Shown piece by piece: positions 1-50,109 of a DNA stretch of 50,109 nt (the first letter of the stretch is position 1; each line of letters begins with the position of its first letter). The stretch comes from Shigella phage pSf-2: sequence record KP085586. One strand, 5' to 3'. The translations under genes and the position numbers were made by a program. Below the pieces are notes generated by a model. The model saw only the letters and a list, made by a program, of their open reading frames with translations. It was not told the DNA's origin and did not search any database.

Positions 1-204
1 GATGTTATCACTGAGATCGCAAAGAAGAACAAAGGGCGCGCGCCTATTCATAGTATTGTTGCAAAGTGCCGGAACGTTACGCCGTTCAACGGTCAACAGA
101 AAGTATCTGAGCGAATCGACAGCCTTCTGATTACGCTCGAAGAGATGAACTACACTTGCCGCATTGATGATATTGTTTTCATCAATCCTCGACTGATGGG
201 TTAA
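1..204 (+). CDS. 3' end of a CDS entering from the window start (5' truncated); hypothetical, possibly the C-terminus of the P-loop protein at 48745..50109 if the molecule is circular
   Basis: Frame 1 open from nt 1 to TAA at 202-204 (...INPRLMG*); no start codon inside window. Confidence 0.4.
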   Translation, partial: DVITEIAKKNKGRAPIHSIVAKCRNVTPFNGQQKVSERIDSLLITLEEMNYTCRIDDIVFINPRLMG

Positions 205-208
205 TTAT

Positions 209-616
209 ATGCTTCTTCTTTTAGATCTGTTCAGGTTCTGCGAAGGTTACGACAAATACACTCGTCAGCACATAGCGAAATTTATATACGCCCACAAGGA
301 AAGTGAGCGATTTGCTAAGGCCGCCGGGATGACTCACCGTGAATTTACAAGCGCGCTATCTAAGGAGTTTTGCGCTCGTTGCGTTACTGATGGTTACTTG
401 GATCGTAAGGATGGATTTTACTGGTGCAAGGGAAAGATCAAGCGCCCGGTAATGATGAAGCTGATGTGTATTGATGGCTACAACAATCGATATACGTGGG
501 AAATGATGCATATTGGAGAAATGAGTGATGAGGAATTGTTTGGCGAACGTAGAAACGTTGATAGATCGGAACGTCGAATTGTGCGCAAGACTCCAGCTTA
601 CGAAAGAAGAATTTGA
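209..616 (+). CDS. hypothetical protein (3' part doubtful)
   Basis: 135-codon ORF; C-terminal 30 aa low complexity and overlapped by 528..728 in another frame. Confidence 0.3.
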   Translation: MLLLLDLFRFCEGYDKYTRQHIAKFIYAHKESERFAKAAGMTHREFTSALSKEFCARCVTDGYLDRKDGFYWCKGKIKRPVMMKLMCIDGYNNRYTWEMMHIGEMSDEELFGERRNVDRSERRIVRKTPAYERRI

Positions 617-728
617 ACAAGGATTGCTCAGTCTATTGCTTACTTCTATGAGGGCAAATAACGACAGTGAGCACAATCTTTGCGATCAGGAGGGCGAATT
701 ACTCCTCCATGTAAAAAGGCACAAATAA
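528..728 (+). CDS. hypothetical small protein
   Basis: ATG 528 with ggaga 8 nt upstream; ends at TAA just before terminator hairpin; overlaps 209..616. Confidence 0.35.
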   Translation: MRNCLANVETLIDRNVELCARLQLTKEEFEQGLLSLLLTSMRANNDSEHNLCDQEGELLLHVKRHK

Positions 729-731
729 GAA

Positions 732-754
732 AGGAGGCTAAGCCTCCTTTTTTT
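732..754. terminator. Rho-independent terminator (hairpin aggaggc-taa-gcctcct plus T8), between convergent genes
   Basis: 7-bp GC stem, 3-nt loop, T-run on + strand; stop of minus-strand spanin gene lies in the stem. Confidence 0.6.
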
Positions 755-1142
755 CGCCCTTACGAATTGAAAAATAAACCAGCAACAGACCAATGAGAAC
801 GAGGGTCCAACCAACTATAGGATCATACCAGTTTCCGGGCTTAGTCACAGTGATGCTTTCAGCGTTAACCGTGTTGGCCTGAATGGTTGACACTTCAATT
901 GACTTCTTCACGGAAGAGTCAACCTTTCCTACATTGGACTTTTCAACTTTAACATCTCGCTTATCTTCGGATTTTGCGGTTACTCCTGCTAATTGCTTTG
1001 TGTTCTCCTCCCCAATCTGTGCTGTAACTTCAGGCTTAGATCCTATTAAACCGCTCAGGGCAGATGCCGTCGAGCAACCTGATAGAGAAATAACACCAAC
1101 AGACACTACAATCGCAACGCACTTTTTCTTCAGTTTCATCAT
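738..1142 (-). CDS. unimolecular spanin-like lysis protein (OM lipoprotein with C-terminal TM anchor)
   Basis: N-terminal lipobox LSGC after signal peptide, C-terminal hydrophobic helix [13 protein letters not shown]; directly downstream of endolysin; architecture as in T1 u-spanin. Confidence 0.65.
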
Positions 1143-1627
1143 AATTCCTTAACGCAATACGCGTATTCTTCAGCGCGTCTGTTCTTGAGTCCTCTAGACA
1201 CTTCGCGCTTTTTGGTTTTTGGGTTGTAGTAGTATACCCATCGCCATAACTGATTGCACGCTTCCCTGTGCTTACCCTGATTTATTAGCTTAAGCATTGT
1301 AGAAGATCCGAACGCGCCAGTACCAACGTTGAAAGTAAAGCTATACAATGACGCGCGCATCGTTACAGGAATATCAACATTCACCTTTTTGTCTACGTAT
1401 CTCTGAGCAACGCCGATGTGTTTTATCAACAAAGCATCGCATTCTCGCTTAGTGTATTTCTTACCAGGTATGACGTCCGGCCCGGTTATTCCGCTGCATA
1501 CGGTAGGGACTCCGGCGATATCGTAATAAACCTCGTATTCTACACCTTCGATTCGTTCCAGTAGGGTAGGCGTCAACGTCAAAGCTGCCCCGATCGATGC
1601 GCCTATAACGTTATTTTTTAAACTCAT
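1139..1627 (-). CDS. endolysin, GH24 phage lysozyme (possible SAR type)
   Basis: Catalytic E-x8-D-x5-T pattern ([22 protein letters not shown]); hydrophobic N-terminus; ATGA overlap with spanin gene. Confidence 0.8.
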
Positions 1628-1842
1628 TATCTCCTCCTGATCTTAAGCGCCTTATTTAGATCGCCATCGTTTAACGCTTCCTGAATTGCCTTGCTATCGC
1701 GATACTTCCAGTACGCTCCCCAAGCGCCAAAAAGCAGAAAGCAAATGAATGTAGCGCCAGCAATATAAAGTTGACCTGTCGCCGCCCCCACCAACGAAGC
1801 ACCGCCCGTGCTTGACGTAGCTGCTGTTAAAAATTCTTTCAT
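1627..1842 (-). CDS. holin (start moved to internal ATG)
   Basis: 71 aa, one strong TM segment, charged C-terminus KALKIRRR; ggtgag SD 5 nt before ATG 1842; track start 1869 is TTG. Confidence 0.55.
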
Positions 1843-1979
1843 AATCTCACCATATATTTTTTTGAACAAGTGAGTCGATTTTAACCTTCAAATTTACTTG
1901 ATACAACGCAAAAAGGCCAGCATGTAAATCATGCCAGCCTGTAAGGTGATGAATGATATTGTTAATCTATCTCAATAAA

Positions 1980-2138
1980 TTACAGGTAGTAACCATTCAG
2001 AGGTGCTTGGATTACTGAGCCTCTACCGTCGTAAATCTCAAACAATCCCCAACCGAAATCATAACCAACACTATAGATCTGATTTACGCGGAATGGAAGT
2101 GTTTTGGAGTTATTTCGGATGCACTTAACTCGTTTCAT
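1980..2138 (-). CDS. hypothetical small protein (52 aa, not in ORF track)
   Basis: aaagagg SD before ATG 2138; sits 57 nt downstream of motif copy 2196..2213 with tatagt box. Confidence 0.35.
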   Translation of the reverse strand: MKRVKCIRNNSKTLPFRVNQIYSVGYDFGWGLFEIYDGRGSVIQAPLNGYYL

Positions 2139-2195
2139 GATATGTAGCCTCTTTGTTTTTGATGTTGTTACTATACCCGAATCCCTTCGGGCGTT

Positions 2196-2213
2196 TTTAT
2201 CAATTAGTGCGAT
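2196..2213 (-). promoter_or_regulatory. degenerate copy of 18-bp dyad motif (tttatcaattagtgcgat on + strand)
   Basis: 15/18 match to tttagcaattcgtgctat; tatagt 22 nt downstream on minus strand. Confidence 0.4.
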
Positions 2214-3355
2214 CCTGTCATTTCTGGACGGTAGATGAATCGACCTATCTCACCAAATTGCTTGTCGTAAACGATTACCGCCGCCTGACGATATGAGCGC
2301 CACCCGCCGCGCGCGGCGTATGCATCCTTCGCTCCTAACTGACCGTGAACCTCATCGATACCTAACGAGTGTTCAGTGATTGTCTGATGATGCCAGTGAC
2401 CGCTATGAGTATACACATACTTGCTCTCTCCGAAGTCTGCACGGAAGTCTGCCGCCATCGCTGCAAGTCGCGTGTCTGCCTTTTTCATAGTGTGCCCGTG
2501 AGTGTATCCCAATAAGGTGTTTCCCCATCGAGTCTTATGCAGAATCATAGGGCTAACGTCAACGAATACTCGCGGCTCGTCTTCATAATATGCCGACATT
2601 GCAGCACGTAGCCAAATCATCCCGGCCTGGTCGTGGTTCCCTTCAATAATCTGAACCTCGACTTCTTTGTGTTTCATAAGCATTTTGTCGATAGCGCGAC
2701 GCACAGAACGGATCGCAACATGCACCAATTTTGCGTATCGTGAATCCTGATCCAGAACGTGACCGCTTGCCGGGGTAACAGCATCAAGACCGTCCGAGTG
2801 AAGGAAGTCACCGCCAATTAACAGAACAGCCTTCTCTGCGTTAGGGGCAATATCGATCGCGTAATTGAAGAAGTCGCCAAGCACTTTTTCAGCTACGTCG
2901 GTAGAGTAGTTCTCTCCGCATTCATGCTTGTGAGCAAGCGCACCAATATGAAGATCGAATACCGGATAGAGTGCCAGCTTACCAATCTCTGTCGTAAGCC
3001 CTTGCGAGGTTAGTAGCTCGGTTGGCTTTGCTCGCGGCAGGTCTTCACAGAATGCAATACGCGCCGCTTCCATCATTGCCGCAATCTTCTCACGGTCCTG
3101 ATCGGTTTTTACCCAGCGCACTACCTCGGTCCCATCGCCGCGAATCATCGTCGACGTGCCTTTTACCATGAATCCCTCTGGCACGTTTTTAGCAACATGC
3201 TCGTTACCGTGAAAATGACCTTCTTTTGCCAGCTTTGCATGGCGCGCTTCAACAGTGCGAATGTGCATACCGTATTTTTCCGCGATTTCGCGAAGTGTTA
3301 GGCCGCTCATGCGCTCTTCAATAAGTTGCTCGGTGGTGATTTTAGCTTGTGACAT
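2204..3355 (-). CDS. HTH domain fused to calcineurin-like metallophosphoesterase
   Basis: N-terminal HTH (LTLREIAEKYGMHIRTV); phosphoesterase motifs FDLHIG, GGDFLHSDG, EGNHD, GYTHGH, HSGHWHH. Confidence 0.75.
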   Translation of the reverse strand: MSQAKITTEQLIEERMSGLTLREIAEKYGMHIRTVEARHAKLAKEGHFHGNEHVAKNVPEGFMVKGTSTMIRGDGTEVVRWVKTDQDREKIAAMMEAARIAFCEDLPRAKPTELLTSQGLTTEIGKLALYPVFDLHIGALAHKHECGENYSTDVAEKVLGDFFNYAIDIAPNAEKAVLLIGGDFLHSDGLDAVTPASGHVLDQDSRYAKLVHVAIRSVRRAIDKMLMKHKEVEVQIIEGNHDQAGMIWLRAAMSAYYEDEPRVFVDVSPMILHKTRWGNTLLGYTHGHTMKKADTRLAAMAADFRADFGESKYVYTHSGHWHHQTITEHSLGIDEVHGQLGAKDAYAARGGWRSYRQAAVIVYDKQFGEIGRFIYRPEMTGSH

Positions 3356-3433
3356 ATTTTAATCCTTACATGATAATGAAATACATTACTGAAAATGAAA
3401 TTAGCGGTGTTAATACTACAGCAAAATAAAGTT

Positions 3434-3835
3434 TCATGCCACAGCCTTTAACCAGAATCCTAGATCCGAAGATTTAAACTCAACAAGTTTTCCGTCAACC
3501 TCAAGCATCATACTGTTTCTGCCTGGTGAGTAGTAACCTATATGCAACTCCTGCTCAATGCCGATAGTGCAAAGCACATTAACAAAGTCAGGTGGCAACC
3601 AGTCAGAGAAAGGGATTTGTTTAACCTGCCTTTTCCCGATCCATATTGTCTGGTAGTAATCTGAGTTAATATTTAAGCCTGGAAGGCTTGTTGCTCTTTG
3701 CGTTCTTTCGTTCTCGCTCAATTCTCTTTCCTTCTTCACGATAAAACTCAAGTGACGGGGTTGCTGGCACTCTATGCATTTTTCTCGGCATATCTTCCAT
3801 AAATGAAATCTTTCCGTTTGATATAATGCTAACAT
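3434..3835 (-). CDS. hypothetical protein; likely 3' part of a gene split by a frameshift
   Basis: 133-codon ORF overlapping 3666..3938 by 170 nt in +1 frame; A/T homopolymer near 3779-3783. Confidence 0.3.
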   Translation of the reverse strand: MLALYQTERFHLWKICREKCIECQQPRHLSFIVKKERELSENERTQRATSLPGLNINSDYYQTIWIGKRQVKQIPFSDWLPPDFVNVLCTIGIEQELHIGYYSPGRNSMMLEVDGKLVEFKSSDLGFWLKAVA

Positions 3836-3938
3836 CCTTTATATCGAAATATTTTGCTATTAGTGCTATATCGTCTGATATTCCGCATTCCTTTGCGTGC
3901 TCCCAAACCTCTCGTTTACCTTGTTTTTTTATCAGCAT
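3666..3938 (-). CDS. hypothetical protein; likely 5' part of the same split gene
   Basis: 90-codon ORF; C-terminal half low complexity as expected after a frameshift. Confidence 0.3.
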   Translation of the reverse strand: MLIKKQGKREVWEHAKECGISDDIALIAKYFDIKDVSIISNGKISFMEDMPRKMHRVPATPSLEFYREEGKRIERERKNAKSNKPSRLKY

Positions 3939-4125
3939 TGGTTAGTTTCTCCACGCTTTCAATAAAACACTCAACATCTTTGACTGAGCATAGGTAATAA
4001 GCCATTTTAAGGAAGTTCATAGCAATATCCCAATCAAAGTTACCGCCTTTCTTGTTGGTGATATGAACAGCCATTTTTGCTGACTGTTGAGCGATATTGA
4101 AAAAGTTTGCGTTAATGCGTGACAT
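3916..4125 (-). CDS. hypothetical protein (start moved to internal ATG)
   Basis: aggaa SD 7 nt before ATG 4125; 59 nt downstream of motif 4184..4201. Confidence 0.45.
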   Translation of the reverse strand: MSRINANFFNIAQQSAKMAVHITNKKGGNFDWDIAMNFLKMAYYLCSVKDVECFIESVEKLTNADKKTR

Positions 4126-4183
4126 CTTTTTATTCCTCATCTTGTCTCAATGAAATAACTATACCCGACTTTCGCCGGGTATT

Positions 4184-4201
4184 TTTAGCAATTAGTGCTG
4201 A
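4184..4201 (-). promoter_or_regulatory. 18-bp dyad motif copy (tttagcaattagtgctga on + strand)
   Basis: Overlaps stop of 4192..4443; on minus strand followed after 22 nt by tatagt. Confidence 0.6.
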
Positions 4202-4443
4202 ACGATCGTATCTGCTTTAAGTTCCTCTACGTCTTTCTGGATAATTGAAGGCCAATTCTCGATATGTTCATTTTTTATCTCATCGAAAGACATATCAAGA
4301 GAACTAGTGAAATCCCACAGATCACAACCAATAACATCCTGAGTCAATCCGTTTCGCTCCATAATTTCGCAGCACGTAGCTCGATAAAGTAGCCATAAAC
4401 CTTGATCAGTTAACTTAACAGGAATCATTTTCTCGTTCATCAT
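4192..4443 (-). CDS. hypothetical protein
   Basis: 83-codon ORF, ATGA overlap with upstream methyltransferase gene. Confidence 0.5.
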   Translation of the reverse strand: MMNEKMIPVKLTDQGLWLLYRATCCEIMERNGLTQDVIGCDLWDFTSSLDMSFDEIKNEHIENWPSIIQKDVEELKADTIVQH

Positions 4444-5153
4444 ACTTTCCTTACTTTTGCGCGCTTGTTTTTAACCGAAGGGCAAATGCTTGTGATTGGG
4501 ATATAGTGAGTCTGTTGAACCTCACCCTCTTTCAGTTCGCGCATAATGAAAATTACCGAACCTTTGTTATTACCATCAACGGCCTTCCCGGTTTCACCTG
4601 ATATGAACGCCAGGCGACCGGATCGGGCGTACTCGTTCCCGTCGATATCCTCCGTCAAATCCGCTTCAATCCAGATAATCTCAGCCGCGTGCTGTCGCGC
4701 CTCAGTAAACCACGCTGTAGAATTATCGGCAGGCAACAGAATATCAATCTGGTTGTTGTGCTCCATTTGCTCGATCGCCTTCTTGACGAATATATCAGGT
4801 CGACTATAAGGAGGATTTAACCACACATGCTTATTTTTACCCCACCAACGTTTTAAGCAGTTTGTTTCCTGAGAATAGAACTTCTCGCAAACTTTATTTT
4901 CTTCACTTGCCGCAGCGTCGAGATCATATTTTCCATAGCGCCCCTCAAGGTATGCAATAACCTCTCGTGGAGTTGACCATAAATCACGAACTGCGTCAGG
5001 GGTATTTGTTCCCTTGTATCGACGCCCTGAAATCTCTTTGCAGGTTGGCGTTTTTAGCGCCTGATAATAACAGCCTGATGCTATTGCTTCGCGAGTGAAT
5101 GAGCAACCAGTATCTGCAAAGTCGATGGTTTCAATATCATTGAAGTCTTTCAT
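4440..5153 (-). CDS. DNA N6-adenine methyltransferase (Dam-like)
   Basis: NPPY catalytic motif (VWLNPPYSRPDIF); size and position as phage Dam. Confidence 0.8.
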   Translation of the reverse strand: MKDFNDIETIDFADTGCSFTREAIASGCYYQALKTPTCKEISGRRYKGTNTPDAVRDLWSTPREVIAYLEGRYGKYDLDAAASEENKVCEKFYSQETNCLKRWWGKNKHVWLNPPYSRPDIFVKKAIEQMEHNNQIDILLPADNSTAWFTEARQHAAEIIWIEADLTEDIDGNEYARSGRLAFISGETGKAVDGNNKGSVIFIMRELKEGEVQQTHYIPITSICPSVKNKRAKVRKV

Positions 5154-5206
5154 TTTTAGTCCTCTCGTTTTGGTGAAATAATAATGCCAGATTCCATTCC
5201 GGCAGT

Positions 5207-5224
5207 TTTAACAAAAAGTGCTAT
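5207..5224 (-). promoter_or_regulatory. 18-bp dyad motif copy (tttaacaaaaagtgctat on + strand)
   Basis: Overlaps TAG stop of 5221..5637; minus strand: 22 nt then cattat, then leader shared with copy at 45967. Confidence 0.65.
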
Positions 5225-5637
5225 TTCATCATTTCGTAAATTGCGATCTTGAATTGCTCAAATCCGTAAGCCACCGCAGAGAATCCACCGCGTTCGCGAA
5301 CCTTACGGAGAAATTCCTTTTGCTTATCGCTGACTGGCGATGCCTTTCCTTTGCCGGACTTATTACCCCGCTTGAGTTCTATTGCTGCAAACGGGTATCG
5401 TGAGTTGACACCAATCAGGATAACGAAGTCTGACACGCCTTTAAGTAATCCGGCTTGCTCATCCCTGAGCGCCGATGTGATTGTTTTTCCACCTTCATTG
5501 ACAGTGTGCCAAAATAGAAGGTGAGGAAAATTGTATTTCAGCCAGGACACGCAATCCACCTGATGAGCATCCTCCTTTCGAGTATCGCTGGGATCTCGCT
5601 CGTAAAACTCTAAATAATCACCTTTGTCTGTAATCAT
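5221..5637 (-). CDS. VRR-NUC domain nuclease
   Basis: C-terminal pattern DFVILIG...AIELKRG...SDKQKEFL typical of VRR-NUC fold. Confidence 0.7.
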   Translation of the reverse strand: MITDKGDYLEFYERDPSDTRKEDAHQVDCVSWLKYNFPHLLFWHTVNEGGKTITSALRDEQAGLLKGVSDFVILIGVNSRYPFAAIELKRGNKSGKGKASPVSDKQKEFLRKVRERGGFSAVAYGFEQFKIAIYEMMK

Positions 5638-7652
5638 TCCGGGATATCCTCCATACCGAAGTCTTTGCGTGAAATAATATCTTCTTTCTTCTGGTTGCGT
5701 CGATGAGTTACGCGCACCGGGTGAGCAATATGATGTGAGTACTGCACGATCTTGATTGCGTTCTTCATTCCGATAAAGTAGCGACGCATTTTAGGATCTG
5801 ACACATGAGGCAATACGCCCTTCGTTTTCCATAGCGTACCGCAAATCTTAGAGTCGGACTCAGGGAAGAATTTTTCATACGCCTTGAACTCATCACCATC
5901 ATCGTTAATCAGCGTGTATTTGTATATCACGCCCTTTTGGTTTTTGGTTAGCGTTACCTCAAAATTCTTGACCTCATACCAGTCATTCTTGGTGTACGCC
6001 TTGCCGGACAATTTCAGGTTAGGATCGACAAGTGACACATCACAGCAACGACAAACTCGGGCGACAACGTCATTCTCGGCACCACATCCTTTAACAAGAA
6101 TTTTCCCGGTTCGCTCATCAACCTGGTCCTCGCAAATCTGAGAAATCCAGAAGTGATCGCATCTCTCACCGTCTATAACGTTAACGCATCGGCGAGCGTA
6201 GAAGCTATTAACGCAACCACACTTAGGACACGTTTTCGGGTCTTTGCCGTTTTCAAAACGCTTCTGGAATTGCGCCTGCTCAAGTATCGGATCGAAATAA
6301 AGCTGACCCAACTCATCCATCGTACCTGCGAAATCCCATACCAGATGGTCCTGCTTAACCATTCCCTCAGCAACCTGCCAAGATTTAAGCAGACGCATAC
6401 CCCTACCCAAAAGTTGAATTAACAGTGTGAGCGACCCTATTTTGCGGAGTATGACACTGAAATCCCAATTTGGAACGTTAACACCAGTAGTGAGCGCCAT
6501 TACCTGAAAGGTGTATTTAATTTTTCCGGCCCTTACATCGTCAAGAATCTTCTTGCGCGCTTTGTTGTCTGTGTCGCCAGTGATGATTGCATAGGTACTT
6601 CCCGGAGGAAGTGCCGCCGCCGCCTCTTTGCAGTGACGCACCCCGGCGCATGTAATCAGTACCGCGTTACGCTCTTCAGCCTTTTTGGCAACCATTTGCA
6701 TGATTCGCTGAGTAAGAGATTTATCATGAAGGATCTCATCTTCCATTGCCTTCATATCTTTCTCTGTAAAGTCCTGTACCCCATCCTCGCTTGACGCCTT
6801 GAATTTATCAAGATCGTAGTGAACTCCGTCCGTCGAACCGAATATAGTCGGCACAACAGAACCGAACTCAATAAGATAATTTGTGTCAATATCAGTCACG
6901 CGCTCACGCCAGAATCCAAGCGCTTTCGGATTCTCTACCAGAATAGGAACTACGCCCCGAAATTCAGATCCAGTCATACCAAATATTCTGAGATCGTGAC
7001 CGTGAACCTTTTTACAGCGCCGCATCATTTCCATGATTACGATCGTGTACTGGCTTCGCTTAGTTCCAAGTAAAGGTTTCCCGTCATTACCAATCAGAGG
7101 AATATCCCCGTCCATAATAACTTTCCCTTTCTCGCCCTTCATCTGCTCCATCGTTTCCTTTCCTTCGATGGCTTGCGCAAGATCTTCCCAATCCACCTGG
7201 TGACATTCGTCGATCCCAATTACATGCGGGACAAAATCAGCCAACTCATTATCGAGGCCATTTGCAACCGTACCCTCAGAGCCAACCACGATCGGAAAAT
7301 AGCAGGACTTAATGCCCAATGAGGCTGAGAATATGGAGTTAGTTACCCCGAAATTGTCAATCTCCTCACTATCCTGATCGACAATCTCACCCTGGCGAGC
7401 CAGAACGAGCATTTTTAATCCCATTTTCTGACACTGCTTTGCAACCATAGCAAAAATGATAGTCTTACCAGCAGATACTGACGCTTTAACAAAGAATGGG
7501 TGCTCGTAATTTGATAGGCGTTTCGCGATCTCGGTATAAGCAACAACCTGGTACGGATAAGGAACAACCTCACCAACAGTAAATCGCTCCTGAGTTCGCT
7601 TTATGTAGTCCTCGCCAAGTAATGCAATCTGCTTTTTAATGTTCATTGTCAC
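5634..7652 (-). CDS. SF2 DEAD/DEAH-type DNA helicase with C-terminal Cys cluster
   Basis: Walker A SAGKTI, motif II GIDECHQ, motif VI-like LLGRGMRL, CPKCGC...C zinc cluster. Confidence 0.75.
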   Translation of the reverse strand: MTMNIKKQIALLGEDYIKRTQERFTVGEVVPYPYQVVAYTEIAKRLSNYEHPFFVKASVSAGKTIIFAMVAKQCQKMGLKMLVLARQGEIVDQDSEEIDNFGVTNSIFSASLGIKSCYFPIVVGSEGTVANGLDNELADFVPHVIGIDECHQVDWEDLAQAIEGKETMEQMKGEKGKVIMDGDIPLIGNDGKPLLGTKRSQYTIVIMEMMRRCKKVHGHDLRIFGMTGSEFRGVVPILVENPKALGFWRERVTDIDTNYLIEFGSVVPTIFGSTDGVHYDLDKFKASSEDGVQDFTEKDMKAMEDEILHDKSLTQRIMQMVAKKAEERNAVLITCAGVRHCKEAAAALPPGSTYAIITGDTDNKARKKILDDVRAGKIKYTFQVMALTTGVNVPNWDFSVILRKIGSLTLLIQLLGRGMRLLKSWQVAEGMVKQDHLVWDFAGTMDELGQLYFDPILEQAQFQKRFENGKDPKTCPKCGCVNSFYARRCVNVIDGERCDHFWISQICEDQVDERTGKILVKGCGAENDVVARVCRCCDVSLVDPNLKLSGKAYTKNDWYEVKNFEVTLTKNQKGVIYKYTLINDDGDEFKAYEKFFPESDSKICGTLWKTKGVLPHVSDPKMRRYFIGMKNAIKIVQYSHHIAHPVRVTHRRNQKKEDIISRKDFGMEDIPE

Positions 7653-7715
7653 GTCTATTAATCCTTTGAATCGTTGTAACGTTTACGCTATAATACACGG
7701 CATACAGTAAACGTT

Positions 7716-7733
7716 TTTAGCAAAAAGTGCTAT
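7716..7733 (-). promoter_or_regulatory. 18-bp dyad motif copy (tttagcaaaaagtgctat on + strand)
   Basis: Minus strand: 22 nt then tattat upstream of helicase start; abuts SD of + gene 7746. Confidence 0.65.
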
Positions 7734-7745
7734 AGGAGAATCAAG

Positions 7746-8198
7746 ATGAGTATTCAACGTATCGCAGAGTCAACTGGTGAAATCGATAAACGTCACATCA
7801 ATGGTAACAACGGAACACGACGCGGTAAAGACAAAAAGCCACGACAGCGCTGCGGCTTCTATATTCATAAAGAAGAAACACGCGCCGGATTGCGAGCGCG
7901 ACTTGATGCGCTTATCGAATATTATGGTGGCCCTGCGGCCTGCGCAAAAGCTCTAAAGGTTAGCAATCAGACGGTGCAAGGCTGGAAAGAACGCAACATG
8001 ATTTCGTGGCAAGGTGCTGAAGCTGCGCATCGTGCTTACCGACGACAGGGGTGTAAAGGATTTCGTGCCGCATGGTTGCGATTCGACCTGAAGTTTGACG
8101 GTAACGGCAAGTGCCTTGAGAAGCGATGCAAGAACAAGAAATTTATGCGCGTCGTGAAGAAGGAAGATATCGGGACGACCAATAGCATTTTTAGTTAA
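7746..8198 (+). CDS. HTH DNA-binding protein (candidate transcription regulator)
   Basis: aggaga SD; Cro/CI-like HTH segment CAKALKVSNQTVQGW; basic protein. Confidence 0.55.
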   Translation: MSIQRIAESTGEIDKRHINGNNGTRRGKDKKPRQRCGFYIHKEETRAGLRARLDALIEYYGGPAACAKALKVSNQTVQGWKERNMISWQGAEAAHRAYRRQGCKGFRAAWLRFDLKFDGNGKCLEKRCKNKKFMRVVKKEDIGTTNSIFS

Positions 8199-8199
8199 A
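8182..8199 (+). promoter_or_regulatory. degenerate copy of 18-bp dyad motif (atagcatttttagttaaa)
   Basis: Overlaps TAA stop of 7746..8198; no -10 at 22 bp. Confidence 0.3.
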
Positions 8200-8204
8200 A
8201 CAAA

Positions 8205-8247
8205 CGACGCGTAGCGGGTTAACATCCTTCTACGCGTTTTTTATTTT
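8205..8247 (+). terminator. Rho-independent terminator
   Basis: Stem gcgtag/ctacgc with long loop, then ttttttatttt. Confidence 0.5.
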
Positions 8248-8259
8248 GGAGATCTGGAA

Positions 8260-9195
8260 GTGAACGAAGAATTTATGATGTTTCAGAAAGAGGACGTTTT
8301 GCCGTACATGAAGGGGTTATGGCGCGAGGCTTTCCAATCAATCTGCGGATTGCCGAATGATGTTTTTAATAAGAAACACCAACCTTGCCCTAACTGCGGG
8401 GGTAAGGACCGCTTTCGCTGGACTGATAACCTTAACACTCCGGGCGACGGCGGTGCGATCTGCAACTCATGCGGTAACGACTCTGGAGTCGGTTGGTTGA
8501 TGAAATTAACTGGTATGCCGTACAGCGAATGTATAAATATCCTGGGAAGATTTCTCGGCAAGGTTCCGCAGGAATACATTGTCAAGGCCAACAAAAAAGC
8601 GCGAAGAACTCCGGTAGCTGGCGTCAATGTTATGATGGCAGAACACGAGGCAGTGATGAAAGTTATGGAGCGCACAGAGAAGCGCATAAACACACCTCTA
8701 AGCATGTTTGAGTCGCTACCTACTGAATCATTCGACGTTGGCGTAAAACGTCGAGAGGATGGCGGCGAGAGTGTATTTCACGCCATACCATGTCAACTTG
8801 TACACGAGGACGGTCTTGATGAAGAGTTTTGCAATATTTTGATTATTGATGAGGAGGGTAGGGAGTCATTTTATGCAAAGAAATACACAAGTTGCTCGGT
8901 TGCCGTGACTGGTAAAACTGAAAAAGCGATCTACTTATGCCTTAATTGGATTGATGCTCAGCATATTGCATTTCACACAAAGCAAGAGGTATGGGCCTGC
9001 TTCACTCCTGAAAATCTAGAAATGGTTGCGTACAGATACAAGGGAGATCGGGAGGTAAGGGTGGCGTGCGAACCATCTGATAAAGAAACTTTATACATGG
9101 CAGACGACAGACAATTAAAAATAATCATCCCGAATCAGGGAGGATACCGCTCAGGAATGCAAGCTAAGTTATTCTCAGCAAGTGATCTACTATAA
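8260..9195 (+). CDS. primase-type zinc-ribbon protein (putative DNA primase)
   Basis: CPNCGGKDRFRW...CNSCGN Zn ribbon as in P4/T7-type primases; start may be ATG 8275 not GTG 8260. Confidence 0.5.
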   Translation: MNEEFMMFQKEDVLPYMKGLWREAFQSICGLPNDVFNKKHQPCPNCGGKDRFRWTDNLNTPGDGGAICNSCGNDSGVGWLMKLTGMPYSECINILGRFLGKVPQEYIVKANKKARRTPVAGVNVMMAEHEAVMKVMERTEKRINTPLSMFESLPTESFDVGVKRREDGGESVFHAIPCQLVHEDGLDEEFCNILIIDEEGRESFYAKKYTSCSVAVTGKTEKAIYLCLNWIDAQHIAFHTKQEVWACFTPENLEMVAYRYKGDREVRVACEPSDKETLYMADDRQLKIIIPNQGGYRSGMQAKLFSASDLL

Positions 9196-9217
9196 CCGCC
9201 TTCGGGCGGTTTTTTAT
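9196..9217 (+). terminator. Rho-independent terminator
   Basis: ccgcc-ttcg-ggcgg hairpin followed by ttttttatt. Confidence 0.65.
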
Positions 9218-9223
9218 TGCCCG

Positions 9224-9252
9224 TTGCAAGACTCATGGCGCGATGATAAAAT
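9224..9252 (+). promoter_or_regulatory. sigma70-like promoter for tail-fibre gene (TTGCAA-17-TAAAAT)
   Basis: Near-consensus hexamers with 17-bp spacer, 44 nt before ATG 9296. Confidence 0.5.
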
Positions 9253-9257
9253 CTGTG

Positions 9258-9275
9258 TTTAGCAATTCGTGCTAT
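9258..9275 (-). promoter_or_regulatory. 18-bp dyad motif copy (tttagcaattcgtgctat) in operator-like position
   Basis: Lies 6-23 nt downstream of the -10 above and 20 nt before ATG 9296. Confidence 0.65.
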
Positions 9276-9295
9276 TTACTTAAGGAGTTTATATT

Positions 9296-11080
9296 ATGGC
9301 TTTATATCGACGCGGTACTGCATCAATGGATGCAGACGGAACGGTTCGCGGAACCGATACAAAATGGAAGGATCAGCTTGCTCTGATTCGAGTAGGTGCA
9401 ACTATCGTATTCCTGGAACAACCGATAAAGCTGGCTGTAATCAGCGATATCGTGAGCGACACTGAGTTAAAGGCTATCTCTACTGATGGTCAGACTGCCG
9501 CTGACGGTAAGTATGTGATCCTGCTTAACGATTCACTGACTGTTAACGGATTAGCTCAAAACGTTGCTGAGACGCTTCGATACTATCAAAGCAAAGAGAC
9601 TGAGATTGCGGCATCTATAGATCTGATAAATCAGCTTGATATGAATAAACTTGAGCAAATAGTTGCTGATGTGAATCAGGCGAAATCTGATTCTCAAGCT
9701 GCGCAAAATCAGGCTGAATTAGCGCGTGACGCAGCCAACGCTGCACGCGATGAAACTAACTCAATCAAGAATCAGACGCAACAGATTGTTGACGGTGCTG
9801 TCGGTAGCATCAATGCGGCGAAGGATCAGGCTATAACCGATGTGCAGCAAAAAGAAAATTCATCCATCACTCACATTGACTCAGAAGAAGCGGCGGCGAT
9901 TCAGGCAATTAATGACGCAAAAGGCGATCTGTCAGGTTACGTTAATGACGCTCAGACGGCAGCACAAACGGCGACCTCTGCAAAAAACGACGCTCAGGCA
10001 GCGCGTGACGATGCGGTAAGCTCAAAAGATGCGGCTGCGGTAAGTGCTCAAGAAGCAAAAGACGCAGCTAACAGCATCAATGCTGAAAATCTTTTAACTA
10101 AGGATGGCAATCTAGCTGGTCTTGAGGATAAAAAAGAGTCAAGAAAAAATATTGGGTTAGGTGAAAATGATGCTGTTAACTTTCTTACTATTAACACCAC
10201 TGGCGCTATAGGTGCAGGAAGGAATTCATGGGACGGTTCTAGCTGGGGTAGTCAGTCCATATTGTCATCATTGATGATTATGTCACCTGATGGAATATCT
10301 ACGCCAGGTATTTACGTCAGAAAAGAACGTAGCGATAATGGTTATGCTGGGGCTTTATTATTTTATGAGGGGGCAAACTACTTCGAGACTAACAATAGAT
10401 TCAGGGCCAATCAGTTTTTATGCCAGAAAACAGCTATGGGTTATAACCAGATGTGGTCTGCTTCATGCTTCCAGGGTAATGCTTACACCGCTGATAGTGG
10501 TGCTGAAAACTATCAATCACTTATTGCTGGATCGTGTGACACCAGAGGTCAGGGATACGCTGGCGGCGTAGCATTTGGCATGATGACTACGGGTAATCCT
10601 GAATGGCCCAGGGCACAAATATCAGTAGGCGCTCAAGATAGGGATGGAGTAGGCAATATTGGTCTGCAAATGCATTTCAGGTTTATGGCTTCAGGGCAAA
10701 TATCTTACGCTGGACCGCAAGTGGCTGGAAGTTTCCAACAGGTTCCGGCATCTGACAGAAATATAAAGCACAGCATAAAGGATGATGAATCAAGCATTGC
10801 ATACAACAACATAAAATCAATGAGATTTAGGAACTTTATATTTAACGATGATGAGCAAGAAAGGGTAAGGAGAGGTGTTATAGCTCAGGAGATAGAAGAG
10901 ATCGACAATCTATATGTTAAGAGAAGGGTGTATGAGAGCCACGAGCTAAACGGGCCAAAAGTTGAAAGGCTTGAGCTTGATACAACTCCTTTATTGCTTG
11001 ACACTATGAGAGCTTTACAGGATACAATAAAGAAAGTTGAAGAGTTACAAGAAGAGATAAAAATGTTGAAGTCCAAATGA
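9296..11080 (+). CDS. tail fibre protein with C-terminal intramolecular chaperone (peptidase S74-like) domain
   Basis: Ala/Gln-rich coiled N-part; C-terminal SDRNIKHSIK...GVIAQEIEEI autoproteolytic chaperone signature. Confidence 0.8.
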   Translation: MALYRRGTASMDADGTVRGTDTKWKDQLALIRVGATIVFLEQPIKLAVISDIVSDTELKAISTDGQTAADGKYVILLNDSLTVNGLAQNVAETLRYYQSKETEIAASIDLINQLDMNKLEQIVADVNQAKSDSQAAQNQAELARDAANAARDETNSIKNQTQQIVDGAVGSINAAKDQAITDVQQKENSSITHIDSEEAAAIQAINDAKGDLSGYVNDAQTAAQTATSAKNDAQAARDDAVSSKDAAAVSAQEAKDAANSINAENLLTKDGNLAGLEDKKESRKNIGLGENDAVNFLTINTTGAIGAGRNSWDGSSWGSQSILSSLMIMSPDGISTPGIYVRKERSDNGYAGALLFYEGANYFETNNRFRANQFLCQKTAMGYNQMWSASCFQGNAYTADSGAENYQSLIAGSCDTRGQGYAGGVAFGMMTTGNPEWPRAQISVGAQDRDGVGNIGLQMHFRFMASGQISYAGPQVAGSFQQVPASDRNIKHSIKDDESSIAYNNIKSMRFRNFIFNDDEQERVRRGVIAQEIEEIDNLYVKRRVYESHELNGPKVERLELDTTPLLLDTMRALQDTIKKVEELQEEIKMLKSK

Positions 11081-11083
11081 TAA

Positions 11084-11110
11084 AAGCCCCGCAATGCGGG
11101 GCTTTTCTTA
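11084..11110. terminator. bidirectional Rho-independent terminator between convergent genes
   Basis: aagccccgc-aat-gcggggctt hairpin with T-runs on both strands. Confidence 0.6.
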
Positions 11111-11527
11111 TCAGAATGGGATATCATCGTCAAATGTTGACTGAGGGTTCGGTTGTGGTTGTTGTTGAGTTCGCTGTTGTTGCTGAGGCGATCGCTGTTG
11201 TTGATTGCTTTGTCCTCGTTGACTGAATATCAACTTAGGGAAATCAGCAGCCTGCAATGAATTGTAAGTCGTTCCGTTGTGCTCACGGGATGAGATCTTC
11301 AACGTTTCGCATGATACAGATATAACTCGACCAACCTGGAACGCTTCACGATACCAGTCAGCAAGGCCAGGCTTTCCACCATCACTAAAAAAGAATGTGT
11401 AGTTGGTGTATTCTCGATCGCCATCACGAGGTTTATAGCTTTCTGCCAGTTCGATGATATAAGTATTGCCGCCGTTACGTTCCAGAATCTTTGGTTCTTT
11501 GCGGATCTCGCCAGTGATAATATGCAT
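11111..11527 (-). CDS. ssb: single-stranded DNA-binding protein
   Basis: OB-fold N-part, Gln/Pro-rich linker, acidic tail ending DDDIPF. Confidence 0.8.
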   Translation of the reverse strand: MHIITGEIRKEPKILERNGGNTYIIELAESYKPRDGDREYTNYTFFFSDGGKPGLADWYREAFQVGRVISVSCETLKISSREHNGTTYNSLQAADFPKLIFSQRGQSNQQQRSPQQQQRTQQQPQPNPQSTFDDDIPF

Positions 11528-11573
11528 TATTTTCTCCCATAAAATTTATGGGCGACCGAAGCCGCCCGGGTGA

Positions 11574-12221
11574 TTATTCGAAGTTGGTGATTGATTGAGA
11601 TTGTACAGGCTTCGCGCTCGTTGCTTCAACCTGTTTTTTCTGTTCCGGTTGCGCCGGGCGAATACCACGAGCTTTACCGATCTCAAACTTAGCCTTAAGT
11701 GCGTTGTAGTGATCCTGAATGATTGACTTGCTTGCCGTGTCAGTCTGGCGGTAAGCGTTAGCCCATACCTCTTTCAGTGATTCGATATCTTCACACGCAT
11801 CAAGTTCTTTTTTCCAGTCCTTGACAGATTTTACTGCAAGCTGAGCATCGTCATCACTCTGGCTAATCCCCAGCGCCGCAGCGAGTGAGTAACGTCGTGC
11901 ATAAGTCATCGCTGAGCCTACACCTTGAGGATCGCGCTTTGCAATAGGCATCATCATGAAGAATTTGGCCCACTGCCCGGATTTGTGAATCAGCATCGTT
12001 TCAAGATGGAAGGTTGTTTCCGTGCTGGTGTCCAGCATTGATTGCAGGATCATAATATCGTTGTCGGTTAGCGCCGGGCTTACTGCCGCCATCATTGCAT
12101 CAAGAGTTGCGTATGAATTTTTCAGGTGATTGTTTTTAGCGTCCTTCTTTGCTTTCGCGAATTTGTTGCGAGCATTGAACAGTGCAGGAAGGATTTCGTT
12201 TGTTTCTGGTGATAATTGCAT
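11574..12221 (-). CDS. single-strand annealing recombination protein (Erf-like candidate)
   Basis: GSAMTYARRYSLAAALGI segment; between SSB and exonuclease; start moved to ATG 12221 with accaatcaggag SD. Confidence 0.5.
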   Translation of the reverse strand: MQLSPETNEILPALFNARNKFAKAKKDAKNNHLKNSYATLDAMMAAVSPALTDNDIMILQSMLDTSTETTFHLETMLIHKSGQWAKFFMMMPIAKRDPQGVGSAMTYARRYSLAAALGISQSDDDAQLAVKSVKDWKKELDACEDIESLKEVWANAYRQTDTASKSIIQDHYNALKAKFEIGKARGIRPAQPEQKKQVEATSAKPVQSQSITNFE

Positions 12222-12277
12222 CTTAACTTCTCCTGATTGGTGTATGAGGTGCATTATAACACCTCATTAATTATTTG

Positions 12278-12295
12278 TTTAGCTATTTGTGCCGT
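12278..12295 (-). promoter_or_regulatory. degenerate copy of 18-bp dyad motif upstream of TATAAT box for Erf-like gene
   Basis: 14/18 match; minus strand has tataat about 21 nt downstream inside an 8-bp inverted repeat. Confidence 0.3.
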
Positions 12296-13360
12296 TTACT
12301 TATTTTGGTAACGCACCCATGATGGCGTTTCAAGTTCGATCTCGCTTGCGTCGCCAGCGTACCCAGGCCAAACATCCATTTCAGAGCAAGCCTTGTAAGT
12401 GTGGACTACGCTAATGTACTGGTTACGACCGATCCTGATTTGCTCCATAGTCATACGGTAAGCCAGTGCGATATAAGGCTCTTTTTTCTCCTGCGCAAGC
12501 AATCGAACTACGATCGGAATATCTTCCGGGAAGTTTCCTTCAAAAGCGCCAGCCTGGATTGCGCGACGTAGCAGGTCATGCTGCAATGCCATCTTCAGGT
12601 AATAGCCGTGATTGTATGCCAGTCTCGGGAACTCTAACGGGTTGGCGCTCATCGTAGTTTTGAAATCTGTGATAATCAGTGCTTCCGGGAAAATTACGTC
12701 TTCAAATACCGGATCACCATTCTCATCATAACCAGTCAGTACACGACCTGGTACATTCTCTTTGTAGTCCAGATGATCTAGTCGAACCTTAACCTTGACG
12801 CCGGATATTTCACCGAAGATTGAGATTTCACGCTGCGCTGTTTCGCTGTTGATGCACGCTTCATGATCGGGGTTCTGTTCAAGTATAGCTCTCATCTTCA
12901 TGCAGGCGTCGTATTTATCAGCGTCGACGAGTTTCTTTCCTTCAGCGCGCGCCTCAGCTTCTGCGATCAGTTCAATCAGGTATTGAACGTTAAGGTCTTC
13001 GCCACAATCAACCATCATTTTGATGAGGTCCGGGTACTGCTTACCGGATGTACCTTTCAGGCCAAAAGATTTTAATTTTGCTGCCAGCGCTGCCTGAGAA
13101 GTAATGAGATCTTTAAACTCTGCCGGAGCCGGACAACGCGCATACGATGCAGTAAACAGATCTCGGCTCTCAAAGTTGGTGTGCGACTGAGTGCCAAACT
13201 CCAGCGCTTTAGTCGTCTCGTTCTTCTTGAATCGCCAGTTAGCCGGGCAAGTCTGATAAATTTCTGCAAGGCTCGAACCGCTTACATACTCTGCCGCCCA
13301 ACCTTCGTTGCTATGATACTCGTCATTAGAAAGCTGACTTGATGTGAATACTTGGAACAT
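12296..13360 (-). CDS. PD-(D/E)XK family exonuclease (recombination exonuclease)
   Basis: VRLDHLD and IITDFKTT motifs; first gene of recombination operon. Confidence 0.55.
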   Translation of the reverse strand: MFQVFTSSQLSNDEYHSNEGWAAEYVSGSSLAEIYQTCPANWRFKKNETTKALEFGTQSHTNFESRDLFTASYARCPAPAEFKDLITSQAALAAKLKSFGLKGTSGKQYPDLIKMMVDCGEDLNVQYLIELIAEAEARAEGKKLVDADKYDACMKMRAILEQNPDHEACINSETAQREISIFGEISGVKVKVRLDHLDYKENVPGRVLTGYDENGDPVFEDVIFPEALIITDFKTTMSANPLEFPRLAYNHGYYLKMALQHDLLRRAIQAGAFEGNFPEDIPIVVRLLAQEKKEPYIALAYRMTMEQIRIGRNQYISVVHTYKACSEMDVWPGYAGDASEIELETPSWVRYQNK

Positions 13361-13391
13361 TGCGTTTATCTCCTTCGTTTACGATGAATCC

Positions 13392-13419
13392 ATTATAGCC
13401 ATTAACAGCGTTTAGTCAA
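13392..13419 (-). promoter_or_regulatory. sigma70-like promoter (TTGACT-16-TATAAT) for recombination operon
   Basis: Near-consensus hexamers 31 nt upstream of ATG 13360. Confidence 0.5.
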
Positions 13420-13639
13420 TCGGATACATGTAATTGGTGTGTAATAGCGTGTCTATATCGCTCAAGTTACAACCAGCATTAACGGAATCAATGGCTTAAG
13501 TCTATTTTTATGTGATGTCTACTGTGTAATACTTGTAACCGCTTTTTCTTAGAAATACAGGGATAGCTACAAGTAGAATCCATATTGATTAAATTTTGAA
13601 CATATATGATAGAAATTTGACGAATCAATCAAATCACCA

Positions 13640-13810
13640 GTTACACGATAGACAACTGTTACACAACAATAATTATATATATAAAGCTAAAATTAAATAT
13701 TATCTATCTATATATATTATATATAGTTTTTATCATATCCCTCTGCGGTCGGGTAGGGTGGATTTTGTAACACCCGTTCCGGTTACAAAAATAGACACCT
13801 GTTACACGAA
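13640..13810. repeat. AT-rich divergent control region with direct repeats TAGACAnCTGTTACAC (x2) and inverted repeat TTTTGTAAC-N10-GTTACAAAA
   Basis: Repeats at about 13644-13660 and 13790-13806; palindrome at about 13765-13792; (TA)n tract 13700-13725. Confidence 0.45.
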
Positions 13811-13828
13811 AAAATTGTAATCGCACTA

Positions 13829-13857
13829 TTGCAATAAAAGTAAATGCGACATACAAT
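13829..13857 (+). promoter_or_regulatory. sigma70-like promoter (TTGCAA-17-TACAAT) for lipoprotein gene
   Basis: Hexamers with 17-bp spacer, 29 nt before ATG 13887. Confidence 0.45.
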
Positions 13858-13886
13858 GCAATCACACTAACGACGAGGACATACAA

Positions 13887-14117
13887 ATGAAAAAGTTAAT
13901 CACCATTATCACCGCTGCATTCATCCTGACTGGTTGTGCTCAGAATCTTAAAAATGGCGACTGCGTTACTTACGCGTACGGCTCTTGCATGATGCGATTC
14001 GTTGATGGTAAAAAGGTTCCGGCTGGCGAAATTGACATGCGATTCAAAGGTCTGTCATCCGACGACGATCAGGGTAACTTTAGCGGCAAGGTATCAATCA
14101 AAACTAAAGAGTGGTAA
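13887..14117 (+). CDS. small lipoprotein, Cor-like superinfection-exclusion candidate
   Basis: Signal peptide with lipobox LTGC; 76 aa; lies next to J gene on opposite strand as cor does in FhuA-dependent phages. Confidence 0.55.
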   Translation: MKKLITIITAAFILTGCAQNLKNGDCVTYAYGSCMMRFVDGKKVPAGEIDMRFKGLSSDDDQGNFSGKVSIKTKEW

Positions 14118-14119
14118 TT

Positions 14120-15076
14120 ATGGGGCAAGGAATATACATAAATCTAAATGACGGTCGCCCGGCAATGGAGATAACTTCAGGGCTTCGCGCCCCGTCATGG
14201 TGCGGACCTATACAGGCTGACGGGGTTGATTCATCTGGATCGGTTTTTGATTTTGGTTTGCAAATGAGTCCAGGGTCTACTGCTTTTTGCCTTCCATCTC
14301 AGGCTATCTACATAGACGATATGGATTACATCCCGGAGGTGTATTATTTGACCAGTTTTCAGAAGGTCAATGATTCAACCGGACGAATAACGGTAGGTAA
14401 TTTTAACGGGCACGGTGGAAGGAGGATGAGATTTTATGGCAACTGTTACGAAATCCTCCCCGCTCAGGCTGGAAGTCAGGGGATACTTGTTAACGATTCA
14501 ACGAACTTCGCAGCGATACCGAATAACGCCAGATTGATGAGCGCTGCATTTGTTGGGGGTATTCAGGTTAACGGTCAGGCTCAGTTGCCAGTACAGGGCG
14601 TTCCTTTCGGTATGTGGGATAATCCAAACGTAACACTTGAATCTGACGGCAATACAATATGGTGCAGGGATGCAAACTATAACGGGATTGATGACGTTGG
14701 CGCGAGCGTATACGTTCAACTCGTAATATTTAATAACACCCCACCACCTCCCGGCCCTGGAATCACTATGAGCAATCCTGCTGGTCAGATCGTTTTCTCA
14801 AGCGTTCGACGTCCTTTTGTTCTCGGCGGGACTATGGCGATAAATGACGGGTGGCAGTGGTGCGGTGGATTTTTCCCAATACTGAGAACAGGTACGATAT
14901 GCAGAGTTACAGGTGGATATAATAACATTCGATACAAGGGCGTTTGCATGAGCGGCGGTAACGTGAGAAGCACACCCGGAACAAGGGTGGGTAACTATTC
15001 AACCCAAAGCGGAGCGCAATTCCCTTTCAATATAAACATTTCAATGCCAATTCCTTTCACTCCAAACATGTATTAA
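14120..15076 (+). CDS. hypothetical protein co-transcribed with lipoprotein (Gly/Asn-rich, PPPPGPG linker)
   Basis: ATG 14120 three nt after upstream TAA; track start 14111 is GTG; followed by bidirectional terminator. Confidence 0.55.
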   Translation: MGQGIYINLNDGRPAMEITSGLRAPSWCGPIQADGVDSSGSVFDFGLQMSPGSTAFCLPSQAIYIDDMDYIPEVYYLTSFQKVNDSTGRITVGNFNGHGGRRMRFYGNCYEILPAQAGSQGILVNDSTNFAAIPNNARLMSAAFVGGIQVNGQAQLPVQGVPFGMWDNPNVTLESDGNTIWCRDANYNGIDDVGASVYVQLVIFNNTPPPPGPGITMSNPAGQIVFSSVRRPFVLGGTMAINDGWQWCGGFFPILRTGTICRVTGGYNNIRYKGVCMSGGNVRSTPGTRVGNYSTQSGAQFPFNINISMPIPFTPNMY

Positions 15077-15100
15077 AAAAGGGGCCAATCGGCCCCTTTC
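15077..15100. terminator. bidirectional Rho-independent terminator
   Basis: aggggcc-aatc-ggcccct hairpin flanked by A-run and T-run. Confidence 0.6.
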
Positions 15101-15102
15101 TG

Positions 15103-18100
15103 TTACCAGACACCAACAACCACTCGACCACCGTTAGGTAGGTTAACCGTGATCCCGTTATTGTTTATCTGAACTGTGTTATTTGTTCCGTTAAATGCAA
15201 ACTCTCCGTTATTTGCGTAAATTCTACCCCTCACTGTTGCATTCATGAATGAAGCGTCGCCATTCTTGTTTATGGCCCATCCATTATTCCCATCCCAATT
15301 GTTAGATTGAATCCAGTTTCCAATCATGGCATTAGTAATAAATCCATCCTTGATGATCGCGCTACTTAAAATAACCTGACCATTCTCAACAACAAAAGGA
15401 TATTGAGTCTGACCATTCATTCCTGTCATGATGGCAAATCGTGACGCCTCGAATAAGATTTGCGCCTTAACCACAGCGCCTGAACCAATCAGAGACATAG
15501 CCATACCAGCACTGTATTCTTGGCCGTTATACTTCAGACCGAGCTTGACTCCGTACATTGCACCAGTCGAATCCGCATTGCTCCACGAATCAAGTTTTTG
15601 AGAAAGTGCCGCCTCATTATTCCCAAGCCTCGCGCTTAATGACAAGTCAGCTTGCGTTCTCGCCTCAGTCTCGTTTGCTATAGCCTCTCTGATATCAGTC
15701 AAACTTGCCTGAATATCATCACCAATCTCTGCCCTGAGTTGGTCAATTTCACGCGATAGCGCTCCGGTTTCAGTTGCGATAACTTCACGCAATTCGCTAT
15801 TGCTTGCGCTAATCTGATCACCAAAACTTGCCCTTAACTGCTCAACTGCTGTTACTCGCGCCTCAGTCTCATCAGCAATTAGCTTCAGTGATTTGGTGTA
15901 CTCTGCTTTTCGTTTTCCGTTCTCCTTCTTCATGTAGATCGCGTCTTTGTCATTAGCTAGAGCGTTCTCAATTGCTGCCTCTGCGTTCGCTGCGTTCTGC
16001 GCCGCGTTGTCGGTTGCGTTATCAACAAGCCACTCGTAACCCGGCGAGTTTTCGATATCGACAGAAATCTCTCCAATGATATCGTCAACGTTTGTTGATG
16101 CCATGCCTCTGACAAAATCAGTCCACTGAGACGCGTTACCGATCCTGTCAACCGTCCTTACCCGATACCACACAATATTCCCTCCCGGCATCGGTGAGTG
16201 ATAATACTCATGCTGCGGATACGGAATCAAAGAAAGCAAACTTGCGTTATCCACTGTTCCATCCGGTGACTGCTGCAACTCCGTATAGGCCGTATCTCCA
16301 GAACCATCAGAGAACCCCCATTTTGTACGGATACCAAAAACAACATCATCCGTAGCTGTAAGGTTAATCGGTCGGCCCGGTTCACCCTGTTTACCCGTCA
16401 ACGTTGCCGCGACGATATTTGACCAGCCTGAAGTTGTGCCAGAACCAGCGACGGAGCGCACGCGAACCTGATAGTTGCCAGCGTAAATCCCTTCAACATA
16501 AACCTCCTTGTTTGCCGTCTGCGGGACGTTCTGCCAGTTGCCGTTATCCTTTCGCCACTGGACGTCATAGAAAACTGCGTACGGTACTTTATCCCAGCTA
16601 ACAATCATCGTTTCTACGCTCATCCCCTGGACGATTCGTGACTCTGAGGACACTTGCACGTTTTCCGGTCTAGGGATCTGATCTGGTTCAACGATGCTCG
16701 TCGGTCGGTCGTCGATATTAACTCCGTAATCAATCTCATCGTACTTGTTAGGATCGTACTCCACCGCCGTTATTTTGTAGGTAAATTCCTCATCATCATC
16801 GCCCTTGTCGATTTTTGTCACGACGTACTGCTGTAACGCAATGTCGGTGCGGTCGATAGCGAATACCGTGTTAGGCTTCACAGGAAAGCCAAAGCCAATG
16901 TTAACCTCTATAGTCTTACCATCCGCACTAACACTTGATATTGTGCGCTTCACGGGCTTGCCATCTGGCTTATTTACGATAATAAAGTCACCCGCGCGTG
17001 CATCCACCCGGAACGGCAAGAAAATCTGACTACCGGATACTTCGAGCAAGCGCCCTGATAGGTTCATCGTCAAGTTACTTGACCAGAAGTTATCAGCTAT
17101 TGCCACAACATCTCCGATTGTCGGGATCATACCCTCAAGTCCGGTAGCGAAGTTTACCGTAGTGCTGCGGAGGTTAGTTTTCAGAATCCATCTCCCGCGT
17201 CGGTTGGCCTCGCTTCGACGTGTGCAGCCGATCGCTGTAATGCTCGTTACGTTGTTCCCGAACCGTAGAGTAGCCTCACGATCGAATACTGGCTCAACGT
17301 CCTGCTGATACATGTTTTGCTCGTCGTCAAACATCACATTACACGTCGTGTACATGCTCTTTTCGCTTGCAAACGTGTAGGAGAAGTCACCATTAACCAC
17401 GTTGTCGTTAGTGAAGATGTACGCAGGCTCACGCGGCCTATCGATGATTACCGAAATGCTTTCGCCATTCCAAAAGCTCATACCTCGAAAGATTGAGCAA
17501 ATATCTCGAATAACCTTGTAAGCGTCAGTCTGAGACTGGATTATCACGTCGCAAAGGTATCGAGGTTCCGTCCCGCCCTTCCCATCAGGAACCATCTGAT
17601 CGCAATATTGCGCAGCCTCGTAGAGCGCCCATTTATCGACAGCGATACCAAGCTCTTTCTGATCCAAGCCGTAACGCTGATTAATCATCAGGTCATAAAG
17701 AACCCACGCAGGATTATTCGTCCATGCTTTTTTGAAAGTGCCATCCCAATTGCCGTTGTATGTTCGCGATTCTGGGTCGTAGTTCGACGGAACGCTTACA
17801 ATCTTCCAGCGCTTACGAATTGAGATCGTAGGTAACTGGTTTGGGAACATCTTCGAATCGAACTCTACGAAAAGAAGACCAGTCAGAGGATATCGGAATT
17901 TGGCATCAATGACCTCGGCATAGCTTCTTACCTGGATTGCATCAACGACATTCGAGTCATTGGAATCAGGCGTCTTTCGAACAACTCTGAATATTACCTG
18001 ATTGTTGAAGTTAGGCAGGTTTACGCGACGGCTTCGATCATAACCTGACATTGTTTTACCTTCGATTACGTCAGTAAGAACAGTCTCAAACGAACCGCCA

Positions 18101-18552
18101 TCAACCGCTTGCTGCACCTCGTACTCAACTCGAACGCCGTTTTTATCACCATTGCTTTCAATTCGTACACCTCGAGGCATAAACATTTTGATGCGTATTG
18201 CCGATAGTGTTTTATTGGTTACTGAGATCGTGTATGGGTTATCGGTAGTAACCTCACGATTTACAGTTACCTCACTTGAGCTATCTTCCATGCCCTTGAT
18301 GTATTCCTGCGTCTGAGTTCCCGGCCTGAACTCAGCCCTTACCCCTTCGAAGTTGAATGATCCATCCTCGTTTTGCACCGGAACTGAGTTAAACATCAAC
18401 TGCTTTAGGCTGAATGTTTCGTCAATTTCACCATCAGATACAGCTAACAGGATCTTGATTTTGTTGATTGAGATTAGATTGTCCTCCATCTCAACTGGGT
18501 TATGAGGCTTCTGTGACCCACCTTTAGATCCGCTTATCACTTTTTTAATCAT
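15103..18552 (-). CDS. host specificity / central tail fibre protein (lambda J-like)
   Basis: 1149 aa, last gene of I-K-L-M tail-tip cluster, FN3-like segment, beta-rich C-terminus. Confidence 0.85.
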   Translation of the reverse strand: MIKKVISGSKGGSQKPHNPVEMEDNLISINKIKILLAVSDGEIDETFSLKQLMFNSVPVQNEDGSFNFEGVRAEFRPGTQTQEYIKGMEDSSSEVTVNREVTTDNPYTISVTNKTLSAIRIKMFMPRGVRIESNGDKNGVRVEYEVQQAVDGGSFETVLTDVIEGKTMSGYDRSRRVNLPNFNNQVIFRVVRKTPDSNDSNVVDAIQVRSYAEVIDAKFRYPLTGLLFVEFDSKMFPNQLPTISIRKRWKIVSVPSNYDPESRTYNGNWDGTFKKAWTNNPAWVLYDLMINQRYGLDQKELGIAVDKWALYEAAQYCDQMVPDGKGGTEPRYLCDVIIQSQTDAYKVIRDICSIFRGMSFWNGESISVIIDRPREPAYIFTNDNVVNGDFSYTFASEKSMYTTCNVMFDDEQNMYQQDVEPVFDREATLRFGNNVTSITAIGCTRRSEANRRGRWILKTNLRSTTVNFATGLEGMIPTIGDVVAIADNFWSSNLTMNLSGRLLEVSGSQIFLPFRVDARAGDFIIVNKPDGKPVKRTISSVSADGKTIEVNIGFGFPVKPNTVFAIDRTDIALQQYVVTKIDKGDDDEEFTYKITAVEYDPNKYDEIDYGVNIDDRPTSIVEPDQIPRPENVQVSSESRIVQGMSVETMIVSWDKVPYAVFYDVQWRKDNGNWQNVPQTANKEVYVEGIYAGNYQVRVRSVAGSGTTSGWSNIVAATLTGKQGEPGRPINLTATDDVVFGIRTKWGFSDGSGDTAYTELQQSPDGTVDNASLLSLIPYPQHEYYHSPMPGGNIVWYRVRTVDRIGNASQWTDFVRGMASTNVDDIIGEISVDIENSPGYEWLVDNATDNAAQNAANAEAAIENALANDKDAIYMKKENGKRKAEYTKSLKLIADETEARVTAVEQLRASFGDQISASNSELREVIATETGALSREIDQLRAEIGDDIQASLTDIREAIANETEARTQADLSLSARLGNNEAALSQKLDSWSNADSTGAMYGVKLGLKYNGQEYSAGMAMSLIGSGAVVKAQILFEASRFAIMTGMNGQTQYPFVVENGQVILSSAIIKDGFITNAMIGNWIQSNNWDGNNGWAINKNGDASFMNATVRGRIYANNGEFAFNGTNNTVQINNNGITVNLPNGGRVVVGVW

Positions 18553-18598
18553 GATGTTTACCTTTTTGTGCTATTTATCTGTGGACTCATTATACAGG

Positions 18599-18626
18599 CG
18601 AAAAAAAACCCGCGCAAGGCGGGTTA
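18599..18626 (-). terminator. intra-operon terminator/attenuator between I-like and J-like genes
   Basis: acccgc-gcaag-gcgggt hairpin followed on minus strand by T8; same stem-loop as at 20788. Confidence 0.5.
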
Positions 18627-18629
18627 ATT

Positions 18630-19229
18630 TTAACTCATATCCTCGGCATAAGAACCTGCTGAGAAAGTTGCGCCACCTCCGGCGCGATATCCATACGGGA
18701 CCGGGAGAGGGTATCCCGCCGCCGTCGTATTGACAGCACCGCCGAACGCGTACGAAGGTTTATTCTTGCTTGATTGAACTTCAAAGTTTGCGCCACCCGG
18801 CTGCGGTGAAATCATCTGCATTACGCCGCCCAGCACCATAGCGCCGCCCATCATAAACAGAGACGAGGACATTGTGCCCATTAAAGCCAGAGACGCGCCG
18901 CCAGTATAGAATGCTGCAACCATTATTGCCGCGCCCAATACAACCTGGAATAGACCTCCCGTCTTAGAACCAGTGGGGATCGGTACGATTCTTATCTCTT
19001 TCGCGCACTTGAATTTTTCCTCTTCATGGTGTCCCACGTTAACGCCATCCACAAATATTGCAAACTTGCTACGTGATCCGACTTCACTCTGCATGTATTC
19101 TTTAAACCCGTCCACCTGACTGGATAGCGCACGGATAGCTTCCGGGTAAGAGTCAACAGCAAATCGGTGAAAGACGCCAAAGCGCCTTCCAAGTGAACCT
19201 GATAATTTGATTACTTTTACATCATTCAT
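18630..19229 (-). CDS. tail assembly protein (lambda I-like)
   Basis: 199 aa between K-like and J-like genes; Gly-rich hydrophobic C-terminus. Confidence 0.7.
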   Translation of the reverse strand: MNDVKVIKLSGSLGRRFGVFHRFAVDSYPEAIRALSSQVDGFKEYMQSEVGSRSKFAIFVDGVNVGHHEEEKFKCAKEIRIVPIPTGSKTGGLFQVVLGAAIMVAAFYTGGASLALMGTMSSSLFMMGGAMVLGGVMQMISPQPGGANFEVQSSKNKPSYAFGGAVNTTAAGYPLPVPYGYRAGGGATFSAGSYAEDMS

Positions 19230-19993
19230 AATTTGAGATCCTTATGGCGAACAATTAAAACAGTGTGTTCCTGATACCAGCCTGAATAAATATCACGTCG
19301 CGACAGCTTACCGAAGGCGTGATGCAAGATCTGATTATCACCCAGGTAAATCCCTGCGTGATTCCATACCGGAACATTTTGCCCTATTTGCATGATTACC
19401 ATATCACCAAATGAAGGCTGATTCTGATCTGGAATCTCAACGAATCCATCTTGCTTGTAATAATCCTGATAGAGATTTATTCCATACTCCGGTTTCCACC
19501 ATTCAAAATTCAATCGCCGATCGCGTAATTCTACGCCGTGCTCTTTGTGCCACGCCATAACAAGACCGTAACAGTCGAATGATCCTAATGACCACGGACG
19601 ACCAATCAGAGGTAATTTCTCCGGCTTCACAAATCGCATATCTCCTTCCGGCACGCTAACAATAATCCAGGTAACTTCCATCTCGTTGCACATGCACGTA
19701 TCGTGAGCGCTTGGTAGAGTTGTAGCCCCATCTCCGGTGTGGCTGTGAACAATTGCGATCGTAGTTGATTCCGAATCGTCCTCAATACATGCGTATTGCA
19801 CTGCGTCCATCATGAAGTGATTTTCAGGATCACGGTGTACATTATCAACGCGATGGTATTTTTGCACGCGGCCCTTTTGGGTGACTACCCCGCAGCATTC
19901 GCGGGGGTATTCTTCCTGAGCGTGAGTCATAATTTCAAGTTTAATTTTTGCACTAATCATTGATTTTTCCTCTGTAGTGAAGCGACAGCGCAA
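19226..19993 (-). CDS. tail assembly protein (lambda K-like; MPN/JAB plus NlpC/P60-like domains)
   Basis: HSHTG metal-binding motif and Cys/His residues; position after L-like gene. Confidence 0.8.
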   Translation of the reverse strand: MRCRFTTEEKSMISAKIKLEIMTHAQEEYPRECCGVVTQKGRVQKYHRVDNVHRDPENHFMMDAVQYACIEDDSESTTIAIVHSHTGDGATTLPSAHDTCMCNEMEVTWIIVSVPEGDMRFVKPEKLPLIGRPWSLGSFDCYGLVMAWHKEHGVELRDRRLNFEWWKPEYGINLYQDYYKQDGFVEIPDQNQPSFGDMVIMQIGQNVPVWNHAGIYLGDNQILHHAFGKLSRRDIYSGWYQEHTVLIVRHKDLKL

Positions 19994-20739
19994 CCGCCAA
20001 AATCCAATTCATTGTTTGCACCGAATCTCAGGCGGCAGGCCGTTACTGTTCCTGGGCAAAAATCCAGCGAAGGATCGTCTACCGGATTATTGTCTTTATC
20101 GAAGTAACCATTTTGCCCGTTGTATCCGCACCCTTTCCCGGTTTTATACCATCCCCTCTGCGCCCAATAGCAGACACTTTGTGTGAGTCTGGACGGGATC
20201 ATGATGCCGTCCATATCGTAAGGTGACGTTAGATCGAACCGCGCAATGCTTTTATCAACATAGTTCGGACGCTCGATATAGTATACCAGTTTGCGGTAAG
20301 CTCCGTCAGCGATTGAGCCATCAGATTGAATCAAGTCCTTTTGAGTTATCCAGATTGTCACCTTCGCCTGCATCAATCCGTTATATGCGCGAATCATTGC
20401 AGACACTCGACTGTCAATGTTTGCCACTGTCAATTGTGGCTTTGTGGCCTTGCCGGAACTGTCGAACGAGATCCCGGATATACCGAAAGGTCGCGCGCCG
20501 TATTGCTCGCCACGGAAGGTGATTTCTTTCGGCGGTAGCGTTCCGGTTTGCTGGGCCTGCATGATTTCTTCTGGAGTGTACTGGATATTCTCACCGTGGA
20601 ATCGGTACACCTGAGCGCCGAACTTACTACCATCAACTTCAATGAGAGTGATTATCTCTCCCGGATATAGTGATTGAAGGCAGTTGTGAAACAGGCTCTT
20701 TCCGCTTTCTTCATCATAAAGTTTTTTGTTTTCGCTCAT
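19957..20739 (-). CDS. minor tail protein (lambda L-like)
   Basis: 260 aa between M-like and K-like genes; C-terminal Cys cluster. Confidence 0.8.
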   Translation of the reverse strand: MSENKKLYDEESGKSLFHNCLQSLYPGEIITLIEVDGSKFGAQVYRFHGENIQYTPEEIMQAQQTGTLPPKEITFRGEQYGARPFGISGISFDSSGKATKPQLTVANIDSRVSAMIRAYNGLMQAKVTIWITQKDLIQSDGSIADGAYRKLVYYIERPNYVDKSIARFDLTSPYDMDGIMIPSRLTQSVCYWAQRGWYKTGKGCGYNGQNGYFDKDNNPVDDPSLDFCPGTVTACRLRFGANNELDFGGCAVASLQRKNQ

Positions 20740-20779
20740 TTATTTTTCCTCTTGTTTACCTGCAACCATTCTACAGCTA

Positions 20780-20810
20780 CAAAAAAACCCGCGCAAGGCG
20801 GGCTTTTGTT
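20780..20810. terminator. terminator-like hairpin between M-like and L-like genes
   Basis: cccgc-gcaag-gcggg stem-loop flanked by A7 and T-run; near-identical to hairpin at 18608. Confidence 0.5.
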
Positions 20811-20818
20811 ATATGGCG

Positions 20819-21172
20819 TTACTCCATAGATGTAAACTGCTCCATAAACGTAACGTTAATTTCCATCACGTCGCGTGATACTGGCTTAGCTCCCAGGCTG
20901 TTAGGCTTTACAACCCATATTCCGATCTTCCCGTCCGGCGGCGTCCATGCGAACGGTTTAATTCTGTGAGAATCGCAGAAGTTGTAAACAGCCATGAAAT
21001 CCTCACCAGCGTAGACAATCGAATACTCGCGTCTCGTGGTGTTGAATCCAGAAGATGCAAGCTGCATGTAGCCGTTGCCAAACTGTATGGATCTGTCATT
21101 ATTGGTAGTGGTAAGGGAGCCGCCGCCCCCTTGAACCTGCGTACACCAACCGAAAGTGTCAAGTGCAGCCAT
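20819..21172 (-). CDS. minor tail protein (lambda M-like)
   Basis: FGNGYMQ...YS...WTPP pattern matching lambda gpM; directly downstream of tape measure. Confidence 0.85.
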   Translation of the reverse strand: MAALDTFGWCTQVQGGGGSLTTTNNDRSIQFGNGYMQLASSGFNTTRREYSIVYAGEDFMAVYNFCDSHRIKPFAWTPPDGKIGIWVVKPNSLGAKPVSRDVMEINVTFMEQFTSME

Positions 21173-21239
21173 TATTAGCCTCCTGTTTTTTCCTGAATGT
21201 AATTGTAAACCTCACCGCCCTGTGAACAAGACTCTCGAA

Positions 21240-24047
21240 TCATTTTTTGAACATCATTTCTACGCCCTGAGAAATTCCTCTCGGATCTGAACCGTTGTCA
21301 ACTTTAACCTCCATACCCCTAACATCAACGACCGTCCCGCCTGCTGATTGGTTCACTGCCTTCGGTGCGGATTTAGATGCGTTAAATCCAGATGTTGCAA
21401 CACTACCCGCAGCGGCAGCAAGCGAGGTAACAGCGACGCCTGAAGATAAAGACCTAAAACCAGAGACGGCAGGCGTAGGAGTTTCCTGTGATACCGCAGA
21501 AGCACCAGGCGACACCCCTCCAGCAAAGCTCCACGTCTTACCGCCCATCATGCCTGAGATCGTATTGAAGATTACCATTTGAGCAATCATCTTGATAATC
21601 ATGCTAATGATGTTTTTCGCAAAGTCCTCAAAATTTGCCTTACCTGTAGTCAGGAATTGGGTCATCATGTCACTCATTCCGTTAAGTGAACTTGACGCGA
21701 TATCATACACGTTGCCGTACATATCCATTGCAGAATCGCCGTAATCTGCAAATGCACTTTCAGCACCTGCTAACCAGTCAGAACGCTTGGCATCTTCCGC
21801 AGCATAGTAATCATTTTGTGCCTTGATCATGTTCTGGAGTTTTTCATCTCCTTCGCTGCCACCTGCATTAATATAATCAGTAGTGATCTTAGCCAACTCA
21901 GCTTGTCTTTCCATTTCTCGGGTGCTCATCCCTCGAGACGCGTTTAGCTGTTCTGTAGCTGCCGTCAAATCATTGACAAATTTCAGTGATTTATCGGTAA
22001 GAGCGTTCAGCTGCTGCTGCTTAACAATCTGATCGCCAATCTCAGCCTTTTGTTTCGCAAGCTCTAAAACCTTCTCTTGGTTTGCAAGTAGTGCTTTTTC
22101 TTCCGCAGATAGCTGACGCTTAGAACTAGCTTCTCGAAGAACAGCAATTGTAGCCTCAGTCGTAAACAGCGCCTTTCTCTGTGCTGATATTTTTTGCCCG
22201 ATCTCCTTGTGCTCCTGCAAAACCTTAAGCTGCGCTTTGAGTGAAATTAACTCCTTATCGAATTGCTCTGTAGGTGAGCGTAAAATTTTCGACTGCTTAT
22301 TTCGTTCACGGTTTCGCTTTTCGATCTCTTTAGCTTCTTCCTTGATAGCGTCCTTAGTTTCCTGGCTATACTGCTTTTCAAGAGTACGGCGCTGCTTCAT
22401 TGCTTCAATGTATCCCATCTCACCTTTTTCAACACGGGCGTTAATGGCATCAAGCTCTGAAGCTAACTGATCGTAGTTGTCACGAGAACTTTTTACAATA
22501 TTCTCCTGTTCCTTTAGTACATCAGCACCAAAATCACTCATGCCAGGCAGGGACTGTGTAGCCTTAATTGCAGATGCGATAAAGTTTGAGATGTACTCAT
22601 CACCCTTAGCAAGAATCATTTTCACCTGAATTACTGTACCTTGAACTACGTCAATAATCAGGTTTAACGCTCCGAGCGTATGATCCCCAACCCATCCCCA
22701 CGCATCAGAAGCCCACTGCTTAATATCGTTCCACATTTTTTCAAGAGGTGTGGCATTGTCTGCGATCGACTTCATTCGTTTTTCCATTACATCGGCGAAT
22801 AATTTCGTGGCTTCAGACACTGCCTCCGTTTCACCCTTAGTACGGCTTAGAGTATCGATGTATGTCAGCTGTCCTTTTTCTAAAAAATTGTATTGCTCGT
22901 TAAGTTTAGCTAAACCCTTTACAGGATCGCTTGCGATTTTATCGAACTCAGCGATGATTTTACTTGCTGATTTTCCGGTTGCTGTCGACCACTCAGCGGT
23001 AGCTTTTGTGATGTTCTGAATCTGCTCTCGCGTATACTTCCCCGTACTGGCAAGTTCAGTAACAATATCACGAATACTTCCAACGGTTGAGTTACTTGTC
23101 TGCGCAACCTTTTTAGCAACCAAATCAAGATCATCAGCCGTAACTCCAGCATAACCTCCAGTCTCAATAAGTGCATTCTGCATATCAGTTATTGACTTGT
23201 AAGAGTCATAACCAGCTTTCGCAAGAAGACCTAAAGAACCGACAAGAACACCAACGCCAACTGTGACCGGATTAATATAACTTAGCAATACCTTAAACGT
23301 ATTCCCGATCCCGCCGAACGAGTCCTTGATTTGACCGCCTTGCTGGATGGCAACCATCCAAACTGGCATACCGGACGCAAGAGATGTAACGACGTCGGTA
23401 ATCTGTGCAGGAAGCATTCGCATTGCCTGCCTATATTGCCCTGCGCTAATACCTGCGGCATTCATGGCTCGACCCTGTTCTTTCAGTTTTGCGATCAGGG
23501 GCGCTGCTTCATTTGATAGTCCAAGCTGAGCCGCTTTCAGTTCCATTAACTCTGCGTGAGTTTTGCCAATGGCGTTAACCTGACTATTCAGGGAATCCAT
23601 GAACGCTTTGTTTTTCGCTGCCGCCTGCTCTTTTGCTTTCGCCTCCTGCAATGCTGCCTGACCTTCTTCTGTAAGCATGGCCCGGCTGCGAGCAAGTTTT
23701 GCGTTTTGCATATCCAGCATTTCACCTAACCGGAAAAATGTTTCATCTGGAACGACGCCCTTTTGCCAGAGCTTGTCAAGCTGCTGAGATGCAATCTTCA
23801 GCCTTTCCATTTTTGATACTGTAGGATCGATTGCCTTTTCTACAGCCTCGTACTCTTTTCGCTGGCGCTTAAGTTGCTCAGCGTGTTCTTTAGCCTTCTG
23901 TTTTGCAACCTCAGCCTCATTGATTAAAGACCCCATAGAGTCAGCGGCTTGGTCGTTAGCTTTTGAAAACTCTTTCAATGACTTGACGGCGCGCTCCACT
24001 GTCGACACATCAACGTCAAGCGATAGACCTGCTACCTTATCAACCAT
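21240..24047 (-). CDS. tail tape measure protein
   Basis: 935 aa, coiled-coil rich, Gly/Ser C-terminal region, between chaperones and M-like gene. Confidence 0.85.
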
Positions 24048-24062
24048 ATAACCCCCTTATAT

Positions 24063-24086
24063 ACAAAAAAACCGCCAAACGGCGGC
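24063..24086 (-). terminator. terminator/attenuator hairpin
   Basis: ccgcc-gttt-ggcgg followed by T7 on minus strand, overlapping stop of 24087 ORF. Confidence 0.45.
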
Positions 24087-24413
24087 TTAGTTATTCTGCT
24101 TAGCAATCATTTCGAGCGCTTTCGCTTCCATGATCCTAACGTCCTGCAATGCCAGTTCTTCATCCTCTATTTTATAGATTTTAAACAACATAGGCAAAAC
24201 ATTATAATCAAGACCGTAAGCGCCAGCGCCTGAACTTCTCCACTGAGTGAGCATTGATGTAAAAACATTCCAAGCCTTCAACATTTCAGCGTCGCCAATT
24301 ATCGTTTCCGGTTCCTCGTCTTCATAGTCAGAAAGACTTAAACCAACCGATCGCAATTGTTCCTCTGTTGGCGGCTTCTGATATAACAGATAGACCGCCT
24401 TTTTTAGTTTTTT
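24087..24413 (-). CDS. T-like extension of tail assembly chaperone, expressed by -1 frameshift from 24404..24721
   Basis: -1 frame is open from the slippery heptamer to stop at 24087; no ATG (track start is TTG); position before tape measure. Confidence 0.6.
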   Translation of the reverse strand, partial: KKLKKAVYLLYQKPPTEEQLRSVGLSLSDYEDEEPETIIGDAEMLKAWNVFTSMLTQWRSSGAGAYGLDYNVLPMLFKIYKIEDEELALQDVRIMEAKALEMIAKQNN

Positions 24414-24721
24414 GCGCGGTGTCCGGCAAGCGCCTTGATGTAAGTCGCTGTCAGGTTGTACGCTGCGGAAGGATAATACTGAACCAGTTTTCGTGAATTT
24501 TCTTCGTTAAATTCTTCTTCAAGGTTCCATCCTGACGCGATCTTGGTAATGAACTCGCTGTCGTTCATTTCTCCCTGGTTAGCATACATGTCCTGAACTT
24601 CTTTACTGGAAAGGTGTCGCACAGTGAAAATGATCGTTGCATCTTCACCGTTAGGCATGGTGAAGGTAACTGGAAGTTTGAAGTCTGGAAGTTGACCAAG
24701 AACGAAATTAAATTTAGCCAT
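24404..24721 (-). CDS. tail assembly chaperone (lambda G-like)
   Basis: 105 aa, acidic; ends GCA AAA AAC TAA so a slippery heptamer precedes the stop. Confidence 0.65.
   Translation of the reverse strand: MAKFNFVLGQLPDFKLPVTFTMPNGEDATIIFTVRHLSSKEVQDMYANQGEMNDSEFITKIASGWNLEEEFNEENSRKLVQYYPSAAYNLTATYIKALAGHRAKN
24407..24413 (-). other. -1 programmed frameshift slippery heptamer A AAA AAC
   Basis: X XXY YYZ heptamer in zero frame of G-like ORF immediately before its stop. Confidence 0.6.
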
Positions 24722-24742
24722 GATATTTCTCCTGATTGGTTA

Positions 24743-24760
24743 ATAGCACTTTTTGTTAAA
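24743..24760 (+). promoter_or_regulatory. 18-bp dyad motif copy (atagcactttttgttaaa), opposite orientation to flanking late genes
   Basis: 21 nt upstream of G-like start 24721 on other strand; followed by accaatcaggag leader. Confidence 0.55.
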
Positions 24761-24792
24761 AGCAAAGAGTGCAAAGTTGATACGATGATTTT

Positions 24793-24823
24793 ACAGAAAT
24801 GAAGAAGGGGGCGCAAGCCCCCT
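24793..24823 (-). terminator. terminator-like hairpin after major tail gene
   Basis: aggggg-cgcaag-ccccct hairpin, modest T-rich tract. Confidence 0.35.
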
Positions 24824-24834
24824 GTGGATATGAT

Positions 24835-25503
24835 TTAGGCACCAGGTGATGCCAGAGCGGATGAAACGAAAGTGAAATCACCCTTCAGGGATACGGCGAG
24901 TTGTACCGTTTCCATTTCGTTTACTTGCGTAGATGGAATGTCGTTAAAAGACAAGATACCAGCCCACATGCGCATCTCGTTCGCTTTTGGAACATACATC
25001 CGAACCGCAGTTACCTGACCAGAAGAATCCAGCTTACGCAGAATAGGATAGATAGGGTTATCAAATTCGTGCGCGAAGGTGTACGTTAGCGAGATTGCAG
25101 ACTTAAACGTCGGGATCTGCTGCTCTTTATCGTCAGACAAACACTGATAAGTGTAATACTGCTGCTCGCCGCCGTCCTGACCAATCTCCTGTACGCAAGG
25201 GATCTCAGTCCAGCCAGTAATTTTTGCAAAGCTCATTGTACCGCCAGCCGGGAAAACAAGAGCATCAGTAGTGTCAATCCCAGCAAGAGTAATGCTTGTT
25301 TCTTGGGCGTCAGTAACAATTAGTACTCGACTAACCATCTTAGCCCAAGTTGACTGAGTTACAATAACGTAATCACCTTTCGCCAAGTCGCCCTTAGATG
25401 CAACTGTAGCAACAGGATTTTTTGCGTTAGTGACAGCGGTCGCCTCGATCTCTTCTCCGCGAGAGGTTTCCACGAAAATTTGCGCGCCATTTGGTAAGTG
25501 CAT
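24835..25503 (-). CDS. major tail protein
   Basis: 222 aa, beta-rich, directly upstream of chaperone pair. Confidence 0.55.
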   Translation of the reverse strand: MHLPNGAQIFVETSRGEEIEATAVTNAKNPVATVASKGDLAKGDYVIVTQSTWAKMVSRVLIVTDAQETSITLAGIDTTDALVFPAGGTMSFAKITGWTEIPCVQEIGQDGGEQQYYTYQCLSDDKEQQIPTFKSAISLTYTFAHEFDNPIYPILRKLDSSGQVTAVRMYVPKANEMRMWAGILSFNDIPSTQVNEMETVQLAVSLKGDFTFVSSALASPGA

Positions 25504-25504
25504 A

Positions 25505-25903
25505 TTAAGTCTCCTTTGTGTCTACTCGTACTGTAAAGCGAACCGGAATCATCCACCCGCTTTCGTGTTTAACAATTTGATGCACGATTGCACCCTCGAA
25601 AATATAACCAACGTTAAGCATTTTACCATCTTTGAAAAAATCAGCAATCTCTTTTGCTTTCAATCTTGCCTCGTCAACCCCTGATCCTGGAGGGAAAACC
25701 ACTCCAATTTGCACGATAGCAATGTAAGACTTGCATTTTCTGTCAATGGATAGATAACGTGTATCGCCTTCTATGTAATTAAATCTAAGCCACATACCGC
25801 CATCCTTCGGTGGTGTGAAGTTGCGGTTTTCCATGTAGTGAGGAAAATCTCTGTACTTTGACAGAAATGCGGCTCTAGCCGCCGCTGATAACTCATAGTG
25901 CAT
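25505..25903 (-). CDS. tail terminator / tail completion protein candidate
   Basis: 132 aa, position between head-tail joining genes and major tail. Confidence 0.4.
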   Translation of the reverse strand: MHYELSAAARAAFLSKYRDFPHYMENRNFTPPKDGGMWLRFNYIEGDTRYLSIDRKCKSYIAIVQIGVVFPPGSGVDEARLKAKEIADFFKDGKMLNVGYIFEGAIVHQIVKHESGWMIPVRFTVRVDTKET

Positions 25904-26336
25904 TTTGTTGTCTCCTTGCTTGCTTTATTGCACCAGACATATACGATCGCAGCCTCAACGCCACCAATCCTACTACGCCGCTTGGCGCTTGCTGTGAGTG
26001 ACCGTATTCAAGGGCGTTTGCATAAATTAACATATTTGAAAAGTGAACTGAGGTTATCGCGCCTCCACGGCTGAACATGCCATAAGTTTTGGCCTGTTCC
26101 TCACCTCTGACGACACCGCCAGTTTTATCGTATCGGTTTAATGCGTGGTTAGGGATTTCGTTAAAAGTTATCTGCCAGTTACCTTTAAATCTCCCTGTGT
26201 CGACAGGAGAACGGCTAACGAGCGCATCATGAACATCCCTCACGAATATCTCAATGGCATGTTCTAACGTGCTTTCAGCGGCCTTAATCCACGCATCAAT
26301 ATCGCCTTGAAATCTACGAATCTGATAATTAGCCAC
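25893..26336 (-). CDS. head-tail joining protein candidate
   Basis: 147 aa, synteny only. Confidence 0.4.
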   Translation of the reverse strand: MANYQIRRFQGDIDAWIKAAESTLEHAIEIFVRDVHDALVSRSPVDTGRFKGNWQITFNEIPNHALNRYDKTGGVVRGEEQAKTYGMFSRGGAITSVHFSNMLIYANALEYGHSQQAPSGVVGLVALRLRSYMSGAIKQARRQQNAL

Positions 26337-26709
26337 CGACTGATACCCTCCGCAATACTGGACGATAGGCGACAGGTTCTAATGACGCCTGAACCGGGCG
26401 AGCGTCAACTACAACATGACGAACACCGTCAATCTCTATATAGTCGCCTTCGTTTATTTCATGATCATTATTGAAGATCCCCAAAAGGTCGGAGGCGCGT
26501 ATTGTTTCTCCGTCAACCTCCCGAGAATTTGGTCTGCGAGTGGCTCCAGATATTGGAATAACCTGTTCCATCGGTGGAATCTCGAATCCGTTTTCATCAT
26601 ATCCGTATTCACCTTGCTTTATCAGGTTCATAGGTCTTGACGGATCGGTGAAGAAAGCCACACCTTTGCGAGCCATCCTTTCAATCTGTGAGTAGTTCAT
26701 TAGTGGCAT
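26329..26709 (-). CDS. head-tail adaptor / head closure protein candidate
   Basis: 126 aa, synteny only. Confidence 0.4.
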   Translation of the reverse strand: MPLMNYSQIERMARKGVAFFTDPSRPMNLIKQGEYGYDENGFEIPPMEQVIPISGATRRPNSREVDGETIRASDLLGIFNNDHEINEGDYIEIDGVRHVVVDARPVQASLEPVAYRPVLRRVSVGG

Positions 26710-27110
26710 CCTCCACGGAGTCCTGTCATTAATGCGAATCGACCACGGCGTCGCGCTTTAAGCTGTTCGAACATCTTACCCCACGGCGTCGAAAGCATCA
26801 TGTTCCCTGACTGGTTCTTTGTAACCTCTCCGAAAGTCTGGCTAAATTCACCGCTCAGGGAGAATGACGTAACTCGTCGTGAGTACGATTCCAGATCCTC
26901 ATCTTCACCTTTTAGCGCCCCGTCAAGGAAAGCAAGGTGCAATGCATAAAGAGCGAGCGCTTTTACGTATGCGTCTTTAAAGGTCTTCTGGCATACAAAA
27001 AGCTCAGCCATTTCTACCCACGCATAAAGCGTTTCGTCTGGAACCTTACGAAGTGCCGGAACCAGCTTTCGCATTTGCTCAACAACTGCAATTAAAGTTT
27101 CTTGATTCAT
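26700..27110 (-). CDS. head-tail connector protein candidate
   Basis: 136 aa, helical, synteny only. Confidence 0.4.
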   Translation of the reverse strand: MNQETLIAVVEQMRKLVPALRKVPDETLYAWVEMAELFVCQKTFKDAYVKALALYALHLAFLDGALKGEDEDLESYSRRVTSFSLSGEFSQTFGEVTKNQSGNMMLSTPWGKMFEQLKARRRGRFALMTGLRGGCH

Positions 27111-27121
27111 AATTTACCACC

Positions 27122-27148
27122 ATAAAAAAAAGGCGCTACATGAGCGCC
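27122..27148 (-). terminator. terminator-like hairpin
   Basis: aggcgct-acatg-agcgcct followed by T8 on minus strand. Confidence 0.45.
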
Positions 27149-27155
27149 TTGATGA

Positions 27156-27443
27156 TTAATATTCGCCGCCGTCCTCAAGCTCTTTAACGCTTTTGCTATC
27201 CCACGGATCTGGCTTAGTGATCTTTGCCATTTCAGCGCGGATTTTGCGGTTGGTTGCACTGTCGTCTTTAACTTCGATTTCTTCGCGAGCAATTAAGCAA
27301 CGCAGGCCAGGCAAATCAAGAACGGACGCCGGAAGCGTGACCTCTTTATCTGGAAGAACTTTAGCAAAGGAACCATCTTCAAGACGGAACATCTGAAGAG
27401 CTACACCAACGTTTACGATAACAACAGTTTTTTCTTTAGCCAT
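27156..27443 (-). CDS. hypothetical structural-module protein
   Basis: 95 aa, ggaga SD. Confidence 0.4.
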   Translation of the reverse strand: MAKEKTVVIVNVGVALQMFRLEDGSFAKVLPDKEVTLPASVLDLPGLRCLIAREEIEVKDDSATNRKIRAEMAKITKPDPWDSKSVKELEDGGEY

Positions 27444-27458
27444 TTTGATTTCTCCAAT

Positions 27459-27488
27459 AAAAAAAGGGACTAACTAAGTTAGCCCCTA
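27459..27488 (-). terminator. Rho-independent terminator after major capsid gene
   Basis: About 9-bp stem gggactaac/gttagcccc, T7 on minus strand. Confidence 0.55.
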
Positions 27489-27493
27489 TAATA

Positions 27494-28453
27494 TTACACG
27501 CCAGTGATTAAGACAATAGTCATCGGGCGATAAATTGTAAGACCAGTACACTTAGAGGTGCAAGGCACTTTAAAGTGCAAGTCTTTCGGTTGTGCTGGCA
27601 GCATGTTAAATGCTTCCGGGATCTCGATGGACATGTTCATCGGATTCTTTTCGTACACCAGTACGCCTTTGGTGCCTGCGCCGTCAATATCCTCAAGCTC
27701 TGCGATAGAGTCGATTTCGATACCTGAGTTCTGAGACTTGAAATAGTCCAGATAAGACATGGTAGTCTCAGGCATACGAATCGCCAGCACCTTACGCATG
27801 GACGGCGGGATCAGAATGTTGGTAGCTCGGTGCTGGCCTCGAGTAATCGTCTCGATGGTTTCGATCGCCTGAGTCAATTCCGCTTCAGCCGTTTCCGGTT
27901 TCTGAGTTGCGCCATCCATCCACTTACCGGAGGTAATTTTGGTGATGTTCGGATGATTGAACACGGACACAATCTTGTGCGGCGCGGAACCTTTGAACAC
28001 CAGGCGGTTAACAAGCTGATCATGAGCCAACTGGCACGCACTTGCCTTACGGGTTGACAGTGGACGACCAGTTGCCTGACCTGCTTTGATTTCGTCGATT
28101 GAGATCAGATACGCGTTACCAAGACGGAACACCTTGCCAAACTCAGAAGTACCCAGGGCGTCAACCAGCGGAAGATCGTCGGTGTAGTCTGCGATAATCT
28201 GAGCCGTACCAACCTTGTCAAAGGTCATGTATTCAAACGTCTTATCAGTCGGAGAAAGATCGGTTGTAACCGGGAATACGCGTAGAGCGGAGCCGACCGG
28301 GTAGTCTTCTTCATAGGACTGGCTTTTAATGCGGTGTAGTTCCTGAGCGGTCCAGATACCCATTGTTGCGGCTGCATCCTGTTTTACGCCAGCCTGGATC
28401 AGATACATTTCAACATTGCTTTTATCTGCTTCATCAAATTTTTTAGTAGTCAT
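27494..28453 (-). CDS. major capsid protein
   Basis: 319 aa, in capsid position downstream of scaffold and decoration-like genes, followed by strong terminator. Confidence 0.75.
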   Translation of the reverse strand: MTTKKFDEADKSNVEMYLIQAGVKQDAAATMGIWTAQELHRIKSQSYEEDYPVGSALRVFPVTTDLSPTDKTFEYMTFDKVGTAQIIADYTDDLPLVDALGTSEFGKVFRLGNAYLISIDEIKAGQATGRPLSTRKASACQLAHDQLVNRLVFKGSAPHKIVSVFNHPNITKITSGKWMDGATQKPETAEAELTQAIETIETITRGQHRATNILIPPSMRKVLAIRMPETTMSYLDYFKSQNSGIEIDSIAELEDIDGAGTKGVLVYEKNPMNMSIEIPEAFNMLPAQPKDLHFKVPCTSKCTGLTIYRPMTIVLITGV

Positions 28454-28472
28454 GATTACTTCTCCGTAGTTA

Positions 28473-28499
28473 ATAAAAAAGCCGTGATTATGTTCACGA
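28473..28499 (-). terminator. short hairpin plus T-run between promoter-like element and capsid gene
   Basis: cgtga-ttatgt-tcacg then T6 on minus strand. Confidence 0.35.
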
Positions 28500-28507
28500 C
28501 TTCAATA

Positions 28508-28525
28508 ATAGCACTTTTTGTTAAA
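28508..28525 (+). promoter_or_regulatory. 18-bp dyad motif copy (atagcactttttgttaaa) inside a minus-strand TTGACG-16-TATTAT element
   Basis: Motif occupies spacer of sigma70-like hexamers 28527-28532 and 28505-28510. Confidence 0.5.
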
Positions 28526-28544
28526 GCGTCAAAGTGTTTTTATG

Positions 28545-29312
28545 TTATGCATCAACCTCTGGCTCTGGCACTGCTTCTACGCGATAAGCAATGGTTGCCG
28601 TCGTCTTGCTGGCATCGTTAGCCGTCCATGTGATATTGAAATCACCGACAGATTCTCCACCAGCAGGAGTTACAAGACCTGAGTCAGGATCGATAGTAGC
28701 GATATTGGTAGCGTCTATTGACCACTTGCCAGTCTTATCAGTTGCATTAGCTGGAATAACATTAGCTACACACTGGATCGTAACGTTGTTTGGCTGAGGG
28801 CTTTCCTTGTCAGTGGTGATTGTAGCGGACTCAACAAGAACGACAGGGGGCGGCGGCGGTGGAACGATGAAAGCATTTTGTTTCACCTGAACCTCAATAA
28901 TGTAGCCATCTTCATGCTTAACAAAGCCGCCAGCAAAGGTCCATCCTGCGGAACCAGACCAACCAGTAACAACTCCACCAGATCCAAACTGCAACTTTGA
29001 GAACAAGCCGGGAGCCTCATCAAGAGAAGTAAGCGCCCACATGCGACCGTGAGAAACGACGTTGCAAACTTCGCCGTCGAGAATTTTACCGCTCAGGTGT
29101 TCATATTGAGAACGGAAAGCGATACCGTAAGGAGTCCCGCCATCAGAAAGTACTTTGACGACTTTTACACCATCAACGATGCCGACAACCTGAACCGCCG
29201 CGCCGAACTCAATGTCACCTTGAGCCACACAAGCGCCATCAATATTGTAGGTTGAAGTATCAGAAAGATTTCCCGGACACGCCGGGCGCAACATTAAATT
29301 TTCGTAAGCCAT
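28545..29312 (-). CDS. capsid-associated protein, paralog of 29374..29850 with poly-Pro linker and Ig-like C-terminal domain
   Basis: Shared N-terminal YNIDGACV...GAAVQVV...TPYG block; PPPPPPP linker. Confidence 0.5.
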   Translation of the reverse strand: MAYENLMLRPACPGNLSDTSTYNIDGACVAQGDIEFGAAVQVVGIVDGVKVVKVLSDGGTPYGIAFRSQYEHLSGKILDGEVCNVVSHGRMWALTSLDEAPGLFSKLQFGSGGVVTGWSGSAGWTFAGGFVKHEDGYIIEVQVKQNAFIVPPPPPPVVLVESATITTDKESPQPNNVTIQCVANVIPANATDKTGKWSIDATNIATIDPDSGLVTPAGGESVGDFNITWTANDASKTTATIAYRVEAVPEPEVDA

Positions 29313-29325
29313 AATGATTTCTCCA

Positions 29326-29358
29326 TAAAAAAAGGACTATCCAAAAAAGGATAGTCCC
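29326..29358 (-). terminator. Rho-independent terminator
   Basis: ggactatcc-aaaaaa-ggatagtcc hairpin, T7 on minus strand. Confidence 0.5.
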
Positions 29359-29373
29359 CATATTAAACGCTAA

Positions 29374-29850
29374 TTACAGTTGATGCAACTGAACCTCAAC
29401 AAGCTGAATATCTTTGTATTTAGTCCAACCGCCAGCGTAGGTCCAGGTTGTTTCGATCGTGCCATCAGATTTTTCCTGACCATCAACATCAAGTTTAACG
29501 GCAGAGCCGAAAGTTGGTGCTTCGGTGGATTTGGAAAGCATCCATACTCGGCCTGAAGTCATCACGTTGATAGCGCCGCCATCTTCGTAAATCATCTGAT
29601 TTTGAGCGTTAACAGTCTGCCAGTGAGATCGGATTGCCACGCCGTAAGGAGTGGTTCCGGTAGTAAGAGCCTTAACCAACTTATGACCATCAACCGCCTG
29701 AGATTGAACAACTTGTACGGCAGCGCCAACAAGAACATCACCTTCATTAACGACACAAGCGCCGTCAATATTGTACTTTGAAGTGTCCGCAACCATACCC
29801 GGAAGCGCAATCGCCATATCTCGCTGATAAGATGCATTAATTTGTGCCAT
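29374..29850 (-). CDS. capsid-associated protein (decoration-like candidate)
   Basis: 158 aa, paralogous to N-terminal domain of 28545..29312. Confidence 0.5.
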   Translation of the reverse strand: MAQINASYQRDMAIALPGMVADTSKYNIDGACVVNEGDVLVGAAVQVVQSQAVDGHKLVKALTTGTTPYGVAIRSHWQTVNAQNQMIYEDGGAINVMTSGRVWMLSKSTEAPTFGSAVKLDVDGQEKSDGTIETTWTYAGGWTKYKDIQLVEVQLHQL

Positions 29851-29861
29851 GATATTTCCCC

Positions 29862-30974
29862 TTACATTACTTTGCTTAAACGTGAATTTGGCGTAACAGG
29901 CGCGGCGTCGTTTTTCTCTTCCGGCTTACCGCCTTCGATAGAGTCGCCTTTTACTGCTTTACGCTGAATAGCCATGATATCAGAATCTTTAGCAACATCA
30001 AACATAGCGTCGATATATGCGTCTGATTTTTCACTAACATCTTTATCAAGCATGGCTTTAACTACGGCAATCTTGACGTCTTTGATATCAAGACCATCAT
30101 GTTTGACGCCTGCGGTTTCTGCTACTGCGGTAACTTCTGCGCGTGCGGCGGCATCGGCTTTTTGCTTCTCTACCTCGGCCTTCACAAGTTCCGGCAGAGA
30201 GTCAACCTTAACCTTCAGCGCATCGCGCTCAGCTTCGAAGCCATCAGCTTTGCCCTGAATGGTAGCAATCTGCGCGGTTAATTTTTCGATATGGTTCGCA
30301 ACTTCTTCGGTTACTTCCACATCAACTGAGTCGATCTTAATTTTTTTCATTTGCTTGTCCTCGTTAGTTAATTGAACGTTATTATCATACGGGAACTCCT
30401 GTTCGGCATCAAGATTTAATTTAGCAATTCCCGCACGACCTTTGAAAACAAGTGCAATATGGTTGACCTTGATATTAGTCTGTACCGCGTCAAATTTCAC
30501 CCAGCCTTCAGGTGGCGCTTCGTCCTGTTTCATATCCTCTTCGAAGATATATTCTCCAGTCTCATTTGAACCCCATCCCGGTTTATCAATATCTACTGAC
30601 GTGTAGCCAACAGATAATTCACCAGCTTCTTTTGCTTTAGCCTTGCTGATCGCGTAGTCGCTGTAAATGCTCAAAGGGACTTCAACTCCAACACCTGAAG
30701 CAATACCAGCGCCAGCGCACGATCCTACAACAACGTCCTTAGCATTCTGCGGAGTTACCGTTACGTGACCGACAGTAATTGGCTTCCCCGCAAAACTTTG
30801 CAAGGAGTCTTGCTTGAAAACTTCGGACGCCGGACGGAACTCAACTCGATCGCCGTGCGGCGTTTTGTAAACCTGAGCGCCGATTCGCGCCACGATTGGG
30901 CGGTCAACTAAAAAACCGTTATCATCAAAGTGCGCCTTGATTTTTACTGAATCGAATCTTTGCTTTGCCTTCAT
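29862..30974 (-). CDS. capsid scaffolding protein (possible protease-scaffold fusion)
   Basis: Coiled-coil, Ala/Lys/Glu-rich C-half; aggag SD before ATG 30974. Confidence 0.5.
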   Translation of the reverse strand: MKAKQRFDSVKIKAHFDDNGFLVDRPIVARIGAQVYKTPHGDRVEFRPASEVFKQDSLQSFAGKPITVGHVTVTPQNAKDVVVGSCAGAGIASGVGVEVPLSIYSDYAISKAKAKEAGELSVGYTSVDIDKPGWGSNETGEYIFEEDMKQDEAPPEGWVKFDAVQTNIKVNHIALVFKGRAGIAKLNLDAEQEFPYDNNVQLTNEDKQMKKIKIDSVDVEVTEEVANHIEKLTAQIATIQGKADGFEAERDALKVKVDSLPELVKAEVEKQKADAAARAEVTAVAETAGVKHDGLDIKDVKIAVVKAMLDKDVSEKSDAYIDAMFDVAKDSDIMAIQRKAVKGDSIEGGKPEEKNDAAPVTPNSRLSKVM

Positions 30975-30976
30975 TT

Positions 30977-31738
30977 TTAATCTCCTGTAGAAAAGTCTGG
31001 AACAGCCCAACAGCGGCAATTGTATTCCTCACCCGGGAATACGTGATCGGAATCTACCGCTATGCGCTTACCTTCCCATCTTACATGTTTTTCACGTTCA
31101 CGTAAATCCATCACCCCACGCCAGAAATAGTAAGAGACTCCAGCGTCTTTTATGCGCTGACGCATTAGTCTACTGTTCCAAGTTCCAACAATTCCCGACG
31201 CTCTATTTTTGGCCCAATTCCGGTAAACACCAAATCGCTCATTAGCAAGTTCAACAACAAAATCCTTGCTTTTACCCTGACCGGATGCAGCACGAAGTTT
31301 ATCAGTGAAATCAGTAACCATGTTGGCAGCAAATTTCCTGATAGAAGTAGTCACCTGCGATCGCCACAGATTATATTGTCCTGAGTACCAGCTTTCGGCA
31401 GCGGCAGGACCAATCAGGGCAAGTAGCATAACAGCTTGATTCTTCTTACCTCCAGCATTGCGAGCGATACGCAGCCACTGCTTAGAGTTGAATTTATAGA
31501 TCGTGAGCGCAACGGATGATAGAGAACCAATAATCGGAGCGATGAGTGATTCGACGTAATCAAGCAATGACCTTTCTGTCTGATCTATCTCTTCGTCGGT
31601 AGCATCAAATTTCATCGGCTTTAATTCGTCACGCATTTTTTCAGTTAGTTTGGCTGCAACATCCTGTAGGGAGCGCGACATTGCGCGCTCGCTCATTTCA
31701 GGATAGCGCCACTGTGTTGCAACGCCATTAATTTTCAT
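30977..31738 (-). CDS. head morphogenesis / minor capsid protein
   Basis: 253 aa immediately downstream of portal with overlapping start. Confidence 0.5.
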   Translation of the reverse strand: MKINGVATQWRYPEMSERAMSRSLQDVAAKLTEKMRDELKPMKFDATDEEIDQTERSLLDYVESLIAPIIGSLSSVALTIYKFNSKQWLRIARNAGGKKNQAVMLLALIGPAAAESWYSGQYNLWRSQVTTSIRKFAANMVTDFTDKLRAASGQGKSKDFVVELANERFGVYRNWAKNRASGIVGTWNSRLMRQRIKDAGVSYYFWRGVMDLREREKHVRWEGKRIAVDSDHVFPGEEYNCRCWAVPDFSTGD

Positions 31739-33011
31739 CTTCTAACTTCTCCCCTAATCCCGGTTCCGGTTCGGTTGTTTCTTCCGGTTCGCGAATGTTG
31801 ATGTTATTACCATCCTTGAGTTTGAACTCAGGGGCAATGGATCGCAACGTGTCGCGAGCTTCTTCCAGATCGATGATTTGCTCAGTGATAGCCTTCGTGA
31901 CTGACTCAACGTTATTCTTCGTGATCTCTGATTCCTCTTTCTTACTCGGAACAGACAAAGGCTCAAACTCGATCGACCACTCTTCCTCATCAACAATGAA
32001 CGGCAACAAGAACTCAAGAAGCGGCCTGTAATCTTCCTCGCGCTTGCGATCGACTAGCTTATAGAATGTCTCAAGCGCTGTGTTTTGGCTCGCTGATACG
32101 CCGCCTACGTTCTTATTCTTGATGATAATCTCATGAATCCCGGATAGGGAGACGATGCGGTCCATCTTGCTTGATAAGAACTCAGGAACTCCGCTGATAT
32201 CAGAGTTGAGAACGTCATATTCCTCAGTCTCAGCATCGATACCGATCGCACGGCCTACGCCGGAGTTATCATCAACCTGAGCAAGTCGCAGGCGCGCGGC
32301 ATACTGAGCATCATCATCATCACACATTTCGGCAAGACCTTTGACCTTCCATACAGCCTGTTGCTTACGTCGCAAGATCTGAGTAGCCAGGGATTCACAG
32401 TAATCATAGTCACAGATTGCATCAATCAGTGACTTGTTCAATACCGACGCTCCCCATCCTTGATTCTGCTTTCTTGCCTGTTGCGTTACTCGTTCACCAT
32501 CAGCAATAAAGACTCTTGAGTGATGAATCAGATACGGCTGCATATTGTCGCCAGGGGATACCTTGTAAATTTCAGGCTCACCATAGCGAGGGGATCTTGC
32601 ATTGGTGACTCGCTTTTCAACAGTGATAGCAAATCGATCGTAAACTCGGACGCCTTCAAGTTTAGCTCCAGGCCTTGCCTGACTGGTTAACATCCGGTTG
32701 TCGTTGATGATTGCCACCATCGCCGCGCCGCCGTAAAGTCGCGCCCAACAAAGAAGATCCACCAGACTTGAATCAAGTTTGTAGCTATCCCATAAAGACT
32801 TGAACTCTTTTTCATCCTTAACGCCTGACATTTTAAAACCAGCCGTCACCATCTCTTCCGGGATAACATCCACAATTCTCTTCGCGGTTGCGTTGTCGTT
32901 GTAGAAAGATCCTACGTGATATGATGCATCAGACATAAAGAATGGCTTAGGAGATCCGTCTGCACCGCCGTTAAAGATATCGTTATATCCATCATGCTTA
33001 ACAATTTTCAT
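31728..33011 (-). CDS. portal protein (start moved to internal ATG)
   Basis: 427 aa downstream of TerL; ggagg SD before ATG 33011; track start 33062 lies inside terminator hairpin. Confidence 0.75.
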   Translation of the reverse strand: MKIVKHDGYNDIFNGGADGSPKPFFMSDASYHVGSFYNDNATAKRIVDVIPEEMVTAGFKMSGVKDEKEFKSLWDSYKLDSSLVDLLCWARLYGGAAMVAIINDNRMLTSQARPGAKLEGVRVYDRFAITVEKRVTNARSPRYGEPEIYKVSPGDNMQPYLIHHSRVFIADGERVTQQARKQNQGWGASVLNKSLIDAICDYDYCESLATQILRRKQQAVWKVKGLAEMCDDDDAQYAARLRLAQVDDNSGVGRAIGIDAETEEYDVLNSDISGVPEFLSSKMDRIVSLSGIHEIIIKNKNVGGVSASQNTALETFYKLVDRKREEDYRPLLEFLLPFIVDEEEWSIEFEPLSVPSKKEESEITKNNVESVTKAITEQIIDLEEARDTLRSIAPEFKLKDGNNINIREPEETTEPEPGLGEKLEDEN

Positions 33012-33019
33012 GTTTCCTC

Positions 33020-33052
33020 CAATAAAAAAGGCCGTCAATTGACAGCCTTGAT
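33020..33052 (-). terminator. palindromic hairpin plus T-run between TerL and portal
   Basis: ggctgtcaa/ttgacggcc stem followed by T6. Confidence 0.4.
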
Positions 33053-33065
33053 TATATCTCATTTA

Positions 33066-34634
33066 TTACCGCTTAACCATCCCGGCGAGCCGCTTCATTC
33101 TCTCGATAGGATCATCAATGGTCAGCAATTCGATGTTCGCCGCATCCATGAAGTTATCGACGATATCATCATGCGGATGTGTGTCATCGTAAGTGAAGGC
33201 GCTGTGTTCAGCGATAATTTCAGCAAGCATAGGGTGCTCTTCTGGCAGAACCACACGCCCGGCTTTAATAACTGGCTGAGCATCCATAGCTCGGGTAACT
33301 TTGTCTTTGTTACGCTGCAACGGAGTGATAGAGATCGGAGTCTTTTTCCTGAGGTTCTGGATAAGGCCCGTACCGCTCGCTTTATCTTCCACGTAGATTT
33401 TTCGAAGCACGCCCATTGATTTATTGTGTCTCCATGCCTGATTAACGAAAGCGGTAAATTGTTTCTCCATATCCGGCGCTTCCCACTTACCGCGAATGCC
33501 GTCAATAAAGTAAACCTTATCGTTCTTCTTACCCCACAAGCAAAAGACTGTGTAGTCGTTTAGCTCGCCTGTCTTCTGAGCGGTATCGGCAGTGATGAAA
33601 CGGTAGTCGTACTTACCCGGATCTGGTTCGTCAGCGTCAAGGCTGCTGCCGTAATAAGTCCACCATTCCGAGTTAAACACGGAGCCACCAAGCGCGATCG
33701 GCTTCTGCTGATACTGAGAGTCAAAGGTGTACTGGTCAGCTTCGCGAAGCGCTAACAGGTCATGTACACTCTCCTTACTGGGCCAGAACGAGTAATGCTT
33801 GACGCCATCAAGTTCGACATACTCAGACGATAAAACGTCGCGCTCGAAGTAAGGTTGTAACCAGTCAGGAAGCGTCTTTCCGTATTCTTCCGTAACCAGC
33901 GCCGGGATTGAGATCTGGTCAAACTCAATACCCATCCCGCCATTCATCATGAACCATGTTGAATCCTGCGCGTGCAGCCTCTGCTGAATCGCAATAATTG
34001 GCGTCTCGTTGTGCATACGACGCGATCGAATGGTGTTCTTCAGTAGCATATGAGTACGCTCACGCTTAACCTTTGAGAACATATCATCAGGCTTATCGAT
34101 ATCGTCGAGCATCACCATACCGGAGAATCCCGGCATCATGTAGCCACCACGCGAACCAGTAATACGACCGCCAGCCGCTGCGGATATTAGCTCAAACCAA
34201 ACCTTTCCATCGCTATTAAGGACTTGCATCTCTTCGTCCTTCGACGTGCCGAATTTGCAGGGCCATAATTCTTGGAACTCGTTGCTGCTGATAATCTCAC
34301 GCACGCGCTTACTGTTACGCTTAACCAGACTGTCGGCAAACGACACGTTAAGGTTTCGCACCTTCTTACACTTGAGCATCGCGTACACCGGGAGATGTAT
34401 TGAGAACACCTCGGTTTTACCGGAGCCTGGCGTAACGTTAAAGATAGTATTACCGCGTCGGCCTGCAATAATTTCCTCCACTTCGTGGCAGAGGTAAAGG
34501 TGATGCCAGTTAGGCTGGAACTGCTGAGCCTGCATAAGCTGGAACCAGATCCGAATCATTTTTTCGAAATTGGCCTCGCTCATTTTCTTGATCGCTAACT
34601 TCTGAGTTGCGTCGAGTTCTTCCCATTGAATCAT
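33066..34634 (-). CDS. terminase large subunit
   Basis: 522 aa; ATPase N-domain, acidic nuclease-type motifs in C-half; upstream of portal. Confidence 0.85.
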   Translation of the reverse strand: MIQWEELDATQKLAIKKMSEANFEKMIRIWFQLMQAQQFQPNWHHLYLCHEVEEIIAGRRGNTIFNVTPGSGKTEVFSIHLPVYAMLKCKKVRNLNVSFADSLVKRNSKRVREIISSNEFQELWPCKFGTSKDEEMQVLNSDGKVWFELISAAAGGRITGSRGGYMMPGFSGMVMLDDIDKPDDMFSKVKRERTHMLLKNTIRSRRMHNETPIIAIQQRLHAQDSTWFMMNGGMGIEFDQISIPALVTEEYGKTLPDWLQPYFERDVLSSEYVELDGVKHYSFWPSKESVHDLLALREADQYTFDSQYQQKPIALGGSVFNSEWWTYYGSSLDADEPDPGKYDYRFITADTAQKTGELNDYTVFCLWGKKNDKVYFIDGIRGKWEAPDMEKQFTAFVNQAWRHNKSMGVLRKIYVEDKASGTGLIQNLRKKTPISITPLQRNKDKVTRAMDAQPVIKAGRVVLPEEHPMLAEIIAEHSAFTYDDTHPHDDIVDNFMDAANIELLTIDDPIERMKRLAGMVKR

Positions 34635-34672
34635 ATCAATTCTCCTGTATGGGCGCTTGCGCGCCCTTAACG

Positions 34673-35197
34673 TTAAAGCATGTCAAGAATACTGTTTACA
34701 GCCTCTTTCATTGCGTCCTCAGTGGTGGCGACTACTGTCGATGCGGAAGCTGCCGAGTTTTCGATATTGATTGAGGCTGGCTTATCGATTCCGAGATCCT
34801 TACCGATAAAGGAGGCGTTAATAACACCGTTGGCGGCAAGCTGGAATTTTTGCTCATTTATTACCGACTCAACAAACTCCATAACCTCACTGTATTCTTC
34901 CTCTCGCTTCCACTTAATGATTGCGGCCTCGCTTGCACCGATAAATAGTCGGTATCCGGTCCAGGTGAAGACGCGCGGCTTATGAACTAGCGATTCATAA
35001 ACGCCACCCTGAAAGCTGGCTGATTCTGACGCCTTGATTGCGTTGTCCTCGGCCCATTCGAAATACTTCACTGAAAGATCGAATAGTTGCTCTGGCGTCA
35101 TCGCTCTGTTTTTCGCGAGTACAGTGCCGAATTTTTTCTTGTATAGCTCTTTGAAATTACCTCCCTGGACTACGGGAGCGTTCTTAGGTTCACTCAT
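34673..35197 (-). CDS. terminase small subunit candidate (start moved to internal ATG)
   Basis: Upstream of TerL; aaagagga SD before ATG 35197. Confidence 0.5.
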   Translation of the reverse strand: MSEPKNAPVVQGGNFKELYKKKFGTVLAKNRAMTPEQLFDLSVKYFEWAEDNAIKASESASFQGGVYESLVHKPRVFTWTGYRLFIGASEAAIIKWKREEEYSEVMEFVESVINEQKFQLAANGVINASFIGKDLGIDKPASINIENSAASASTVVATTEDAMKEAVNSILDML

Positions 35198-35249
35198 AAA
35201 TAAATCCTCTTTGTTTAACATTTAGTGTTATTTTACCATATTGCAGGCA

Positions 35250-35273
35250 TAAAAAAACCCGCCGAAGCGGGTT
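35250..35273 (-). terminator. Rho-independent terminator upstream of terminase genes
   Basis: acccgc-cgaa-gcgggt hairpin, T7 on minus strand; extended -10 tggtaaaat follows. Confidence 0.5.
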
Positions 35274-35281
35274 AGTATTTA

Positions 35282-35509
35282 TCACGATAATAGTCGTTTA
35301 ATGCCTTTAGGGTGGGCCTGAGCTTTAGAGTAGCAGTGAGCAAGGTCGCCAGTCATTTCCCATTGGTCCTTCTTGGGCGAGTAGGTCAGCCATACACCAG
35401 TTTTATTCTTCGCGTCCAACGCAATTGCTGCCGCCGCAAGTGCGAAGCCAGAAAATAAACCAGCACCAAAAATAACGATACCAGCGATAATCCATAAAAA
35501 AATTTCCAT
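35282..35509 (-). CDS. small membrane protein
   Basis: N-terminal TM helix IFLWIIAGIVIFGAGLFSGFALAAAAIAL. Confidence 0.45.
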   Translation of the reverse strand: MEIFLWIIAGIVIFGAGLFSGFALAAAAIALDAKNKTGVWLTYSPKKDQWEMTGDLAHCYSKAQAHPKGIKRLLS

Positions 35510-35510
35510 G

Positions 35511-35696
35511 TTAGATCTCCTTAATTAATTCAATGTTTATTTTGTGAGTGTCAAGGTTTGCGCCGGAAAGTTTTTTTGCTTTCGCGATGGCTTCTGCCTG
35601 ACTGGTTGCCGATAATTCAGTCTCGAAAGATTGTTTGCATGATTGGCAAAACATACCCATCTTTCGAATGATTAATTTAACTTTGAATCGCTTCAT
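35511..35696 (-). CDS. hypothetical small protein
   Basis: 61-codon ORF. Confidence 0.4.
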   Translation of the reverse strand: MKRFKVKLIIRKMGMFCQSCKQSFETELSATSQAEAIAKAKKLSGANLDTHKINIELIKEI

Positions 35697-35838
35697 CTTC
35701 TTGCGCCTTAATCATAACGCCATCGATGCGACCAATAACGGCCTCTCCAGGATTTAACCGCTTTTTATAACGAGTTGTTTTGCCGTTGCGAGTTACTTTA
35801 ATTTCGATTTTGACTGATTCGTTTTTGATATTTTGCAT
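35677..35838 (-). CDS. hypothetical small protein (53 aa, not in ORF track)
   Basis: aagagg SD 8 nt before ATG; overlaps next gene start by 20 nt; coordinates +/-1. Confidence 0.3.
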   Translation of the reverse strand: MQNIKNESVKIEIKVTRNGKTTRYKKRLNPGEAVIGRIDGVMIKAQEDEAIQS

Positions 35839-36002
35839 TACGCAATCCTCTTGAATTGTTGCCGCTTACGGGTCTGCGGCGTTGCTTAACCACTATGCAA
35901 CCGAGCTTGTTAGCTGGAAGTGTGAGAATCGTCTCACGCGTTGCGCTTATTTGCGCCTCGTCTGTCTACGGGATTAATACTATCACCGCTCAGAGATTCA
36001 GG

Positions 36003-36206
36003 TCAATCATTAATTTCAAATTGGCCCTTAGTAATATCCTGCGGGTAGTCAATCTCATGAATATTTCCATCGTCTCCGTATACAAATACGAGTCTCTTTG
36101 CTTTACTTACTCTTTCAACGTCATACAAGCATCCAGCTGAGAAAGCATCACCATTGCGTGATGTAACACATCGAACCTGATCGCCTTTCTTCGGTAAATT
36201 GGCCAT
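36003..36206 (-). CDS. hypothetical protein
   Basis: 67-codon ORF in tightly coupled operon. Confidence 0.5.
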   Translation of the reverse strand: MANLPKKGDQVRCVTSRNGDAFSAGCLYDVERVSKAKRLVFVYGDDGNIHEIDYPQDITKGQFEIND

Positions 36207-36436
36207 TATTCGTAATCCCCTTCTTTGTTACCTACGCGCCCGGCAATGTACCCGGCAGTCCAGACAAATTTGTAGCGGTCGATGAGTAGCTCGACCTTTT
36301 TGTGGTGAGCCGAGATTACATCAATCATGATCTTGTCATTTTTACGATCTTCTTTTTTCATGCCGCTGACGAATTTATTCAGTTCCTTCGCCGCGCGCTT
36401 TACTACGTTCCATTCTGCTTCACTTAAACCGAACAT
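36206..36436 (-). CDS. hypothetical protein
   Basis: 76-codon ORF, overlapping stop/start with neighbours. Confidence 0.5.
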   Translation of the reverse strand: MFGLSEAEWNVVKRAAKELNKFVSGMKKEDRKNDKIMIDVISAHHKKVELLIDRYKFVWTAGYIAGRVGNKEGDYE

Positions 36437-36780
36437 TATTTATCACCTTTGAATGAAAAGCATACACCTAAAACCTGATTGCAAACTGATTCCATGTATC
36501 GCAACTGGTATTGAGCAACCTTTGAAGGACTTAATTCATCGGCAAATAAATCCTCAACATTTATTTCTTTTTTATGCTTGCGCTTCCATGCCTTGATAAT
36601 ATTCGGCGTAATGCGTTCGCTTTTCCATGCTGCGAACTCAGCTTGATTCGTCGACACAGGGGTTAGCTGTCTTTCGATCTGGTTAAGCAGCTCAGCGGTA
36701 GCGCCTTTGATGTGTAATTGATCGCCAATCGTATCAAGGATCTCACGCGCTTGTTCATCTGACAGGTTAATCGTGATCAT
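36436..36780 (-). CDS. hypothetical protein
   Basis: 114-codon ORF, ATGA overlap with upstream gene. Confidence 0.5.
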   Translation of the reverse strand: MITINLSDEQAREILDTIGDQLHIKGATAELLNQIERQLTPVSTNQAEFAAWKSERITPNIIKAWKRKHKKEINVEDLFADELSPSKVAQYQLRYMESVCNQVLGVCFSFKGDK

Positions 36781-36986
36781 GCCTCATCTCCTTCTTCTTC
36801 GATCGGGGTAAAAAACTGAGTGTTCACTGCCGGGTTATAATAAACTCCGTCGTCATAGTCGCTTTCTTTCACTTCAATAAAAGCGTCACAACCGTCATGC
36901 ATGAAATCACCATTATCAGTATGAACCAGTTCGAATACTTCAGAAGTTTTAGTGCAAGTGAAAAACTTATCAGTTGATACCATCAT
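36777..36986 (-). CDS. hypothetical acidic protein
   Basis: 69-codon ORF, first gene after motif/promoter at 37045. Confidence 0.5.
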   Translation of the reverse strand: MMVSTDKFFTCTKTSEVFELVHTDNGDFMHDGCDAFIEVKESDYDDGVYYNPAVNTQFFTPIEEEGDEA

Positions 36987-37044
36987 TTCGATTTTCTCTC
37001 TTCGTTGTCGATGAGGTAACTATATCAAATCACCCCACCGACGT

Positions 37045-37062
37045 TTTAGCAATTCGTGCTAT
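37045..37062 (-). promoter_or_regulatory. 18-bp dyad motif copy (tttagcaattcgtgctat)
   Basis: Overlaps TAG stop of kinase gene; minus strand: 22 nt then tatagt (37019-37024). Confidence 0.7.
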
Positions 37063-37631
37063 TTGTTGATGAACGTGGCGGCTATGTGCTGAGCGGTAAT
37101 TTCTGGATGACCTTCGACAGAAAAGAAGTCACACTCATGATAACCGTTGACACCGATCATATCGTCAAGATAGATATAGTCGCGGCTGTCGTTGTCAAAG
37201 TTGCAACCGTTGCGATGGATTCGACACAGCTTGACCTGGATGTCACCTTCAATCATCTGCAAGATCTCGTCTTTGAATCCACCGTCAGTAAATACCGAAA
37301 GTGAATGCGACTCTTTCACCTTGCTTTCCGCTCGCATACCGAAGAAGCGATTTCCGAACTGCGGCTTGATGACCTCCTCGCTAATCCAGATCATAAACTG
37401 GCGCGGGCTTTTACCGTTCAGGATTGATGCTGGCTCTTCTTTATATCGACGGTCCTCATACAAGAACATGAAATACTCGTAGTTAGCTTCACCCAGGATT
37501 GCCCGGGCAATCTCAAACATTGGCGCTTTGAAGCTGCGTAGCGCTACATGATCGTAAGTGTCAGCCAGGATGCATCCGATAGTGTCCTTTCCTGCGCCAG
37601 GCGCGCCGTTTAAAATGATAGCTGTTTTCAT
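37059..37631 (-). CDS. P-loop kinase (dNMP kinase / polynucleotide kinase-like)
   Basis: N-terminal Walker A MKTAIILNGAPGAGKDT resembling T4 dNMP kinase / Pnk kinase domain. Confidence 0.6.
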   Translation of the reverse strand: MKTAIILNGAPGAGKDTIGCILADTYDHVALRSFKAPMFEIARAILGEANYEYFMFLYEDRRYKEEPASILNGKSPRQFMIWISEEVIKPQFGNRFFGMRAESKVKESHSLSVFTDGGFKDEILQMIEGDIQVKLCRIHRNGCNFDNDSRDYIYLDDMIGVNGYHECDFFSVEGHPEITAQHIAATFINK

Positions 37632-37632
37632 G

Positions 37633-37743
37633 TTAGCATCTCCCTAAAAATAATTTTGCCATATTGATGATAGTGTGATTGATGATTAACAGGATGATAA
37701 CCGTCAATACCGGATGTGCTGCAATAAATTCGTACAGGTTCAT
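37633..37743 (-). CDS. small hydrophobic protein (36 aa, not in ORF track)
   Basis: ATGA overlap with HAD gene stop, TAA 1 nt before kinase ATG; TM segment PVLTVIILLII. Confidence 0.3.
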   Translation of the reverse strand: MNLYEFIAAHPVLTVIILLIINHTIINMAKLFLGRC

Positions 37744-38273
37744 TCATCTACCCCGTGAGATTTTAAATGATTGTGAACGTTATCGCCATAGTCAACTACA
37801 GCGTAAGTGGTTATCCCAAGCGATCGGAATAATGGAATAATTTGCGGCGAGTCATCCCAGGCCGCCAGAATGTTCTCAATACCGATAGCGCGCACCGCCT
37901 CCTCTTTCATCACCGTATCTTTCCGGTTATCGGTGTGCGGACGCATAATCAGGTAATCATATCGCGCACCGTAGCGCTTTAACCATAACTTTGATTCGTG
38001 ACGCACCTCATCACTACGTCCGGTTAAGATAATGACGTGATAACCCGCAGCAAATAATGAGTTCATCACCTCAATAGTGCTCTGAATAGGATCGTCATGA
38101 TTTGCTGCACGGTTAAATTCAGACCAACTTTCCGTAAGGTGCAAATCATTTGTCGGTAGCAAGTGGAGGCGCTTTGAGCCATCGCTAAGCGTTCCGTCAA
38201 AGTCAAAGATTGCTACGCGGCGCGCGCCGAGAAACAGGTTGATTGTCTGGCCCCAAATTGTGATTTTATCCAT
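37740..38273 (-). CDS. HAD-superfamily phosphatase (Pnk 3'-phosphatase / 5'-nucleotidase-like)
   Basis: DxDGT motif FDFDGTL near N-terminus; HAD-like spacing of later Asp residues. Confidence 0.6.
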   Translation of the reverse strand: MDKITIWGQTINLFLGARRVAIFDFDGTLSDGSKRLHLLPTNDLHLTESWSEFNRAANHDDPIQSTIEVMNSLFAAGYHVIILTGRSDEVRHESKLWLKRYGARYDYLIMRPHTDNRKDTVMKEEAVRAIGIENILAAWDDSPQIIPLFRSLGITTYAVVDYGDNVHNHLKSHGVDE

Positions 38274-38476
38274 TATGCTTTCTCCTGTACGCGAATGATT
38301 TTGATGGTTAATTCTTCTTCAACAATTTTGTAGCCGGATGATTCAAATTTACTCTCACGAGTCTGATTGCATGAATCAATAACGACCTGGCTATTCTGAA
38401 TATCGTCAGCCATGCCGATTAGCATGCTAACGATCTGCGTTCTCGTTTCGTTGCTCATTCCGGTAATAGTTTTCAT
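38273..38476 (-). CDS. hypothetical protein (start moved to internal ATG)
   Basis: acgaggaag SD before ATG 38476; track start 38518 lies inside promoter hairpin. Confidence 0.45.
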   Translation of the reverse strand: MKTITGMSNETRTQIVSMLIGMADDIQNSQVVIDSCNQTRESKFESSGYKIVEEELTIKIIRVQEKA

Positions 38477-38532
38477 GATCGCTTCCTCGTTTGTTGGCGT
38501 AGGGGAATCATAGCGCATTCCCCTTGATAGGT

Positions 38533-38550
38533 TTTAGCAATTCGTGCTAT
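38533..38550 (-). promoter_or_regulatory. 18-bp dyad motif copy (tttagcaattcgtgctat)
   Basis: Minus strand: 22 nt then tatgat inside 8-bp inverted repeat aggggaat/attcccct. Confidence 0.7.
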
Positions 38551-38752
38551 TCGTTTTAATGGTGATGCAAAAATAATTTTTTAAGCACGTCACCACGCGC
38601 GCCGAATCGACTTGTGGGAGCCTTAAAATTTCGTGGACCAATTGCACTGCCGAAACCTCAGATTTGTAGTAGTGTGCGATTCTGGAGCTATTTGGGAGCA
38701 TTCCTTCCACTGCATCGCGTGCTGCATCTTCTGCTGTCATGATGGTAGCCAT
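38534..38752 (-). CDS. hypothetical protein; C-terminus encoded by the motif
   Basis: 72-codon ORF ending ...NSTNC* across the motif. Confidence 0.35.
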   Translation of the reverse strand: MATIMTAEDAARDAVEGMLPNSSRIAHYYKSEVSAVQLVHEILRLPQVDSARVVTCLKNYFCITIKTNSTNC

Positions 38753-38855
38753 AAAACACCCTTAAGAGATAATGTCAGGATCAGTAGGCAAAATAGCAAC
38801 TCCTGAAATGATGGCGGCTCGTTATTCCAGTTAGAAAAGTCTGGCATAGTGTTTT

Positions 38856-38893
38856 CTCCAAAAGAAAGGGGAACCGTTCAGAGCCGATTCCCC
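38856..38893 (-). terminator. Rho-independent terminator
   Basis: ggggaa/ttcccc stem with 14-nt loop followed by T-rich run on minus strand. Confidence 0.45.
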
Positions 38894-38900
38894 ATTAGCA

Positions 38901-39539
38901 TTACATGATGAACAACAGCGAAATCGAAGCGACCAAGAGAACAAGAGCGATAGCCAAACCAGACAAATCTGCCTTCTCTTCAAACTTCAGCGCTGGCTTA
39001 CGGTCAACTTCCGACGGCTTGACGTTGTGGATCTTGTTAGCTGCAACATTGCCATTGACGCTGAAAGTGCGCTTGCGCTTCTTGCCGAACGTTGCGAACT
39101 TAGTGCCGCCGCTGTTCCAGCGAAGGCCTTCGCCATTGTGAGTTACGGTTGCAATTCGGTGGCGGCCCGTGTCATCGGTCAGCGCTACAGTGTGCTTTGC
39201 GTGCTCAGTAGGCACGTCGTAGATTTTGCCAACAGTAAATTTTTTGGTGTTATCGCTGATACATTCGAATTTCATAAATTTTACCTCTTTATTATGCAGT
39301 TGGTTGATTGCTTCGATTACGTCGTTAAATTTAACACCATCCACGATCCGATGAAAGATATATTTTGAACTACCGCCATACGGAAGGAAAATTTCCTGAT
39401 ATTCGCGACGACGGACAATGTTCACGTTACTACCGTGCTCATCAGTAATGATGAAGCTGTCATCATTTACGCGAACACCTTTGTAAGTTTTTCCCCACTT
39501 AAAACCAGATCCGCTACTTGATACGCATTCAAATTTCAT
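38901..39539 (-). CDS. tail-anchored membrane protein with two tandem copies of a small Cys-containing domain
   Basis: Repeats MKFECVSSSGSGFKWGKTYKGV and MKFECISDNTKKFTVGKIYDV; C-terminal TM LAIALVLLVASISLLFI. Confidence 0.55.
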   Translation of the reverse strand: MKFECVSSSGSGFKWGKTYKGVRVNDDSFIITDEHGSNVNIVRRREYQEIFLPYGGSSKYIFHRIVDGVKFNDVIEAINQLHNKEVKFMKFECISDNTKKFTVGKIYDVPTEHAKHTVALTDDTGRHRIATVTHNGEGLRWNSGGTKFATFGKKRKRTFSVNGNVAANKIHNVKPSEVDRKPALKFEEKADLSGLAIALVLLVASISLLFIM

Positions 39540-39823
39540 GGTCTAACCTTCCTGTAAGGTTTGATTGATAACATCACGTACTGCGTGAAGTAGCATTCTT
39601 GCTCGTCATACCCGCGATTGATGTATGGCGTCACATCAGTAACATCAGATACCCTGGCGTGAACTTCCCACCCGGTAAACTCATCGCGATCGAACTCGCA
39701 TAGCTCCAGGATATCGCCAGGCTGGAAGTTTCGGTCATTGACGCGGAACTCTGCCGTTTTGGTTCCGTTCATTACTCCGATGAAATGTACCGGGGCGATT
39801 TTTAACTTATGAGTTTTGCTCAT
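39536..39823 (-). CDS. ASCH/DUF3850-like PUA-fold protein
   Basis: N-terminal KLKIAPVHF...GTKTAEFRVNDRNFQPGDIL pattern. Confidence 0.5.
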   Translation of the reverse strand: MSKTHKLKIAPVHFIGVMNGTKTAEFRVNDRNFQPGDILELCEFDRDEFTGWEVHARVSDVTDVTPYINRGYDEQECYFTQYVMLSIKPYRKVRP

Positions 39824-40013
39824 CTTTCTTTACCTCGAATGTCACGTTCCAGAATTTATTGCCGCATGAATGATAGATTACGTCCTGAGACGTGAGTTCG
39901 TGCAATGCGTGCCCGATAATCTCCATTCTGTCGTTCGGTGTCAATCCGCGAAGTGATTCGCGTATGCGTGATGCCTTGTCGTAAATCTGCCACTGAGTGA
40001 GTCGTGTAGCCAT
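39807..40013 (-). CDS. hypothetical protein (start moved to internal ATG)
   Basis: Track start 40055 lies inside promoter hairpin; ATG 40013 follows aaccaatcagag leader. Confidence 0.4.
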   Translation of the reverse strand: MATRLTQWQIYDKASRIRESLRGLTPNDRMEIIGHALHELTSQDVIYHSCGNKFWNVTFEVKKDEQNS

Positions 40014-40079
40014 AGCTGATTTCTCTGATTGGTTGCCGTGCTTCAATAAGGCCACTATATCAAATGGCCTTGCGGAAGG

Positions 40080-40097
40080 TTTAGCAATTCGTGCTAT
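40080..40097 (-). promoter_or_regulatory. 18-bp dyad motif copy (tttagcaattcgtgctat)
   Basis: Minus strand: 22 nt then tatagt inside inverted repeat aaggcca/tggcctt. Confidence 0.7.
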
Positions 40098-40243
40098 CGT
40101 TTAACGCACATCGTTTTTACTTCATATCCGAACGGCTTATTCTCTGCAATTACTTCCCGAGCCTTGTTGCATGATTGCTCACTTTCCATGTATACGTGAT
40201 CCGGCCCAGTGCCCATTAAGATAATCAAAACCCATGCAGCCAT
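40094..40243 (-). CDS. small hydrophobic-N-terminus protein (49 aa, not in ORF track)
   Basis: gaggtg SD; TAATG overlap with upstream gene; TAG stop inside motif. Confidence 0.35.
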   Translation of the reverse strand: MAAWVLIILMGTGPDHVYMESEQSCNKAREVIAENKPFGYEVKTMCVKR

Positions 40244-40749
40244 TATTTCACCTCATAGCGTACAAGTGTTCCGCGCTTAATGCTGATTTCACCTGATACA
40301 GTCTTGTTCTTAAAGCCGCCGTAATGCAACAGGAGAATCACTACGTCATCGTGTACCTCAATAGTTTTAGGCGTTGCGGTAATGTCGGCCCAGGATTCGC
40401 TATCAAGCTGGACACCCTTTAGCGTCGCGCTCAATGGCATGTTCTCGATCTGAGTGCACTGTAGCATTGGCTTGATTTCTGGCTTTGCAGCTTTGAATAT
40501 TGAGCCTTCAATCTTCCAGCTATCATACAAGCTGTAAGCATTCTGATTGCCACTCATAATGTAGTGGTAGTCCTTATTTGGTGAATTTTCTTTATTCACT
40601 TCGTTATGTCTGGCTATAAACCATTCCAGCTTAAGCTGCGACACCTCATCGGTGGCCCACGTACCCTTATCTTCATCGGTGAACGTAATTTCACCACATC
40701 CCAGACTGATAAATTTGATCGGGAATTTGACGTCTTCTAATTTCAACAT
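40243..40749 (-). CDS. hypothetical protein
   Basis: 168-codon ORF, aagagga SD, first gene after promoter at 40806. Confidence 0.55.
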   Translation of the reverse strand: MLKLEDVKFPIKFISLGCGEITFTDEDKGTWATDEVSQLKLEWFIARHNEVNKENSPNKDYHYIMSGNQNAYSLYDSWKIEGSIFKAAKPEIKPMLQCTQIENMPLSATLKGVQLDSESWADITATPKTIEVHDDVVILLLHYGGFKNKTVSGEISIKRGTLVRYEVK

Positions 40750-40805
40750 AACTCTTTCCTCTTAGTTGTTGGCGTGGGGATTATACCAGTCAGGACAAAT
40801 CCCCT

Positions 40806-40823
40806 TTTAACAATTCGTGCTTA
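40806..40823 (-). promoter_or_regulatory. 18-bp dyad motif copy, variant (tttaacaattcgtgctta)
   Basis: Minus strand: 22 nt then consensus tataat inside inverted repeat ggggatt/aatcccc. Confidence 0.7.
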
Positions 40824-41309
40824 GTAAACTAACTCGCACTCAATATCGAACGGCTCGGCGTTACAGTGGAAGAAGCAAAGTGCCTCTTTATTCATCCCGC
40901 CGACAAATCCAACGGCTCGCAACTGCTCATCGTTAACGTATGCCAGGTTGCCAGTAATTCTTTCAAAGTCCACAATAACTGGGAACGTGCGGTTCTCATA
41001 ACCTGGTCGCATCGGGTAGCCGCCATTGTTGAGAAGTCGAACCTTGCGCGGCTTAGGATTTGCTTGGACTTCCCATCCGAAGAAGAACATCGTTCCGTCA
41101 TTCTCGTTAAGGTCAGCCGGACCAAATACAGGGCTAACCGAAAGTCCATAGTCCAGATCGTACACTCCAGCTTTAACCAGATCGTCAACCTTAACGCGGT
41201 AGCCTCCAGTGCTGGAATCGCATTTAACCGCATCAACCACGATAGGGTCTGCTTCCAGGTTTCGGGTAAAGCCTTTGTAACCGCCAGTGCAAAGTAATTT
41301 GATTTTCAT
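40821..41309 (-). CDS. hypothetical protein
   Basis: 162-codon ORF downstream of promoter at 41367. Confidence 0.55.
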   Translation of the reverse strand: MKIKLLCTGGYKGFTRNLEADPIVVDAVKCDSSTGGYRVKVDDLVKAGVYDLDYGLSVSPVFGPADLNENDGTMFFFGWEVQANPKPRKVRLLNNGGYPMRPGYENRTFPVIVDFERITGNLAYVNDEQLRAVGFVGGMNKEALCFFHCNAEPFDIECELVY

Positions 41310-41366
41310 GTTTGTATCCTCGTTCGTTGTCGATGGGGTTACTATATCGCAACCCCGATATTGTGT

Positions 41367-41384
41367 TTTAACAAAAAGTGCTAT
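41367..41384 (-). promoter_or_regulatory. 18-bp dyad motif copy (tttaacaaaaagtgctat)
   Basis: Overlaps TAG stop of 41381..41572; minus strand: 22 nt then tatagt. Confidence 0.7.
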
Positions 41385-41572
41385 TCTTTAATCTCGAAGC
41401 AATCAGTATCTTCGTCGAATATCCAGGGATCGCCATTATCATCAAGCAATGAGATATTCCCGAAGCTGGTTAGTGACGCGTTATAAGGCTTGTTAACGGT
41501 AAAGCACCCTTTAACTTCCTCATCATCACTGCCTTTGAATACTGCAATCATTTGGTGCATAAAATCAGCCAT
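41381..41572 (-). CDS. hypothetical acidic small protein
   Basis: 63-codon ORF, aggat SD. Confidence 0.45.
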   Translation of the reverse strand: MADFMHQMIAVFKGSDDEEVKGCFTVNKPYNASLTSFGNISLLDDNGDPWIFDEDTDCFEIKE

Positions 41573-41581
41573 TGTTAAATC

Positions 41582-41752
41582 CTATTCGCAAGTAATTTCA
41601 TTTGATGTGATTGGTAGCAATACGTTGCCGACCATCATGAACGTAGTAACCTGGTTTCCGGTTTCATGGCATCGCTCTTTTACCTCTCCACAACCGGACA
41701 CCACAAGGATAGCCAGGGCGACCGCCGCCATCATGCAAATAAGAATACGCAT
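41582..41752 (-). CDS. small lipoprotein candidate (start moved to internal ATG)
   Basis: Signal peptide with lipobox VVSGC; track start 41773 is GTG; TGATG coupling with upstream small ORF. Confidence 0.4.
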   Translation of the reverse strand: MRILICMMAAVALAILVVSGCGEVKERCHETGNQVTTFMMVGNVLLPITSNEITCE

Positions 41753-41862
41753 CATTCGAACGCTCCAGCACACAGTAGTAACATGATTACGATCCCGTCA
41801 ATGGCATGACCCATGCAGAAGAACCAGACGGCAGACCATAAGGCAATTGTATTGAAGTTCAT
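41752..41862 (-). CDS. small hydrophobic protein (36 aa, not in ORF track)
   Basis: gaggtg SD, ATGA overlap with upstream gene; hydrophobic LWSAVWFFCMG...IVIMLLLCAGA. Confidence 0.3.
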   Translation of the reverse strand: MNFNTIALWSAVWFFCMGHAIDGIVIMLLLCAGAFE

Positions 41863-42086
41863 TTCAGCACCTCGATCTTGTTGTCACCGATTGAGTTTTC
41901 TACTACCGATTGCGGGTCATCGCCAGGAACGCGCATGTAGAAATTACTAACCGCCGTGAAGTTCCATTGACCGCGCCACTTGAAATAGACTCCGTGCTTT
42001 GCGCCCATGGCGTAGTGAGTTGATTTTGCCGGGATCATGTGCCCGTTGACTCGGGTTAGTTGAGTTAGGTTGCTGTAACGTGGCAT
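41859..42086 (-). CDS. hypothetical protein
   Basis: 75-codon ORF in coupled operon. Confidence 0.5.
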   Translation of the reverse strand: MPRYSNLTQLTRVNGHMIPAKSTHYAMGAKHGVYFKWRGQWNFTAVSNFYMRVPGDDPQSVVENSIGDNKIEVLK

Positions 42087-42091
42087 GATTA

Positions 42092-42322
42092 TTACTCCTC
42101 AATTAAAGTGCTGATATCGTCAAAGCCCTGGAGGTCTGCGTTCCAGACTAGGAAGTTTGCAAGGTTTTCGCACCACACCCATTTCCCGTTATCCTCCATG
42201 TATGTTTTGTGCCCACCCGGTACGGCACTGACAGCAAATCGCTTGTTGTCGCGAGTGATGAAAATAGCAAAGCGGTTGTGGCTGGTTGAGTCGATGGCTT
42301 GCTGGTTCTTGACGATTGACAT
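42092..42322 (-). CDS. hypothetical protein
   Basis: 76-codon ORF; accaatcagagg leader before ATG 42322. Confidence 0.5.
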   Translation of the reverse strand: MSIVKNQQAIDSTSHNRFAIFITRDNKRFAVSAVPGGHKTYMEDNGKWVWCENLANFLVWNADLQGFDDISTLIEE

Positions 42323-42386
42323 GGTGATTCCTCTGATTGGTATCTCGTTTCGATGGGGTAACTATATCAAGATACCCCGATTCGTT

Positions 42387-42404
42387 TTTAACAATTCGTG
42401 CTAT
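42387..42404 (-). promoter_or_regulatory. 18-bp dyad motif copy (tttaacaattcgtgctat)
   Basis: Overlaps TAG stop of 42401..42871; minus strand: 22 nt then tatagt flanked by ggggta/tacccc. Confidence 0.7.
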
Positions 42405-42871
42405 TTGGTGAGATATTTCACACAGCTTCCGGCAGTCTCATTCCAGCCATCCTCAAAGAATACGCCATAGCAAGTTGTCGAACGCTGGCGAACCTTCGAC
42501 ACAGTGCGCCACACTTTACGGCCCGAGTAACCAGTCAGCACACGCATCCCCGGCAACAACTCACCAGCCTTTCTCACCTCAATGGTCACATCAGAACCAA
42601 GCTCGAAAGACTCAAGGAAAACCGGGTCAATCATATCACACATGCGGCGCTCTTCATGCCCATCGTGCCACTCGCCACCATCTCTTAATTTAACATGCTC
42701 AATAAATCGACTAAGTTTTTCAGTGATCGAGTCGCAGGCGTAGGAGTTGATATCGATAACCGTGTAGCGACTGTACATATGCCAGTGCGATCCGGTTTTA
42801 TGCTCGAACGCGAATAATGACATAGCGCCGTCAACATTATCTTTAGCAAGAAATACGGTAATGGTCGCCAT
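42401..42871 (-). CDS. hypothetical protein
   Basis: 156-codon ORF, agagg SD. Confidence 0.55.
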   Translation of the reverse strand: MATITVFLAKDNVDGAMSLFAFEHKTGSHWHMYSRYTVIDINSYACDSITEKLSRFIEHVKLRDGGEWHDGHEERRMCDMIDPVFLESFELGSDVTIEVRKAGELLPGMRVLTGYSGRKVWRTVSKVRQRSTTCYGVFFEDGWNETAGSCVKYLTK

Positions 42872-42873
42872 GA

Positions 42874-43068
42874 TTAAGCCTCTGCAAAGTAAGTGTTAAA
42901 GCCTTTGAGTTTGTAGTCGCTACCTACGCGCACAACATTCCAGGTAAGGCCAGAGTGATACGCCACCATATCTTCCAGGTCGATTGTGATTTCAGTTCCT
43001 TTCTTGAACAGACCCTTTTCATGGGTTGAGTCCCGCTGAACAACCACTACGTCAATTTGCGTTTCCAT
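42874..43068 (-). CDS. hypothetical protein (start moved to internal ATG)
   Basis: agagga SD before ATG 43068; track start 43134 lies inside the motif. Confidence 0.45.
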   Translation of the reverse strand: METQIDVVVVQRDSTHEKGLFKKGTEITIDLEDMVAYHSGLTWNVVRVGSDYKLKGFNTYFAEA

Positions 43069-43126
43069 CTTTGTTTCCTCTGTATCGTTTCGATGATAAG
43101 ATAATACCCGATCCGCTAGACCGGGC

Positions 43127-43144
43127 TTTAACAAAAAGTGCTAT
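43127..43144 (-). promoter_or_regulatory. 18-bp dyad motif copy (tttaacaaaaagtgctat)
   Basis: Overlaps TAG stop of 43141..43461; minus strand: 22 nt then tattat. Confidence 0.7.
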
Positions 43145-43461
43145 TCTACGGTAAACTCGACGTCGGTGATTTTCCACCCCTCAGTCTTGGGAGTGGTGAG
43201 GTTCTCAATTTCAAGAATGTTACCCTCAACCTTGAGGAATTTTAGATCTTGCCCACTTATTTCACGCAACTTACCTACGAGCATTCCAGCGTTTAGTCTT
43301 ACGACGCTCTCATCGAATCCTTTTGTGAAGTATCCTGGGCCAACGGTATCAAGGTTTATCTTGATTGACCTCTTACCAATCAGTGCGTCAGCTATCTTCT
43401 TGATGTTTTCCTTCTGCTTACCAATTACCTTACGCCCTTCTTCTGTTAACGGTTTAAACAT
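43141..43461 (-). CDS. hypothetical protein
   Basis: 106-codon ORF. Confidence 0.5.
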   Translation of the reverse strand: MFKPLTEEGRKVIGKQKENIKKIADALIGKRSIKINLDTVGPGYFTKGFDESVVRLNAGMLVGKLREISGQDLKFLKVEGNILEIENLTTPKTEGWKITDVEFTVE

Positions 43462-43473
43462 AGTAATTTCTCC

Positions 43474-43989
43474 TCACAGTCCGCACTTTTCGATATGCGC
43501 TTTCATCTGGCGAACCAGGTCGCGCACGGTGCTTACAGCCACGTCACCTTTCTCAAGGTCATCAATATCAGGAACAAACGAGTCCAGGCAGTCGGACAGG
43601 CTAACTTTTTTCCGGCTACGGCGCTTCTTCACCGGAACCTCTTCATCAGTAACGGTAACGGTTATCATTGTGATTGCCGACTCATTCCGGCCCACCTTCA
43701 CCTTTGCCATCTTGCCGTACTTGCAGAAGTGCCGGGTAATAATCGGAGTGATGAAAGCAGACTTAAATCGCTTCTCCACCTCCTTCCCGTTCGAGGTCAA
43801 CCATGTTGATACACCTCGCTCAATCTCTTCCTCTGTAATATCCCGATCTCGGAAGTAAAATTTTACCGCCTCTCTCGCCATATCATCAGCCAAGAAAGAG
43901 AACTCGGTCATGCCTTTGTCGCGATACATTGCGTCGCAGGTTAGGCGAATCATGTCGGTGATTTTTAATTCCTGACTGGTATTGCTCAT
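43474..43989 (-). CDS. hypothetical protein, first gene of leftward early operon
   Basis: 171-codon ORF, basic patch KKRRSRKK. Confidence 0.55.
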   Translation of the reverse strand: MSNTSQELKITDMIRLTCDAMYRDKGMTEFSFLADDMAREAVKFYFRDRDITEEEIERGVSTWLTSNGKEVEKRFKSAFITPIITRHFCKYGKMAKVKVGRNESAITMITVTVTDEEVPVKKRRSRKKVSLSDCLDSFVPDIDDLEKGDVAVSTVRDLVRQMKAHIEKCGL

Positions 43990-44047
43990 AATATATCCTC
44001 TTTGTCTATTCGCGTGTAAATGGTGTCATAATGTGTCAACAATTGCC

Positions 44048-44076
44048 ATTGTGACATCTCGATGTAGAGCTGTCAA
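44048..44076 (-). promoter_or_regulatory. sigma70-like promoter candidate (TTGACA-17-CACAAT) for leftward early operon
   Basis: Consensus -35 with 17-bp spacer, 58 nt upstream of ATG 43989; TGTCA/TGACA inverted repeats nearby. Confidence 0.4.
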
Positions 44077-44129
44077 TGCCTGCGAGCCAATTTTAAGCCG
44101 TGTAACATTTGTCTAGCTGTCTATAGCCA

Positions 44130-44390
44130 CTATAGAAATATATGGCTCTCAAAAAAAGTACTGTATATATAAACACTCAGATAGAAATATGCCAACAGTA
44201 CGCTAGACAATGTAAGACAGCTATACACAACTATTACAATATAATTATCTATATATATAAATAAAAAAAACACTATATATATTATATATATACATATATC
44301 TATATGTATATTGTGAGGCGTCACAGTGTGTATTTTTGTCACAAGTGCGATTCTAGACAAATATTACAGTCGTGACAAGTTAAAGTGTAA
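44130..44390. repeat. AT-rich tract with (TA)n/ATATA runs and TAGACA / GTCACAAG repeats; candidate origin or early control region
   Basis: Long ATATATA-type tracts at 44160-44320; repeated ctagacaa, gtcacaag/gtgacaag words. Confidence 0.45.
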
Positions 44391-44393
44391 TCG

Positions 44394-44411
44394 ATAGCAC
44401 TTTTTGCTAAA
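44394..44411 (+). promoter_or_regulatory. 18-bp dyad motif copy (atagcactttttgctaaa)
   Basis: First rightward copy; no clear -10 at 22 bp. Confidence 0.5.
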
Positions 44412-44598
44412 AATGGAGATGAATGCCAGGCGAACCGGGTAACACCAATTCCTCCCTCTCACAATCATTGCATTCTCAGCAACAAATCAACCAACTGTTG
44501 CACACCATGCAATAATCACGTTTCATCATTCGTAATCAATAACAATCAAGATTATTCCACCTATTCCAGTATTGATTGAATAATGAGCAATTATTGGA

Positions 44599-44616
44599 AT
44601 AGCATTTTTTGCTAAC
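44599..44616 (+). promoter_or_regulatory. 18-bp dyad motif copy, variant (atagcattttttgctaac)
   Basis: tatgat about 23 nt downstream, then caaccaatcaggag leader to ATG 44675. Confidence 0.6.
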
Positions 44617-44674
44617 GACTTAGCAAGGCCGATTGGGTATGATTCATCACATCAACCAATCAGGAGCAATCGAC

Positions 44675-44818
44675 ATGACAACTGCAAACATCAACGCAAC
44701 AATTAATCGTTACGAACACATCTATCGCGTAGCGCTGTTCTCTGACATGGCGTTAGCTAACAAGGCGAAGTTAATAATCGACAAACTGAATCACTACAAA
44801 AAGGAGATCGAAAAATGA
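44675..44818 (+). CDS. hypothetical small protein (start moved to internal ATG)
   Basis: aggag SD 8 nt before ATG 44675; track start 44633. Confidence 0.4.
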   Translation: MTTANINATINRYEHIYRVALFSDMALANKAKLIIDKLNHYKKEIEK

Positions 44819-45519
44819 AGTTGATTTGGTCGCTATTCGACGGTTCCGGCCTGGCAGGTCATGAACTGGCAAAGCAAGGTCATAAGGTGATGTGCTTCAA
44901 CTTTGACGGGGCAGATCACGGAGATTACGCAAAGTACAATGCCCGGGTAGAGCATCCGAACATTGAGTATGTGAACGTCTTCATTGATGAGAAGTTCGAA
45001 CGTGATGCGATCGCTGGTGTGTATGGCAAACCTGATTTCATCATGGCTTTCCCACCATGCACTGACCTAGCTGTTAGTGGTGCTCGCCATTTTGCCAGCA
45101 AGCGTGAACGTGATCCGTTATTCCATGAGAAGGCTGTTGCCACCGCTCGGATTGCTGCTAATATTGGCGAAGCTATGGGCGTGACGTACATCATTGAGAA
45201 TCCGGTTAGCGTCCTGTCATCTGCCTGGAGAAAACCAGATCACTCCTTTAATCCCTGGGAGTATGGCGGCTATCTTCCTGAGAATGACTCACATCCCTGG
45301 TTCCCGATGTATATTGCGCCGCGCGATGCTTACCCTAAGAAGACGTGTCTTTGGACCTCGGACGATTTTGTCATGCCGGAGAGAAATCCAGTAAGCCTGC
45401 CTGACGGGTACTCTGCACAGCAAAACAAGCTGGGCGGCAAGTCTGCCAAAACTAAGCTGATACGATCCCTGTCGCCGCGTGGATTTTTCAAAGCGATCGC
45501 AAATAGCACTTTTTGTTAA
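44815..45519 (+). CDS. minimal C5-cytosine methyltransferase-like protein
   Basis: Motif I-like LFDGSGLAG, PC motif FPPCTDLAVSG, ENV-like IIENPVS with canonical spacing; only 234 aa; aaggag SD. Confidence 0.5.
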   Translation: MKLIWSLFDGSGLAGHELAKQGHKVMCFNFDGADHGDYAKYNARVEHPNIEYVNVFIDEKFERDAIAGVYGKPDFIMAFPPCTDLAVSGARHFASKRERDPLFHEKAVATARIAANIGEAMGVTYIIENPVSVLSSAWRKPDHSFNPWEYGGYLPENDSHPWFPMYIAPRDAYPKKTCLWTSDDFVMPERNPVSLPDGYSAQQNKLGGKSAKTKLIRSLSPRGFFKAIANSTFC

Positions 45520-45520
45520 A
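45503..45520 (+). promoter_or_regulatory. 18-bp dyad motif copy (atagcactttttgttaaa)
   Basis: Encodes C-terminal ...NSTFC* of upstream gene; 22 nt then cataat. Confidence 0.7.
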
Positions 45521-45579
45521 ACTCGATCGGTGTGATTTGGCATAATTACCTCATCGAAACGAGATTGAGGAAAAACAAA

Positions 45580-45765
45580 ATGGCACGTCGCATCACTAAA
45601 GACCTTAAAGTCCTGAACAAAGAAAACGTAGTTAAAATTCTGGTTATTTGGGGTTACAACGAAGAATCAGCAAAGCATAAGGTAGAAGCGGGTTACGACC
45701 TGGCTGTCAAGGCAATGCCTAACGACGACGCCAAAGGCATTGTAAACTATGTAGCATTCTTTTAA
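45580..45765 (+). CDS. hypothetical small protein (start moved to internal ATG)
   Basis: gagga SD before ATG 45580. Confidence 0.45.
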   Translation: MARRITKDLKVLNKENVVKILVIWGYNEESAKHKVEAGYDLAVKAMPNDDAKGIVNYVAFF

Positions 45766-45780
45766 TTAACGGGCTAACAA

Positions 45781-45966
45781 ATGAAAACGAAATTAGTGCA
45801 TAAATCAGAAATCAAGATCGGCGATACTGTGATTCACAACGGAGAGCTTAGAACAGTTGGTAAGGAGTCAATAAGCAGAGATGAATTTATGGGGTTATTG
45901 TTGTTCGGCGACTCCTATCGCCTGGGGTGCAAAATGGTTGAGCTTGTTGAGGAAGTAAAATTCTAA
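45781..45966 (+). CDS. hypothetical small protein
   Basis: 61-codon ORF, weak SD. Confidence 0.4.
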   Translation: MKTKLVHKSEIKIGDTVIHNGELRTVGKESISRDEFMGLLLFGDSYRLGCKMVELVEEVKF

Positions 45967-45984
45967 ATAGCACGAATTGCTAAA
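45967..45984 (+). promoter_or_regulatory. 18-bp dyad motif copy (atagcacgaattgctaaa)
   Basis: Starts right after TAA of upstream gene; 22 nt then cattat; leader shared with copy at 5207. Confidence 0.7.
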
Positions 45985-46048
45985 CATGCCGGAATGGAAT
46001 CTGGCATTATTACTTCATCGAAACGAAACATCAAAACAGGAATCGGAA

Positions 46049-46231
46049 ATGAAAAAGTTAACATCAAACACAAAATATGAAATTATTGACGGTGAAGCTA
46101 TTATTTATGCTCGCGCGAAAGGATCAAATAAACTAACAGCCGCATTCAAATGCCACCCAGCGACAATTGATCTCATCAAAGAGTATGGATTCAAGTCGGC
46201 TATAAGCAAGTCGTTATTATGCAAGGCTTAA
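46049..46231 (+). CDS. hypothetical small protein (start moved to internal ATG)
   Basis: aggaa SD before ATG 46049; track start 45977 lies inside motif. Confidence 0.45.
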   Translation: MKKLTSNTKYEIIDGEAIIYARAKGSNKLTAAFKCHPATIDLIKEYGFKSAISKSLLCKA

Positions 46232-46300
46232 CGCTTTGGGTAAAAATATAAACAATGACACACAATACTATAAGTGGGATCTCGTAAAATATTTATCAAA

Positions 46301-46318
46301 ATAGCACGAATTGCTAAA
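46301..46318 (+). promoter_or_regulatory. 18-bp dyad motif copy (atagcacgaattgctaaa)
   Basis: 22 nt (with hairpin ccccga/tcgggg) then tatagt; caaccaatcaggag leader to ATG 46377. Confidence 0.7.
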
Positions 46319-46376
46319 CGCCCCGAAGGGAATCGGGGTATAGTAAACAACATCAACCAATCAGGAGAATCGCCAG

Positions 46377-46607
46377 ATGGCAATCAAACATCCCGGATTA
46401 AAGAAAGCAATCCAGCGAGCCAATGACGAGGGATTTATTGTATATCGAACACATTACGGTCACATGGGTGGACTTAAAGAGCATCATACAAAGGTTGAGC
46501 TTGTGGACTTATGGGAGGATTACGATACATTCCAGTACATCGCCACGTCTGACGTAGAGGCGCAAGTGAAATACATCAATGACACTATTGATAGCTTCAG
46601 AGGGTAA
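46377..46607 (+). CDS. hypothetical protein
   Basis: 76-codon ORF with aggag SD. Confidence 0.5.
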   Translation: MAIKHPGLKKAIQRANDEGFIVYRTHYGHMGGLKEHHTKVELVDLWEDYDTFQYIATSDVEAQVKYINDTIDSFRG

Positions 46608-46611
46608 TTAT

Positions 46612-46983
46612 ATGTTTAAGCAGTTCACAGATCTGGACTTCTCAGCCAGCACGGCAATCAAGACTGACGAGAAAGAAAGCGTAGCGATCGAGAACATCGC
46701 GCGCAAGATTTACAACAAGCAAGAGAAGGCCGTTAGAGCCGCTCTGAGCGCTTATTACGGTGTAAGTGATGCAATGGAGTGTGTTAGCAGGGTAACGCGC
46801 GTAGTGGACAGTTCTGGCGCGCCTCGTTTCGTAGATGACGATACTGGCGAGACAATCATTCAACTTAACAATCCATCCATGCGCACAGAGTTAGGAAACG
46901 TCGCATTGTGGGGCGTGGCTAACTACTCAATCACCGTCAATTCCTGCATTGCGCACCGTGTTAAGGAGGCATTGTATGAGTGA
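46612..46983 (+). CDS. hypothetical protein (start moved to internal ATG)
   Basis: ATG 46612 five nt after upstream TAA; track start 46579. Confidence 0.5.
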   Translation: MFKQFTDLDFSASTAIKTDEKESVAIENIARKIYNKQEKAVRAALSAYYGVSDAMECVSRVTRVVDSSGAPRFVDDDTGETIIQLNNPSMRTELGNVALWGVANYSITVNSCIAHRVKEALYE

Positions 46984-47176
46984 TAATATTTACCGCGTAG
47001 TGGCGATCTCACGCAAGACGCAAAAGAGCGTAGTTGCCTACATGGGAAATAGCGCCATTGAGGCAACAGACGACTTCGAGCTACTGAAGAATAACGAAGG
47101 ATTTATGAACACGTTCCGCGTTCGACTTGAGCGTCTCGAACCTGTTATAATTGATGAAGCGCGAAAGCTATCCTGA
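46976..47176 (+). CDS. hypothetical small protein (start moved to internal ATG)
   Basis: aaggagg SD before ATG 46976; overlaps upstream TGA. Confidence 0.45.
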   Translation: MSDNIYRVVAISRKTQKSVVAYMGNSAIEATDDFELLKNNEGFMNTFRVRLERLEPVIIDEARKLS

Positions 47177-47192
47177 CTGGTTAGGGGGAATA

Positions 47193-47513
47193 ATGAACCA
47201 CACTTATAAAATCACAACGAAATCACCGAAGATTAACGGAAGCACGGTCGCGGCATTGAATAACGCGGCAGCAATCCACGAAAAAAACATCATGGAGCGC
47301 GTGAAGGCGGCAGTAGGCCGATTCTATGGAATCAACGCTGATATTGCCGACAGCAAGCGACTGTTCAAATACGTGCCAGGTCATCCATATAGCCGGATGA
47401 TCGATATTAAGCATGATAAAGAACTGGTTCGAATCGGATCGCTTAGCATTGACGAGTTCGACCATAGCATTAACCTTGTGACGGCGTATCAAACATGGGA
47501 CGGTAAAAAATGA
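47193..47513 (+). CDS. hypothetical protein (start moved to internal ATG)
   Basis: aggggg SD before ATG 47193. Confidence 0.5.
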   Translation: MNHTYKITTKSPKINGSTVAALNNAAAIHEKNIMERVKAAVGRFYGINADIADSKRLFKYVPGHPYSRMIDIKHDKELVRIGSLSIDEFDHSINLVTAYQTWDGKK

Positions 47514-47653
47514 TTTATATTCACACTTTCTATACTGGCAAATTTAACAGCGTAAAAAATGTTCGCGTTTACGATAGCCACCAAAAAGCAATGATGCAGA
47601 AAGTAGTTCTAGGTGGAACAATCAAAGAGTGTAAAGTAATTTCCGAGTACTGA
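47510..47653 (+). CDS. hypothetical small protein (47 aa, not in ORF track)
   Basis: ATGA overlap with upstream stop; TGA merges into next motif copy. Confidence 0.3.
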   Translation: MIYIHTFYTGKFNSVKNVRVYDSHQKAMMQKVVLGGTIKECKVISEY

Positions 47654-47670
47654 TAGCACTAATTGCTAAA
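47653..47670 (+). promoter_or_regulatory. 18-bp dyad motif copy (atagcactaattgctaaa)
   Basis: -10-like gtatat/tatatt at 22-23 nt; 60 nt upstream of ATG 47731. Confidence 0.6.
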
Positions 47671-47730
47671 GACAATAAATAGGGAGTAAGGTATATTACT
47701 CCAACACCAAACGAAATAAAGGAATTAAAA

Positions 47731-47955
47731 ATGAGTATTAAAGTTGAGAATATCATCAAGCATCTGAACGCGAAAGGACGTGTAGTTATCAAAATGGATA
47801 AGTCTTCCGGTTTTGTTTCAATGACGGTAACTAAGGCTCGGAACGGTAATAACGTTATTGGCAGCACACCAGGATCGCGCTTAGTAAATGCAACAGATGC
47901 GGATGTTCGCGCAACGCTTGAGGCTAACTCGATTTACATTAATTCATGGGGCTAA
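47731..47955 (+). CDS. hypothetical small protein
   Basis: 74-codon ORF with aaggaa SD. Confidence 0.5.
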   Translation: MSIKVENIIKHLNAKGRVVIKMDKSSGFVSMTVTKARNGNNVIGSTPGSRLVNATDADVRATLEANSIYINSWG

Positions 47956-47958
47956 TTA

Positions 47959-48171
47959 ATGGAACAGGATAATTTCTGGACTCGTTATTTTGCCGCGCTC
48001 GATGCCGGGCTTAGTGCGGAATGGTGTATCAAGGTTGCATATAAAGAAATTACGCTTGACGACGCACTAGGGAATATGGATATGGACGCAGAAAGTGAAT
48101 ATAATCCCGACTTCGAGATGCCCGGCGATGATATTGGTGATAATGACGACGACGATTATATTCCCTGGTAA
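47959..48171 (+). CDS. small highly acidic protein (DNA-mimic candidate)
   Basis: C-terminal third about 50 percent Asp/Glu (DFEMPGDDIGDNDDDDYIPW). Confidence 0.45.
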   Translation: MEQDNFWTRYFAALDAGLSAEWCIKVAYKEITLDDALGNMDMDAESEYNPDFEMPGDDIGDNDDDDYIPW

Positions 48172-48189
48172 ATAGCACGATTTGTTAAT
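48172..48189 (+). promoter_or_regulatory. 18-bp dyad motif copy, variant (atagcacgatttgttaat)
   Basis: Starts right after TAA of upstream gene; 22 nt then taaagt; aaccaatcaggag leader. Confidence 0.6.
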
Positions 48190-48251
48190 ATTGCCGTAAG
48201 GTCATTTGATAAAGTGGCCTTATTCAAGATAACCAATCAGGAGTGAACGCA

Positions 48252-48668
48252 ATGAAATCCATCAAACTTAAATGTACTTCCGCAGACAAAATCACAGGAT
48301 TTGAAGTTAACAACCTTTACAAAGGTCGAGAGCGCTACGATGGAACTCGTGAGGTTAAGTTAAAGTGCGGTAAGTATTTAAAACTTGATAAGCATGATGA
48401 ATTACAGATTCACGGATCTGATGAAATCTTCTTCGCAAAATTCACTGAACTTAAAACCAAAACACTCAAGTGTACCGGGCTTGACCATCGCAACACAATG
48501 AAAAAATCATTCAAAGTTGGCAAGCGTTACCAGGTGGAAAGCGGTCGTGCTCTCGGTGGAGTGGCTGGTTACATCTTTGATGAGGACGGTTGCCGCTGGA
48601 CATTATTCCGCGAAGAGGTTGGTTTTAGTATTGCTGACGGCACAACCTTTGAGGCCAAATACTTATAA
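48252..48668 (+). CDS. protein with tandem small Cys-containing repeats (start moved to ATG 48252)
   Basis: aggag SD; track start 48243 is GTG; repeats KLKCTSADKITGFEV / TLKCTGLDHRNTMKKSFKVGKRY resemble those in 38901..39539. Confidence 0.5.
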   Translation: MKSIKLKCTSADKITGFEVNNLYKGRERYDGTREVKLKCGKYLKLDKHDELQIHGSDEIFFAKFTELKTKTLKCTGLDHRNTMKKSFKVGKRYQVESGRALGGVAGYIFDEDGCRWTLFREEVGFSIADGTTFEAKYL

Positions 48669-48671
48669 CCA

Positions 48672-48689
48672 ATAGCACTTTTTGCAAAA
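48672..48689 (+). promoter_or_regulatory. 18-bp dyad motif copy (atagcactttttgcaaaa)
   Basis: 22 nt then tatcat (48710-48715); aaggag SD and ATG 48745 follow. Confidence 0.65.
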
Positions 48690-48744
48690 CGCGTGTACCA
48701 TTGGCGGTGTATCATTCACACCGTCAACTAAGGAGTTTATTGTG

Positions 48745-50109
48745 ATGTTTAATATTAAGCCAAAGCTGAATTACCAACAGATTATTGAGATCGCAAATAG
48801 CACTGGAGTGAATCCGGTGGCGATCGCAATTCGTGAAAACAGTTACGGGGATTCAGTTTCTTTTTGGCAAGATCCGATCGATATCAACAGCGGAAACGAT
48901 AAGTTCCCTCTGATTTCGTTAGGTGGCGATAACCTGGTATTCGAATATGCAAAAGCAAAAGCTGAATCAGTCCAGTTCCCGGTTTCATCCGCGTATGCTC
49001 ATTTTATCGGTTGCATCTCAGCCGCGATGCTCGGGAAGTTTTGGGTGCAATATCATGGAGAAGAACAGCCGACAGCGCTTTACATGGTAATCAGTCAGCC
49101 ACCATCAACAGGTAAATCAGCGATTAACTCAGCGGCGATTACACCTATGCGTGCGGAGATTCAGCGACTGAATGAAGAGCGCAAAAAGGAACGTATCCGT
49201 TTAACCAGTCAGCTACGTCAGGTCGAGAAGGAAATAAAAAACGATCCGAAGGGTAACACGACGGCGGCTCTGTACGAGGACAAAGAAAAACTGGAAGAGA
49301 AGATCAAGAAGATGGCTGATATTGTTTTCGCGGTATCAGATCCTACACCTGAAGGTCTTGCGAAAGTGGCGGCAGTGCAAGGTCACTTTTCCGTAATATC
49401 TGACGAGGCAACGGCAATCAATACATTGCTCGGGCTTACGTATGGCGGTTCAGATAAGAAATCTAACAGTGAGCTTATCCTTAAGGCGTGGGATAAAAAC
49501 CATATGGAGGTCGCGCGTTCAAATCAGGACAACAACTTATCTCTTTGCCCGGTCGGTTCGATCTGCGTCATTGCGCAGGATGAAACAATCAAGGGTATCA
49601 TGGATGCAGGCCAGCGAGGTATCGGTGTGTCCGAACGTTTCCTGTTGGTTCGCGAGGAGCCGCTTTTAGGTACTCGTATTCTTTGCGATGAAAATGGCGA
49701 TGCGCTGTATAAGGAAGTCGATCGAGGATTGGTTAGTAAATATTATCGACTCGTTCACAACATCATGAAGGAGGACAACGTTGTTCTCTCTGTGAGCCGT
49801 AATGCTATGCGTGAATTAAACCTTGCGCGCCAGGCGATGGAGCCTGATTTCGCCGCCGGGGGGAAATACTCTCACTCAATGCTTCGCGGTCATCTCGGCA
49901 AGTTCGATAAGCACGCTTTGCGTATTGCTTCAGTTCTACACACGATCAAGAATTGGGAGGGTGAATCACCGAACCGTTCCAACCGTGAGATTGACCTTGA
50001 AACAATGCAGGAAGCGATCATGATCTTCAATGAGCTTTCCAAGACTTATCTGTCGTCTGCCAGCGCTGCCGGGTATGCTGGTGATGAGGCTGAATCTCGT
50101 AAGCTGATT
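48745..50109 (+). CDS. P-loop NTPase, replication helicase/primase-associated ATPase candidate (3' truncated at window end)
   Basis: aaggag SD before ATG 48745; frame open to the last base; Walker A QPPSTGKS, Walker B-like ICVIAQDE. Confidence 0.6.
   Translation, partial: MFNIKPKLNYQQIIEIANSTGVNPVAIAIRENSYGDSVSFWQDPIDINSGNDKFPLISLGGDNLVFEYAKAKAESVQFPVSSAYAHFIGCISAAMLGKFWVQYHGEEQPTALYMVISQPPSTGKSAINSAAITPMRAEIQRLNEERKKERIRLTSQLRQVEKEIKNDPKGNTTAALYEDKEKLEEKIKKMADIVFAVSDPTPEGLAKVAAVQGHFSVISDEATAINTLLGLTYGGSDKKSNSELILKAWDKNHMEVARSNQDNNLSLCPVGSICVIAQDETIKGIMDAGQRGIGVSERFLLVREEPLLGTRILCDENGDALYKEVDRGLVSKYYRLVHNIMKEDNVVLSVSRNAMRELNLARQAMEPDFAAGGKYSHSMLRGHLGKFDKHALRIASVLHTIKNWEGESPNRSNREIDLETMQEAIMIFNELSKTYLSSASAAGYAGDEAESRKLI

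Follow-up and report, generated by a model that had tools for sequence, protein, structure and literature searches.

A DNA helicase gene split between the two ends of the Shigella phage pSf-2 genome record

The sequence record of Shigella phage pSf-2 (KP085586) begins and ends within open reading frames, which raises the question of whether the two are parts of a single gene and, if so, whether the point at which that gene is interrupted is a physical end of the phage DNA or only the place where the record was opened for deposit. The window, that is, the whole stretch of DNA that we analysed, is 50109 nt long (a multiple of 3) and has a GC content of 45.44%. At its right end, frame 1 is open from the ATG at 48745-48747 through base 50109, which amounts to 1365 nt or exactly 455 codons, and an AAGGAG ribosome-binding site (48730-48735) lies upstream of the ATG with a 9-nt spacer. 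At its left end, frame 1 is open from base 1 to the TAA at 202-204, for 67 codons and the stop. Both open frames had been noted in a first-pass annotation of the sequence, and we confirmed them. When the end is joined to the start in frame, the result is a reading frame of 1569 nt that codes for 522 aa followed by a stop; the remaining two frames over the same 1569 nt contain 18 and 44 stops. The record is thus cut between codons 455 and 456 (I455/D456). The genes discussed first are the following.

48745 to 50109, plus strand: 5′ part of the helicase gene (pSf2_083, homolog of T1 ST9), codons 1-455, encoding the N-terminal domain, the MCM-like AAA+ core and nine residues at the start of the winged helix.
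1 to 204, plus strand: 3′ part of the helicase gene, codons 456-522 and the TAA at 202-204, encoding most of the C-terminal winged-helix domain.
209 to 616, plus strand: pSf2_01 (homolog of T1 ST10, function unknown), 135 aa, phrog_2794.

The first-pass annotation had derived the continuous gene from the divisibility of the window length by 3. The in-frame join holds, with one refinement: the join is in frame because the cut falls on a codon boundary, and the divisibility explains only why the two halves carry the same frame label. Phage ISF002 illustrates the point: its record, of 50564 nt (mod 3 = 2), is interrupted at this very base and still rejoins to an intact 522-aa reading frame.

The joined protein matches exactly a deposited one, AIZ95108.1 (YP_009113021.1), which is named "DNA helicase [Shigella phage pSf-2]" and is found on a contig of 50109 bp; according to the genome paper on ISF001 (PMC6667099), it is pSf2_083, the gene with the highest number. 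The right-end and left-end reading frames are, then, one ordinary and previously annotated gene. Immediately downstream, the product of the frame at 209-616 is an exact match to YP_009112939.1 (pSf2_01). This gene starts 5 nt past the helicase stop and is probably co-transcribed with the helicase gene. It lies next to the helicase gene in every relative that we examined, and its cluster is found on more than 800 contigs.

A short open frame can arise by accident, and it could be argued that the two terminal frames belong to different genes, or that part of a gene lies beside unrelated sequence as in an incomplete contig, and that the two happen to fit together. At random, a frame would be expected to remain open over 67 codons with a probability of about 0.04 (over 455 codons, about 3e-10), and nominal agreement of frame is expected one time in three. 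The homologs speak against such a coincidence. Aligned with its relatives, the joined protein proved to be the product of a single gene: T1 ST9 (44517..46085, minus strand) and phiL CDS_0017 each have 522 aa and are about 99% identical to it over the full length. The profile of PHROG 2373 ("DNA helicase") gave one unbroken match from aa 3 to 522 (E 3.6e-234); phrog_7327 also matched, over aa 437-521. Of the 120 listed homolog clusters, which reach down to 35% identity, all but a few shorter entries have lengths of 517-532 aa and 98-100% query coverage, and compared with complete relatives no segment is missing. At the nucleotide level, 90 of the 94 differences from T1 in the helicase gene fall at codon position 3, as do 101 of the 104 differences from ISF002. 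The bias extends to the 204-nt piece at the left end, in which the changed codons are synonymous in 8 of 9 cases against T1 and in 12 of 12 against ISF002. Judged from these substitutions, purifying selection acts on the helicase frame in the right-end and the left-end piece alike. Finally, a 282-nt probe covering the end-to-start junction was found as contiguous DNA, without loss or duplication of a base, in 54 of 58 related records, and a 605-nt junction probe was contiguous in 53 records. The notion of a coincidental join has a negligible probability and is already refuted.

We then considered the genome as a whole. The last 2.1 kb of the window found matches in 88 phage records, all of them T1-like (Tunavirus and relatives, with Escherichia, Shigella and Klebsiella hosts), while the first 25 kb were matched by phiL, ISF002 and Shfl1 at about 93%. 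By blastn, a single circular order is common to the window, T1 (NC_005833), phiL (a circular record) and ISF002, which cover 43.0 (T1), 47.2 (phiL) and 48.6 kb (ISF002) of the 50.1 kb. The two ends of the window map to neighboring bases inside both T1 and phiL: base 1 corresponds to T1 44720 and base 50109 to T1 44721, and in phiL they correspond to 7554 and 7553, respectively. The relatives have genome lengths of 48.8-51.5 kb, and pSf-2 itself is tabulated as 50109 bp, "Circular", with 45.4% GC (PMC6714547, supplementary tables). Our main reading, to which we assign a probability of about 0.97, is that the window represents one unit length of the genome of pSf-2, a virulent T1-like siphovirus (Drexlerviridae, Tunavirus; KP085586/NC_026010), given as a circular record that was opened at an arbitrary base inside the helicase gene. 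The suggestion made in the first-pass annotation that the window is a complete phage genome linearised within this gene is borne out by the contiguous junction, by the collinearity with complete T1-like genomes and by the exact match to the deposited protein. The depositors of pSf-2 had themselves regarded the genome as circular, and their annotation of the gene runs through the origin.

A circular topology would also suit a plasmid-like or integrated prophage replicon, as opposed to a virulent phage that packages by the headful mechanism, and a few near-identical proteins are labelled Escherichia coli. However, the contigs bearing that label measure 46-50 kb, the size of a phage, and pSf-2 was isolated as a plaque-forming lytic phage (PMC5238451; PMC8590004). 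Its genome is collinear throughout with that of the virulent phage T1 and carries a full set of head, tail and lysis genes together with the terminase, and the annotations of its relatives include no integrase, partition or plasmid replication gene. We therefore consider it extremely improbable that the record is circular because the element is a plasmid or a prophage.

The comparison with T1 (YP_003936.1 for ST9) shows that the window helicase has the same position and orientation as its T1 counterpart, which is located between ST8/ST7 and ST10. In contrast to the window, the T1 record is linearised at the packaging end and not inside ST9. The two genomes are collinear and have the same terminase genes, and they also differ directly upstream of the helicase gene, where T1 has the HNH homing endonuclease ST8, which the window lacks. 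As reported for pSf-2, T1's three HNH genes are absent and there is an 1149-aa tail fibre (PMC5238451), and both statements are true of the window. The missing HNH genes are ST15, ST63 and ST8, whose corresponding positions in the window are 2177-2219, 37634-37804 and 48666-48671, respectively. An HNH insertion beside the helicase gene is also seen in Eco_BIFF.

Whether the break could be a real end of the virion DNA depends on how this DNA would be packaged, for which the following features are relevant.

34673 to 35221, minus strand: open reading frame of the terminase small subunit, P22 gp3-type, the pac-recognising component (Pfam GP3_package, 8.5e-10), collinear with T1 ST54.
33066 to 34634, minus strand: terminase large subunit (Pfam Terminase_6C, the nuclease domain, 8.9e-15), collinear with T1 ST53.
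44513 to 44514, no strand: equivalent of the start and end of the T1 record (the T1 pac end), located by alignment to T1.

The large terminase frame codes for 522 aa, which is the length of the helicase too, a coincidence that could cause confusion in matching based on length. The T1 terminase recognises a pac site and packages by the headful mechanism, which leads to terminal redundancy and circular permutation (PMC5238451; PMC6714547), and the T1 record annotates a repeat_region at 1..2800, a 2800-bp terminal redundancy at the packaging end. In the alignment, T1 2-312 falls on window 44512-44214 and T1 48694-48836 on window 44656-44514, so the equivalent of the T1 origin, which is the conventional origin of T1-like genomes, is at 44513/44514, about 5.6 kb from the break, a position placed by homology to the T1 record start only. 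It is contained in an AT-rich non-coding region of about 650 bp (43990-44660) between divergent gene blocks. This region also has a (TA)19 tract at 44274-44311 and several sigma-70-like sites on both strands, and the minimum of the cumulative GC skew is nearby.

Because of the literature on pac/headful packaging in T1-like phages (PMC5238451; PMC13164509; PMC6714547), the annotated T1 repeat_region and the P22 gp3-type small terminase, we infer by analogy that the virion DNA of pSf-2 is terminally redundant and circularly permuted. The window is like the pac headful systems of P22 and T1 in its gp3-like small terminase, its large terminase, its collinearity with T1 and an assembly that closes a circle. 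Following T1 biology, the phage would replicate into concatemers, and the terminase, formed by the gp3-like small subunit and the large subunit, would start at pac and fill heads slightly beyond one genome length. Virion DNAs produced in this manner would be terminally redundant and partly circularly permuted, so that shotgun reads would assemble into a circle, and the point at which such a circle is opened for deposit would have no biological meaning.

An opposing view would take the window ends as real ends of the virion DNA, produced at a fixed terminus or at a preferred headful or secondary cleavage site in the helicase gene, and recurrent in the clade. The records of ISF001 (MG049919) and ISF002 (MF093736) agree with this view, as they start and end at the exact bases of the window. 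Nevertheless, the two phages share a laboratory of origin, the notes in their annotations draw heavily on pSf-2 and their genes are numbered in parallel with those of pSf-2, whereas the other 54 records, produced by many laboratories, have their cuts at other positions and run through the junction. We found no terminal direct repeat or overlap of at least 4 bp between the window ends, and the junction contains neither an assembly-breaking repeat nor a recognisable site, with only 12- to 15-mers recurring. In a T1-like phage analyzed with PhageTerm no fixed termini were detected, and the authors orient such genomes by convention (PMC13164509). Moreover, the circular listing of pSf-2 and the annotation of its helicase gene over the origin, together with the location of the T1 packaging end and terminal redundancy at window 44513, point away from a terminus in the helicase gene. 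A physical end at this position is in our judgment very unlikely. Since the T1 packaging end maps about 5.6 kb away, the break in the window is a convention of the deposit and not a physical DNA end. As for the shared start base, the simplest explanation would be that ISF001 and ISF002 were ordered on pSf-2 and that the base was copied.

Some blocks of the window depart from T1. A stretch of about 2 kb (44657-46610), which adjoins the T1 record junction, is absent from T1 and present in phiL and ISF002. It codes for a second DNA methyltransferase (44815-45519; phrog_757, no Pfam match) and four small open reading frames, the first methyltransferase, a Dam-like one, being located at 4440-5153 (phrog_111). 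Region 13937-15298 has no blastn match to T1 and replaces the T1 cor/ST31-32 region; open reading frames for a putative lipoprotein of 76 aa (13887-14117) and for a product of about 320 aa (14111-15076) are found there. There was likewise no blastn match to T1 for 10151-11081, the variable C-terminal part of a 594-aa tail fibre (9296-11080). Pfam returned no match for the second methyltransferase or for the two frames that flank the helicase gene, all of which were matched by PHROGs, and scans of the whole window revealed no tRNA gene and no Rfam family at the gathering threshold.

We also asked what the reassembled gene encodes. Residues 78-429 of the joined protein match Pfam DUF3987 (PF13148) with 145.3 bits against a gathering cut-off of 27. 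Kazlauskas et al. (PMC4889955) place DUF3987 proteins among the SF6 (MCM-like) replicative helicases, as a divergent group that has a C-terminal wHTH and whose usual partners are AEP or DnaG primases. The conservation of motifs was read from alignments of 26 and 35 sequences. Walker A has the sequence S-Q-P-P-S-T-G-K-S (aa 117-125), in which Q118, P119, P120, S121, G123 and K124 are invariant and S125 is at least 90% conserved. A Walker-B-like motif, V-I-S-D-E, is located at aa 217-221; its E221 is invariant, and D220 is replaced by A in distant members. A further pair, D279-E280, is invariant within V-I-A-Q-D-E. The alignments suggest that either D220-E221 or D279-E280 may act as Walker B. 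[quoted passage not shown] In addition, S296-E-R298 is invariant (the "SERF" motif) and reminiscent of the SRF arginine finger of MCM proteins, making R298 a candidate arginine finger; R303-E304 is also invariant.

A fold search supported an MCM-like AAA+ fold for the helicase; the input for structure prediction was a protein (P0001) 99% identical to the joined one. Searched by sequence against PDB chains, the helicase gave no real match, the best hit (E 0.36) being an unrelated G-gamma subunit, and identity to the MCMs is only 11-15%. Residues 447-516 have the H-E-H-H-E-E topology of a C-terminal winged helix. The cut at I455/D456 lies within the first helix of this domain (447-464), and the 67-aa fragment at the left end is essentially the winged-helix domain. 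Two other replication genes bear on how the helicase might work.

8260 to 9195: zinc-ribbon primase.
5634 to 7652: SF2 helicase.

The window protein differs from other DUF3987/SF6 helicases, for example AgaPH, in that it has no fused AEP or PriCT domain, and its N-terminal ~75 aa are specific to the family. The primase of the window is neither adjacent nor fused to the helicase: the distance around the circle is about 9.5 kb, or about 8 kb when counted from the helicase stop. For a PriCT-DUF3987 protein, which is oligomeric, Walker-dependent helicase activity with 5′→3′ polarity has been demonstrated (PMC11724360), although this studied protein has the extra PriCT domain and is a distant relative of the T1-type protein. 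The product of the split gene is most likely a ring-forming AAA+ ATPase that would unwind DNA at the phage replication fork, with its activity, polarity and oligomeric state predicted from these similarities. It would cooperate with the separately encoded zinc-ribbon primase (8260-9195), and the C-terminal winged helix probably serves in binding DNA or a partner.

The position of the cut has left traces in later records. ISF001 and ISF002 are the only related records that have the first base of pSf-2, and in both the helicase gene is split. In ISF002, the last CDS ends at 49123 and the first starts at 209, with no CDS for the helicase. In ISF001, the helicase is annotated only as a 273-aa stub (49188..50009), which is due to an in-frame stop that takes the place of C273, just before the invariant IAQDE motif. 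The differences between the helicase genes of ISF001 and ISF002 are grouped in two clusters, at gene nt 751-900 and 1201-1350, one of which includes the stop, and neither shows a bias toward the third codon position (4/7/4 and 5/11/3 differences by codon position). The clustered substitutions in ISF001 are probably sequence errors near the end of the record rather than the outcome of evolution.

The phage genome, the gene that spans its origin, T1-type packaging and the DUF3987 family have all been described previously, and our results add no new biology; their practical value concerns annotation quality and data hygiene. When a record is opened at an arbitrary point within a gene, software that assumes linear sequences overlooks that gene, and the two truncated reading frames in the first-pass annotation arose because the record was linearised in this way. 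The cut made in pSf-2 also propagates: ISF001 and ISF002 reused its start base, and as a consequence the helicase went un-annotated in ISF002 and was reduced to a stub in ISF001. Orienting T1-like genomes to the T1 origin, which in the window corresponds to 44513/44514, avoids splitting the helicase gene.
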